From Blastocystis sp. Blastoise (lineage: Eukaryota > Protista > Bigyra: Opalinata): a DNA stretch of 64,000 bases. The stretch spans positions 124,001 through 188,000 of the forward strand of contig JBBPEB010000019.1 of the NCBI GenBank assembly GCA_039096225.1, read 5' to 3'. The notes under the pieces were generated by a model. The model had not been told where the DNA came from, made no database searches, and saw only the letters and a program-made list of their open reading frames with translations. Positions 1 to 64,000 of this stretch are shown here, one piece after another. The stretch's first letter is position 1, and each line of letters begins with the position of its first letter. The translations under genes were made by a program, and so were the position numbers.

Positions 1-445
1 TATAGGTGTCTTTTCTAATAGGGGATCTTATCACCCTAATGTTAGCTTTCATTTTAATAATAAAAATGTATCTAAAGGTATATATATATATATATATATA
101 TAACAAATATTTATAATATTTCTTTTAATATATCTATATCTTATATCTATATAGTGATGGTGTGAATAGTTTTTAATACTGAAGGTATATATATATATGT
201 TAGATATATTTATTATACTATCTCTTATTATATATATATATATCTTTTATCTATATAGGTTCTCTTAGTGTTATGGTTATGTTTAGATTTTTTTTTTTTA
301 GTTCTTTTTCTTTTTCTTTTGCTTATTATTATTATTATTTTTCACATTTAATAGCTTTCTATTATCTGCTTTCTTTATATTATTTATTTATTTATGCTGT
401 TGTTATCGTTTTAGCTATTCTATATTTAAATGTTTTCTTTTGTTC

Positions 446-483
<38 letters not shown>

Positions 484-1783
484 TTAAATTGTGTCGACTA
501 TTAAGATAATTCTTCAATTACTTAATATATTAAATAGTGTCAAGTTTTTAAATGTTTGGATTCAATTTAATTTAAAATATCTATTGTCCACTTTTAACTT
601 TATATAGTATAACTGATTTAATACTGTCAATGATTGAGATATTTAAGTTTTGTTTTTCTCCACTAATTCATCTTGCATATATATATTATTGTGTAAATAT
701 AAAGTCATAAAAGTAAGTTTAAGGTTGTAAAATTTAAAAAATTGTAAAAAGGGGTTCTTAAACTAAGAGATTCGAAATTCTAAAAAATGATTTAATATAC
801 ACTAAGCTAAATTCTACAACATATTAAAAATTAAGAGAATTTCATTTTTGAAAAGTTAATTAACAATGTGTTTGAGTTGTCTAGAAATTTTAAAGAGTTA
901 GCTTCTTTGTTTAAAATTGTGTTTTTATTATACTATGAAAATTTTGACTTTTAAAAACAAGTTTAAAGGGGTTTATTTTTTTAAATGTAGAAATAAGTTA
1001 CTCAACGGACGAGATTCAATATAAAACATTTTATTTATCAAACTATGAACTATAGTCTAAATTATATTAAAAGAAGTGACAAAAATACTCTTGAAAAAGT
1101 GTATGACCAAATGTAAAATGTTTATAAAGAGTGTTAAAATGGTAACTAATGTATTGATAGAGTTATGTTGAGTATAGTGTTTAAATATTAGAGTTTTAAA
1201 TTAACTATAAGTGTGTCAATTTTTCAAAATGTATTAAAAAGCGTCATGAGGTCAGAGATTCAAGACATTAAACTATAATTAATAAATAATACAATGAGAT
1301 CTATACTGTGTGAAAGTTATGTCTAAAACGATTTTGATACAGTGGATATCGAAATGGTAAAGTCTCTCTAAAAGCGATATTGTTGATACTGTTATGTATA
1401 AAAATTCTATTTAGATTGATTTCATTAATATTAATTCTAAAACTATGTGTTTAAGTCGTTAATGTGAAAATAAATGTTGATATTGTTGTGTTAAATTTGT
1501 TTTAGTTTTATGAAATGGTTAAAAATAGTTTAAACTACTTTATTCTAATCTATTTAAATTAATTTAATAAAATAAAAATATTTTTCAATACTTCACATTG
1601 TGACCCATTTCGAGATTTATTAGCTTTAGAAATTCCATAATGATTAAAAAAGTAACTAAACTATTTATAAATACAAAATATATTTAAAAAAAAATAAATA
1701 ACAAATATAATGAATCAAACAAGAATTTATATATTTTTTTTTGTTTTTAGTTTTTCAGATATTATTTAAATAATCTATTTAAT

Positions 1784-1851
1784 TCTTATATCAGGAATTG
1801 AACCTGATAACAATCAATAAATGATTGTTACTCTCCATATAGAGTATAAGA
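1784..1851 (-). ncRNA. tRNA-like cloverleaf, 3'-proximal type, in copy A
   Basis: Minus strand folds as TCTTATA / CTCT-ATATGG-AGAG / TAACAATC-ATTTATT-GATTGTTA / TCAGG-TTCAATT-CCTGA / TATAAGA. Confidence 0.7.
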
Positions 1852-2034
1852 AGTTTTATTAAAATAATGTATAATATATATAATATATTATATATAATAA
1901 GTAACATCTAATAGATAATATTTAATAAATAATACATATTATATAATATATAATATATAATATATAATATATAATATATTATAGATAATAAGGAAAGAAA
2001 TTGTATAAAAACCAAACACTTATTATTCATTGCA

Positions 2035-2081
2035 GCCGCGGTCCGGTGCCGTTAGGCCCCGGACCTGCGGCGTGACCCTAG
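2035..2081 (+). terminator. Helitron 3' subterminal hairpin and CTAG end (copy A)
   Basis: GCCGC-GGTCCGG-T-GCC-GTTA-GGC-C-CCGGACC-T-GCGGC-GTGACCCTAG. The same sequence ends B (to 15492) and C (from 8705, minus strand). Confidence 0.92.
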
Positions 2082-2335
2082 TATATTGAATTCTTCGAGC
2101 CTCTATATGAGTTAGACAAACAAAATAAGAATTTAAAGAATATAAAAAGCATACTAGCTAATCCATATAAATTCCAAGAAACAAAAATGGAACTTCTTCT
2201 CATGCAACATATCAGTAAAATCTTTATAAAATGCATTGAACAATTATCTAGTGACAAATATCCTATAATAAATATGTTCAACCTAATTAGTGTTCTTTCT
2301 AAAGAGATGAATTACCTAGAGGAAAATATAGATAA
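2082..2335 (+). pseudogene. hAT-like transposase fragment between Helitrons A and B
   Basis: Open frame YIEFFEPLYELD...EMNYLEENID(N) that continues in frame at 15493 once copy B is removed. Confidence 0.72.
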
Positions 2336-2959
2336 TCATTACTATTATAAAGCAAATAGGCAAAAAAATTCCCATTGGTCAGTTTTTGGAAAAACCATTT
2401 GATTGGCTACTATATACTATAGTTTGTCGCCGCAACTCCTCTAAACTTACGGGGAGTTAACTTTTGGTTGAAACACAGTTCAATACGATATAACGTGTAG
2501 TTTTGCACCGTATATTTGGATAAGCGATATTGTTTATAATTAAAAAGTTATTAATAAAAAAACAGAAAACATGATTTTTGAGTCGTTTTTGATTGGCTCT
2601 TTGGGGTGACCCCGATAAAAATTGTTGACCAGACAATTGAAAAATAAACATGGGGTAAACTTGATTTTTTCTCAATCCCACAATATACGTTATCCGTGTT
2701 TATTCTTTATATTTATCTATTTTTTAATACTTTTTCATATTGAACACGTGAGGCCTTAACGGTCAAATTTAGATTCTCAATTTGACATGATATTCTGATT
2801 CAGGAGGTCCAAAAACCTAGGTGTAGCGATTTTGAGCTCCTGAGGACGATTTTTGAGTGATCGATATTTTCTTCGATCTTCTTATAATGGACTAATATTG
2901 TAGCATAGTAATCAATAGGTCATCAAACTACTATAGTTAAAACAGAGTTTTAAAATAAC

Positions 2960-3780
2960 GAGTTTAAAAGTGACAATTTTGAAAAATGTGAATTAAGTGG
3001 TCTTAGAGTGAGAGATTCAATATTATGACTTTTATTTAGTAAACTAGACTTATAACTCTATTCTATATTAAAAGGAGAGTCAAAATTATGAAGGTCAAAG
3101 TATATGACCAAATGACAAAATGTGTCTTAAAAAGTAAAAGGGTTTATATATGTGTTTAGAATCATGTATCAAGTCTATTTTATGAATAAGAGCTTTAAAT
3201 AAATAGTTTAAGGTTGTCAAATTTAAAAGAATGTGTAAAACATAGTCTTAAACTATGAATAAAAAATTTAGAGATATTAATTAGTGTACAGCTGTAGTAG
3301 CTCTACAACATATCAAAAGTACAGTTAAAATAATTTTTAAAGAATGGATGTGTGAGGTGTTGTGACTATTATTTAAAATTTATTTTTACTTCAGTTTGAG
3401 CAAAATCGTGTTTTTGGAACACTGTAGAAAAATTAACTTAAAAAATCAACTCTAAGGGTCTTAATTTTTAGAAAATGTAAAAATGAGTGACTTAGAGGAC
3501 GAGATTCAAAATAAGAGCTTTTAGTCATTAAACTAGAGTGTATAACCTATATTATATTAAAAGGAGGGACAAAAATATTTTGATCAAAGTGTATGACCAA
3601 ATGGTAAAGTGTCTTTAAAAAGTCTAAAGTGTTGACTAATGTGTTCATAGGTCTAAATCAAGTTTAATTTTAAAATATTAGCTTTATATAATAAGTTAAA
3701 GGTTGTCTATTTGTCAAAATGTATTAAGTAGTGTCTTAAACAAAGAGATTCAAGAAGTTGACTTTCATTTTATAGATAGC
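2960..3780 (+). repeat. Diverged internal tandem repeat in the Helitron (~490 bp period, GAGATTCAA motifs)
   Basis: The 2981 and 3471 segments align (gagattcaa...ctatattaaaaggag...caaagt.tatgaccaaatg). Related units occur at about 700-1300. Copy D appears to have one unit fewer. Confidence 0.7.
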
Positions 3781-4213
3781 ATGTGTATATAAACACTTTA
3801 TGAAAAGTACTTTAGAAAATATTGTGGATGAGTGTTTTGCCAAATGGTAAAGTTGTATCAAGAGTTGATTGTTTCCATTCCTTTTTGTATAAATCAATGT
3901 TTCGTGTTTACTCTATAAAAATAAATTATTAATACTGAGTTTAACGTTTTAAAGTCGACATGTGTGTTTGGTTTGTTTACTTTTAATTATTAAAATTGAG
4001 TTTAAATTGATAAATTATGTCAGACACGTCTATATTGATTGATTCAAACAGTTTAGAGATAATTTATTTGTTTGAGTATAAATAGATTTGTTCTCATTGT
4101 GACTGTTGTTAAGAAGAGGAAGTCTAAAAAAGCTATAAAAAGTTAGATATATATGTTTAAGATCAAAATTGAAAAGTATAAATTAAAATGGTTTAAAATA
4201 AATTTAAAAAAGA

Positions 4214-4266
<53 letters not shown>

Positions 4267-4299
4267 GTGAATAAAATATTAAAAAATAAAAAAATAACA

Positions 4300-4365
4300 C
4301 TTTATGTCAGGAATTGAACCTGAAAACAATCTATATGATTGTTTCTCTCCTTCTAGAGCATAAAA
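4300..4365 (-). ncRNA. tRNA-like cloverleaf, 5'-proximal type, in copy B
   Basis: TTTTATG / CTCT-AGAAGG-AGAG / AAACAATC-ATATA-GATTGTTT / TCAGG-TTCAATT-CCTGA / CATAAAG. Confidence 0.7.
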
Positions 4366-4420
4366 GGAGTTTATAAATAATAATAATAATCAAATATATA
4401 TATTTATATATATATAATAA

Positions 4421-4795
4421 GAAGGAAATGAAGTGGAAGGATGAGGAAGAAGGAAGTAGGAAGGATTAGGAAGAAGAAGTAAGAATAAGGAAGGATGAGG
4501 AAGAAGGATGAGAAAGAAGGAAGTAAGAAGAAGTAAGAATAAGGAAGGATGAGGAAGAAGGAAGAATCCAGAATGAAGAAGAAGTAAGTAAGAAGAATCA
4601 AAGATGAGGAAGAAGGAAGAAGGAAGTAGGAAGTAGGAAGTAGGAAGCATGAATGAAGAATGAAATAGGAAGAAGGAAGCATGAATGGAGAAGGAAATAG
4701 GAAGAAGGAAGAAGGAATGAAGAAGGAAATAGGAAGTAGAAAGAATGAGAAAGAAGTAAGAAGGAAGAAGAAAGAAGAAAAAAAGAATAAGAAGA
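4421..4795 (+). repeat. Purine-rich (GAA/GGAA) tract in the Helitron
   Basis: About 375 bp, almost all G/A. Inverted counterparts at about 12822-13198 (C) and 26130-26418 (D). Confidence 0.9.
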
Positions 4796-4943
4796 TTTTA
4801 AACCTATATAAAATAGAAAACATATAAAAAAGATAATATAAATAATTAATAAATACATAAATAAATATTAAAAATAAATAAATAAACATATAAAATAAAT
4901 AAATAATAATAAATAAATAAACATATAAATATAATAAATATAA

Positions 4944-4986
<43 letters not shown>

Positions 4987-5551
4987 AATAAATAAATAAA
5001 TAAATAAATAAAATAAATTTAATAAATAAAATATAAATAAATAAAGAAACAATAAATAACAAAAATAATAAATAAAATATAAATATATACATATAAATCA
5101 ACCTGAAACCACAGATTTAAAAGAAAGACATGAAAAAACGAAGAGTATAACACACACATCAGTTACATTTTCTTCCCTATAGAATAAAAATAACTAATAA
5201 TCTATTGATTAATTATATATAAAGAAAATATAAACCAAAAAGATAATAAAAAAAGAAACAATTAAAGAAACAAATGAATTAAAAATGAAATATTATAAAA
5301 AATATATATATTTATATACCTGACACTAAATAAACCATTTCATTTAACCAGGACCACTTCAAGAACCACTAACCATGACAACCAAGGCAAATACAAGAGA
5401 ATCCTATAAAGAAGTGTATTATTTTAAATAAATAAATTAGTATATAAATAGATAAATATAATACTAAGTTAAATAACTTTAAATAAATAAATAAAACACA
5501 CTAAGTCAATCAATACAATAAAATATTTAAAAAAGAGTAAAGAACTATGTT

Positions 5552-5567
5552 TTTTGGGTACCCAAAA
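5552..5567. promoter_or_regulatory. Perfect 16-bp palindrome TTTTGGGTACCCAAAA, candidate bidirectional promoter element
   Basis: Identical at 12051-12066 and 25425-25440. Lies about 190 bp upstream of the RepHel ATG, between oppositely oriented intron polarities. Confidence 0.5.
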
Positions 5568-5761
5568 TGATTTTAAACCAGAATGACCCAATTATTACTT
5601 TTGTAATAAAATCAATGAAAAATTAAGGCAATTTTTGATTTCTATTATGTTTTAAGAAGCATATTTTAAAAATAGACCCTATTATATTTATTAATTCAAA
5701 TGAAATAGGATTGTTAAATACATAATCTAATACTCATTTATATATTAAATTATTAATTATG

Positions 5762-7108
5762 ATGTCTAAGAACAACAAAATTGCTTCAAGGTGGAGGTCT
5801 GGAAATAAAAAATAATTTATATTTCAAAGAAAATCAGGTATATTGTATCTATTTGTTATTAGTATTCATATTTAGGTTCTTCTACTCAATAGAATCCAGT
5901 TATGTATGTTCTTAGTCTTGGTGGTACTTGCTCTGATGGTCTTAAAGGTATATATTTTCCATTTCTTTTTTTATTAATTATTTATTATATTATTTTAGGT
6001 TGTTCTATGTTATTTGTATCATACAGAGGTGGTGGTGTTGCCTGTTATGCTAACTGTGAAGGTATGTTGTCAATGATTTGTTTTTATTTTTTTAACTTTT
6101 CTTTATATATAGGTTCTTCTGTTATTGTAAGTGATTCCAATAGTGATATCGGTGTTGATGTAGGTTCTTCTTGCTTTATAGATGGTATGTTACCAATCAT
6201 TTTTTTTTTTTTTTTATATTTTATTATTATTTTTTTATTATTTTTATATATATAGGTTCTTCAGTTGTTGTACATGTTAACAGTGATGTTGATAATAGAT
6301 GTCTGTGTGGTGTTGAAGGTATGTTGTCATTCATTTATTTTTCTTTTTTTACTTTTATATATATAGGTTTGTTTTATTGATGTAAATGTTGCTATGGATG
6401 TTGTTGGTGATCAGGTAGACTGCTCATATGATATTAAAGGTATATATATATTGTCATTCATTTATTATTATTTTTTTTTATTTATTATTTGTCTATTACT
6501 GTTTCTTTATAGGTTATTCTACTGTTGTGGTTGTAGTTGCTGAACGTATTAATGATGAAGGTATGTCTACTTTTTAAATTTAATTTAGTTTATTATTATT
6601 TTTATCTTATATAGGTCGTTCTTTTCTTATGGAGTCTTGGATTAATGGTAATAATGATACAGGTATATTCTTATTTCTTCCTTTCTTTTTTTTTTGATTT
6701 ATTAATTATCTTTTCATTATATATAGGTTCTTCAAGTCAGTTAAGATATCATGGTGTTTCCTCTGTTCCTTCTTTAGAAGGTATATATATATATTTATTG
6801 TTTATATATATTTTATCATTTATTATATTATATATAGGTGTCTTTTCTAATAGGGGATCTTATCACCCTAATGTTAGCTTTCATTTTAATAATAAAAATG
6901 TATCTAAAGGTATATATATATATATATATATATAACAAATATTTATAATATTTCTTTTAATATATCTATATCTTATATCTATATAGTGATGGTGTGAATA
7001 GTTTTTAATACTGAAGGTATATATATATATGTTAGATATATTTATTATACTATCTCTTATTATATATATATATATCTTTTATCTATATAGGTTCTCTTAG
7101 TGTTATGG
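5762..7108 (+). pseudogene. Degenerate 5' micro-exon array of RepHel in copy B
   Basis: About 12 short exons with TATAG|G...G|GTAT junctions, homologous to D exons 1-11. In-frame TAA in exon 1 and TAG in exon 2, one 73-nt frameshifting exon, and no Rep or helicase exons. Confidence 0.8.
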
Positions 7109-8613
7109 TTATGTTTAGATTTTTTTTTTTAGTTCTTTTTCTTTTTCTTTTGCTTATTATTATTATTATTTTTCACATTTAATAGCTTTCTATTATCTGC
7201 TTTCTTTATATTATTTATTTATTTATGCTGTTGTTATCGTTTTAGCTATTCTATATTTAAATGTTTTCTTTTGTTCTATTTTTGTTTTGTTCTTTTTTTT
7301 TTTTTTTTTTTATTTAAATTGTGTCGACTATTAAGATAATTCTTCAATTACTTAATATATTAAATAGTGTCAAGTTTTTAAATGTTTGGATTCAATTTAA
7401 TTTAAAATATCTATTGTCCACTTTTAACTTTATATAGTATAACTGATTTAATACTGTCAATGATTGAGATATTTAAGTTTTGTTTTTCTCCACTAATTCA
7501 TCTTGCATATATATATTATTGTGTAAATATAAAGTCATAAAAGTAAGTTTAAGGTTGTAAAATTTAAAAAATTGTAAAAAGGGGTTCTTAAACTAAGAGA
7601 TTCGAAATTCTAAAAAATGATTTAATATACACTAAGCTAAATTCTACAACATATTAAAAATTAAGAGAATTTCATTTTTGAAAAGTTAATTAACAATGTG
7701 TTTGAGTTGTCTAGAAATTTTAAAGAGTTAGCTTCTTTGTTTAAAATTGTGTTTTTATTATACTATGAAAATTTTGACTTTTAAAAACAAGTTTAAAGGG
7801 GTTTATTTTTTTAAATGTAGAAATAAGTTACTCAACGGACGAGATTCAATATAAAACATTTTATTTATCAAACTATGAACTATAGTCTAAATTATATTAA
7901 AAGAAGTGACAAAAATACTCTTGAAAAAGTGTATGACCAAATGTAAAATGTTTATAAAGAGTGTTAAAATGGTAACTAATGTATTGATAGAGTTATGTTG
8001 AGTATAGTGTTTAAATATTAGAGTTTTAAATTAACTATAAGTGTGTCAATTTTTCAAAATGTATTAAAAAGCGTCATGAGGTCAGAGATTCAAGACATTA
8101 AACTATAATTAATAAATAATACAATGAGATCTATACTGTGTGAAAGTTATGTCTAAAACGATTTTGATACAGTGGATATCGAAATGGTAAAGTCTCTCTA
8201 AAAGCGATATTGTTGATACTGTTATGTATAAAAATTCTATTTAGATTGATTTCATTAATATTAATTCTAAAACTATGTGTTTAAGTCGTTAATGTGAAAA
8301 TAAATGTTGATATTGTTGTGTTAAATTTGTTTTAGTTTTATGAAATGGTTAAAAATAGTTTAAACTACTTTATTCTAATCTATTTAAATTAATTTAATAA
8401 AATAAAAATATTTTTCAATACTTCACATTGTGACCCATTTCGAGATTTATTAGCTTTAGAAATTCCATAATGATTAAAAAAGTAACTAAACTATTTATAA
8501 ATACAAAATATATTTAAAAAAAAATAAATAACAAATATAATGAATCAAACAAGAATTTATATATTTTTTTTTGTTTTTAGTTTTTCAGATATTATTTAAA
8601 TAATCTATTTAAT

Positions 8614-8681
8614 TCTTATATCAGGAATTGAACCTGATAACAATCAATAAATGATTGTTACTCTCCATATAGAGTATAAGA
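8614..8681 (-). ncRNA. tRNA-like cloverleaf, 3'-proximal type, in copy B
   Basis: Identical to 1784-1851. Confidence 0.7.
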
Positions 8682-8934
8682 AGTTTTATTAAAATAATGT
8701 ATAACTAGGGTCACGCCGCAGGTCCGGGGCCTAACGGCACCGGACCGCGGCTGCAATGAATAATAAGTGTTTGGTTTTTATACAATTTCTTTCCTTATTA
8801 TCTATAATATATTATATATTATATATTATATATTATATATTATATAATATGTATTATTTATTAAATATTATCTATTAGATGTTACTTATTATATATAATA
8901 TATTATATATATTATACATTATTTTAATAAAACT

Positions 8935-9002
8935 TCTTATACTCTATATGGAGAGTAACAATCATTTATTGATTGTTATCAGGTTCAATTCCTGATATAA
9001 GA
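8935..9002 (+). ncRNA. tRNA-like cloverleaf, 3'-proximal type, in copy C
   Basis: Reverse complement of 8614-8681, with a GGTTCAATTCC B-box-like T arm. Confidence 0.7.
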
Positions 9003-10509
9003 ATTAAATAGATTATTTAAATAATATCTGAAAAACTAAAAACAAAAAAAAATATATAAATTCTTGTTTGATTCATTATATTTGTTATTTATTTTTTTTT
9101 AAATATATTTTGTATTTATAAATAGTTTAGTTACTTTTTTAATCATTATGGAATTTCTAAAGCTAATAAATCTCGAAATGGGTCACAATGTGAAGTATTG
9201 AAAAATATTTTTATTTTATTAAATTAATTTAAATAGATTAGAATAAAGTAGTTTAAACTATTTTTAACCATTTCATAAAACTAAAACAAATTTAACACAA
9301 CAATATCAACATTTATTTTCACATTAACGACTTAAACACATAGTTTTAGAATTAATATTAATGAAATCAATCTAAATAGAATTTTTATACATAACAGTAT
9401 CAACAATATCGCTTTTAGAGAGACTTTACCATTTCGATATCCACTGTATCAAAATCGTTTTAGACATAACTTTCACACAGTATAGATCTCATTGTATTAT
9501 TTATTAATTATAGTTTAATGTCTTGAATCTCTGACCTCATGACGCTTTTTAATACATTTTGAAAAATTGACACACTTATAGTTAATTTAAAACTCTAATA
9601 TTTAAACACTATACTCAACATAACTCTATCAATACATTAGTTACCATTTTAACACTCTTTATAAACATTTTACATTTGGTCATACACTTTTTCAAGAGTA
9701 TTTTTGTCACTTCTTTTAATATAATTTAGACTATAGTTCATAGTTTGATAAATAAAATGTTTTATATTGAATCTCGTCCGTTGAGTAACTTATTTCTACA
9801 TTTAAAAAAATAAACCCCTTTAAACTTGTTTTTAAAAGTCAAAATTTTCATAGTATAATAAAAACACAATTTTAAACAAAGAAGCTAACTCTTTAAAATT
9901 TCTAGACAACTCAAACACATTGTTAATTAACTTTTCAAAAATGAAATTCTCTTAATTTTTAATATGTTGTAGAATTTAGCTTAGTGTATATTAAATCATT
10001 TTTTAGAATTTCGAATCTCTTAGTTTAAGAACCCCTTTTTACAATTTTTTAAATTTTACAACCTTAAACTTACTTTTATGACTTTATATTTACACAATAA
10101 TATATATATGCAAGATGAATTAGTGGAGAAAAACAAAACTTAAATATCTCAATCATTGACAGTATTAAATCAGTTATACTATATAAAGTTAAAAGTGGAC
10201 AATAGATATTTTAAATTAAATTGAATCCAAACATTTAAAAACTTGACACTATTTAATATATTAAGTAATTGAAGAATTATCTTAATAGTCGACACAATTT
10301 AAATAAAAAAAAAAAAAAGAAAAAGAACAAAACAAAAATAGAACAAAAGAAAACATTTAAATATAGAATAGCTAAAACGATAACAACAGCATAAATAAAT
10401 AAATAATATAAAGAAAGCAGATAATAGAAAGCTATTAAATGTGAAAAATAATAATAATAATAAGCAAAAGAAAAAGAAAAAGAACTAAAAAAAAAAAAAT
10501 CTAAACATA

Positions 10510-11856
10510 ACCATAACACTAAGAGAACCTATATAGATAAAAGATATATATATATATAATAAGAGATAGTATAATAAATATATCTAACATATATATATAT
10601 ACCTTCAGTATTAAAAACTATTCACACCATCACTATATAGATATAAGATATAGATATATTAAAAGAAATATTATAAATATTTGTTATATATATATATATA
10701 TATATATACCTTTAGATACATTTTTATTATTAAAATGAAAGCTAACATTAGGGTGATAAGATCCCCTATTAGAAAAGACACCTATATATAATATAATAAA
10801 TGATAAAATATATATAAACAATAAATATATATATATACCTTCTAAAGAAGGAACAGAGGAAACACCATGATATCTTAACTGACTTGAAGAACCTATATAT
10901 AATGAAAAGATAATTAATAAATCAAAAAAAAAGAAAGGAAGAAATAAGAATATACCTGTATCATTATTACCATTAATCCAAGACTCCATAAGAAAAGAAC
11001 GACCTATATAAGATAAAAATAATAATAAACTAAATTAAATTTAAAAAGTAGACATACCTTCATCATTAATACGTTCAGCAACTACAACCACAACAGTAGA
11101 ATAACCTATAAAGAAACAGTAATAGACAAATAATAAATAAAAAAAAATAATAATAAATGAATGACAATATATATATACCTTTAATATCATATGAGCAGTC
11201 TACCTGATCACCAACAACATCCATAGCAACATTTACATCAATAAAACAAACCTATATATATAAAAGTAAAAAAAGAAAAATAAATGAATGACAACATACC
11301 TTCAACACCACACAGACATCTATTATCAACATCACTGTTAACATGTACAACAACTGAAGAACCTATATATATAGAAATAATAAAAAAATAATAATAAAAT
11401 ATAAAAAAAAAAAATAAATGATTGGTAACATACCATCTATAAAGCAAGAAGAACCTACATCAACACCGATATCACTATTGGAATCACTTACAATAACAGA
11501 AGAACCTATATATAAAGAAAAGTTAAAAAAATAAAAACAAATCATTGACAACATACCTTCACAGTTAGCATAACAGGCAACACCACCACCTCTGTATGAT
11601 ACAAATAACATAGAACAACCTAAAATAATATAATAAATAATTAATAAAAAAAGAAATGGAAAATATATACCTTTAAGACCATCAGAGCAAGTACCACCAA
11701 GACTAAGAACATACATAACTGGATTCTATTGAGTAGAAGAACCTAAATATGAATACTAATAACAAATAGATACAATATACCTGATTTTCTTTGAAATATA
11801 AATTATTTTTTATTTCCAGACCTCCACCTTGAAGCAATTTTGTTGTTCTTAGACAT
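10510..11856 (-). pseudogene. Degenerate RepHel micro-exon array in copy C
   Basis: Reverse complement of 5762-7108. Confidence 0.8.
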
Positions 11857-12631
11857 CATAATTAATAATTTAATATATAAATGAGTATTAGATTATGTAT
11901 TTAACAATCCTATTTCATTTGAATTAATAAATATAATAGGGTCTATTTTTAAAATATGCTTCTTAAAACATAATAGAAATCAAAAATTGCCTTAATTTTT
12001 CATTGATTTTATTACAAAAGTAATAATTGGGTCATTCTGGTTTAAAATCATTTTGGGTACCCAAAAAACATAGTTCTTTACTCTTTTTTAAATATTTTAT
12101 TGTATTGATTGACTTAGTGTGTTTTATTTATTTATTTAAAGTTATTTAACTTAGTATTATATTTATCTATTTATATACTAATTTATTTATTTAAAATAAT
12201 ACACTTCTTTATAGGATTCTCTTGTATTTGCCTTGGTTGTCATGGTTAGTGGTTCTTGAAGTGGTCCTGGTTAAATGAAATGGTTTATTTAGTGTCAGGT
12301 ATATAAATATATATATTTTTTATAATATTTCATTTTTAATTCATTTGTTTCTTTAATTGTTTCTTTTTTTATTATCTTTTTGGTTTATATTTTCTTTATA
12401 TATAATTAATCAATAGATTATTAGTTATTTTTATTCTATAGGGAAGAAAATGTAACTGATGTGTGTGTTATACTCTTCGTTTTTTCATGTCTTTCTTTTA
12501 AATCTGTGGTTTCAGGTTGATTTATATGTATATATTTATATTTTATTTATTATTTTTGTTATTTATTGTTTCTTTATTTATTTATATTTTATTTATTAAA
12601 TTTATTTTATTTATTTATTTATTTATTTATT

Positions 12632-12674
<43 letters not shown>

Positions 12675-13252
12675 TTATATTTATTATATTTATATGTTTA
12701 TTTATTTATTATTATTTATTTATTTTATATGTTTATTTATTTATTTTTAATATTTATTTATGTATTTATTAATTATTTATATTATCTTTTTTATATGTTT
12801 TCTATTTTATATAGGTTTAAAATCTTCTTATTCTTTTTTTCTTCTTTCTTCTTCCTTCTTACTTCTTTCTCATTCTTTCTACTTCCTATTTCCTTCTTCA
12901 TTCCTTCTTCCTTCTTCCTATTTCCTTCTCCATTCATGCTTCCTTCTTCCTATTTCATTCTTCATTCATGCTTCCTACTTCCTACTTCCTACTTCCTTCT
13001 TCCTTCTTCCTCATCTTTGATTCTTCTTACTTACTTCTTCTTCATTCTGGATTCTTCCTTCTTCCTCATCCTTCCTTATTCTTACTTCTTCTTACTTCCT
13101 TCTTTCTCATCCTTCTTCCTCATCCTTCCTTATTCTTACTTCTTCTTCCTAATCCTTCCTACTTCCTTCTTCCTCATCCTTCCACTTCATTTCCTTCTTA
13201 TTATATATATATAAATATATATATTTGATTATTATTATTATTTATAAACTCC

Positions 13253-13318
13253 TTTTATGCTCTAGAAGGAGAGAAACAATCATATAGATTGTTTTCAGGT
13301 TCAATTCCTGACATAAAG
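13253..13318 (+). ncRNA. tRNA-like cloverleaf, 5'-proximal type, in copy C
   Basis: Reverse complement of 4300-4365, followed within a few nt by a T7 run. Confidence 0.7.
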
Positions 13319-13348
13319 TGTTATTTTTTTATTTTTTAATATTTTATT

Positions 13349-13407
<59 letters not shown>

Positions 13408-15492
13408 TCTTTTTTAAATTTATTTTAAACCATTTTAATTTATACTTTTCAATTTTGATCTTAAACATATATATCTAACTTTTTATAGCTTTTTTAGACT
13501 TCCTCTTCTTAACAACAGTCACAATGAGAACAAATCTATTTATACTCAAACAAATAAATTATCTCTAAACTGTTTGAATCAATCAATATAGACGTGTCTG
13601 ACATAATTTATCAATTTAAACTCAATTTTAATAATTAAAAGTAAACAAACCAAACACACATGTCGACTTTAAAACGTTAAACTCAGTATTAATAATTTAT
13701 TTTTATAGAGTAAACACGAAACATTGATTTATACAAAAAGGAATGGAAACAATCAACTCTTGATACAACTTTACCATTTGGCAAAACACTCATCCACAAT
13801 ATTTTCTAAAGTACTTTTCATAAAGTGTTTATATACACATGCTATCTATAAAATGAAAGTCAACTTCTTGAATCTCTTTGTTTAAGACACTACTTAATAC
13901 ATTTTGACAAATAGACAACCTTTAACTTATTATATAAAGCTAATATTTTAAAATTAAACTTGATTTAGACCTATGAACACATTAGTCAACACTTTAGACT
14001 TTTTAAAGACACTTTACCATTTGGTCATACACTTTGATCAAAATATTTTTGTCCCTCCTTTTAATATAATATAGGTTATACACTCTAGTTTAATGACTAA
14101 AAGCTCTTATTTTGAATCTCGTCCTCTAAGTCACTCATTTTTACATTTTCTAAAAATTAAGACCCTTAGAGTTGATTTTTTAAGTTAATTTTTCTACAGT
14201 GTTCCAAAAACACGATTTTGCTCAAACTGAAGTAAAAATAAATTTTAAATAATAGTCACAACACCTCACACATCCATTCTTTAAAAATTATTTTAACTGT
14301 ACTTTTGATATGTTGTAGAGCTACTACAGCTGTACACTAATTAATATCTCTAAATTTTTTATTCATAGTTTAAGACTATGTTTTACACATTCTTTTAAAT
14401 TTGACAACCTTAAACTATTTATTTAAAGCTCTTATTCATAAAATAGACTTGATACATGATTCTAAACACATATATAAACCCTTTTACTTTTTAAGACACA
14501 TTTTGTCATTTGGTCATACACTTTGACCTTCATAATTTTGACTCTCCTTTTAATATAGAATAGAGTTATAAGTCTAGTTTACTAAATAAAAGTCATAATA
14601 TTGAATCTCTCACTCTAAGACCACTTAATTCACATTTTTCAAAATTGTCACTTTTAAACTCGTTATTTTAAAACTCTGTTTTAACTATAGTAGTTTGATG
14701 ACCTATTGATTACTATGCTACAATATTAGTCCATTATAAGAAGATCGAAGAAAATATCGATCACTCAAAAATCGTCCTCAGGAGCTCAAAATCGCTACAC
14801 CTAGGTTTTTGGACCTCCTGAATCAGAATATCATGTCAAATTGAGAATCTAAATTTGACCGTTAAGGCCTCACGTGTTCAATATGAAAAAGTATTAAAAA
14901 ATAGATAAATATAAAGAATAAACACGGATAACGTATATTGTGGGATTGAGAAAAAATCAAGTTTACCCCATGTTTATTTTTCAATTGTCTGGTCAACAAT
15001 TTTTATCGGGGTCACCCCAAAGAGCCAATCAAAAACGACTCAAAAATCATGTTTTCTGTTTTTTTATTAATAACTTTTTAATTATAAACAATATCGCTTA
15101 TCCAAATATACGGTGCAAAACTACACGTTATATCGTATTGAACTGTGTTTCAACCAAAAGTTAACTCCCCGTAAGTTTAGAGGAGTTGCGGCGACAAACT
15201 ATAGTATATAGTAGCCAATCAAATGGTTTTTCCAAAAACTGACCAATGGGAATTTTTTTGCCTATTTGCTTTATAATAGTAATGATATATATAATATATT
15301 ATATATAATAAGTAACATCTAATAGATAATATTTAATAAATAATACATATTATATAATATATAATATATAATATATAATATATAATATATTATAGATAAT
15401 AAGGAAAGAAATTGTATAAAAACCAAACACTTATTATTCATTGCAGCCGCGGTCCGGTGCCGTTAGGCCCCGGACCTGCGGCGTGACCCTAG

Positions 15493-16547
15493 TAATATAA
15501 ACTTAAACAAATCAAAGAATGTAGACTTACAATATGAAAGTGTAAAAGCTTGTATTCTAAAAGGTAAATGCTATCACGTATTATATTTAATAATTTCACC
15601 TAACGCTCCTATTTTTATAATTAATATATTTATTCTATCGCTATATATATTAATATATAATAATAATATATATAATATATATATTATATTTTAATATAAA
15701 TTATTGTAAATATAGCATATATATATAATATATACATATGATTATAAATATTATATTAATTTATAAATATATACTCTTACGATTTTTCTATAAATTATTT
15801 AATATCTATGTCTCTATCCATATATATATTATTCTGTATCTTAATTTTTTCCATATAATTTTTATATCCTTTCAGTACGTATATCATAGTAGATTCATCT
15901 TTCTGCCATTCTATATATATATATATATATATAATTATTACTATTATTATTATTTATCTTTCATTAAATAGAATATTTTATACACATATATAGGAATAGC
16001 AAAATCAAAAGATAAATATAAAAAATATTTAGGAGAAGGTTCAAATTTATATAATATATATATAAAATACTTTTTCTTAGATTATTTGCATTATTTTCCA
16101 ACATATGAAGATTTTCAAGAATATTCCAAGGGTAATGCACTGTTAAATATCTTGACAGAAGTTGAATTACAGTCTTATTTCAATTATTTAAAAGAGTATC
16201 AAAAAGATATAAAAAGGCCAGTGATTCTTAGTGATTATTATTTCTTCCTTACCAGAAATGATCTAATAAAATATTTAAATAATATGCCAATAGAACTTGA
16301 AAAGATTAAAAGAATTGGTATATACAGCCTTAATATTACTGTGTCTAATACTCCAGCAGAAAGACTTTTCTCGTATTATAACAACATTTTAATACCAATT
16401 AGATCCAATTTGTCATTTGAAAGCATAAAATACTATATATATGAATACTTTAATTATTCAAAATTATACTCAAATAATCATGAATCAATTGATAATAGTA
16501 CATACACCGGGTATTCATGGTTATCTGAGACTAATTTTGGAAACTAA
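15493..16547 (+). pseudogene. hAT-like transposase, 3' part (exon to 15563, intron 15564-15993, exon 15994-16547)
   Basis: A phase-1 GT-AG intron joins in frame to ORF 16086-16547. That ORF contains SNTPAERLFSYYNNILIPIRSNL, matching the hAT C-terminal dimerisation motif (S..ER.FS.......R..L). Confidence 0.78.
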
Positions 16548-16837
16548 AAAATTTTGTACTCATTTCAAAAATAAATGTTTTCATATTTACTAGGGTAACG
16601 CCGCTGGCGCACCGCCTAACGGCGACGCGCCGCGGCTGCGTTGTTCAGTTGGGTTTTAAAATTTTTTATTAAACTTTATAGAACAAAACCATTTTTTTTA
16701 TTATAAACATTTTAAAAACAAATAAAAAGTGAAAAAGTAAAAAATTAAAAAGAACAAATATTTAACAAACATAAAACAAATAAAACAAAAGAAACAAAAG
16801 AAATAAAAGAAGAGAGGAGAAAAAAAAAATAAAGCAT

Positions 16838-19800
16838 TTAATTATTTAGAGTAGACCTGAAGACCACGTTCTTAGTAAATATTTCATTACTACTACTAAT
16901 CATCTTACCTTGAGAAACACTATCAACTACCTTAATAAAAAGAGAGTTGAAAGATCGGGCACGACTAAAAGCAACATAGAGTTGACCATGAGAGAAGACA
17001 GGACGATCTAAATAAACACCAACTCTTTCAAATGTTTGTCCTTGAGATTTGTTGATAGTCATTGCGAACGCTAAACGAATAGGAAATTGTCTTCTGGATA
17101 TAATAATAGGAAGATCTTCAGGATTTGAATTACAGATAATTCTTGGAATAATAACAGTACGTTCATCAATAGTAAGAGAAGGAGGAGGATTTAAAATAGT
17201 AGCAGTAATATTATTTGATCCTAATCGAGTAACTATAAGTCTAGTACCATTACATAATCCTTTAGAAGGATTAAGATTTCTTAAAAGCATAATGATACAA
17301 CCTATTTTTAAATTTAATATATGAGGAGGCATTCCAGAAGGTGTTTGAGAATTAATAAACTCGATAGGATAATTTGATTCTGGATCATCTGTTTCAGAAT
17401 CAAGAATAGAATCAGAAGAGATATAAGGAGTAGTAGTTCCAGAAAGAAGATTATCTACAATGAAATCATTTAAAGTACCAACACAATCATTAGTAGAAGC
17501 TAATATAACAGAAGAAGCTAATCGTTTAATATCAGAATCAAGAGAAGTATTGATTCTATGTCCAAATACAGTAACACATAAATCATCATTTACAATACAT
17601 TGAGGAGGAATAGGAATATAATCTATATCTAAATGATGACTAATAGTATAATTATTAGAAAGAACACCATCTCCTACTTGTAATAACCATTGTCTAAAAT
17701 CATCTGCTCCTTCTAAAGCTCTCATATTTCTTGATAAATGAATGACATTATTCTTTATCGAATTCCATAAGGAACAAAACTTTATAGAAGAACTAACAAT
17801 CTGAGCTTGAGTTCCTTTTCTTATAACTGGTAAACATTGTCTGAAATCTCCTCCTAATACTACTGTTTTACCACCAAAAGGAATATCTAATTCTGTATTC
17901 ATTATATCACATAATAATCTATGTACTACCATAAAGCAATCACCTTTCATCATAGGAGCTTCATCCCATATTATTAAATCAGCTATTCTTATTTCTTCTA
18001 CTTTTCTTCTATCTCTAGCTAAATCTATATTTGAAGTAGAATCAGGATCAACATTCAAAGGAATACCAAATTGTTTATGAGCTGTTCTACCACCTGGTAA
18101 TAAAGTAGAAGCAATTCCTGTTGAAGCTACAGGTAATACATTCTTATTATGTCCACGTAAATAACTTAATAAACTATTATATAAGAAAGTCTTTCCACTT
18201 CCACCTGGACCATCTATAAAGAAACATAACTTATCTTCTATTCTACTACTTTCTATTGAATGAATTACTCTATCAAATGCATTTCTTTGTTCTTCATTTA
18301 ATAATTCTATTACTCTATTAGCTTCTTGTAATTCTAAAGTAGGATTATAATTATAATCATTATAATGATGTTGTTCTTCTACTTGAGGTAATCCTAAATC
18401 ATTATAATTCACTCCTATACTTATCATCATCTCTTTTATATCTTGTAAAGTACGTATTTCATAATCTTGAAGAACACTATTAGTATCATCTTCTATAACA
18501 CTTGATGAATCTAAATCTTGAGCTAAAGGAGTATTTATATAATCTATTTCATTATTATGCATTGAATGTTTATAATCTTCACTAAGAAATGATTTAAATC
18601 GAATCCAAAACTCTTTTACATTTGTTAATAATGATTCTGAAATATAAGTAATAAATAATTGTCTCAATTGACATGGAGTAGCAAAAACAATAGCTTCTGA
18701 AAATGAATCAAATACTTCTCTCTCATTATTCAATAATCCTCTTGCTATAGCTGCTTCACTAAAGGTTCTATAAGGTTCATTACGATTCAATCCTTTTACT
18801 ATCTTCAAAGAATCAAAGCTATCAGCTCCTTTCGTATTCAATAATAATAATCTCAAAGCATATCGTTCTTTATCTTTTGGATTCACATAATACATTCTTC
18901 CTAAAGCTTTTATATCTCTCTGACGTCTATTCCAAGTATTTGTATTCGATTTCCATACATAATATTTTGGTATTTCATGATAAGCATAAATAGGATATTT
19001 CTCATCTAATATTTTCAATAATTCTTCTGATATATTATCATCATCTACTTCATAACTATTTATTCTATTTATCTCTTCTAAACGAACTTGAATCAATTCT
19101 CTTTCTTCTTCTACATTATTCATATTACGAATACCATGCTTCTTCTCTATATAATAATAAGTATATATCTTTCTTTGATTCTGAACTTCTTTCTCTAAAT
19201 CAAAGTATTTTGTTAATTTAGTACCTTTCTCTAAACTATTTCTTAATGCTTCTTCTTCGTGTCCTTCTCGAAATAATATATATGGATCATCAGGTAAATG
19301 AATAGGTAATCTATTAATAGAAACAGAATTATAAGTAATTTCAAAACAATTCAAACGATAAGAAGCTTCAGGAGGAGAAACATATCGACAATCTAAATAA
19401 GCTTGAGTTTCATCTACTATTCCATTATCATTCACTCTTCTTAATTGAGCTATCACAGAATCATTTCCTTTTAATGCATATTTATATATATATTTAGTAC
19501 TTTGAATATTACAACAGACTTCTACATTAATATGAGCTTGATATTTCAATAATAAATAAGGATTATAAGGAACTACCCAACGATTATCAATAGTATAAGT
19601 ATTATGACTACGAATAAGAGTAATAGTTCTATCAGGAATATTTCTTCTTTGATATAAAGGATAAGAATTTAAATGACAATTAGTTTGCTCTATATATTCT
19701 TTTGGAAATCTCTTACTACATTTACCTGTTGATCTATCAATACAAACACAATTCGTATCATAATCAGGACCACATGGACCATGAATCATATGTTTCTTAA

Positions 19801-21844
19801 CTAATTCATAAAGAAGAGGAGTTGATTCTTTATCGGGAATCTCTGCACTTATTATACTATCTACTTCATCTTCTGTTCTATATTTAGAATTCGTATCTAA
19901 AATAATTAATATATGAGAATGTGGTAAACCTCTCTTTTGGAATTCTACTGAATATAATAAAGCTTCTACAGTACCAAATATATTCTTATCCTTTATATCA
20001 GAAAGCAATTGTTTCAACTTTAAATGAAACACTCTTGAAACTAAATCTGGAAATTCATTAACAGTATAACCTTCTGGAATATTATTCTTTATTTCTAACC
20101 AATCTGGATTGCAAGTAAATGTAATAAATAAATCAGGTTTACCATATTCTCGAACTACACTCATAGCATCCATATATTTCTGTTGTAAATTTCTTGGACT
20201 ACCAACAAAAGAAGAAGGTAATATAATAGCTTTACCTATTCTATCTATATTTCTATCATTCTCATTTATTTGATCTCCTCTCTCTTCTAACATATTATTT
20301 ATATTCTGATAAGTTGAAGCTCTTAACTTATTTTGATTATTTCGTATATAATTAATTCTATTTTGTTCAACTCGGATATAATTATCAGTAATATATTGTA
20401 AAGTTAATTTCTTATATTTTAATAAATAATTATCATAAGGTGGATTTTTCATTTGAAGCATATAATTATAATATTCTAACATAGTAATAGTAATTTGATT
20501 AGAACGATTCAATGATAATAAATCTGGATACCAACCTTGTCTTCCAGTTGGAAACATAACTGGATAAACCATACAATCTATATATGAATTAGTATTCTTC
20601 ATTACTATATATTGACCTGAAGTATAACGATTCTGTTCATTATTACTATTAGTAGCTACTATTTCCATACCACTTCTAGGAAAACAACAATAACTTCTTT
20701 CTGGCATTACTCCTCCTTCTCTATATTGATATATTACTGCTACTTCATCTACTTGAGGAGTATTATATCTTCTTATATCAGGTACTTCTCTTCTTTGTTT
20801 CTTAAATTCTATTAATAAATTAATATTACTTCTATTCATTTGACTATTCTCTTCTATTACTTCATCTACTCTTTCTCGAAGTGAATTATATATTTGAGCT
20901 AATGGATGATATTCTCTTATTGTACTATCTAATATCTCTAAAATATTTGGTTTTAAATCACAAAAATATCGATTCATACTTCTCATATGAGTAGCTTCAT
21001 CTCCATCTATCATATAATATTGATTGAATACAGGATGTCTTGTAGGATCATTCACATCAAAATCTAAAGCACTCTTAAAAGTATGATATATATTACCTCC
21101 ACATTTAAATAATAAAGGTCCAGAAGAATTTCTTAAATCATCATCAGAAGTATTATTTCCAGCTAAAGAAGCTAAAGCAACAGAATTATTATATCGAATT
21201 ATATTATTAATAAATTCTCTTGAATCTGGATTATCTCTTCTTAATAAAGAACGAATAGTATTAGGAAGATCAGGAAGTTCAGGAAGAACTACTTTACCAC
21301 TACCACAGCAAGTATAAAACTTATCATTCATTCCTTTCTCTAATTCAAAATGTTTAGCATGACAATATTCACAATGAACATTAAAATCACCTAAATAATT
21401 AGCTTTATAAGTATTCAATGCTTCATTTAATACAAAATCACCATGAGAATCTATATAAAATAATATAAAATAAATATTTATATATATAAATACTTCTTTG
21501 AATAGAAGCAATACAATTATGTAATCCAGGATATAATAATCTTTGTTGATTATCTATAAAAATAATTTATTATTTAATTATTTATAAAGAATTATAAAAA
21601 ATAAATAGCATACAAATATCTAAAGCTCTTCTTCTTCCTCTATTAATAATAGGATGAATAATTATATCTTCTTCAACTATAAATAAAATTTAATAAATAT
21701 ATTTAAATAATAAAAAAACATACTATTATCTGTTATAGGTCTTCTAATAGTTCTTACAACTGGTATTTCATCATTATTTTGAGTATTACTATTAATATTA
21801 GGAAAAGGATCAATATAATCAGAATCAGAATCATTATCAGAAAA

Positions 21845-21875
<31 letters not shown>

Positions 21876-24800
21876 TCACTTGAACTACTACTACTACTAT
21901 TAGGTATTGTTGTTATAATTTCTGATTCATTATCATTATTTAAATTAATATGAGGAATATTTGTTAGAATACTTAAAGGAGGAAGAATAGGACTTAAATC
22001 AGGAATAGTTAAATAACTATTCATAATGGAATTAATAGATCTATTATTTCTATGTATTATTGTTTCATTATTATTAGTATTAGTGTTATTTCTTGAATGA
22101 TTCGTATTATCATTAATGATTGTAGAATTATTATTGTTAGATATACTTACATCAGTTGGAATAGTAGTAACAACAGATAAAGAGTGTGAAGAAGTATTAA
22201 TAGAATCATTATTATTATTAGAAACAGAAGTATTATTTTCTGTAGGTTGTATAATAGTAGTTGATATAGGAATAGATGAATTATTATTATTAATTTGACT
22301 TTGAACAATAGATATGTTATTAATTGATTGATTAACTGGATTCATTTGATTGAATAGGTTTGAACCATTATTTAATATAGAATTATTATTATTTATTTGT
22401 GAATAACTATTATCTATATCAATATCAATATTGTTATTTGAATTATTGTTTTGAATGTTTTGTAAAGGAATATTATTTTGAAAATTAAAAGTCGAAAACA
22501 AAGCTAAAGGTTTAGTGTTAAAACCAAATGATTTAGATAAATCATTATTATTTATTTTATCCTTATTGGAACCTATATATATTAATAGTTAGATATTAAT
22601 TATATTATGTTTAAGTTTAGAATAAAGTTTAGTTGTGTATTATATAAATTAACTTTCATTGTTATAGTTACTGAAGTAATTATTAATTAATATAAAGTAT
22701 AACCTTTATTAATATAATATAATACATAGATATAGTATGATAATATATATATTAATTTAAAGTATAACCTTTATCAATATAATATAAGTCATAGATATAC
22801 TATGATATATATTAATTAATATAAAGTATAACCTTCATCAATATAATATGATACATAAGTATAGTATGATATATTAATTAATATAAAGTATAACCTTTAT
22901 TAATATAATATAAGTCATAAGTATAGTATGATATATATTAATTAATATAAAGTATAACCTTTATTAATATAATAATACATAGAATATAATATGATATATA
23001 TTAATTAATATAAAGTATAACCTTCATCAATATAATATAATACATAAGTATAGTATGATATATATTAATTAATATAAAGTATATAACCTTTATTAATATA
23101 ATAATACATAGATATACTATGATATATTTATTAATATAAAGTATATAACTCTTATTAATATAATAATACATAGTTATACTATGATATATTTATTAATATA
23201 AAGTATATAACCTTTATTAATATAATAATAAATAGATATACTATGATATATTTATTAATATAAAGTATATAACCTTTATTAATATAATAATACATACATA
23301 TAGTATGATATATTAAATAATATAAAGTAAAAACTTTATTAATTAATTATTATCTTCAATACTATAATGTAATGAAAGATAATATTATAATTAATGAAAA
23401 CTAATATTAAATAAGTATAGGTAATTAGTATTGTATAATTTATTAAACAATCTATATGATTCAACCTCATAGAGGACATCTATAGCTATTGTGCTTTGTT
23501 ACAACATTCTATAAACATATAGCTAACTACCAGTTAATATCATATACAATGTGAGTAAGTGAAGAATCTTAACACTTAGATATCTCAATCATTGATAGTA
23601 TTACATCGGTTAGACTATATAGAGTTAGAAGCGAACAATAGTCAGCAATAGTATGAGTCATATAGGTAATCAATAGTTGTATTAATTAAATTAAATACAA
23701 ATATTAAAATACTCAACACTATTTAATATTAAGTAATTCAAAAATTATCTTAATATCCGACACCTTCCCGTATATATCGACACGATTAAAGTAAAATTAA
23801 AATAAAAAAAAAATAACAAAACAAAAAGGAAAAAAGAAAGGATTCTATTAAATATTTAAATACTAAGTAGCTAAAGCTAAGCTTAGTAAATAAATATATA
23901 AATAGATAATAAAAAGAAAGCAGATAACAGAAAGCTATTATCTGTGAAAGAAAAAAAATAATAAAACAAAAGAAAAAGAAACTAAAATAATAAATAATAC
24001 TTACCCACAACTTTATTTGAACCTATATAAGTATAGAATATAATATAAGTATAAATATACCTTGAATAATTGAAGAACCATTGACACCATCAACGACTGA
24101 AGAATTATTAACACCATCACCTATATATATATATACAATAGTATAAGTATAAATAAATAAATAATATTATATATATATATATATATATACCTTTATATAT
24201 ATTAGTAGTAACCATATCAAGACCAACATCAGAGTCACACGATCCCAAATTAAAAGACACACCTATATAGAATCATAAAATAGAATAAACATAGATACAT
24301 ATATATATGTATATACCTTCTGAAGAAGGAATAGAGGAATGACCATGTACTAACTGAGTTGAAGGACCTATATAAAAACAAATAAGAAAGAATTAAAAGA
24401 AAAATAATAAATATATATATATGATATATCTATATACCTTTAGCATTAGAAGGATGATCACCATCAGATACAGTACCATGAACAGAAGACACTATCAGAA
24501 CAGAAGGACCTATATATATTTATAAAATAAAAGTATAAATCAAAAAGAAGAAAAAGAAAATATATTATATATACCTTCTTTATGAATAACATCAGCACTA
24601 ACATTCACAGCAACAGAAGAACCTATAATAAAATATAAATAGGAAATAAAAGAAATAATTAAAAATAAATAAATAAATGAATGATTATATACCTTGAAGA
24701 CCATGAGTAGAGTTAACACCACCATCAATAGCATCAGCAACAACATCATCATGAGTATAAGAACCTATAGATAAATAAAAATTAAAAAAAATAAAATAAA

Positions 24801-25232
24801 TGATTGACAACATACCTTCAAGACCGTGAGTAGAGTTAGCATCACCATCAATAGCTCCAGCAACAGAGTCCACAACAATAGAAGAACCTATAGAAAATAA
24901 AATATAAAAATAAAAACAAATGAATGCCAACATACCTTCAAGACCACACGATAACCTTACACCATCATCAGAATAGGACACCATGGACATAGAAGAGCCT
25001 AAGATGATATAAAATAATAAAACAAAAAGAAATGTATAAATATATACCTTCAAGACCATATTGATAAGCACCATCACCATCAATGACATCCATGCTTGCA
25101 TCCATCTGAGTAGAAGAACCTATATATGAATAATAATAAAGAATGGTAAAACATACTTGACCGTCTTTGAGAAATATAGCTTTTCCTATTTTCAGACCTC
25201 CGCCTGGACGACATCCGAGTCTTCTTAGGCAT
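16838..25232 (-). CDS. Helitron RepHel (HUH Rep plus Pif1-like helicase), predicted 15 exons, ~2086 aa
   Basis: The last exon (21450-16838) has a Cys cluster CEYC...CCGSGKV, Rep motifs FITFTCNP, EFQKRGLPHSHIL and YIYKY, and helicase motifs GPGGSGKT, IWDEAPM, GDFRQCLPV, TINKSQGQT and HGQLYVAFSR. Upstream exons are inferred from GT-AG sites and frame continuity, with lower certainty. Confidence 0.93.
22680..23345. repeat. AT-rich minisatellite, ~58-bp unit, ~11 copies, in RepHel intron 11
   Basis: Repeated attaatataaagtataacctttattaatataatataatacatagatatagtatgata. Confidence 0.9.
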
Positions 25233-25587
25233 CTTATTTAATAACTAATTATAAAATAAGTATTTTTATGAAGAAAACAAAATCTTATTTTGATTTCAAT
25301 TTTTGTAAAATAGGGTCAACATTTAAAATATGTATCTTTAAAAATATAATGAATCATAATTAACCTCGAATTTTTATTAATTTTATTGCTAAACTGATAA
25401 TTGGGTCATTTTTTGTTAAAAACATTTTGGGTACCCAAAAACTGTAGTTTTTTACATTTTTTAATTATTTGATTATATTGATTGTCTGTATATGTTTTAT
25501 TAATTAATTTGATATTGTTTAGTTATTATTTTTATATTTATATATATAGATTTATTTATTTATTGAAAATAATACACTTTTCTATAG

Positions 25588-26533
25588 GATTCTTTTGTAT
25601 TTGTCTTGGTTGTGGTGATAGAAGCTTCTTGAAGTGGTCCTGGTTGTGCTACATGGCTTATTTATTGTCAGGTATATAAATATATATATTTTTTATAATA
25701 TTTTCTTTTTCATTTGTCCATTCATCTGTTTTACTTATTATTTTATTTGTGTATTTTATTTATTTTTTCTTTATATATAATTTATTCTATATATTGTTAA
25801 TTATTTTTATTCTATAGGAAGAAAATGTTGTTGATGTGTTGTGGTTTTCGTTTTTTTATGTCTTTCTTTTTTAATCTGTGGTTCCAGATTAATTTATAGG
25901 TATATATTTATATTTTATTTATTATTTTTATTATTTATATGTTTATTTATTTATTTATTTATTTATTATATTTATTTATTATATTTATTCATTTATTTTA
26001 TTTTATTTATTAATTTTATATTATTTATTTATTTATTTATTATATTTATTTATTATATTTATATTATTTATTTATCATATTTATATTATTTATTTATTTA
26101 TATGTTTTTATTGTATATAGGTTTAATAGTCTTCTTATTCTTTCTTTCTTCTTCCTTCTTCATTTTACTTCTTCCTTCTTCCTTATTCTTCTTTCTTCTT
26201 CCTACTTCTTCCTGCTTCATCATTCATCATTCTTCCTTCTTTCTTCTTTCCCATCCTTGATTCTTCCTTCTTCCTTCTTCTTTATCCCTGATTCTTCCTT
26301 CTTCCTTATCCTTGATTCTTCCTACTTCCTTCTTCTTCATCCTTAATTCTTCCTTCTTCTTCTTCATACTTCCTTATTCCTCATCCTTCCTACTTCTTCC
26401 TCTTCATTTCCTTCTTATTATATATATATATATATATTTAATTATTATTATTACTCTTTAAACTCCCTTTATGCTCTAGAAGGAGAGAAGCAATCATTAT
26501 AGATTGTTTTCAGGTTCAATTCCTGACATGAAG
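25588..26533 (+). ncRNA. Putative spliced transcript divergent from RepHel, ending at the tRNA-like element
   Basis: Host-type TATAG acceptors at 25587, 25817 and 26120, GTATAT donors at 25672 and about 25900, and T-rich introns. Acceptors are conserved in copies B and C. No shared ORF. Confidence 0.42.
26467..26533 (+). ncRNA. tRNA-like cloverleaf in autonomous copy D
   Basis: CTTTATG / CTCT-AGAAGG-AGAG / AAGCAATC-ATTATA-GATTGTTT / TCAGG-TTCAATT-CCTGA / CATGAAG, followed by T runs. Confidence 0.72.
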
Positions 26534-28411
26534 TCTTATTTTTCTTTTTTTAAATATTTTATTTACATATTATTATATATATATATATTCTCTTTTTTTA
26601 ATTTATTTTAATCCAGTTTAATTTATACTTTTCAATTTTGACCTTATATATATATATCTAACTTTTTATAGTTTTTTTAGACTTACTCTTCTCAACAACA
26701 GTCACAATGAGAACAAATCCATTTTAACTGAAACAACTAAGTCATCTCAAAACTGTTTGAATCAATCAGTATAGACGTGTATGACATAATTTATGTATTT
26801 AAACTCAATTTTAATAATTAAAAGTAAACAAACCAAACACACATGTTGACTTTAAAACTTTAAACTCAGTGTTAAATGGTTAGTTATAAAGAGTAGACAC
26901 AAAACATTGATTTATACTAAAAGGAATGAAAACAATCAACTCTTGATACAACTTTACCATTTGACAAAACACTCATCCACAATATTTTTCAAAGTTCTTT
27001 TAGTGAAGTGTTTATATAGACATATAATGTATAAAATGAAAGTCAACTCTTTGAATCTCTTATTTTAGGACAGTCTTTAAAACATTTTGACAAATAGAGA
27101 ACATTTAACTTGTTATTTAAAGCTAATATTTTAAGAGTAGACTTGACTTGAATGAATAAAAACAACAGCTAACACTTTAAACATTTTAAGACATACTTTA
27201 CATTTTGCCGATACACTTTGACCTTCATAATTTTGACTCTCCTTTTAATATAGTATGGAGTATTATCTCTAGTTTATTAAATAAAAGTCATTATATTGAA
27301 TCTCTCACTCTAAGACCACTTAATTCACATTTTTCAAAATTGTCACTTTTAAACTCGTTATTTTAAGACTTTGTTTCTACTATAGTAGTTTGAGGACCTA
27401 TTGATTACTATGATACAATATTAGTCAATTATAAGAAGATCGAAGAAAATATCGATCACTCAAAAATCGTCCTCAGGAGCTCAAAATCGCTACACCTAGG
27501 TTTTTTGACCTCCTGAATCAGAATATCATGTCAAATTGACAATCTAAATTTGACCGTTAAGGCCTCACGTGTTCAATATGAAAAAGTCTTTAAAAATAGA
27601 TAAATATAAAGAATAAACACGGATAACGTATATTGTGGGATTGAGAAAAAATCAAGTTTACCCCATGTTTATTTTCCAATTGTCTGGTCAACAATTTTTA
27701 TCGGGGTCATCCCAAAGAGCCAATCAAAAACGACTCAAAAATCATATTTTCTGTTCTTTTATTAATAACTGTTTAATTATAAATAATATCGCTTAACCAA
27801 ATATATGTTGCAAAACTACACGTTATATCCTATTGAACTGTGTTTTAACCAAATCTTAACTCCCCGTAAGTTTAGAGGAGTTGAGGCTACAAACTCTAGT
27901 ATATAGTAGCCAATCAAATGCATTTTCCAAAAACTGACCAATGGGAATTTTTTTGCCTATTCTCATATATATAGTAATGATATTTATATTTTTTATATTT
28001 CCTCTTATTTGTATTTTATATCAATACTATAATAATATTAACTTGCTATAAATATGTATATACTTTGAATTGCCCAAAATGGGTGCCAATCTGTTTTTGT
28101 TTTTGGTTTCTGATATTCTTTTTTCATTAGTAACCTATAGATAGAATGTATTAGCAATATGAATGCAGAAATTATAAAAATATATGAATACTCCTTCAAA
28201 GAGGGAAGAATGCTAATAAATAACAAAGAAATTATGACAAATTTTTAATTAATGATAATCTACTGTAATAAAAAAATATTCTTATTGTGGTGAAATACAT
28301 AATAATAGAAGAAAAAGGAGAATAAACAAAAAAAATAACAAATCCACTTTTTTTTGTCAAAAATACTTTTTTAAACAAAAAAACCACAAAAATAAACAAA
28401 AAATACGACCA

Positions 28412-28429
28412 CTTTTCTTCCATTCCCTA
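28412..28429 (-). mobile_element. Candidate right terminal inverted repeat of the disrupted hAT element
   Basis: The minus strand reads TAGGGAATGGAAGAAAAG. This resembles hAT ends and the neighbouring MITE end TAGAGAAT. The partner TIR is not in the window. Confidence 0.35.
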
Positions 28430-28474
28430 AATCTCTAGTTTATAAAAAATTTAAAAAAATCTTAATAAAAAAAT

Positions 28475-29266
28475 TAGAGAATTACCAAAAACCAGCTAAA
28501 GCTAAATAGCTGGTTTAAACCGGCTAAAAATTTTAGCCGGTTTTGTTTTTGCTTAAAATATTTAATTATATATATTGTTATTGCCTAATTTCAATATAAA
28601 AGTCAATGAAATACATATATCTATATGTATATAAACTACGGTCCATATTAAAAAAAAATAGAATTTTGATTCAAATTGTTATGAATTGTTGAGATAACTA
28701 TAATAATAAAACTCAAAAATGTATTTTTAGATTCATAAGTGAATAATATGTTTTATTGAATACAAATCTGACTAATAATTTAACTGAATCCTTTTTTAAG
28801 AATTATTATTTATTAAGAATTTTGTTGTTTATATTTCAATTCAATGAAATTAAGAATATATAATACTAGAATATTAAGTATTTTCATAATTCTATAAGAA
28901 ATGACTTTCTTCAATTCTATATCAATAGCAAAAAAATCATTTAAAATAACAAAGAAGCTTAATCTGAACATATAAGAAAACACTCAATACATCTCTTAAT
29001 GATAGAAATAGGAATGGAACATTTCTTTTAATATATAGCACTTTATCATTGCTAGTTTTTGTTACTGATATATTTAAGCATCAAATTTGTTCATAACAAT
29101 AAAAATGAAAAAGAGTATACTCAATAATATACAAAAAAGAAATTTTTGTCTTTAGCTGGTTTCAAAATCGGCTAAAAATTCTGACTGTAAACAAAAAAAA
29201 TCGGCTAAAATTTTTAGCCGGTTTAAACCAGCTATTTAGCTTTAGCTGGTTTTTGGTAATTCTCTA
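28475..29266. mobile_element. hAT-type MITE, 792 bp, 65-bp perfect TIRs, 8-bp TSD
   Basis: TIR TAGAGAATTACCAAAAACCAGCTAAAGC...TTTTAGCCG at both ends. TSD AAAAAAAT at 28467-28474 and 29267-29274. Confidence 0.9.
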
Positions 29267-29360
29267 AAAAAAATCTTAATTTTGATTCTTATGCTCAAAT
29301 TTTTTTTTGTAACATATATATTTTCATTTATATTAATTAATTAAAAACAGATATATTCAT

Positions 29361-31008
29361 ATGGAGCCAAATATAAAAATAAAAGAAGCTTTTCCAGATT
29401 ATATAGGAATTCTCAATGATATCTTTGCTGTTTATACTTCTTTAACTAATTTAACTGTACATTCTGGAGTCTTTATTTCCAAATTTATGAAATATATGGC
29501 TAATGAGCGTGATTATTCATGTGTTAAAGAAGATAGTCGAACTTGTGTTGAATCTAGTACTTCTTCTCAGTCTTCTAGCAATCAAGATTCTCAAGATAAC
29601 GCAAAAAGTGAAAGTGATATTGAAGAAAATCTAAATGAAATTAAAAATTTCCGTTTTACTAGTTCAGGCCCAATTTTTCAAATATCAATGTCTATTATCA
29701 ATAAGATAGAAGGTTCATATATCTATGAACAAGTAAAAGAAAATGTGAAAACACAAGATGGTACGTTATATTTAGATTTTCCTGGAAATGATGGTGCAGT
29801 TTATTATGTTTTGGATTATATTAATAATAAAAAATTAGATTTGGATAGTCTTATATACATAGAACAAGAATCTATTTTAGAGTTATTTGAATTTTGTGGA
29901 TTACCATTACCAGCTGAATTAGTATTATGTCGTTATCGAAGAGATTGTAAATATAAGTCATATGAAGAAGGAGATGATGTTTCTTTATATGTTAATAATA
30001 AATTAGATCCAATTCTAAAAGAATATTTAATCAAGAAAGATTTATGGACTAGTTATATATATCATTATAAAAATGGTATTATTGATTATGATGGTAAAAC
30101 TAATATATTATCTATAAATAAGAATTATATATTTGATAATTATATTCATCAATATATTAAGAATGGTACTATTAATATTGATAACGCTCTATTATATTTT
30201 ATGAATCGAAATTTATTTGAAAGAGAAATGAAAGAAATATTTGGTCAACAAGCAATTGAAATCACTCAAAATGTATTTCAACTCAAAACTGTATTTATAA
30301 ATTCAAAAATTATTAATAAAAATATGGATTTCCAATTACAAAAATGGTTAGGTCAAAATAAAAAATGGAAATTATTATTCAGGTATAATTTTTATTATAA
30401 TATATATTATATTTTTATTTATTATTTATTATATTTTTAATTTATATTTTTTTTCATTATATTTTATTTATATTTTATATAATATTATTTTTATAACTTT
30501 ATATATATTCTATTATGAATATTTTACTATAATATCTATATATAGAGCAAGTGATCATGACTATAAAGCAAGTGAATTTCATTTTTATTGTGATAATAAA
30601 GGAGAAACAATTACTTTAATTAAGCATATAGGTCATAATAATAAGATTAATATATTTGGAGGATATACAGATCAAAGTTGGGATAGTTCAGAAACTAAAA
30701 AGATATATTCAAAAGAGGTTATTTTTACTTTACAGAATGAATATAATACTTCACCTTCTTTCTTTTTCCATAATATGTATGGAGATGGTATTTTTTGCTC
30801 TTCTAAAGTTGGGCCTGTTTTTGGTAGTGGTTGTGATATATATATAGATGATAATTGTCATTCTTCTACCAGCCTTAATTATACGAATGCACTCTCATTT
30901 TATTGGCAAAATACTCCACAAAAAAATAGTTTATTTGTAAATACAGATAGTGCAAATTCTAAAAATTACTTTATTGTTGATGATTATGAAGTTTGGGGAA
31001 GACTCTAA
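29361..31008 (+). CDS. TLDc-domain protein with degenerate BTB-like N-terminal region (2 exons, intron 30383-30545)
   Basis: Spliced product reads KWKLLFRASDHDYKASEFHFYCDNKGETITLIK...IFGGYT...GPVFGSGCDIYI...DYEVW. Confidence 0.88.
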
Positions 31009-31751
31009 TAAAATCTATTTATATACATTTATTTTAATATTATATATATATATATTTTATTTATTAGTTGTATATATATATATTTTATATTATATATATA
31101 TTTTTTTTTATTTGTTAGTTGTATATATATATTATATTATATATATATTTTTTTATTTGTTAGTTGTATATATATATTATATTATATATAATTTTTTTAT
31201 TTGTTAGTTGTAGATATATGTTTTATATTCTATTTACAATCTTTTATTTGTTGGAAAATATTTTGTAAAAAATATATATATATATCGTTGCATTCTTTAT
31301 ATACGAATTTGAACAAAACAAGAAAGAAAATCATCATAAATTGAAAAAGATGAAAAGAATGATTAATTTTTAAAAATCTATGAAACAAAAAAAATCATAA
31401 TAGAAAAGAAATAACAAATAAAAATGATTTGAAATGAAAGAAAAATATAGAAGACATAAAAACAATTATTAAATATTTATTGATAAAATATAAATATAAA
31501 TGTATATATATAACAATGAAAAAAAGAAAGAAATAACAATTATACAGAACAGAAAAAATATATATTAAAAAAAAACAAATAAAATGGTATGAAAAGAATA
31601 AATTACAATAATTATATAATAATATAATTAAATTAAATATATATATACATATATTTGAAACATAGATAACTATAGAATAAGTTGAAAAAAATAATTTATA
31701 TATATAATAATTAATTCAATATAATATGGATTATCTATTTTACAATAATAA

Positions 31752-31760
<9 letters not shown>

Positions 31761-31838
<78 letters not shown>
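31761..31838. repeat. (TA)n microsatellite
   Basis: Pure TA run. Others occur at about 4217-4261 and 13352-13404. Confidence 0.95.
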
Positions 31839-31842
<4 letters not shown>

Positions 31843-32945
31843 AATCAAAAAAATAAAATAAGGATAACATACAAAGAGACGGAATGAATGAATTTATAAT
31901 ATAAAAAAAAAAATCAAAAATAAAATGAATTGTATAGAATAAATATATACATATATACAAATAAAATGAAAATGAAATACTAAATATTAAATGAATATTA
32001 GATTTGTAAATAAATTCTATATATATATAGAGTTTAATATTGAATAGTACAGATATGAATAATATTAATTATTTCAAATATAAATTATAAGCCTATAAAA
32101 AATTTTAGTTTAATAAAAAATTTAAAAAATAATAATAAAAAAGAAAAGAAATGATAAAAAATTTAAAAATAAAATACATATATTTAAAGAAAAGAAGAGA
32201 AAAAGGAAAACAATAAAATAGAAAACAAAATTCTTAGAAAACTATATATATATATATATATATATATAATGATTACAAACACGAAAAATTTATATAAAAA
32301 GAAAATTAAAATTAAAATTAAAATAAAAATAAATGAAAAATTAAAAGAAAATTAAATCAAGAATGTATTTATACATAATGATATAAATAAATATATATAT
32401 ATAATTGCATATATATATATATTAAAAAGAAGAAATAAATAAAATAGTGAATGATCAATGATTAACGAAATTTCGTATATAAATGTATAATAAAAAAAGA
32501 AAGAGTTATTTAAAAAAGAGAAAGAAATATATTATTAAATAATAAAATATATTCTAAACATTTAAAAAAAGAAAAAATTCTATATATATATTAGTTATAT
32601 ATATAAAATAGATAGTATAATCAACAGTATGAATATAAATAAATTTCAAATAAGAAAAAAAAGATATATATATACATATATATAGTTGTATATGATATAT
32701 ATAGCAAGTTTAGAAATAGAAAACTAGATAAACTTATAATATATATGAAATAATACACAATACATAATTCTATATATATATATATATAATAATAACACTC
32801 TATATATATATATATATATAATAACATTCTTTGATGTGATAAGACTACCTTACACATTAAACAATGAAAAAGAAAAAGAAAAAATAAATTAATAATTATA
32901 TATATTATATAACATATATATATATAATATCATTAAATTTTTATT

Positions 32946-35900
32946 TTATATATCTTTCTTAGTATCTTTTTTTACTTCTACTGATATATTCATTGGCTGA
33001 ACAGATTTGGTTGTTACATTAGTTTTTCGCACCAATTTTGATTTTGGTTTTGATATAGGTTTGATTTTCGATTTTGAATGTTTTTTCTTCTTTAAACAGA
33101 AGAATAGAATAATAGCTAGAAGAAGAATTATAATTAAGCAGGATATGCCTATAATAATATAAAGAAGAGAAGAATTATTTTCTATACAACTAATAAGAAT
33201 AGGTTTCGAAATACTTCCCATACTATTACTACATGTAATTATATATCTCTCTATTTCTATTATACTTGTGAATGTACCTTCTATTATTGCTGTTTTACTA
33301 TCAAAAGTAACTCCAGAAGGTAAAGAAGGTTCAATAGAACAAGTATATTCAGCAGCTTGAACATAAGGAATAATCTTAATATGTTGATTGATAACCGCGG
33401 TTATTATTTGTGATTCAAAAGAGATATCACGAGGTGCACTTAATGAACAATAATCTACAAGATCTCCATAATTACCATTAGAACAATATCTACGTTTATA
33501 TCCTTCATAATATATACCACATGATATATAGGAATAACCATAATCTAATGAACCACCATCTTCTTCTGTATAACAACTTTTCATTACTGTCTTTGAATTA
33601 AATGATAATTCAGATAATTGAAAACCATAATTACTAGTACTTCCTGGATATAAACAACTATTTAACGATTCAGCATCATCTAAAGGTTGATTATTACATT
33701 CTGTAACAATATATTTATAATAATGATAACTTTGATCATTAAAGAATGTAAATGTAACACTTTGTGAATAATACGTAAACATATAATCTCCTACAACATG
33801 TAATATAGACCATTGAATACCATCTTTAGAAGCTTCTAATCTCCATCCACTAGGATGACGCACATTACATGAAGGACCAATAGTAATAGTATAAGAAGTA
33901 ATATATTCATATAGAGCATGAGGTAACTCAAATAGAAACATTGCTCCTACACATCGAGGACCAGTAATCGATAAAGTGCCTGCATTATTATCAAATAATG
34001 TTATTATTTGATTTTCATTATCATTAGTATCAATGTCACTTGTTATTGTTCCTTTTAATAAACGTCTATTATTATTCATAATAGGATATACAATACAATC
34101 GAAATCATTATTATTCATCTCTTTAGAAGATCTATGTAATTCTATTCCTATTATATTATTACCTGATTGTAATGTATTATTATTAATACTAAATGAACCA
34201 CCCGAGTATTGACTTTCTATATATTCACTTAGAGCATATGTAGTTCTAGTTATAATTCCATTAGGCATATTATATCTATATAATTCATGTCCATTTATAT
34301 ATACAACTACACCAATTGTACTTTGCACTTGTATATAAAATGATGAAAAAAGAGATAATGATGATAATTCTAATGTATATCGATAATATTCTGTAGCACT
34401 ATTTAAAGCAGGAAATGTACCTGCTTTCCCTTCTATCCAATCAGATACATCATATTCTATAGTCAACCAATCATCATCAACATAATTACCTCCTGAAAAT
34501 AACCATATACTCTGTTCTAATGAAATATAAGCACCAAAATATAACTCTTTAATAATTTGACCTTTTCCTCTTTCTATTCCTCCCTTATATAATAATATAT
34601 CTTTATATAAAGAAATGGATAAAGATCCTTTATTCCAACCTAATCCTATTTGATCATATATACTTATTGTACCTTGAAATGGCTCTTTACAAATTGAATA
34701 TATATTATTATAATTTGATAAAACTTTATTATATTCTAATATAGTAGATCCATATATAGTATTAATTTGAAATCCTTGATTTTCTCCATTTGATCCACCT
34801 AACATTTCTATAAGGAATCTTTGATTTGGTAATATACATTCTTTTATAGTTAAATTGATAGTAGTTGAAGATACAGTACCATCTGGTTTAGTAGCAGTAA
34901 TAGTATATTGAGTCTTAGATAAAGTAGTAGTAGGTGTTCCTAGAATTACACCTACTGAAGAATCAAAAGTTAATGGAGAAGGTAGAGAAGGACTTATAAT
35001 ATAATTACTATAATATATAGAATTCGAATAGATTGTTGAAATAGGCATATTTATATATCCATATATATTTGAAGGAGAATAACTTAAATCATTAACATTG
35101 ATATTATCTATATTTTCTGATAAAAATTGAATTTCAGAAATACCTAATTGATAAGGTATAGAATTAGGTTTATAAGTAGATGTAAATATAAATATATAAT
35201 ATCTCCATGGATGAGGATTTGTAGGAATATAAAAACATTTCTTTTGACTTCTAAATGAATAATGAACATTATTTACAGAAGACAAATCATTAAAATCATT
35301 ACCGTTATCACTACCAAATAAACTCCAAGAAGAAGGATCAGAATCTTCACTATTTGTACCACTTATAATACAATATTTATTTATATATTCACTATGATGG
35401 CTACCATAATAAAATCGAAATACTACACTAGAAATAGAAGGTAATTCAACAATACAGTCTTCATTTGATTTATAATCAAATAAAGCATTAATATTAGATG
35501 CTTCACTACTAACACTTGTACTAATATCCCAACTACGAGAGATCTCATTGGACAATGTCATCATTATCATTGTTAAATCGAAATCTATTGGGCAAGTTGT
35601 ATTTAACTGCCAATTAAATACACCAACAGACAAAGAATTTGACCCTGAATGTACATCTCGAATAGGTAATGTTATAGTAAACCATTGAGGCATGGACTCA
35701 CTTGAAGTGGGTCTTGTAAAGATATTTAATGTTCCTGTAGGTAGAGAAAAACGATAAACTTCTTTATCATTTATATAGATAATAAATCCGTTACGAGCAT
35801 AAATACGTATCATATATGAAGAAAAAGTGAGAGAAGAAGGAATAAATGACTTTTTAAATAACCAAACAGTACTTGTAGCAACATGACTAGAAGGAGTATA

Positions 35901-38900
35901 TAAAGAAAAAGCTACACCTTGAGAGTTACTTGTATACCATGAAGAAGAAATAGCTCCTTGAGCATAACTCCATGCACTCTCTTTACTTTTAATAGTTGCT
36001 TGAATATTAACTTTATATTGAACATAAGCAGAATCATATAAATATAATTGTTGATATAAAGTATATGCATCATCAAGTTTAATATATATATATAAATAAG
36101 AACCATTACTCCAACCATCACCTAAAGAATCTTCTAAAGTAAAATATAATAAGGAACTACTAACACACATAGTGGTCGTATATTCACGGTTATCTTTATA
36201 AGATGGAGAAGAATAAAGAATATTCCCAGAAATATCACTTACATAGAAACTTTCTTCTCCAGCCCAAGAAGTTGTCTTCTTTACAAGTTTTATTAGCATA
36301 CTACTTGTTTCACATTCTATATAAAGATAATAGGAATATTGTATATATAAATATAGTTTATTAAAATAATAATTAATGTTATTTTATATATATATAGAAA
36401 ATAATAATAAATATAGTAAATAATAAATAGAATGAATTATATTTATATTATATAAAATAAAATAAAATGAAATAAAATAAAATAAAATAAAATAAAATAA
36501 TTAAAATAAAATAAAATGAAATAAAATACTAAATATAATATTGATATAATAATAATAATATACCATGAAATGTTAATATAAATTGATAATTTGCAGGATG
36601 TACATCATCATCATATTTATATGCTGAAATGACACAAATAGCAGTAACAGCTGTATTGGGCATTCCTTCAATAGTACCACTAACAGGGTCAATAGAGAGA
36701 CCCGTAGGAAGAGAAGGAGAGGAAGAGAAGGAAGTATATCCACTAGAAAGAGGACTCATTACAATTGGGTCTAAACTCACATAACTATTAATAGTATTCC
36801 TGGCATACCACAGTCCCGCGGAAATAGGATCATAATTACACGGTAATAACTTAAAGGAAGAAAGAGCAAGAGAAGAAACTTTAGAGGATGTACCTATAGA
36901 AATATACATATATATATAGCATATATTTATTATTATTATATTATATTATATTATATTATATATATTATATTATATATACTAATAACAAGTTTAAATCGTT
37001 TAAATGATACTGTATTCGATCGTAAGGAGAACATAGCTGTTTGAGAACGTTCGGAAAACACAAATCCCTCTCGATAATCCAACTGGATCCATCCTTCATT
37101 AATTACATCAGTGAGATCGTCAGACGTACCATATTGACTCCCATATAATGTCCATGTTTGAGGATCCCCGTGGGAATCATCAGGAGAATTTGTTAATGAA
37201 TATGAATTCACCCAATAAGCTCTATATATATTTATTTATTTATATATAATGAATAGTTAAACATTAAAAAAAATATTAAAAATATATATATATATATATA
37301 TATATACTCATCATTATTAAATGTATATTGAATAGTAAGAACACGTCGAGTACTATAATAATACGTATAAGTTGTTCCATCGAATATTCGATCACATCCA
37401 TAACCAGGTGACGCAGCTGTCGCTGGAACACAATTATAAGTTCCTCCAACAAGCACTGAATATCCACATTCTATATATAGAATAATTAATTAATAATAAT
37501 AATAATAATAATATATATATATATACGTGAAGATTCTTTAATAATGAACATGGCTGCAACATTAAACTCATCCATAATTCGATAATCATTCGGATCCCCG
37601 TGGGAATTTTGGTGTACTTGAATTCCTAAATAGCCCACAGAAGTTGTTGTAACGAAACTCTTACTAACTGAAAACCTATATATGTTTATATATAATATAT
37701 AATATATAATATATAATATATAATATATAATATATAATATATAATATATATATACTTATGTATAGATGTCTCTGTTGAAGGAGCAAAAGAAGAAGCAGTA
37801 CTCCATTCAATTGTACCTCTATATACAATTATAATATAATTATAATAAAAAAATATTATTATAATTAAAAAAAATAATAATACCTATAATAATAATAAAA
37901 AAAAAGCATTATCATAATTATAATAAAAAAAAATTATTATAATAAAAATAATAACAACTATAATAACAATAACTATAATAATATACATAGGTAGATGTGT
38001 GCGATAGACTTCCCGTCCATTAAAATAAGCTAAAAAAGGGAATTTAGTTTTAATAATAAATATAATAGTAGCCAGTTCATTTAATTCGGGTGTATTCAGT
38101 GAGATTATATAACTTCTAGAAATATCGGTCATTATAGGTAATTCATCCGGTAAACCACTGTACCATGAAGAACTTACACGGTTATACCATGTACTTGAAT
38201 AAGGATCACCATCTTTATAATATACGGAAGAACCAAATTCAACATCAATGTTTACTATTTATATATATAGATTATTTAAAAAATATTAATTAAAAAATGT
38301 ATTTATATATATATATATTATTTAAATAATATTATTTAAACAATATTATTTAAATATATATTATTTAAATATATATGATTTATATATATTATTTAAAATA
38401 TTATTTAAATATATATTATTTAAAATATTATTTAAATATATATTATTTAAATAATAATAATAAGCAATATAGACATACCATTAAAAATTTCGGAGGATAA
38501 ATAGACATATTTTCCTACTTGATAAGGCATTGTTGTTCTTAAGAGTAAGACTCCATAAAGATAGAACGATAGCAATGAAGGAGAAGTCTCAGAACCCCAA
38601 CCGTTTCCTTCACTATATATAGAGAATATATGATTTTAAAAGCAAGTAATGAATTCATACGTATCTCGCATGAGCACAGTATGTTGACCCTCTTCTGTAC
38701 ATATATGCCAAATTCGAGTATTTTCATTATCAGTAAGATTTCCTCGATATGAAAATAGCTTGATACCTACGGTTGACGACCCTTTCCAAATCTCAAACAT
38801 CTCCGACGTTGCATTCTGTGAGAAGTCTTTTCTTATTTCTACGTCAAATAGGGACGGGTCACATGCAAAGATTACTAAAATAATTAATATTCATATAGAT

Positions 38901-38959
38901 ATAGACATACAAAGCCTAAAACAAACTACTAGGATAGTAATTCGAATCAGAGCTATCAT
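32946..38959 (-). CDS. Large single-pass surface protein with putative Ig (He_PIG-like) and discoidin/galactose-binding-like modules, ~10 exons
   Basis: Hydrophobic N-terminus (MIALIRITILVVCFRL) and canonical GT-AG introns. Repeats LP.GL..D...G.I.G.P and DP..W.L.GS, then a C-terminal TM segment and Lys-rich tail. Confidence 0.8.
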
Positions 38960-39749
38960 TATTCTGAAGAATTCAACAAAAGAAAAAGTGATGAATAGTT
39001 GAGAATCCTCAGGGGAAATTCTGTTTTCTTTGTTTTCCACGAATATAAAAAAAGATTTCTGTATAAATTTTATTTTTACATAAAACTGTTTTAATTGTTG
39101 TTTTCTCATTTGTTTTTGTTTCCAAGTCAAATGAATGCTTTCTTAACATATCATTACTTGTTTAATTGAAAATATTTATATTCAAATTATGAAGTTGATG
39201 ATCTTTTCATTACTGTTAAATATTTTATAAATTTTTATATTTAAAAAAACAATACTATATACATTTCATGAATATCCTATCTATCCTTGTTTTTTATTTT
39301 TTTCTATTGTTTTTAAATCAGAGTTAAATATCAACTATTTAAAAGTTATTTTTTAAAATTTGTAATACAAAAAATGTATATAGACGAAGTTGTCTATATT
39401 GTATTTTCAAGTATGATAGTTGTGAATCTGTTTATTTAGATATATAGTTAACAATATAAACCGAACAATTCGATAAAAACAAGAAATTTTTTTATGAAAA
39501 AGAGAAAAAAAGTGAAGAAACAGTTATAGAAGTATTATTATATTATTGTTTATTATTTAATGAAAGGTAAATAAAATAATAATGAAGAATAATAAGAAAA
39601 TAAATAAGGAATTTAGATTTATATATTTTTTTAATAAAAAAAAAATAGGAATATAGAATAATATATATATTGAGTAATGTAGTGTTAATAGTGTATATGA
39701 TTATATACGATTTTCATAATAGTGTGTTATTTATAATATATATATATAT

Positions 39750-43803
<4,054 letters not shown>

Positions 43804-44095
43804 TTTATTTATAGACTATATTAATTACTAAGTGTTCTCTTAAATATATAAATGATTAATAGAACCAATAATACTGTCTATAATGAGAATGATAGCTAGA
43901 TTAATTATAAAAAAGTATAGTATCCTTTACCGTTAATTGTGGGGATCCAACAAAAATGGGCATAAAAAAGCATATTCTCATAAGTTTATGGATGCTCCAT
44001 ATATTTATGGAGAAAACAGCAAACTAAAGAACTATTGTTTGTTTGATACCCTTTCAACATTCAACTAATATTATAATAAATTATTTATCAACAAG

Positions 44096-44812
44096 ATGGA
44101 TTCCAAACAACAAACTGCTTTAAATGATCAAAACAATACTTCAACAGCAAATGAAGCTGTTGAACAAAAAGAAAACAATAAAAAGAATATTGTAATTCCT
44201 AAGGGTGCTCCCAAAGGAGGAAGAACTTGGAAAGATCCTGCTATTCAAAAGTTTACTTCTATGAAATATGAAGGTAATCCTCAATTGAAAACGACTTGGG
44301 ATATGAAAAAACAACAACGTGACGCTAAACGAAGAATGAAAGATCTTGAAAATCAAATTATCGAAGATAGAAAAGAACAGAAACGTGTATATATTATGAA
44401 TTATACTATTATTATATTATTTAAATATGTTTTTATTATAATAAAAAAAAATTTTAATTTACTTTTTCTCTAGGAACATAAAAAGAAAATTGAAGAACAT
44501 GCTAAGAGACGTGCTCAAAATGAACTTCGTTCTGCTAAGATTCAAGTTGTATGTATTCGGAGATTTTTTTTTGTTATTATGTTTTATTATGTTTTATTAT
44601 ATATTTATTTTTTTTTATTATTTTTATATATATTTATTTTTTTTTTAATTATTATTATATATATTTATTATTATTATATTTTATTATATATATTATAGTT
44701 ATCCGATCCTACTAAGATAAAGGCTATGAGTAAGAAACAACTTCGTCAAATTAAAAAGTCTCGTATGAATGCTAATGGAGAAATCGAATATGTCAGTCCT
44801 TATGCTAAGTAA
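44096..44812 (+). CDS. CCDC86: CCDC86/Cgr1-family nucleolar protein (3 exons)
   Basis: PKGAPKGGRTWK...KTTWDMK...RRAQNELRSAKIQV...KKQLRQIKK. Introns 44387-44473 and 44549-44698. Confidence 0.82.
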
Positions 44813-45214
44813 AATATATATATTCTTTATTTATATGAATATATTCTAAAATATTTTTAATTTAGTAAAAATATGTCTCTATTATAGTTATATAATTCTA
44901 TTTATGATATATAATAATTCATTTTGTATAAAACTTTTCTTTTTTCTTATCTTTATGTTAATGTTTCTATTATTTGTTAAATTATCTATTTGTGTTTAAT
45001 GTTTGAAAAAAAAAATAAAAATGTATTTTTGTTGTTTTTTGGGTAAATAAAAAAATTATAATTAAAAAAACAAAAAAAAAATATTAAAATCATATATCTA
45101 CCATCAAACAACACAACAAATAATAAAAAAATATTTTTTGAAATTACTAATATGTAATTCATATTATTAACATATTTTTTTTTATTTTTTTTCTAAGAAA
45201 AAAAAAGGAAAAAT

Positions 45215-45728
45215 TTAATTTTTGTTACTATTCATTTGATTCATAAATTCTTCTATTTTTTGCATCTAGAAATATATAAATTAATTGCTGTGAATATTTA
45301 GAAATACGAAAAGAGGATCTTTGCGAGCACATAGTTTGACATCACTCACGTTGATTGTGCTTCGTTTTCCGTGTGTAGCAAACATTTCAAGATCTTTCGC
45401 ATAGGATTCTAAAAAAAATATTAATTTTATTAAATGTTTAATTACCAGAGTAATTCATTAATAACTCACATAAAGTGGCAACAGCCTATTTTTATACAAT
45501 TAATCAATCATATTTTATATATACATCTCTCGTAACAGTGAATCCATTCTTTTCTCCTATATAATACTGCTATTAAACAAGAAATTAAAGTCAAAATTAC
45601 CTTCTTCCTCACAAATTTTAAGAATTGTGAAATAAATAGAATTCTTCAAAGACTATAGATTATAATAGGTCTGGTAAAAATCAATTATTTACTGTCATCG
45701 CTTGAACATCTTGATTTGTATCTGTCAT
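45215..45728 (-). CDS. CENPS: CENP-S / MHF1 histone-fold protein (6 exons, absent from the ORF track)
   Basis: Spliced product reads SLKNSIYFTILKICEEE...YAKDLEMFATHGKRSTINVSDVKLCARK. Five canonical introns. Confidence 0.88.
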
Positions 45729-46125
45729 TTTGAACAATAAATTATTAAATAGTATATATATTATTATGTAATACTTAAATCAATGATTTAATTTAAATAA
45801 AAGCTAGAAATAAATATTAAAAATCAAATCAATTCTTTTCAGAAAACAATTTATATACAGATACTAGAGAGGATTTATTTTCAGAATATTTCAAGAAGAA
45901 TTCCAATAATATTTCTGAAATGAAAACTCTAGAGTTTCTAGGATTTTCTGTTTTTCTCCATAAAGAAATAAGAGAAATCCAGGGGGTCATGTAAAATGGT
46001 AGCTTTCTATTATTTTTCCTTGTGTAAATGAAAACTTAGGGGTTGTCGAGTTTTTGACAAAATGTTTTTATTTTTGGAAAGGCAATATATATATATTGTT
46101 GATATTCCCACCTACACAATTTAAT

Positions 46126-47261
46126 ATGGCTACTGCTAACGATATTAAGTTATTTGGCAAATGGTATGAGATGATTCACTGAATATTTTTTAAATATGAA
46201 TAATTATCATTAATATTATTCTTTAACTGTCAATTAAAATGATTTTTTCTTACTTTTATATTCTATTGGAGTTTCGAAGGAATCGAAATTACCGATATGG
46301 CTGTTAAGGTATATATATTTTTTGTGTTTATTTGTAATTAATTGTATATAGGATCACATTGCTGCTCATCCTAAGAACGCTACTTATCTTCCCCACACTG
46401 CTGGTCGTTATCAACTCAAGAGATTCCGTAAGGGTCAAGTATGTGATTTTTTTTAATTATTTATTGTTATTTTATTAGTTTTTTTTTATTATTTGTGTTA
46501 TTTTAATTATTATTCAATTAAATATTTATATATTAATCCATTATAATGTCCTCTTGTTGAAAGACTTGCTAACTGTCTTATGTTCCATGGTCGTAACACT
46601 GGTAAGAAACTTAACGCTATGAAGATTGTTGAATCTGCTTTTGATATCATCAACCTCATGACCGATAGAAACCCCATTGAAGTATTTATTTTTATTATTT
46701 ATTATTGTTATTATTTATTATTATTTATTATTGTTATTTATTATTGTTATAATTTATTTATTATTATTTATTTATTATTATTTATTTATTATTATTTATT
46801 TATTATTATTTATTTATTATTATTTATTTATTATTATTCATTTTCTATATTCTTCTTCTATAGGTCGTCATTGATGCCGTTATCAATGCTGGTCCTCGTG
46901 AAGATTCTACCCGTATCGGTAGTGGTGGTGTTGTTCGTCGTCAAGCTGTCGATGTCTCCCCCTTCAGACGTGTTTCTTATGCTCTTAGTCTTCTTACCCA
47001 AGGTGCATGTATTTTATTTATTATGTTTATTTATTAATTTCTATATCATTATTGTTTCCTAATATATATATATAACACAATATAAATAATTAATAATAAT
47101 TCTATATATATAAATGTGCTCGTGAAGCTTCTTTCCGTAACCTCAAGTCTATGTCTGAATGTTTAGCTGATGAACTCATCAACGCTTCTAAGGGTTCTTC
47201 TAACTCTTATGCTATTAAGAAGAAGGATGAAATTGAACGTGTTGCTAAGGCTAACCGATAA
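46126..47261 (+). CDS. RPS5: 40S ribosomal protein S5 (uS7), 6 exons
   Basis: IKLFGKW...PHTAGRY...CPLVERL...[10 protein letters not shown]...RRQAVDVSP...[30 protein letters not shown]. Exons 46126-46163, 46269-46308, 46352-46438, 46547-46681, 46864-47002 and 47116-47261. Confidence 0.97.
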
Positions 47262-48117
47262 GGGCTCTACCTTATACAGATATTTATATATTTATTTCTT
47301 ATATATATTATCTGTATTAAAAGGAGGTGTGGTGGTCTCCATTGTTTTTATCAACGATAATCCAAAAATAGATATCCATCGTTTTGTTTTTCATTTTTTT
47401 TTTATTATTCATTTTTCACTTTTTTTCATATTATTCATTATATGTCATTTAAATTTTTTTTTTTGACTTTGAAAAAACATTGCCTTGTTCATATTTTATG
47501 GTTATTAAAGAATAATGAAAAAAAAACAATAATAAGGCAAATTGTGAAATAAAATGAAAGTCAAACAAAACAAATGACGATAATAATTATTAAAACATTA
47601 AACTACTAGAAAAAAAATAAATTGTTATGTTCTCATTCCCTCAGAATAAGTCCTCAAAGAGTAATCAGTACCGAAAAAAAATAATCATTGAACATAACAT
47701 TACATAATAATAATAATATATATATATATAAACTTTCACTTACTAGAATACATTAAATTCACTATGACAATAGCATAATTATCACGTCACAAACATTTTA
47801 TAAACAAGAAAGATTAAATAATAAATAATGTCAAAAAAGGATTGAAGAGAAACAAATCACATCAGAATCAAAAGAATGACATTTCTCTTAAACACTGGAA
47901 ATTACTAACACACAACAACCTTGGATTGACTCAATAAAGAAAAGAGATTCGGATGTGTAAAACCATGAGAATCACAATTATTCTGATACCTTTCTTTTTT
48001 GCTGACAATTGTTGAAATCATATTCAGTTCCGAACGAAAATTCATAAAAATAATTTTGTTTTATAAAAAAAATTGTTTTATTATTTGTGAATTATTTCCA
48101 AATTGAATTATTTAAAA

Positions 48118-48856
48118 ATGTTAAAGAGGTAATTAAATAAAGTATTGAATCATTTATCTGCGTAGTCATATTTCTCCTTCTGTTTTATCTTCCGATTTCT
48201 CTCATTTAGCTGAAGAATCAAATAGAATGCTTTCTGTATATATTCTTGTTTGATTAAAAATATATTGTATAACTATTATAGAGTGGTGCTGACTGGATTC
48301 ATTTAGATGTCATGGTATGTTTTCATTATTTTGTTTTTATTCATCCTTTATTATTATTTATTTTATCTATAGGATGGGTAAATTATATCATACAATCAAT
48401 CATAATCATTTTTTGTAGACATTTTGTTCCTAATCTCACTTTTGGTGCTCCTGTCATCAAATGTTTACGTAAAAACTGCACTGGTTTCTTTGATTGTCAT
48501 TTGATGGTTGAGAATCCTGCTTTTTATATTAATGATATGGCTAAAGCTGGTGTCGATCAATTTATATTTCATGTAGAAGCTGTAGGTATGATTTTATTCA
48601 TTATAAATATATTATTATGAATGTTATTTATGAATATTTTCTTGGGTAAAATAAAATAATTAGTTTCTTTTTATAATATAATAATTATATAATAATTATA
48701 TAATATATATATATATCTTCTTCTTATAGAGAATGTAAAGGAAGTCATGGAAGCTGTTAAAGCTGCAGGAATGAAAGTAGGTCTCGCTGTTAAACCCAAT
48801 ACTCCCGTTGAATCTGTATTCCCCTTTGCTAAAGAACTGTATGTTATTGTTATTAA

Positions 48857-48932
<76 letters not shown>

Positions 48933-49329
48933 TTTATTTTTATTTTTATTTTTATTTTTATTATATATATATTATAAATAAGAAATAAGTTATTATAAAT
49001 ATAAAGTGATGAAGTTTTAATTATGGGTGTTGAACCTGGATTTAGTGGTCAGAAATTTAAGCCTGAATGTGTTAATAAAATAAAAGCTTTAAGAACAAAT
49101 TTCCCTTCTTTAAATATTGGTATTGATGGTGGTGTTAATAACGAAACTATCGGTGCTGTCACTGAAGCTGGTATATATATATATAACATATACTATATAT
49201 TCAATATTATTTTTATAAATACATTATATAGGTGCTAATGTTGTTATTTCTGGTTCTGCTCTTTTCAATTCGACTGAACCTGCAAAATTCATTCAAGAAT
49301 TAAGATCTGAAATTGAAAAAAATTTATAA
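48118..49329 (+). CDS. RPE: Ribulose-phosphate 3-epimerase, 8 exons
   Basis: [10 protein letters not shown]...[18 protein letters not shown]...FDCHLMV...[10 protein letters not shown]...IDGGV...GANVVISGS. Confidence 0.95.
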
Positions 49330-49664
49330 ATTAGTATTTTTTAGTCTTTCTGTCACTCATTGTTTTTTTTATTTGTTGTTATTTACTTGTTTTTATAATC
49401 TTCTTTTGTTCATTTCATCTGTTTCATTCTGAAAACATATATATATATCGAATAAAAATCTATGTTATAAAAAAAGAAAACTATAAAAAACATTGTTGAA
49501 CACAAAAAAAATGAAAAAAAAATCGAAAACTGGAAGTTCGTTTCTTTTTTCAGAACTTTCTCTTTTTTATAAAAATGAACGAGAAGTACCTTTTAAAATA
49601 AAAATTTTCATCTAAAATTTTTTGCTTATTTAATTATTTATTATCATTTTAATTATACCATTTC

Positions 49665-53115
<3,451 letters not shown>

Positions 53116-54110
53116 TCATGTTGTTTCTTAACTATAGTATCATTATTAATCATTATTATTATCATATTTTTCTTCTTTTTGTTTTTCTTTGTTTGTTTTC
53201 TCTAATTATCTTATTTTATTTACCATTTTCATATATATATATAATATTTTGATTGATTCTCTAGTATATATATTTATATTAAATACATTATTCCATTGTT
53301 AAACATTTTTTTTTTATATAATAAACTAAAGATTAGAATCCATTTATTGTGATATATTTTGTTCTTTTTTTACTATATTAGATTCTTAATTCTAGAATGA
53401 ATAAATAACATAGAAGAAAGAAAAGTATAATTAGTATATTTTTTTTTAAAGAAAAACATGGTTAAAAATTTAATAAGCAAAAAATCATCATCAAATAAGA
53501 CTCATAACATCTAAAAAAATTCAGTCTCATGTTTTTTGAAAAAAAAAATAATCACATGTTTAATAAAATGATTTTTAACTTCTATATAAAGTTTAACAGA
53601 ATACGCTACTCATAATAATAGTTAAACCATGTTCTGAACATAACGTTTGATATAACAAATCATAAAAAATTACAACCATGTCCTGAACCTAGGAGTCTTA
53701 TATCTTTTTTTATTTCATACATCTGCTTGCTAGTATTCTAGAGACAAATTCAAAAATGATTACATCATGTGAAACTGATATATATATAAACAACCTAAAT
53801 TAAGTTTTAAAATTTTAGATTTGCTCTATATTTTTATTTCTAACTATCTCAGAGTCTCTATAAGAATAATGAATGTATCAGAAACTGAAATAAAGGGACT
53901 TTTCTTTTCAAAAAACAAATTGCTTGCTTCTGATACGTTGATTTTGAAACACTTCTATTCTAAAAAATTTAAAAAAAGCAATTGGCTTTTTAATAAATGT
54001 GGTTATTTTTTGAAAATCAATAAAAAAAACATTTTATTCATAAATAGGAATTTCATTAGTTAATAAGTATTAACTACATTTCTTTTTCGTCTATGAAGTG
54101 AACAGTAGGT

Positions 54111-57100
54111 ATGCATCAGTATTATTTGCGTACTATATTGTTTGCTTATCTGTTCTGTGCATTCTTCTGTATATTACATGTGATCTACAATGTTTATATA
54201 TATATAATCTATAGTAAATCTTGTTTCTGGGGAATGCAGCAATGGTACAATACAAGTAACTATTGTTAGGCATTATAAGAAACAGTGCAATTCAGAATTC
54301 ACTTATTTGTATAGTGGTTACCCGAATAGACTTGTTCAAATAGCTGATTTTGAAAGCCAAGATGGTTGTGATATTGATGTGAATCGAACATTATGCTTAA
54401 AACAAGAATTATATATGTTTGATGTTCGACAAGAGTATTTAATATATATTTATTGATAAGAATCATTTTTTTAAAATTATTTATGATTGTTTAGATATAT
54501 ATGTATATTTTATGCTTCTTTAGAAACGGATTAGGTTGGTATTCAGGTAGCTCATTAGATGTATATATTGGTGACTTTTTCATTTATCACAATTATTTAA
54601 ATCGAAAACAATCAGACCAATGGTTTTTTTATCGTATATATTATTATTATTTTATTATTATTTTTTTTATGTAATTTTTTTTCATATTTTTTCTTTCTTT
54701 TTGGTTATTATTATTATTATTTATTTTTTTTAATATTCTGTCTTTCTTTTCGTTTATTCTTATTATTATATGATTATTTTTGTTCATAATTTATATACAT
54801 TTATATTCCATTTTTTTAAAATTAACTAGATATACATATATATATTTCTAATTATCTATATCCATATATATTAGTTTTTTATAATAATACTTATATATAG
54901 CATATTATTTGATATCTGAGGTTTCTATATGGAAAATGACAAGTACTCGTCAATATGAAGTGACTTGGTATTCTACTACTTATAATGATTCTTCATGGAC
55001 TAATTTGATTTCCAATACACAATTTCGTTTTCAAGCGATTACTCAATATTTTCGATATTCATTTCTATTAACAGATTTACCTTCAGGTCTAAATTTTTAT
55101 AATTTCTTCTTTTATACTCAATATGGATATGTAATATATTTTAATGGAGATGAAGTTACTAGACGATATATTAACTCAGGACAAATTATTCATCCTGATT
55201 TATATTCTCCTCAAAAAGATACAACTTCACAAATTCAGTCAGTTTCAGGCCGATTATTAAATCATTTTTCACTTAAAGGATTCAATTCGATAGCTATTGA
55301 AATTCATATATATCAAGGAGAAGGAACTCCTTCATGTATATTCAATCCTTCTATGTTTTTATTATATGGTGAATCCTTATTAAGATCTTCTTCTTCTCTT
55401 CTTCAACCTGTAGATACATCTATTGATACTACTAATTTTAATAATTTATTAGATGAAAACTTATTAACTTCATGGAAATGTACTTTATATAATAATAATT
55501 GTATGTTAAAAATTCAATTTCCTGAAAGACACTATGAGTTTATTAATTCCTATTCTATTACTACTTCTCAAGATCGAGATACTTCTGATCCAATGGATTT
55601 TACTTTATATGGATCTACAAATAATCAACAATATATACCTATAGATATAAGAAAACATGCTGGCTTTCAAGGAAGAAATGAAGCCAAACAATTCTTTTTA
55701 TTTTCAAATATAATTCCTTATCGTTATTATCGATTCGATATTCATACTAAATCTGGCGATTCAGACACGATTTCTGTAGCTGAATTTGCTTTTTATTTAT
55801 ATGATTTATCTCGACTTAGTGTTTTAAAATATTCTAATGATAATATTATTGCTTATAAGGATATAGATACATTAGAAATAGCACCTATGACAGCTGGATT
55901 CTCTAGTTATATATTTGATAGTTCTCCTTTCTCTTTACCCAAAGGACTTTCATATAATAGTAATACTGGTATTATATCCGGTATTCCTGAATCTCTATTT
56001 AATAATACTATTCGAATATCAGCAATTAACCAACAACTCTATACTACTGATACTACTTATATACATCTTGCTATTATTACATGTGAAGGACCTAATATGT
56101 TTTATATAAATATATCACAAGTTATACAAAATAAAACAACTAATGATGAATATTATAAACTTTATATACCTCTTAAAGATCTCTATTTGAATTATAAAGA
56201 CTATTCTTTTACTTCTATTTTTAATCAAATAACTAATACTAGTGAATATTCCTTATATTATGATTCTACATGGACTTCATATAGTCAATATATCTATTCT
56301 ATTGAAAATATACATACATCCTTTTCATCAACTATTACAGAGATTCTTATTAATAATAATAATACAAACTCTACCAGTAATAAGAATTATCTTAGAACTA
56401 CAAATACTCTCTTTTGTGTTCCTTCTAATTTTTATATTATTCAATTAATTGATCGAAATGCTGATATTTGGGCTACTTCTTCTTTTATTACTATTTCTTA
56501 TATATCTACTAATGATGAATATCCTCTTTTTAAATCTACTTTATATCATACAGAATCTTCTTCTTATCTACTTCATTTAAATTTCAATGTTTTTACAAAG
56601 AATCGAAATACATATTGTTATAATTCTTTAGTAGATATCCCTCCTTCTTCGTGGTATACACCTAATTATTCTATTGATTCTTCATGGAAATCGTGTTTAT
56701 ATGATGATGATTCTACTATATTAAATACAAATAATCATTATATGATTAGTAAATTTCATATAAATCATAGTCTATTATATCAAAGTGTAGCCATTCGTTT
56801 ATATTCAATGTGTAATGTAGATATGTATTTAAATGGATACTCTATATATACTATTCATCTTTGTTCTCCCAATAATACTATTTCTATAGATACTTCTACA
56901 GATATATATTCTTATCGAACTGTGCATATTGATAGTTCTTATTTAAGAGAAGGAGAAAATACATTAGCTATACATGAACAAATCAATACTACTCAAATAA
57001 ATAATATATCACAAAGAAATCATTATTATTATTATCATAATACTAAAGAAGAATATAATAATAAGGATTCAACAATATTAAGATTTCGTTATACTGTTCT

Positions 57101-60100
57101 TTGTTTATGTTCTTCTTCTCATTCTTCAAGAACAATCAATTCACTTATTTATTCACCTGTTTATGACTCACCAGATCTCTATAATTTAATTGATAAAAAT
57201 TTATATTCAAGTATATTTATATATGAAAATAATATAACATCGACTACGGATATCTCTTCCAAACAAATAGTTGAATTTCCCGTGTTTATTGAGACAAATA
57301 TTCCTTCTTCTGTAGAGTATATGAATCGATATTGTATACATAGTGCTTATTTGACTCATTTTCATCAATTCTTTACTATTACTGTATATGGTTGTATGTA
57401 TACATCAATAAATACAACACTTTCAACGATAGAACCCTATAGAAATAATACTACTATTCAATGTATATTAATTGATACAGTTACTAATATTACATTCAGT
57501 CCATTCAATCATTTATATTGTCGACATATTAATAGTCATTCTATATCCTATACTCTATATAAATTTATTATATCTACTGAAAGTATAGCAACTTCATTAT
57601 TCTTTTCATCCATGTCACCTTCTAAAGAATCTCCATTATTCTCACTATCTGAAATTGGCTTATATTCTCTGAATTTTGCATCGATTCTCATAAGTCCTCT
57701 CTCTTATCCTTATAGTAATGTGATTGTATATCGTTTCAATGAAATCTCAACATTAATTCCTTCTCCTTACTATAGTCAATTCTATATAGAAAAAGGAATA
57801 TTACCAAAAGGTCTCTCTTTAGATTCTACTATGGGATATATTACTGGTACTATTCTAGATTCTCTAGGTAACTATACAATAACTATAGCTGCTTATTCTA
57901 TTGAGAATCAACTCATGTATACTACATTATGTATACAAGTAATTACTTGTGACTCTCCATTTGGATCATTGTTACTTCAATTTAAAAATATACTCTATGA
58001 TTCTTCTCCTCTTTATTCTTTTTCTATTATTAATAAAGAAGGTATTTCGGTAGTACATCAACCTTTTGTTGATGCTTTCTTTGCTTCCTTTACATATTGT
58101 CTTCCTTTTAATAGTTATATATTAATATTAGAAGATGAACAAGGGTTAGGATGGGGTAAAACTACAGTCAATCTATATTTAAATGGAAAATACCCATTAG
58201 GGAAATATAGTATTGGATATCAACAATATATAAAAAAGATTCCTTTTGTAATTAGTGATTCTATTGATTTCTATAGTACTTCCTGGACATTTCGTGTCAA
58301 TAAATCGATTCCTCTTCCTCTTAATAATGATTGGATGATTTCTGAAGAGGCTCCTTCTGATTGGACATTAGGGACATTATCATCTATTTCTAATTATGAA
58401 GATATTACTCAATATTTTCGTACTACTTTATATATTGTTGATTTATCTCAATTTATTGGATTATTCTATAATATATATACTACTTGTGGTATAATTCTAT
58501 ATATAAATGGAATAGAATTAACTCGTATGAATATGCTATTATATGAAGTTATTCAGTATAACACTCCATGTTTATTATATTATGAAGATGGAGAAGAATA
58601 TAGTCAATCTATATATATATCAAATATGAATGATTTCTTTCATAATGGAAATAATATTATTAGTTTTGAAATGCATGGATATACTATAAATACTATCAAT
58701 AATCTCTTGGATTTCGATATATATTTAATTTATGATTCTATAGATAGAACTCCTTTAGGAAGTGTTATAACTAAAATGTCTTTGTTACCAGGATATGATA
58801 CACGTTACTTAACGGATGGAACACAATTTACAAAATGGAAAAGTTATCGTGGGAATATTTTTGATAATATAATTACATTTAAATTTGATTCGAATATATA
58901 TGAATATATTACTACTTATAGTATATCAAATACTTATGATTGTAATAATATGATACCTTCTGGATGGTTATTATTTGGTAGTAATGATGATAATCATAAT
59001 TTAGAATTATTATCTACTGTTCAGAATCATTATTTCACATCTTATGGTGATACTTCCTATTTTAATATTATTATCCATAAACCTTATAAGTGGTATACAT
59101 TCTTTTTTAATGAATTTCTTAATAAAGAAATTGATACTACATATACTATATCGAATAACAATAAAACAAATGATTCTATTGTTGTTCCTTTATATGATTA
59201 TCAATCGGATATTCCATCATTCATACCTCAAACAAACCCTCAATGTACATTAAACAATCTTATTCAATTATCTTCAATTCATTTCTTTATAACAAAACCA
59301 AAAACTTATTGTAATTCTACTTCTGATGGGTATATTGCTGTTGCTAATAATACTTATAGTTATAAAATGTGTGATTCAAGTCATATAGGGTTTAAAAAGA
59401 GATTATGTATAGATGGAATATTTCAGGAAGAAGATTCTTCAGATTGTCATTTAATTCTTCCTACAGATTTCTATTATTATGAATATATATTAACATTACT
59501 TATGACTTCTCCTTCTCTATATCTTACTCCTCATTATAATGGTATTAATCTTACGTTCTATAGTGTTCCTACTCTTCCTAATGGACTTCGATTAGATACA
59601 TCTACAGGTATTATATCCGGTATAGTCACACAAGAACAATCTTTAAAAACATATACTATTACTGCAGAAAATGATATTGGATCTATATCAACCGATATAC
59701 ATATTCAAGTACTCACTAATAATCATGATATATATTGTGACATAGATGGTCTTTGGCCACGATCTACTATTGGTTCAAAAGTATACTTACAATGTGAATC
59801 AAGTGAAGATACGGGATCTTTATATCGTTATTGTACATATAGTAACAATCAAGGAATGTGGTTAGCTCCTGTTAATAATTGTTCCAATCCATCAAATTAC
59901 GTTTCATTCTTCTATATATCATCAACTGCATATATTCTACTCAATCATACTGTTCAAATCTCTCCAATAACCACAGGAATTATCACTAAATGGTTTTTAT
60001 CTCCTTCTTATTTACCAAAAGGTATTAATTTCTCCAATGGAAGTTTCTCTGGAATTCTACATGAATTATTAAATAATATAACTTATTATATATTTATATA

Positions 60101-62015
60101 TTCTCATGAGAACTATTATTCTCAATCATTAACTTTAGTAACATTAGAGAAAGGATGTATGTCTGATGATGAATGGCCTATTATACCTATTAATATGGAA
60201 TATTCTCTTCCTTGTGAATATCCCAATAATACAGGATCTATCACTAGACGATGTGAAGATAATCACGGGAATGCGCAATGGGGTGAAATCCATAATACTT
60301 GTCATTCTATTCCTCCTCAAATCTCCTATAGTATAGAATGTCTATATTATGTATCTCATGTCTATTATGTATTCCCTGTGGTTTGTATAGGAGATTGTCA
60401 ACGTTATACTATTTCTCCTGATCTTCCTTCTTCTCTTCATTTTAACGAACATACTGGATCTATATTTGGTATATTCTCTACTCCTGTTAATTATACAACA
60501 TATACAGTTACTGCTTATGGTCCATATTTTCATAGTTCTACTACTTTCTCTTGGACTGTTCTCTATATATCTTGCTTACAAGAGTTGAATTGGCCTGAAA
60601 CACTAAAAGGAGAAACTGCACAAATTCCTTGTACAGACCCTCTTAAAGATGGAAATATGTCTCGTACATGCAGTGACACAAATCCTGCTTATTGGTTAGA
60701 ACCTTTATTAGAATGTACATATAAATATCCTTACGTTCATTATACTTCTGAATTATTTTATGTTTATCTTGGATATAATACAAGTATTATTCCTATAACA
60801 CAGAATTATATTCAAAATTGGACTATTGTGCCTTCTATTCAGGATGGTCTTCTATTTAATACGTCGAATGGAGCTATTACGGGAAGTCCAAAGTATAATT
60901 TACCAAGTATATCCTATAGAATTAAGGCTAGTAATATTGATAGAGTAACTACTATATATTTATCGATAACATCAACTGATTTATTTTGTGATGAAGATAA
61001 TGATTGGCCAGTTACTTCTATAAATCAAACTACATTTATTAATTGCCCATTACATACTCCTGGGTTTATTACTAGAGATTGTCTTCCTAAAGAAGATCTA
61101 TCACAATCAATTTGGAAACAATATAAATATAAATATATATCTTTTTCTAGTTTTTATGAATATGTAATAAAAGAATATAATTATTCATTACAACAACATC
61201 CCCACGGGAATAAAGACAAGCAAATGAATAAGGATACTATATATAAGAATAATGATATATATAAATTGAATAATGCATTCACTAAGAATATATCAGATAC
61301 AATTATATATAGATCTTTTGCCCAAGGAATATGGGCTTCTTCTATACATAATAATTGTTATAAACAAGATTTTATTGATATACCAACAAACGGATATCAA
61401 TTTGTGTTTATTCCCGTGATTATCTCTACTTCTTATTCAATGACATTAAATGCGATGAATCTTGGTCATTTATATATGTCATTAGAAGCTATACTTTATC
61501 AATTATCCGTAGATTATATTAATTTAAGGATATATTCAGTAGAATCCAATAAAACGAATTTTCTTGCTAATTCAACTGTTACTTTTAAAGTTTCTATTTC
61601 TCAATACAATATACAAGATACATTACATAATATCACAGAAGCTATGGATTCTACTTATTATTTTCTAGTAGCTATTTATAATATTCATGATTATACAGAA
61701 TGGACATTTCAATTTCCTTCTATTTCTGTCATTCCAATATCCAATATATTTCGATATATTTTTGAGCATTATTTATTTATCTATATAATATCAATCCTAT
61801 TACTATGTATATTCTTATTCTCTATTATATATTTCCCTTATAAAAGATATCAACGTAAACAATTAAAACTCAATAAATCTTTAAGAAGAAGGAAATCAGT
61901 ATATGTCTCACAAAATGATCTTGGAATTATGCTTACAGATATCCATGAAGAACCTCATATTCCCGCGGGAGATCCTTCTCCTCCTACGTTTTCTGAATAT
62001 TTCCATCTTTTGTAA
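54111..62015 (+). CDS. Very large (~2500 aa) single-pass surface protein with discoidin-like, putative Ig and HRM-like Cys modules
   Basis: Three short 5' exons (signal peptide MHQYYLRTILFAYLFCAFF) splice into a 7.1-kb exon. Repeated LP.GL.....TG.ISG and C....WP......C....G...R.C.....W.....C motifs, and a C-terminal TM segment. Confidence 0.83.
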
Positions 62016-63205
62016 ATTGAATCCTATGTCTTATATTATTTATAGTATATTGTATTCTATTATATTCATATTTATATATTTATATCTATTTATATATATT
62101 CATACATTTCATTTGCCCCTAATTTCTACTGTTTTCAATTTTCTTTTCTTTTTTCTATTTACTGTTTATTATTATTTGATTTATATTTATATAATTCGAA
62201 TAATTTTACTTTTGATTTTTTATTAAAAAGTTTTCTTCTCAGTTTTTTTTTGTTTTTGTTTTTGTTTTTGTTTTTGTTTTCTTTATGCAAGTATATATAT
62301 ATATATGTGAATTATTTTAATAATTCATTTCATTCTTCTTCTTTTTTTACTTTCTTATTTCTTCTATGCTATATATAAATATTTATTTATTTTGTTGTTA
62401 ATTATATTACCTTGTCCTGTTTTTCTCTATTGGTTTTTAAATTAATTCTTTTCTATTCCATAAATAATCATTTATAGATTTCTAAAAATATATACTTGCT
62501 TTTTTTATTTTCGTATATATATATATATATATATATATTCCTTATTTAAACATTCATATATAGAGTATTTGTTGAATCATATTCTTATTCATTTAATTTC
62601 TATATGTCTTCTATTGCTTTTCTATTTTATGTGATTCTTTTACTTATTCATTTTTCAAATAAATATATATAAAACTCTTTTCTTTCCTTTGTAGTATTTC
62701 TCAATTATTTTAAATTTATTGTAACTATATAAAACTTTGATGAAAACATCTATTTTTTGATGATTTACATTGTTCTATAATTTAGTTTTATTTTTATTTT
62801 ATTTATTTTGTTTTATTTATTTTCGATTTATTCTCCATCCTATTATTTTGCGAAATGTGTCTTTATGTTATTATTTTTTGTTTCGTTTATTTTTTCATTC
62901 AATAATAGTTTTTACAGTTTAGAGTTCTGGAATTATTATAACTACTTGTGACCATAGTTTATACAATAATATATAAGAATAACGTTATTTATTTTTTAAA
63001 TTATTTCCGTTAATAAATCTATATATCCAACAAAACAAAAATATAATACAATTTAGATTTAGATATATAGTAGAATATATCTATGAGTTTCTTATATTCA
63101 ATGGAAAATAAGATATGGCAAAGGCAAGATAATAATAGAGATTATAATATGAATATATGGAAAAAGAATCAATTTAAATAGAAATATAATAATAACTACT
63201 TGTTA

Positions 63206-64000
63206 TTATATTCTAGAATTATTATTTGATCTTGGCTTAGACTTTCCGACACGAATGACGACGACAATAATAACAGCAACAATAATAACAACAGCTATAA
63301 CGCCAAGAAGAATCCAAAGCCAAAGTAAATTAGTACCTTTAGATTATATTGTATAGATAATATTTAATATTTAATATAATATTTAATATAATATTCAATA
63401 TAATATTCAATATAATATATAATATAATATATAATATATAATATAATATAATATATAATATATATGAATACCAGTTGTTGAGGCGGGTGGACCTATAAGT
63501 ATATAGAATAATAATTATAAATATAAATAAACATATATACATGAATCATCAACATAAGTAATTTCATGGGGATAGGTTCCCATTTTCATATAATATTTAC
63601 CATTATCAACGTAAAATAAAGAGCCTGCATACATATCAATCATTCCAATAAACATAGAATAAGAAAGTATTAATTCTGATCCGTTTACAGTAATAGATTG
63701 ATCCATTGTTCTAAATGAAATATATGTATAGTATTATTATGATTTATAATATATATATATACGGAAGTGCAACTTTGTTTCCATCAGCTAAAGCAGGGTT
63801 AAAGACAATTTTACCTTTCTTACAATTATCATTACTTATCATAAAGACATTACTACTAATCACTTTATCAAAACTAAAGGAAAATCCACCTGTTATCGTT
63901 TTGACATCTTTAAGAGAATATCTATAGAAATATAATTCAAAATAACAACTCCAAACAATAATAGTATTTATATATATATGTACTCCATTTCTGCATAATA
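63206..64000 (-). CDS. 3' end of a multi-exon single-pass membrane protein (partial)
   Basis: Exon chain including a 21-nt exon (GPPASTT). Last exon reads TNLLWLWILLGVIAVVIIVAVIIVVVIRVGKSKPR...stop. Confidence 0.7.

Follow-up and report, generated by a model that had tools for sequence, protein, structure and literature searches.

Are the eleven tiny exons upstream of a RepHel coding region in Blastocystis sp. Blastoise translated as part of the transposase, and under which constraint do they evolve? This was examined in a window of 64,000 nucleotides (the whole stretch from 124,001 to 188,000 of contig JBBPEB010000019.1, forward strand), on the basis of four directly observed properties: the anatomy of the gene, its Helitron identity, its pattern of selection and its variation between copies. 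We give a probability of about 0.65 to the reading that these exons encode a translated, unstructured and fast-drifting N-terminal arm, which is kept open so that RepHel can be reached and which grew by tandem exon-intron duplication. The features, in coordinates of the window, are as follows.

16590-27980, minus strand: whole autonomous Helitron, 11,391 bp, with ends common to several copies
25233-27980, minus strand: non-coding 5′ leader, containing (AGGAAGA)n repeats, 26130-26416, and (AAATA)n repeats, about 25900-26110 (TRF)
25157-25232, minus strand: exon 1, ATG and a basic, NLS-like N-terminus of 25 residues (sequence read, purifying selection)
24005-25119, minus strand: ten symmetric phase-1 micro-exons of 18-72 nt (exon check and conservation), namely exon 2, 25048-25119; exon 3, 24936-24998; exon 4, 24816-24887; exon 5, 24693-24764; exon 6, 24575-24622; exon 7, 24438-24509; exon 8, 24317-24367; exon 9, 24191-24262; exon 10, 24061-24120; exon 11, 24005-24022
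22573-24004, minus strand: intron 11, 1,432 nt, with a 62-bp minisatellite at 22681-23347 and an identity breakpoint near 22701
23863-23881, minus strand: alternative terminal exon, the same ending being annotated at P0135, P0139 and P0140
21724-22572, minus strand: exon 12, 849 nt, Asn/Ser-rich low-complexity region (exon check)
21494-21676, minus strand: exon 13 (21614-21676) and exon 14 (21494-21553), in all full-length GenBank models read
16838-21450, minus strand: exon 15, RepHel core (Pfam domains), with the stop codon at 16838-16840
16600-16636, minus strand: GC-rich subterminal hairpin with a 16-bp stem (DNA folding, five copies)
8705-15285, minus strand: non-autonomous relative B, 6,581 bp, which shares the 5′ module and has a micro-exon array in decay (about 10500-11860)
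2336-8704 plus 15286-15492, plus strand: copy C, interrupted by the nested copy B

Gene anatomy and Helitron identity

The sequence-only reading had assembled 15 exons, beginning with the ATG at 25232, into one gene. In an exon-by-exon check of the minus strand, the starts and lengths of all 15 exons were reproduced, 14 of 14 introns were GT-AG and in phase 1, and the internal exons (13/13) were multiples of 3, with a frame free of stops over 2086 aa until the terminal TAA. The predicted product, also compared exon by exon, was identical at 2086 of 2086 residues to GenBank P0123 (2086 aa), a protein annotated as hypothetical in strain Rus-B of Blastocystis sp. 'Blastoise', from tortoise gut. 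The 15-exon gene is already in public annotation, but unnamed, and its architecture is unusual, not unprecedented. Residues 1-226 form the arm, which is encoded by the eleven tiny exons; the introns between the micro-exons are 38-70 nt long. In exon 12 no Pfam family was detected, and its amino-acid identity between copies is 88-97%, with in-frame indels. Exon 15 encodes a Cys/His motif, a Rep domain with HUH and two-Tyr motifs, and a Pif1 helicase with Walker A. Pfam matches were found to Helitron_like_N (1.8e-56, full-length, 1-191/191), PIF1 (2e-64) and Pif1_2B (2.5e-19), and the motifs HSH, Y-x-x-x-Y and GPGGSGKT (Walker A) were recognised by eye in P0123. The RepHel ORF was intact in 5 of 5 copies and strongly constrained, with a dN/dS of 0.01-0.08 among five copies.

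The locus is a canonical Helitron with Rep and Pif1 domains, termini, hairpin and an A-T target. The HUH/two-Tyr Rep and the C-terminal Pif1 helicase of SF1 type are accompanied by a 5′-TC at 27980-27979, preceded by a host A, and by a CTAG-3′ at 16593-16590, with a host T next to it. Copies with unrelated flanks have these boundaries in common, the 5′ end in three copies and the 3′ end in five. The subterminal hairpin (-20.1 kcal/mol, z -2.6, folded as DNA) was conserved in five copies and lies 6 nt from CTAG and 10 nt from the last base. The element is multicopy and has non-autonomous derivatives, which in the window are about 6.6 kb long and 75-90% identical to the 5′ leader. The terminal 940 bp of the 5′ end have at least 40 genomic copies at 89% identity or more, and the micro-exon array likewise has at least 40; the 5′ module including the array also occurs without RepHel in non-autonomous elements. 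The Helitron is active-looking. A tRNA scan found no tRNA.

The micro-exon array and its variation between lineages

A chain finder detected 10 consecutive symmetric phase-1 micro-exons at the array. The rest of the window gave long chains only in two other Helitron arrays and within long ORFs. In DNA of 23% GC, where GT and AG are frequent, such a pattern might be the chance product of an AT-rich minisatellite, and the greedy exon walker, which over-calls introns inside ORFs, yielded spurious phase-1 introns even in the RepHel ORF; its results were used for the arm alone. Against this, 300 Markov simulations matched in composition usually gave chains of 1-2 and a maximum of 6, the pattern is conserved across lineages, and independent annotation gives the identical model, so chance is effectively refuted. 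It had also been claimed that the array is invisible among the open reading frames, which was borne out by the ORF list save for one 138-aa read-through ORF (24685-25101). This ORF exists because introns 3 and 4 are here 48 and 51 nt long and stop-free. It was rejected as a real, unspliced gene, as introns 3 and 4 of other lineages have lengths that are not divisible by 3; open stretches of this length appear in 3% of simulations.

The micro-exons had been described as tandem paralogues. This held for exons 2-7 (alignment z up to 21.5; TRF period 123, 81% matches), but paralogy was not demonstrable for exons 8-11. The arm would have grown as a unit of one exon plus one intron, about 120 bp long and with AG/GT at its borders, was duplicated in tandem, and blocks of the arm would then have been shuffled by recombination between element lineages. 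Each unit has a length divisible by 3 and is of phase 1-1, which is why its duplication or loss and in-frame indels would be tolerated.

Constraint was compared among six lineages of the element, with 171 exon substitution events. None of the 42 splice-site bases was changed, whereas 10.6-12 events were expected (Poisson P ~1e-5), and no in-frame stop was found among the 171 events, against 4.5 expected (P=0.01). Five exon indels (6, 3, 18, 42 and 3 nt) were all multiples of 3 (P=0.004); gaps in introns between lineages were of any length. Even blocks diverged by 20-30% keep the frame. On the other hand, the dN/dS of exons 2-11 was 0.8-2.0, and their per-base rate equals the intron rate. Raw divergence was 2-5 times higher in exons than in introns, but this is no evidence of hypermutation, as the excess was gone once rates were computed per base type, because G/C sites mutate faster and the introns are almost all A/T. 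Positive selection on the arm was rejected, as dN/dS exceeded 1 in several pairs but not significantly (Fisher P 0.07-0.23). For exon 1, two types were compared, which differ at 12.5 of 17 synonymous and 9.5 of 58 non-synonymous sites (pS 0.75, pN 0.15; Fisher P=7e-5); exon 1 is under purifying selection in the predicted frame.

In line with the suggestion that the arm can vary, it differs between copies, by in-frame indels and one extra micro-exon. In four RepHel-linked copies the number of arm exons was 11 versus 12, exon lengths differed, and an unbroken exon chain ran into exon 12 in all four (4/4); the arm that accompanies RepHel copy C4 (77% identical) lay outside the set of copies read. 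By contrast, arrays unlinked to RepHel, in non-autonomous copies, show stop codons and a frameshift, and splice sites have been lost from them; in copy B the exon-1 and exon-2 homologues contain in-frame stops, and the homologues of exons 10 and 11 are broken.

The proposal of a modular, probably disordered arm stood in so far as these are real coding exons of the RepHel locus, matching the public model; disorder fits the structure prediction without being proven. AlphaFold2 gave a mean pLDDT of 26 for the arm, and no Pfam domain was found in it, which is compatible with disorder. Homology searches, in which P0123 or single exons served as query for the spliced product, returned from 1.84 billion representatives only arm proteins of the same genome and one weak match. 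Capture of a host gene as the origin of the arm was rejected, there being no homologue among these representatives beyond the Helitron arms of the Blastoise genome. The outside match, P0137, in which a flavodoxin-type motif is repeated six times, was also discarded, as its 30-bit score is inflated by repetition and probably due to chance.

Fused and split gene models

In the favoured reading, translation would start at ATG 25232 in the conserved, basic exon 1, which may serve as a nuclear-import signal, and continue through the ten micro-exons and exon 12 into the RepHel core, exon 11 probably being spliced to exon 12 in vivo. The arm would be an unstructured spacer evolving essentially neutrally, with no selection on its amino-acid sequence. 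Since a stop, a frameshift or the loss of a splice site would abolish the downstream transposase, lineages still transposing would retain the frame and all splice sites.

The annotation of P0123 comes from a BRAKER3/StringTie/Mikado pipeline tuned toward introns supported by RNA-seq (PMC10690189). There are four full-length fused GenBank models, for which the cluster table gives seven accessions. Among the contigs of one run of uncertain type, one joint removes exactly intron 6; as precise intron loss was found in one genomic copy, this joint could be DNA, and contigs of the same run also cover intron DNA unspliced. No joint of exon 11 (24005) to exon 12 (22572) was present among these contigs, and none of the assembled transcript-derived proteins spans the exon 10-12 region. 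Homologues of intron 11 in three other lineages are 1430, 1494 and 851 nt long, each GT-AG and in phase 1.

Further points against fusion of the arm to RepHel are the length of intron 11, more than 20 times that of the other arm introns, its minisatellite, and a sharp break of identity inside it, near 22701. The array may mainly or also be a separate gene for a basic-headed protein of 232 aa, with RepHel expressed from a separate start close to exon 12, and the short protein could regulate transposition. The window itself encodes the alternative ending this would need, as a donor at 24000-23999, the second GT within GTAAGT, when joined to the acceptor AG at 23883-23882, leads to the terminal exon 23881-23863 and a 232-aa arm-only protein. 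Arm-only GenBank models with this ending exist at three loci, four or more loci have RepHel-only models (1859-1881 aa), and one copy, C23, whose aligned array and flanks match those of the window at 99.9-100%, is modelled as an arm-only plus a RepHel-only gene. Moreover, the array-bearing 5′ module travels without RepHel in non-autonomous elements, and a functional stand-alone arm protein would also fit the preserved frame. Even so, we regard two separate products as unlikely. The alternative exon contributes only six residues, and a fold-less protein with a dN/dS of about 1-2 over 200 residues has no obvious reason for upkeep of its own frame. Arrays unlinked to RepHel decay, and the loci with split models have a disrupted intron or lack RepHel: an inserted Helitron 3′ hairpin encodes the start of P0134, and L032 is a truncated copy. 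A more elaborate version makes the arm a regulated, alternatively spliced module, in which the tandem donors of exon 11 choose between the full transposase and a 232-aa protein modulating transposition, while diversifying selection (dN/dS up to 2) favours the skipping of micro-exons or their exchange between lineages, for instance as an escape from a host factor. We think this distinctly improbable; if true, it would be a micro-exon diversity system within a transposase.

The arm might also be untranslated or functionless, the micro-exons being a spliced 5′ leader and RepHel starting at an ATG in exon 12, with the frame kept merely because the copies are young. Exons 2-11 change as fast as the introns, exon 12 contains in-frame Met codons at which an arm-less RepHel could start (e.g., residue 303 of P0123), and RepHel synonymous divergence between copies is merely 3-4.6%, all of which would fit. 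However, purifying selection acts on exon 1 in the predicted frame, the frame persists in blocks diverged by 20-30%, and the lack of stops, off-frame indels and splice-site changes is jointly very unlikely under neutrality, so that we hold an untranslated leader to be quite implausible.

Comparison with known systems and meaning

Canonical Helitrons whose RepHel genes contain introns have been described among eukaryotes in plants, nematodes and other animals. The present element shares with them a single protein with Rep (HUH, two Tyr) and Pif1 helicase and an N-terminal Cys/His motif, as well as 5′-TC, CTRR-3′, a subterminal hairpin, integration between an A and a T, and non-autonomous derivatives with the same termini. 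It differs in an extension of about 600 aa upstream of the Cys/His motif, the first 226 residues of which come from eleven exons. No paper linking a Helitron transposase with a micro-exon array was found in the literature searched. The Rogers model explains intron gain through tandem duplication of an AGGT-bounded segment; similarly, exons 2-7 and some adjacent introns are AG/GT-bounded paralogous units, each duplication of which inserts a further exon and a further intron while keeping the frame. In this case, however, the unit already holds a complete intron, which makes it unit amplification and not creation of an intron from exon sequence. The P-element somatic repressor is a truncated transposon product made by alternative splicing, and the putative 232-aa isoform would resemble it in having the N-terminus of the full transposase; unlike that repressor, it has no recognisable DNA-binding or catalytic part and is known from gene models.

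The analogy with schistosome MEG genes, drawn in the sequence-only reading, held for the architecture (ten symmetric exons ≤81 nt, here 18-72 nt) but failed for intron length and signal peptide. Both have runs of very short symmetric exons, permitting in-frame exon gain, loss and skipping. MEG products evolve fast with high dN/dS according to two reports (bioRxiv 10.1101/2023.06.21.545858; PMC4350168). MEGs have long introns (up to 5 kb) and secreted products, whereas the introns of the present array measure 38-70 nt, its N-terminus, as read from the sequence, is Lys/Arg-rich without a hydrophobic leader, and the gene is that of a transposon, in which a 1,500-aa enzyme is predicted to follow the arm in one protein. 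No homology to MEG families was found when the arm was compared with the 1.84 billion representatives.

Active-looking Helitrons are hereby documented in Blastocystis; the genome paper does not mention Helitrons, and they are absent from its discussion. The same element has inconsistent public gene models, fused versus split. The locus is a clean natural example of symmetric exon-intron units that are amplified, trimmed and shuffled in an essential gene without breaking it, with selection on the arm limited to staying open and staying spliced. With many dated copies in one 33-Mb genome, it offers a series for intron gain by unit duplication, which is also suited to the study of precise intron loss and of the rise of disordered protein extensions.

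Gene model and public annotation

According to the sequence-only reading, the transposase gene starts at ATG 25232 on the minus strand and joins 15 exons. The proposed starts and lengths (76, 72, 63, 72, 72, 48, 72, 51, 72, 60, 18, 849, 63, 60 and 4613 nt) were borne out exon by exon, all introns were GT-AG (14/14) and in phase 1 (14/14), and the reading frame was stop-free up to 16838-16840. The model is identical to GenBank protein P0123 (2086 aa; KAK8800711.1 / KAK8792731.1) at 2086/2086 residues; the gene is already in the public annotation, unnamed. The large exon, which encodes the RepHel core, matched Pfam Helitron_like_N (1.8e-56), PIF1 (2e-64) and Pif1_2B. The top database match, 2079 aa long, was a "hypothetical protein" from Blastocystis sp. 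"Blastoise", and its cluster comprises 17 proteins of that genome. The DNA comes from Rus-B, a strain of Russian tortoise origin, whose genome (33.3 Mb, 23% GC, BioProject PRJNA1084774) was annotated with BRAKER3, StringTie and Mikado, with scoring that favours RNA-seq-supported introns (PMC10690189). Helitrons are unmentioned in the genome paper (PMC10690189), and the literature searched held nothing connecting Helitron transposases with micro-exon arrays.

A chain finder recovered 10 consecutive symmetric phase-1 micro-exons at the array, while the longest chain in 300 composition-matched simulations was 6, usually 1-2. Other long chains in the window lay only in two further Helitron arrays or trivially within long ORFs. 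The array had been described as invisible in the ORF track. The micro-exons are indeed unlisted, but one 138-aa read-through ORF is listed, along with ORFs of 1557 and 274 aa at the locus. In this unspliced ORF (24685-25101, minus), hydrophilic peptides encoded by exons alternate with hydrophobic inserts of 16 aa each. It exists because introns 3 and 4 of the window copy, at 48 and 51 nt, are stop-free multiples of 3; these lengths are not kept in other lineages. The view of the micro-exons as tandem paralogues held for exons 2-7 (z up to 21.5, exon 4 versus exon 5) but was not demonstrated for exons 8-11. Introns 3 and 4 are also paralogous (z 9.3), and TRF reported a 123-bp period with 81% matches.

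The Helitron and exchange among its copies

The element ends were set by comparing copies, giving a length of 11,391 bp with the ATG 2.75 kb inside.

Helitrons in and around the locus
27980, minus: 5' end (5'-TC), host A before
16593-16590, minus: 3' end (CTAG-3'), host T after
Ending 6 nt before CTAG and 10 nt before the last base, minus: GC-rich hairpin, 16-bp stem
15285 to 8705, minus: non-autonomous relative B, 6.6 kb (6,581 bp)
2336-8704 plus 15286-15492, plus: sister copy C
2081: further Helitron 3' end

B is nested in C, 207 nt from the 3' end of C; counting the 3' end at 2081, four Helitrons are thus packed into a 28-kb part of the window. The array region occurs in at least 40 genomic copies at 67-100% identity, and the 5' terminal 940 bp in at least 40 at 89% or more. 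Wherever the array and a Helitron 5' end could both be located, the array sits about 1.7-4 kb downstream of that end. A motif of about 30 nt with GGAATTGAACCTG, resembling a tRNA T-arm, was common to about 26505-26535 and about 8975-9005 (minus), that is, the 5' leader of the autonomous element and a site near the 3' end of B; ARAGORN detected no tRNA. A second, distant Helitron family was observed in the same genome (locus L027, 3982-9312, minus); its RepHel is 37% identical, with an ORF of 1,372 aa and another of 362 aa ahead of it, and no micro-exon array stood out there. Three host-like ORFs stand beside the Helitrons.

Host-like ORFs
32946-36299, minus: large protein with He_PIG Ig-like domains
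54909-62015, plus: large protein with He_PIG Ig-like domains
49665-50864, plus: Hsp70 N-terminal fragment

One of the two He_PIG proteins additionally carries an HRM domain.

Divergence among copies is mosaic. Blocks differing by 20-30% (exon 1 and its flank, exons 5-7 in copy L019, exon 7 to intron 11 in copy L020) have nearly identical neighbours. Between 22701 and the 3' end, copies L024 and L025 share 97-98% identity with the window; the 5' module of L024 itself is only 78-87% identical, and the window matches the arm on contig C4, part of the L025 RepHel copy, at 77%. A sharp identity break was thus seen at about 22701, inside intron 11, with 5' modules beyond it only 75-87% identical. 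Intron 11 also holds a 62-bp minisatellite (22681-23347), and the break points to inter-lineage recombination at or near it. From the break and the mosaic blocks it follows that arm blocks are exchanged by such recombination; one of the breakpoints lies within intron 11. In a non-autonomous genomic copy at L027, one 50-nt arm intron was lost exactly at its GT..AG borders (L027:1570-1671 versus L029:1564-1748). Two events could account for this: recombination with a spliced cDNA, or a deletion between the AGGT repeats found at both ends of the intron.

Constraint and drift in the arm

Coding potential of the arm (exon 1 and micro-exons 2-11) was assessed across six array lineages, 83-100% identical. 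At 21 splice sites (42 bases), 0 changes were found against 10.6-12 substitution events expected from per-base rates (P about 1e-5). No stop arose from a minimum of 171 substitution events in 676 exon columns, where about 4.5 were expected (P=0.01). All five exon indels (6, 3, 18, 42 and 3 nt) were multiples of 3, while intron gaps had any length (1-20 nt). Comparing exon number across copies, as the sequence-only reading had suggested, revealed variation: lineage L024 has 12 arm exons, with two 33-nt exons replacing the window's single 60-nt exon and an exon 7 of 30 nt, and lineage L023 has shorter exons 5-7.

Selection was graded along the gene.

Selection by segment
RepHel ORF: dN/dS 0.01-0.08, pS 0.03-0.046; intact in 5/5 copies
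Exon 1: between its two types, 12.5/17 synonymous versus 9.5/58 non-synonymous differences (P=7e-5); basic character kept
Exons 2-11: dN/dS 0.8-2.0, not significantly >1

In raw divergence exons seemed to evolve faster than introns; the rates were equal once taken per base type, which means that the arm is drifting at a neutral pace. The arm had no Pfam family, and the structure prediction that had also been suggested gave an AlphaFold2 mean pLDDT of 26. No arm homologue outside this genome was found among 1.84 billion representatives. At 37-39% over 44-46 aa, the exon 6-7 peptide (24438-24622) matched a flavodoxin-type FMN-binding motif (…GDPPSNA…), which occurs six times in P0137, a metagenomic protein of 1,839 aa described as "sulfite reductase flavoprotein-like". 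This sole hint of a captured origin is probably a chance match, because the score is inflated by repeats.

Fused gene or separate arm

GenBank models of the copies are inconsistent. Four are fused (2079-2086 aa; seven accessions listed). In other copies the model is split in two, one gene for the arm alone (226-232 aa: P0135, P0139, P0140) and one for RepHel alone (1859-1881 aa). The main rival to the fused gene is an arm-only isoform or separate gene, and the two are not exclusive. In the arm-only models, the second GT of a GTAAGT donor (24000) is joined to the acceptor at 23882, and the frame closes with the stop at 23863; the window also encodes this ending. At least some split models come from copies with a disrupted long intron or without RepHel; the copy at L032 is truncated, and the start of P0134 is a translation of an inserted Helitron hairpin. 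In RepHel-only models P0134 and P0133 (contig C23 and another contig), the first residues are translated from another Helitron's GC-rich 3' hairpin; nested insertions in intron 11 have probably misled the annotation here.

RNA material consisted of contigs of one run of uncertain type. One contig joint excised exactly intron 6 (24510-24574), and contigs covered introns unspliced too; the joint could be DNA, because L027 lost an intron precisely. No contig of this run showed exon 11 joined to exon 12 over the 1,432-nt intron. The reading frame runs on unbroken into exon 12 in all RepHel-linked copies examined (4/4). Of the readings, the fused 15-exon gene has the best support, with a probability of about 0.65.

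The arrays of non-autonomous copies decay: in B the homologues of exons 1 and 2 contain stops and those of exons 10 and 11 are broken, in L031 one exon has a 1-nt deletion, and several copies lack some exons. The gene is a variant within the Helitron kind, and its architecture resembles that of schistosome micro-exon genes in form only. Free sequence, strict frame and splice sites, and decay without RepHel are as expected for a translated spacer before an essential enzyme.

What the first reader, a model, noticed from the sequence alone, without database searches (positions are those of the whole stretch)
26467..26533. Helitron family carries a covarying, non-canonical tRNA-like cloverleaf on its antisense strand
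Seen: six copies in three variants (1784-1851, 8614-8681, 8935-9002; 4300-4365, 13253-13318; 26467-26533). All fold into a 7-bp acceptor-like stem, a 4-bp D arm with GG in the loop, an 8-bp third arm, and a 5-bp T arm with loop TTCAATT. There are no linker bases and no variable loop, and the third loop varies in size (5/6/7 nt), so this is not a decoding tRNA. Pairing is kept by compensatory changes: acceptor pair 1 is T-A, T.G or C-G; pair 2 is C-G or T-A; pair 7 is A-T or G-C; the first pair of arm 3 is T-A or A-T. The G.U wobbles work only on the strand antisense to the element. Established: the D-loop GG/T-loop elbow is what RNase P and RNase Z recognise (as in mascRNA/menRNA), and GGTTCRANNCC is the Pol III B box. 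Inference: this is a selected structural RNA encoded by a rolling-circle transposon. It could be a processing signal, a Pol III/TFIIIC boundary or decoy, or the source of a 3'-OH RNA complementary to the transferred strand that primes second-strand synthesis. I know of no such Helitron feature, but I cannot search.
Basis: partly seen in the sequence, partly recalled or inferred. Interest (0 to 1): 0.9.

Follow-up and report, generated by a model that had tools for sequence, protein, structure and literature searches.

The report
Transposon-borne mascRNA-like tRNA mimic
Two unrelated kinds of DNA jumping gene in a tortoise-gut Blastocystis carry about 250 copies of a small tRNA-shaped element that cannot read codons but whose shape is kept by selection, which suggests that the transposons borrow the host's tRNA-cutting enzymes; no RNA from it has yet been seen.

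Summary
The cloverleaf is real. The genome is tortoise Blastocystis sp. Rus-B. The six window copies are three distinct sequences. Genome-wide there are 246 exact T-arm matches in at least four types. Ten variants pair at 97.5%, with 7 of 24 pairs changed on both sides; flanks between types are at shuffle level. The shape matches mascRNA (no linker bases, D-loop GG, canonical T loop), but there is no Rfam match and no triple-helix A-tract. New here: it is not Helitron-specific. A 20-kb MULE carries two copies, and a second active Helitron family has none, which weakens the second-strand-primer idea. It stays under selection in non-autonomous copies, so it probably acts in cis. Best guess (0.40): an RNase P/Z cutting site that ends transcripts on the strand opposite the transposase gene. 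Main rival (0.30): a stand-alone Pol III gene. It was found in one genome only. The scan has noted the same element on other pieces of this genome.

The parts
26467..26533 (+). Cloverleaf type A1 (67 nt), antisense to Helitron H1, 1.45 kb inside its 5' end; T5 run 6 nt downstream
13253..13318 (+). Cloverleaf type A5 (66 nt) in non-autonomous element N1
8935..9002 (+). Cloverleaf type B1 (68 nt), 230 bp inside the 3' end of N1
4300..4365 (-). Cloverleaf type A5 in the + strand copy of N1
8614..8681 (-). Cloverleaf type B1 in the + strand copy of N1
1784..1851 (-). Cloverleaf type B1 in a third N1 copy that ends at 2081
16590..27980 (-). Autonomous Helitron H1: 5' TC, 3' GC-rich hairpin and CTAG, inserted between A and T; about 20 near-identical RepHel copies in the genome
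16838..25232 (-). RepHel gene: long last exon 16838-21511 with Helitron_like_N and PIF1 domains, micro-exons upstream (matches the annotated 2079-aa protein P0001)
25588..26466 (+). Predicted divergent spliced non-coding transcript running from the RepHel promoter region to the cloverleaf: exon 25588-25671, exon from 25818 to about 25900, U/C-rich last exon from 26121. Predicted only
   Evidence: Splice motifs like the RepHel introns, only on +, conserved in N1 at 12214, 12299, 12441, 12528, 12814
25425..25440 (.). 16-bp perfect palindrome between the RepHel start and the divergent exons, identical in N1; candidate bidirectional promoter element (inference)
8705..15285 (-). Non-autonomous Helitron N1 (6.6 kb) with one type A and one type B cloverleaf 4.3 kb apart
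2336..15492 (+). Second N1 copy (2336-8704 plus 15286-15492), split by the inverted N1 inserted into it

Best explanation
A non-decoding tRNA mimic that the transposon uses as a cis-acting cutting site. Shown: the fold is selected; it keeps the acceptor/T-arm stack and the D-loop GG/T-loop elbow; it has lost the linkers, any fixed anticodon and any fixed acceptor identity; it stays conserved in non-autonomous copies; it travels in Helitron and MULE elements. Inferred: a Pol II transcript that runs over it folds the mimic. In type A this is the divergent spliced transcript from the RepHel promoter; in type B it is read-in from flanking DNA through the 3' end. Host RNase P cuts at its 5' side and RNase Z at its 3' side, as for mascRNA. 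With no triple helix to protect it, the upstream RNA is left unprotected and the downstream RNA uncapped, so the transcript is destroyed and ended. The copy that carries the site makes less antisense or double-stranded RNA and escapes Argonaute silencing or interference at its termini. A 66-68-nt RNA is released as a by-product.
For: Covariation: 97.5% of cells paired, 7 pairs changed on both sides, 0/500 shuffles reach the score, slid controls 41-49% paired. Island of conservation: 75-82% identity between types against flanks at or near shuffle level. In non-autonomous subfamilies B1 and B2 only 2 of 68 bases differ, and they form one compensatory pair, while the downstream 590 bp differ by 26% (binomial P 3e-7). 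43 of 47 non-autonomous 3' ends have an antisense cloverleaf 213-725 bp away. Splice motifs lead to type A on its own strand in two subfamilies, and a U/C-rich tract precedes types A and C. The architecture equals that described for mascRNA/menRNA, which lack the linker residues, need the two D-loop G's and are cut by RNase P and Z (PMC11693755). The A box departs from consensus. The host has a Piwi-domain gene.
Against: No RNA evidence at all. Type B has lost the upstream exons, so a read-in transcript has to be assumed. In long flanking context the folding model gives the acceptor and D arms of types A and C near-zero probability because of competing pairings (tertiary contacts not modelled). 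Type A has a T5 run at +6, as host tRNA-Asp genes do, and a perfect B box, which fits Pol III as well. A second active Helitron family does without it. The anti-silencing benefit is pure inference.
Confidence: 0.4

Rival explanations
1. Stand-alone Pol III small RNA gene. TFIIIC binds the B box and a shifted A box, a short precursor is trimmed to 66-68 nt, and the active gene gives its own element a tRNA-gene-type barrier or open chromatin, or the RNA acts as a decoy (as viral VA or TMER RNAs do; from own knowledge).
For: Perfect B box in all types. T at position 6 is invariant and position 7 is always a purine, at the spacing of A-box T8/R9 from the GG. T5 at +6 in every type A variant examined, against 3.5% at random positions. 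TA run ends about 30 nt upstream in types A and B. Type B stays selected without upstream exons. The excised form is the minimum-energy fold.
Against: First T4 run lies at +13 to +90 in type B and at +36 in type C. A-box G10 is absent and positions 14-16 vary. A DNA barrier needs only the boxes, not compensated stems. A decoy acting in trans would not be kept by non-autonomous copies.
Confidence: 0.3
2. Primer or single-strand origin for second-strand synthesis on the Helitron circle; the MULE copies are passive cargo taken from a lost Helitron lineage.
For: Always antisense to the Helitron strand in the copies mapped. Cis selection fits. Circular intermediates are known (PMC4778049). Types B and C also fold as single-stranded DNA on either strand.
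Against: 22 type C and at least 7 type D full-length copies, most in the MULE context. Helitron family 2 is intact and multi-copy without it. None near the closest foreign RepHel genes. The 3' acceptor strand, which would be the primer end, varies.
Confidence: 0.12
3. A captured host or organellar tRNA or SINE head, carried passively and kept alike by gene conversion or a lower mutation rate.
For: Helitrons and MULEs capture DNA. Helitron annotations overlap a tRNA-Cys cluster in Arabidopsis (PMC10701932). Variant B3 has two broken pairs and several copies. B4 looks recombinant.
Against: Seven double changes, loop-length changes confined to loops, and sharp conservation boundaries. No SINE body or tail; copies move inside DNA transposons. 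No Rfam tRNA match.
Confidence: 0.08
4. An unusual decoding or suppressor tRNA of the host.
For: ARAGORN calls type C tRNA-Ile(AAT). Type B1's 7-nt loop has UUA at the anticodon position.
Against: Loops of 5-7 nt with different triplets, U at position 37, 6-8-bp stem, no linkers, and variable first pairs and discriminator base (U, A, C). The host has ordinary tRNA genes.
Confidence: 0.02

Closest known systems
mascRNA / menRNA (3' tRNA-like elements of vertebrate MALAT1 and NEAT1)
   Same: 7-bp acceptor, no linker residues, D-loop GG directly before the 3' D strand, long third stem with a non-decoding loop, 5-bp T stem with 7-nt T loop (PMC11693755); here too it follows a predicted non-coding Pol II transcript
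   Different: 66-68 nt rather than about 58; no sequence or Rfam match; no upstream A-tract or triple helix; about 250 copies inside DNA transposons of a stramenopile. PMC12941219 calls MALAT1 and NEAT1 the only lncRNAs matured by the tRNA machinery, so this would be convergence
Canonical eukaryotic tRNA gene (Pol III type 2)
   Same: Perfect B box and T arm, GG, 7-bp acceptor, T run just downstream in type A
   Different: No 8/9 linker, no variable loop (2 nt in type C), third arm 6-8 bp, loop 5-7 nt, degenerate A box
tRNA-derived SINEs and tRNA genes overlapping Helitrons (Arabidopsis tRNA-Cys cluster, PMC10701932)
   Same: tRNA-derived sequence inside or next to mobile DNA
   Different: Those are canonical tRNAs or retroposed heads; this is a remodelled non-decoding fold under selection within DNA transposons of two superfamilies
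Viral tRNA-like small RNAs (MHV68 TMERs, adenovirus VA RNAs; from own knowledge, not tested)
   Same: A selfish element encoding a structured small RNA that uses host Pol III or RNase Z
   Different: Those act in trans; here selection in non-autonomous copies points to cis action, and no miRNA hairpin follows

Membership tests
canonical tRNA | 7-bp acceptor and 5-bp T stem with canonical T loop | tested here: met
canonical tRNA | linker bases 8/9 and 26, variable loop of 4 nt or more | tested here: not met
   helices abut in types A and B; 2-nt gap only in type C
canonical tRNA | 5-bp anticodon stem, 7-nt loop with U33 and purine 37 | tested here: not met
   6-8 bp, 5-7 nt, U at 37
canonical tRNA | match to Rfam tRNA or ARAGORN | tested here: not met
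   none for types A and B; type C is called by ARAGORN but not by Rfam
mascRNA/menRNA | linker-less four-way junction with D-loop GG and T-loop elbow residues | tested here: met
   against PMC11693755; secondary structure only
mascRNA/menRNA | sequence or covariance-model match to the family | tested here: not met
   no Rfam hit at E up to 5-10
mascRNA/menRNA | upstream triple helix ending in a genomic A-rich tract | tested here: not met
   longest A run in the last 40 nt is 2-4
mascRNA/menRNA | cut from a Pol II lncRNA by RNase P and RNase Z, CCA added | not testable with these tools
Pol III type 2 gene | B box | tested here: met
Pol III type 2 gene | A box | tested here: inconclusive
   fails strict and relaxed patterns; T, R and GG are in register but G10 is missing and positions 14-16 vary
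Pol III type 2 gene | oligo-T terminator close downstream | tested here: inconclusive
   T5 at +6 in type A; first T4 at +13 to +90 in type B and +36 in type C
tRNA-derived SINE | shared body and tail, dispersed independently of other elements | tested here: not met
   flanks unalignable between types; copies lie at fixed places inside Helitron and MULE elements
Helitron (carrier H1/N1) | 5' TC, 3' hairpin and CTAG, A/T target, RepHel protein | tested here: met
MULE (second carrier) | MULE and SWIM transposase; related motifs at both ends | tested here: met
MULE (second carrier) | 9-bp target duplication | not tested
   both ends of one copy were not in hand

The most novel reading that the evidence does not exclude
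DNA transposons of different superfamilies share a portable cis-acting RNA device: a convergently evolved mascRNA-like mimic that recruits host RNase P/Z to cut and end the element's own antisense transcripts, or to process a transposon lncRNA. This would be an RNA-based self-protection module not described for any DNA transposon in the papers I could search.
Probability: 0.35. Interest if true: 0.9.

Novelty: new variant of a known kind. Interest (0 to 1): 0.72.

Why it matters
Linker-less tRNA mimics are known from two vertebrate lncRNAs. An apparently independent one, amplified to hundreds of copies in a protist and kept intact by both rolling-circle and cut-and-paste transposons, would show that selfish DNA elements can co-opt tRNA processing. 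The natural variants give a ready test set for what RNase P and RNase Z need, and the element offers a direct test of how DNA transposons handle antisense transcription and silencing.

Tried and rejected
ARAGORN and Rfam on the window: nothing. A cloverleaf pattern scanned against metagenome, viral and prokaryotic contigs gave 40 hits, none a relative; best model score 25 bits against 80-96 for true copies. Six contigs around the closest non-Blastocystis RepHel genes: no cloverleaf. The MULE transposase search returned only this genome, so other hosts could not be checked. Paper searches found no Helitron- or DNA-transposon-borne tRNA mimic; the library is incomplete. Rejected: the varying distance from type B to the 3' end as a deletion series (it is microsatellite expansion); a conserved leader switch (the competing hairpin is perfect only in A5 and absent in B); a UAA suppressor reading of B1 (other variants have other loops).

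Full report
Observation. The six stretches are present as stated. At 26467-26533 (+) the sequence folds into a four-way junction with a 7-bp acceptor, a 4-bp D stem with a 6-nt loop ending in GG, an 8-bp third stem and a 5-bp T stem with a canonical 7-nt T loop. Energy is -19.4 kcal/mol, z -3.4; the opposite strand gives -11.3, z -1.4. ARAGORN and Rfam find nothing in the window. The six copies are three distinct sequences: five lie in near-identical copies of one element.

Host and carrier. The long ORF at 16838-21511 (-) is a Helitron RepHel, 99% identical to a protein of Blastocystis sp. Blastoise. The genome size of 33.3 Mb matches tortoise isolate Rus-B in PMC12129017. The autonomous element H1 spans 16590-27980 (-) with 5' TC, a 3' hairpin, CTAG and an A/T target; about 20 near-identical RepHel copies exist. 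The cloverleaf lies 1.45 kb inside the 5' end, antisense, pointing outward, 1.2 kb upstream of the RepHel start. The non-autonomous element N1 (8705-15285) carries a type A copy in the same position and a type B copy 230 bp inside its 3' end.

Copy number and covariation. The 17-nt T arm has 246 exact matches in the genome, and its reversed control has none. From the loci in hand I recovered ten distinct variants. Of 240 cells 97.5% pair; 7 of 24 pairs change on both sides (three in the acceptor, four in the third arm); no shuffle of 500 reaches the paired fraction or the covariation score; slid structures pair at 41-49%. The sequences are related, so this is not a formal probability, but length changes fall only in loops. 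Between types A, B and C the cloverleaf is 75-82% identical while the flanks are at or near shuffle level. Non-autonomous subfamilies B1 and B2 differ at 2 of 68 bases, which form one compensatory pair, against 26% divergence in the next 590 bp (P about 3e-7). Of 47 non-autonomous 3' ends on the contigs fully listed, 43 have an antisense cloverleaf within 213-725 bp. Selection in elements that encode nothing implies a benefit to the carrying copy, that is action in cis (inference). One variant, B3, has two broken pairs and still has several copies, so the constraint is not absolute.

It is not a rolling-circle feature. A second Helitron family in the genome (RepHel about 43% identical, intact frames, at least eight copies) has no cloverleaf or T-arm motif. 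A third type, C (locus L044:2284-2351), lies 1.3 kb inside an end that is not a Helitron end. All 18 copies of that end have a type C cloverleaf at the same distance. In six loci a MULE transposase lies a constant 17.6 kb from that end, and in a seventh 20.4 kb. The protein has MULE and SWIM domains, and the two ends of the ~20-kb element share a repeated 15-bp motif. A model built on type C finds 22 full-length copies at 79-104 bits, and a fourth type, D, as a full 68-nt match (57 bits) 4.1 kb upstream of C on the same strand in six of these MULE loci and 6.9 kb in the seventh. I could not read type D or the other type C variants, so selection inside the MULE is likely but not shown. Outside this genome nothing related was found.

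Context of transcription. Between the RepHel start and the type A cloverleaf, the cloverleaf strand carries acceptor and donor motifs like those of the RepHel introns (acceptors 25587, 25817, 26120; donors 25672 and about 25900), with none on the other strand in the stretches scanned; all recur in N1. The last predicted exon is U/C-rich and ends in a TA run about 30 nt before the cloverleaf. Type C also follows a U/C-rich tract of more than 2 kb; type B has lost it. There is no A-rich tract for a MALAT1-type triple helix. Type A is followed by T5 at +6, as host tRNA-Asp genes are; types B and C are not. The B box is perfect and the A box is degenerate. In long flanking context the folding model disfavours the acceptor and D arms of types A and C, whereas the excised RNA folds as drawn. 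The host has a Piwi-domain gene. I worked beside those places afterwards.

Mechanism. Shown: a selected tRNA-shaped fold that keeps what RNase P and RNase Z read in mascRNA (PMC11693755) and drops what decoding and charging need. Inferred, 0.40: it is a cis-acting cleavage site that cuts and ends Pol II transcripts on the strand opposite the Helitron's transposase gene, lowering antisense RNA and silencing. In the MULE it lies on the transposase strand, 16 kb downstream, facing the end, where it would end outgoing transcripts. Rival, 0.30: a stand-alone Pol III gene acting as a barrier or decoy. The primer model (0.12) is weakened by the MULE copies and by Helitron family 2. Passive capture (0.08) and a decoding tRNA (0.02) are largely excluded.

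Comparison and verdict. It looks like mascRNA/menRNA and may work like them, but it is not a member: no model match, no triple helix, different host and setting. It fails the tests for a canonical tRNA and for a SINE. The nearest transposon precedent I found is canonical tRNA-Cys genes overlapping Helitron annotations in Arabidopsis (PMC10701932). Five paper searches found no transposon-borne mimic. I rate it a new variant of a known kind of RNA in a new setting, interest 0.72, limited by one genome and no expression data. Other readers and two follow-up agents of this scan noted the same element on other pieces of this genome; that is not independent evidence.

Noticed in passing
window 2336-15492: A non-autonomous Helitron inserted in inverted orientation into its own twin, giving a 13-kb near-palindrome; similar head-to-head spacings of cloverleaves recur on other contigs.
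   Followed up: partly
window 16590-16640 and 8705-8755: The long 3' terminator hairpins of H1 and N1 differ in sequence but look structurally equivalent; covariation not counted.
   Followed up: no
window 23950-25232 (-): The RepHel N-terminus is built from many short, similar micro-exons that encode a Ser/Asp/Gly-rich region absent from the Pfam domains.
   Followed up: no
window 25425-25440; L044:3580-3660; L045:2761-2910: The palindrome in the Helitron promoter region shares a 9-base core with the motif repeated at both MULE ends; it may be a common host-factor site or chance.
   Followed up: no
L044:1-2040, L045:7000-9973, L041:1-6300: The large MULE is filled with multi-kb purine-rich and pyrimidine-rich tracts in opposite orientation near its two ends (about 65% alike), which could form long RNA duplexes.
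   Followed up: no
L094:1971-9638 and L095 (JGI metagenome contigs): A Helitron-type RepHel gene sits next to a Pox_A32-like packaging ATPase (E 9e-11) and a small ORF with a phage tail-fibre-like hit; possibly a virus-like or Polinton-like element using RepHel.
   Followed up: partly
G000:C9:16-26894 and G000:C12:4721-19013: Dense tRNA clusters in mirrored order on two contigs, probably the organellar (MRO) genome assembled twice.
   Followed up: no
G000:C2:20195, C2:789699, C8:2367428, C16:272881, C24:918811: T-arm or cloverleaf matches with no Helitron 3' end or MULE end mapped nearby; possible further types or carriers.
   Followed up: no
window 28474-28555 and 29188-29267: An 82-bp inverted repeat (95%) bounding about 800 bp; probably a MITE.
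   Followed up: no
window 32946-36299 (-) and 54909-62015 (+): Large proteins with repeated He_PIG Ig-like domains; the second also has a hormone-receptor-like domain.
   Followed up: no

Follow-up and report, generated by a model that had tools for sequence, protein, structure and literature searches.

The RPS5 locus

The analysed DNA, here called the window, is a stretch of 64,000 nucleotides (C1:124001-188000) from the assembly of Blastocystis sp. Blastoise, a tortoise gut isolate; the assembly comprises 33.3 Mb in 34 contigs, with a GC content of 23%. Direct reading of positions 45600-47700 outlines a gene for the ribosomal protein uS7/RPS5, made of six exons, which occupies positions 46126-47261 of the + strand. 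Its exons and introns are reported in Table 1, along with the other features mentioned in the text. Positions preceded by a contig or locus name are external to the window. The window also contains a Helitron transposase and two very long intronless frames, listed at the end of the table.

Table 1. Location of the RPS5 exons and introns, of the alternative splice paths and of the other features described.
Feature	Position	Strand	Description
RPS5 exon 1	46126-46163	+	12 residues and TG of a Trp codon; matches the N-terminus of P0180 and of Blastocystis ST1 uS7 P0154
RPS5 intron 1	46164-46268	+	GTATGA...CTATTG (GT..TG); direct repeat TGG at 46162-64 / 46267-69
RPS5 exon 2	46269-46308	+	G of Trp and 13 residues
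RPS5 intron 2	46309-46351	+	Canonical, GTATAT...TATATAG, 43 nt
RPS5 exon 3	46352-46438	+	29 residues
RPS5 intron 3	46439-46546	+	GTATGT...TTATAA (GT..AA); exon end CAA, intron end TAA
RPS5 exon 4	46547-46681	+	CPLVERL...NPIE, 45 aa
RPS5 intron 4	46682-46863	+	Canonical, GTATTT...TCTATAG, 182 nt, low-complexity
RPS5 exon 5	46864-47002	+	VVIDAV...SLLTQ and G of a Gly codon
RPS5 intron 5	47003-47115	+	GTGCAT...ATAAAT (GT..AT); direct repeat GTGC at 47003-06 / 47116-19
RPS5 intron 5, alternative register	47005-47117	+	GCATGT...AAATGT (GC..GT)
RPS5 exon 6	47116-47261	+	GT of Gly, then AREASFRN...AKANR; stop TAA at 47259-61
In-frame GT-AG alternative, intron 1	46164-46271	+	WS replaced by C
In-frame GT-AG alternative, intron 3	46439-46606	+	20 residues lost, CPLVERL...NTGK
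In-frame GT-AG alternative, intron 5	47009-47127	+	AREA replaced by AS
Micro-exon GATGG	48373-48377		Ribulose-phosphate 3-epimerase; D and G of DVMDGHFVPN; flanks TCTATAG and GTAAAT
Duplicated segment	45216 to at least 48767		RPS5 and epimerase gene; corresponds to G000:C21:957198-960773
Second RPS5 copy	G000:C21 about 958000-959400 (L006 800-2340)		Same three non-AG ends
Intronless RPS5 of a relative	L015 1-1197		ENA ERZ13405082, NODE_97614, coverage 325; TAA stop
SCS-alpha gene	G000:C3 about 1221700-1223280 (L017 1427-2994)	+	Five introns without AG
CCT-beta intron	G000:C34 about 195432-195531 (L032/L046)	-	8-nt flanking repeat GCTAAGTT
Actin-related gene intron	G000:C16 about 1089223-1089314 (L012)	-	7-nt repeat TTATATA
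Organelle-genome fragments	L002 52-3318 (G000:C12); L001 (G000:C9)		nad5, rps7, rps12, nad3 in a row
Helitron transposase	16838-21511	-	1557-aa open frame with Helitron_like_N and PIF1 helicase domains
Intronless frame	32946-36299	-	Very long, with He_PIG Ig-like repeats
Intronless frame	54909-62015	+	Very long, with He_PIG Ig-like repeats; larger of the two, also with a hormone-receptor (HRM) domain

The AG that terminates U2-type introns is lacking in introns 1, 3 and 5, which end by TG, AA and AT (or GT), respectively. These coordinates and ends, contained in the original prediction, are borne out both by the direct reading and by a second copy of the gene, described below. Also in line with that prediction, the dinucleotide AG is entirely absent from intron 5; it occurs once in each of introns 1 and 3, far upstream of the end. 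Intron 5 may be read in two registers, two bases apart, generating identical mRNAs. The donors of the three introns (GTATGA, GTATGT and GTGCAT/GCATGT) fit the host consensus GTAT[AG]T, obtained from 22 canonical introns. GC content is 34-49% in the RPS5 exons and 5-17% in the introns.

The RPS5 model was compared, exon by exon, with Pfam and with solved structures. Exons 4, 5 and 6 match the Ribosomal_S7 profile (PF00177) at positions 21-59, 61-104 and 107-148, with bit scores of 35.9, 33.9 and 48.6 (cut-off 24). On the solved 40S uS7 chains (204 aa), residues 1-45 of exon 4 align end to end with residues 66-110, and residues 1-47 of exon 6 with the C-terminal residues 158-204; exon 5, with its 46 codons and the split Gly codon, exactly fills the space between them. 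The contiguity of the Pfam positions and the end-to-end structural alignments indicate that the junctions reported in Table 1 leave no gap in the protein.

Two resemblances among the odd introns had been pointed out in the original prediction. The first, similar length, does not hold in the second copy, whose intron 3 exceeds its counterpart by about 50 nt. The second, the string TCAATTAAA found in introns 1 and 3, was considered as a possible signal, but is one of the two 9-mers that they have in common, a number at chance level in sequences with 10-17% GC. The possibility that introns 1, 3 and 5 are copies of a single element was also discarded: they align through their AT-richness only, and are otherwise unrelated.

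A second copy of the gene

A second RPS5 copy, whose possible existence had been raised in the original prediction, was found on contig C21. All three non-AG ends, along with the surrounding bases, are identical in the two copies. Across 585 exonic bases there is a single difference, the synonymous change at 46935 in exon 5; in the introns, 29 mismatches are found over 531 aligned bases, and 73 further columns are indels. Every coding base that is used only by in-register splicing is kept in both copies. Seen at the sequence level, this is the behavior of exons, as defined here, under strong purifying selection.

The duplication covers both RPS5 and the adjacent epimerase gene, for at least 3.5 kb and with 95-96% identity; it corresponds either to a segmental duplication or to a divergent second haplotype. 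RPL3, EF1A and actin are likewise present in two near-identical copies each.

In a PF00177 search of the whole 33.3 Mb assembly, the window and C21 copies are the only cytosolic-type uS7 genes. The two other uS7 matches are organelle-encoded, and adjoin nad5, rps12 and nad3. The fragments where nad5, rps7, rps12 and nad3 lie in a row (Table 1) fit the genome of the Blastocystis mitochondrion-related organelle.

The odd ends might be seen as artefacts, generated by base errors in the assembly or by the decay of both RPS5 copies into pseudogenes, and the genome is indeed rich in AT and in repeats, its assembly being based on long reads (PMC12129017). The presence of the same ends at 3 of 3 sites in the independently assembled C21 copy, however, rules out an assembly error, and a short-read polishing tool is cited among the references of the genome paper (PMC12129017). 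Decay, in turn, is at odds with the purifying selection acting on the exons and with the lack, in the genome, of any other cytosolic uS7 gene. The same feature, moreover, recurs in other single-copy essential genes, always with a repeat at the junction, as described below. Overall, an artefact appears extremely unlikely.

Public gene models

Two NCBI proteins of Blastocystis sp. Blastoise are exact matches to the RPS5 exons: P0160, from a 420 kb contig, and P0180, from a 1.15 Mb contig. P0160 is 126 aa long and begins at a Met located inside exon 4. P0180, 171 aa long, reads FGK-C-FEG, KGQ-KLNAMK and TQG-AS-SFRN, and uses the AG at 46270-71, the AG at 46605-06, and the GT at 47009 with the AG at 47126-27. 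The effect of each path on the protein is indicated in Table 1. According to the original prediction, the AGs flanking intron 3 would lead to stops; the in-frame path 46439-46606 contradicts this statement. For introns 1 and 5 the in-frame AG had been described as costing conserved residues: this is confirmed, but one of the two alternatives available for intron 5 had been overlooked.

The spliceosome could be using the nearest in-frame AGs, to give a 171-aa uS7 devoid of WS, of 20 residues of the N-terminal helices and of two residues of GAREA, or else a mix of isoforms. Paths of the GT-AG type that keep the frame do exist for 3 of 3 introns, and coincide with model P0180; in addition, the annotation of the genome, performed by STAR, StringTie, BRAKER3 and Mikado, favours models with RNA-supported introns (PMC12129017). 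On the other side, the residues dropped by P0180 have gapless counterparts in all the solved uS7 chains, and are present both in Blastocystis ST1 and in an intronless relative. The 75 bases skipped by the public model are identical in the two copies, although divergence at the rate of the introns would have produced about 4 differences, and the GC content of the skipped segments is exon-like, 41.7-58% against 5-17% in the introns (41.7% in the first 60 nt of exon 4, skipped by P0180 and identical in both copies). Finally, the two near-identical copies have been assigned unlike models (126 and 171 aa), a discrepancy that speaks for ab initio prediction rather than for RNA support. Use of the nearest AGs is accordingly regarded as distinctly unlikely. 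Both public models, forced through GT-AG at the expense of conserved uS7 residues, would share the same error, as judged from conservation.

The genome paper describes three tortoise isolates, with genomes of 26.0-33.3 Mb, 21-23% GC, longer introns and canonical stop codons, and does not mention non-canonical splice sites (PMC12129017).

Ancestry of the introns

The RPS5 gene of the human-associated Blastocystis ST1 NandII carries GT..AG introns at the codon positions of introns 1, 2, 3 and 5, and none at that of intron 4. The corresponding junctions are compared in Table 2, where a slash marks the border between exon and intron. For intron 5 the GC..GT register is shown, which places it at phase 0, where its ST1 orthologue lies. 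The occurrence of GT..AG introns at the equivalent sites of ST1 indicates that the odd RPS5 introns are old spliceosomal introns, which have lost their AG.

Table 2. Junctions of orthologous RPS5 introns in Blastocystis ST1 and in the window.
Intron	ST1	Window
1	AAATG/GTAAGT...GTGTAG/GACC	AAATG/GTATGA...CTATTG/GAGT
2	GAAG/GT...GTAG/GATC	TAAG/GTATAT...ATATAG/GATC
3	CCAG/GTGGGC...CCTAG/TGCC	TCAA/GTATGT...TTATAA/TGTC
5	GGGT/GTAAGA...GATAG/GCTC	AGGT/GCATGT...AAATGT/GCTC (GC..GT register)

Each of the odd RPS5 introns ends by the same dinucleotide as the exon upstream of it: for introns 1, 3 and 5, exon end and intron end are TG/TG, AA/AA and GT/GT. At the same positions ST1 features TG/AG, AG/AG and GT/AG.

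An intronless RPS5 is found in a GC-richer relative, represented in a metagenome (Table 1). It reads without interruption FGKYSFEG, KGQCPLVE and AQGARASSF, and likewise FGKYSFEGIEIK in correspondence with exon 2. Its flanks are conserved with the window both upstream and downstream, for example around 47630-47680.

Introns of the same class in other genes

Introns lacking AG were also found in other genes of the same genome. In SCS-alpha, AG is missing from the junction required by homology in 5 of 5 introns, whose direct repeats are GC, TGT, AAAATCGGTAT (11 nt), GAATGGGT (8 nt) and ATG. One intron of CCT-beta, a single-copy gene, may be read as GT..AA, CT..AG or GC..TA, none of which is GT-AG. 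In an actin-related gene one intron has a good TCTAG acceptor, but a GT donor is present in no register.

The frequency of such junctions was evaluated in an unselected sample, where genes were not picked for the presence of non-AG introns and junctions were inferred from the Pfam matches of the exons. In nine CCT/Cpn60 genes 29 of 30 junctions are canonical, with consensus GTAT[AG]T...TATATAG, the exception being the CCT-beta intron described above. The EF-Tu and actin families feature 11 canonical junctions out of 12 (one of them uncertain, because of a Cys where relatives have Gly), the non-canonical one belonging to the actin-related gene. All 7 junctions are canonical in the RPE gene next to RPS5, including those of a 5-nt micro-exon. 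The base rate of non-canonical junctions in this sample is therefore 2 out of 49, or ~5%. No introns are present in the matched regions of RPL3, EF1A and EF2.

The presence of the same introns in SCS-alpha, CCT-beta and the actin-related gene shows that they are a property of the genome, rather than of RPS5. The original prediction had proposed a relaxed or regulated recognition of the 3' splice site, possibly connected with autoregulation of ribosomal protein genes. Of this proposal, relaxed recognition is the part that best fits the comparative evidence, as a putative genome-wide trait and not as one specific to RPS5.

Autoregulation of ribosomal protein genes by splicing is established in yeast. 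A similar device may be imagined here, where weak acceptors would leave most transcripts retained or mis-spliced, and a regulated fraction would yield functional RPS5: three weak sites fall within one highly expressed gene, and the yeast precedent comes from other genes of the same kind. Against this reading, introns of the same type also occur in SCS-alpha, CCT-beta and the actin-related gene; RPL3, EF1A and EF2 are intronless in the matched regions; and no conserved structured element or motif is common to RPS5 introns 1, 3 and 5. Nothing links such introns to ribosomal protein genes in particular. A regulatory role of the weak acceptors is very improbable, and ribosomal-protein autoregulation is not supported.

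Repeats at the junctions

All the non-AG introns examined carry a direct repeat of 2-11 nt at the junction. In the eight introns measured, the repeats are 3, 2, 4, 4, 3, 11, 8 and 3 nt long (3, 2 and 4 nt in RPS5 introns 1, 3 and 5); 22 canonical introns average 1.68 nt, and controls with a shifted acceptor 0.56 nt. For RPS5, the repeats and the finding of the same three ends in the C21 copy speak against a chance occurrence. Repeats of the non-AG introns are longer than either by the Mann-Whitney test (P = 0.001 against canonical introns, 1e-7 against shifted controls). Most members of the class (8 out of 10) start with G[T/C]ATG or GTAT, which correspond to the host donor consensus. Pairing between the 5' and 3' ends of the introns is no better than in shuffled sequences, with a mean z of -0.40, compared to -1.07 in canonical introns.

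The constant presence of repeats raises the possibility that junction repeats are used by a machinery other than the spliceosome, or at another level, either through a euglenid-like pathway or by repeat-guided excision from DNA or RNA. Besides the 2-11 nt repeat found in every non-AG intron examined, this may be suggested by the 7-11 nt repeats of some members (in SCS-alpha, CCT-beta and the actin-related gene), by the absence of GT, in any register, from one member, and by the similarity to the nonconventional introns of euglenids, which also carry direct repeats at the junctions and are removed by an unknown mechanism (PMC4770533). Most members, yet, start with the host donor consensus, and those in RPS5 are located where ST1 has canonical introns; their ends do not pair better than those of canonical introns, and repeats of 2-3 nt are too short to act as guides by themselves. 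Removal by such a machinery is, on balance, unlikely.

Other known processes were considered, and most were discarded. U12-type introns are not compatible with the three RPS5 introns: the donor [A/G]TATCCTT is absent, with no CC at positions 5-6, and the branch site TCCTTAAC, expected 10-15 nt from the 3' end, is represented only by a CTTAC in intron 1, 16 nt from the end, nothing being found in introns 3 and 5. Hairpin or inverted-repeat ends, of the kind described in euglenids and Amoebophrya, were not found by duplex energies. Editing of A to I could help to restore AG only at the AA end, not at TG or AT/GT, by reasoning alone. Programmed ribosomal bypass, suggested by the TGG...TGG arrangement of intron 1, does not agree with gaps of 105-113 nt, which start with the donor consensus and occupy former intron positions. 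Loss of second-step factors is not indicated, as the genes for Slu7 and Prp18 are present in the genome. As to ciliate-type IES, germline-limited sequences that are cut out of DNA between short direct repeats, the Blastoise introns do have repeats at the junctions; the standard stop codon and the identification of the organism as Blastocystis make a ciliate origin moot.

Transcript data

Matches to a 1.5 kb stretch around RPS5 were found in five sequencing runs. In those of RNA type, among which is a poly(A) gut metatranscriptome, the share of sampled words that is represented amounts to 0.27-0.30. The expected share was estimated as 0.33-0.41 with all five introns removed, and as about 0.6 with introns 1, 3 and 5 retained; this is a weak hint of removal, as divergence between strains could mimic the observed value. 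No transcript-derived protein of Blastoise is present in the protein collection, where only the two NCBI models and proteins of relatives were found. An exact pattern from exon 4 gave 0 matches in metagenomes, and in a protein-based scan identity did not exceed 64%.

Discussion

The described analysis suggests that RPS5 introns 1, 3 and 5 are probably real nuclear introns, derived from GT..AG ancestors by loss of the AG, and that they belong to a minority class characterized by repeats at the junctions. Ordinary GT..AG introns, still found in ST1, would have lost the terminal AG in the tortoise lineage. Their removal exactly at the junctions of Table 1 would generate the only cytosolic uS7 that this genome can encode, from an mRNA presumably joined at non-AG junctions. 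The strong U2-type donors make the major spliceosome the most likely agent of removal, picking the 3' cut without an AG; either the junction repeat, or a TATA-rich tract close to the intron end, may help to place it. The hallmark of the class is a short direct repeat across both junctions, in which the last bases of the intron copy those of the upstream exon, and/or its first bases copy those of the downstream exon.

A more radical reading is possible, and is put forward tentatively. The 3' end may be specified by a match with the terminal bases of the preceding exon, rather than by AG: this is suggested by the comparison with ST1, relative to which the ends of exon and intron seem to have changed in concert. 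It would amount to a new mode of selection in the second step of splicing, or to a repeat-guided, non-spliceosomal excision of former spliceosomal introns. The actin-related intron on contig C16, which does not have a GT, fits a purely spliceosomal reading poorly.

Few signals in eukaryotic gene expression are as invariant as the 3' AG of U2-type introns, which solved spliceosome structures explain by its pairing with the first intron base and with the branch adenosine. No spliceosome is known to carry out the second step regularly at TG, AA or AT/GT when the intron begins with G.

Introns of Blastocystis ST1 are 98.3% GT-AG and mostly 30 nt long, with GC-AG, GA-AG and AT-AC minorities, and a GT donor combined with a non-AG acceptor falls outside the categories described for ST1 and ST7 (Gentekaki 2017, PMC5608401). 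The Blastoise introns resemble those of ST1 because they reside in the same gene, share the insertion points of introns 1, 2, 3 and 5, start with a GT or GC donor, and presumably rely on the same spliceosome. In contrast, the AT-rich RPS5 introns of Blastoise span 43-182 nt, and the ends of three of them are TG, AA and AT/GT. The literature searched contains no account, for Blastocystis, of introns that combine GT with a non-AG end or are flanked by repeats. Variable 3' dinucleotides are also a trait of U12-type introns, and the lineage does have a minor spliceosome, ST1 containing 250-350 U12-type introns, mostly AT-AC (PMC10639083, PMC5608401); the Blastoise donors GTATGA, GTATGT and GCATGT, however, do not conform to [A/G]TATCCTT.

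Among other eukaryotes, the closest analogues are found in tunicates, euglenids and Amoebophrya. In the tunicates Fritillaria and Oikopleura, introns without the usual terminal dinucleotides are handled by the major spliceosome (PMC13326754; Henriet 2019, through PMC7789003), a precedent which shows that AG is not indispensable in chemical terms. In these tunicates, however, non-canonical introns form the majority, and alterations of U1, U6 and U2AF have been proposed, whereas in Blastoise only about 5% are involved, donors are GT or GC, and a junction repeat accompanies each case.

With the nonconventional and intermediate introns of euglenids the Blastoise introns share variable non-GT-AG borders and direct repeats at the junctions; euglenid introns, though, have no complementarity to U1 and a stem which joins their ends (PMC4770533), while U2-type donors and no extra pairing of the ends are observed in Blastoise. 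The odd RPS5 introns, furthermore, are old, and not lineage-specific gains. Introns of the dinoflagellate Amoebophrya feature direct repeats of 3-5 nt over the boundaries and no fixed dinucleotides, and standard annotation fails on them as well; they are, however, introners organized in repeated families, with inverted repeats of 8-20 nt, in a genome where more than 60% of the introns are non-canonical (PMC7789003). In Blastoise the odd introns are a small minority, do not contain inverted repeats and, for the three RPS5 introns compared, are unrelated in sequence.

Pipelines restricted to GT-AG appear to have mis-modelled genes in the public genome: with about 5% of the introns affected, many models are probably wrong, and comparisons of gene content involving tortoise Blastocystis may need to be rechecked. 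If the proposed interpretation is true, Blastoise would offer a tractable system, being a culturable protist with RNA-seq, a high-quality genome, and relatives that retain the ordinary form of the same introns; its study could show how a spliceosome picks a 3' site without AG, and the role played by the repeats at the junctions.
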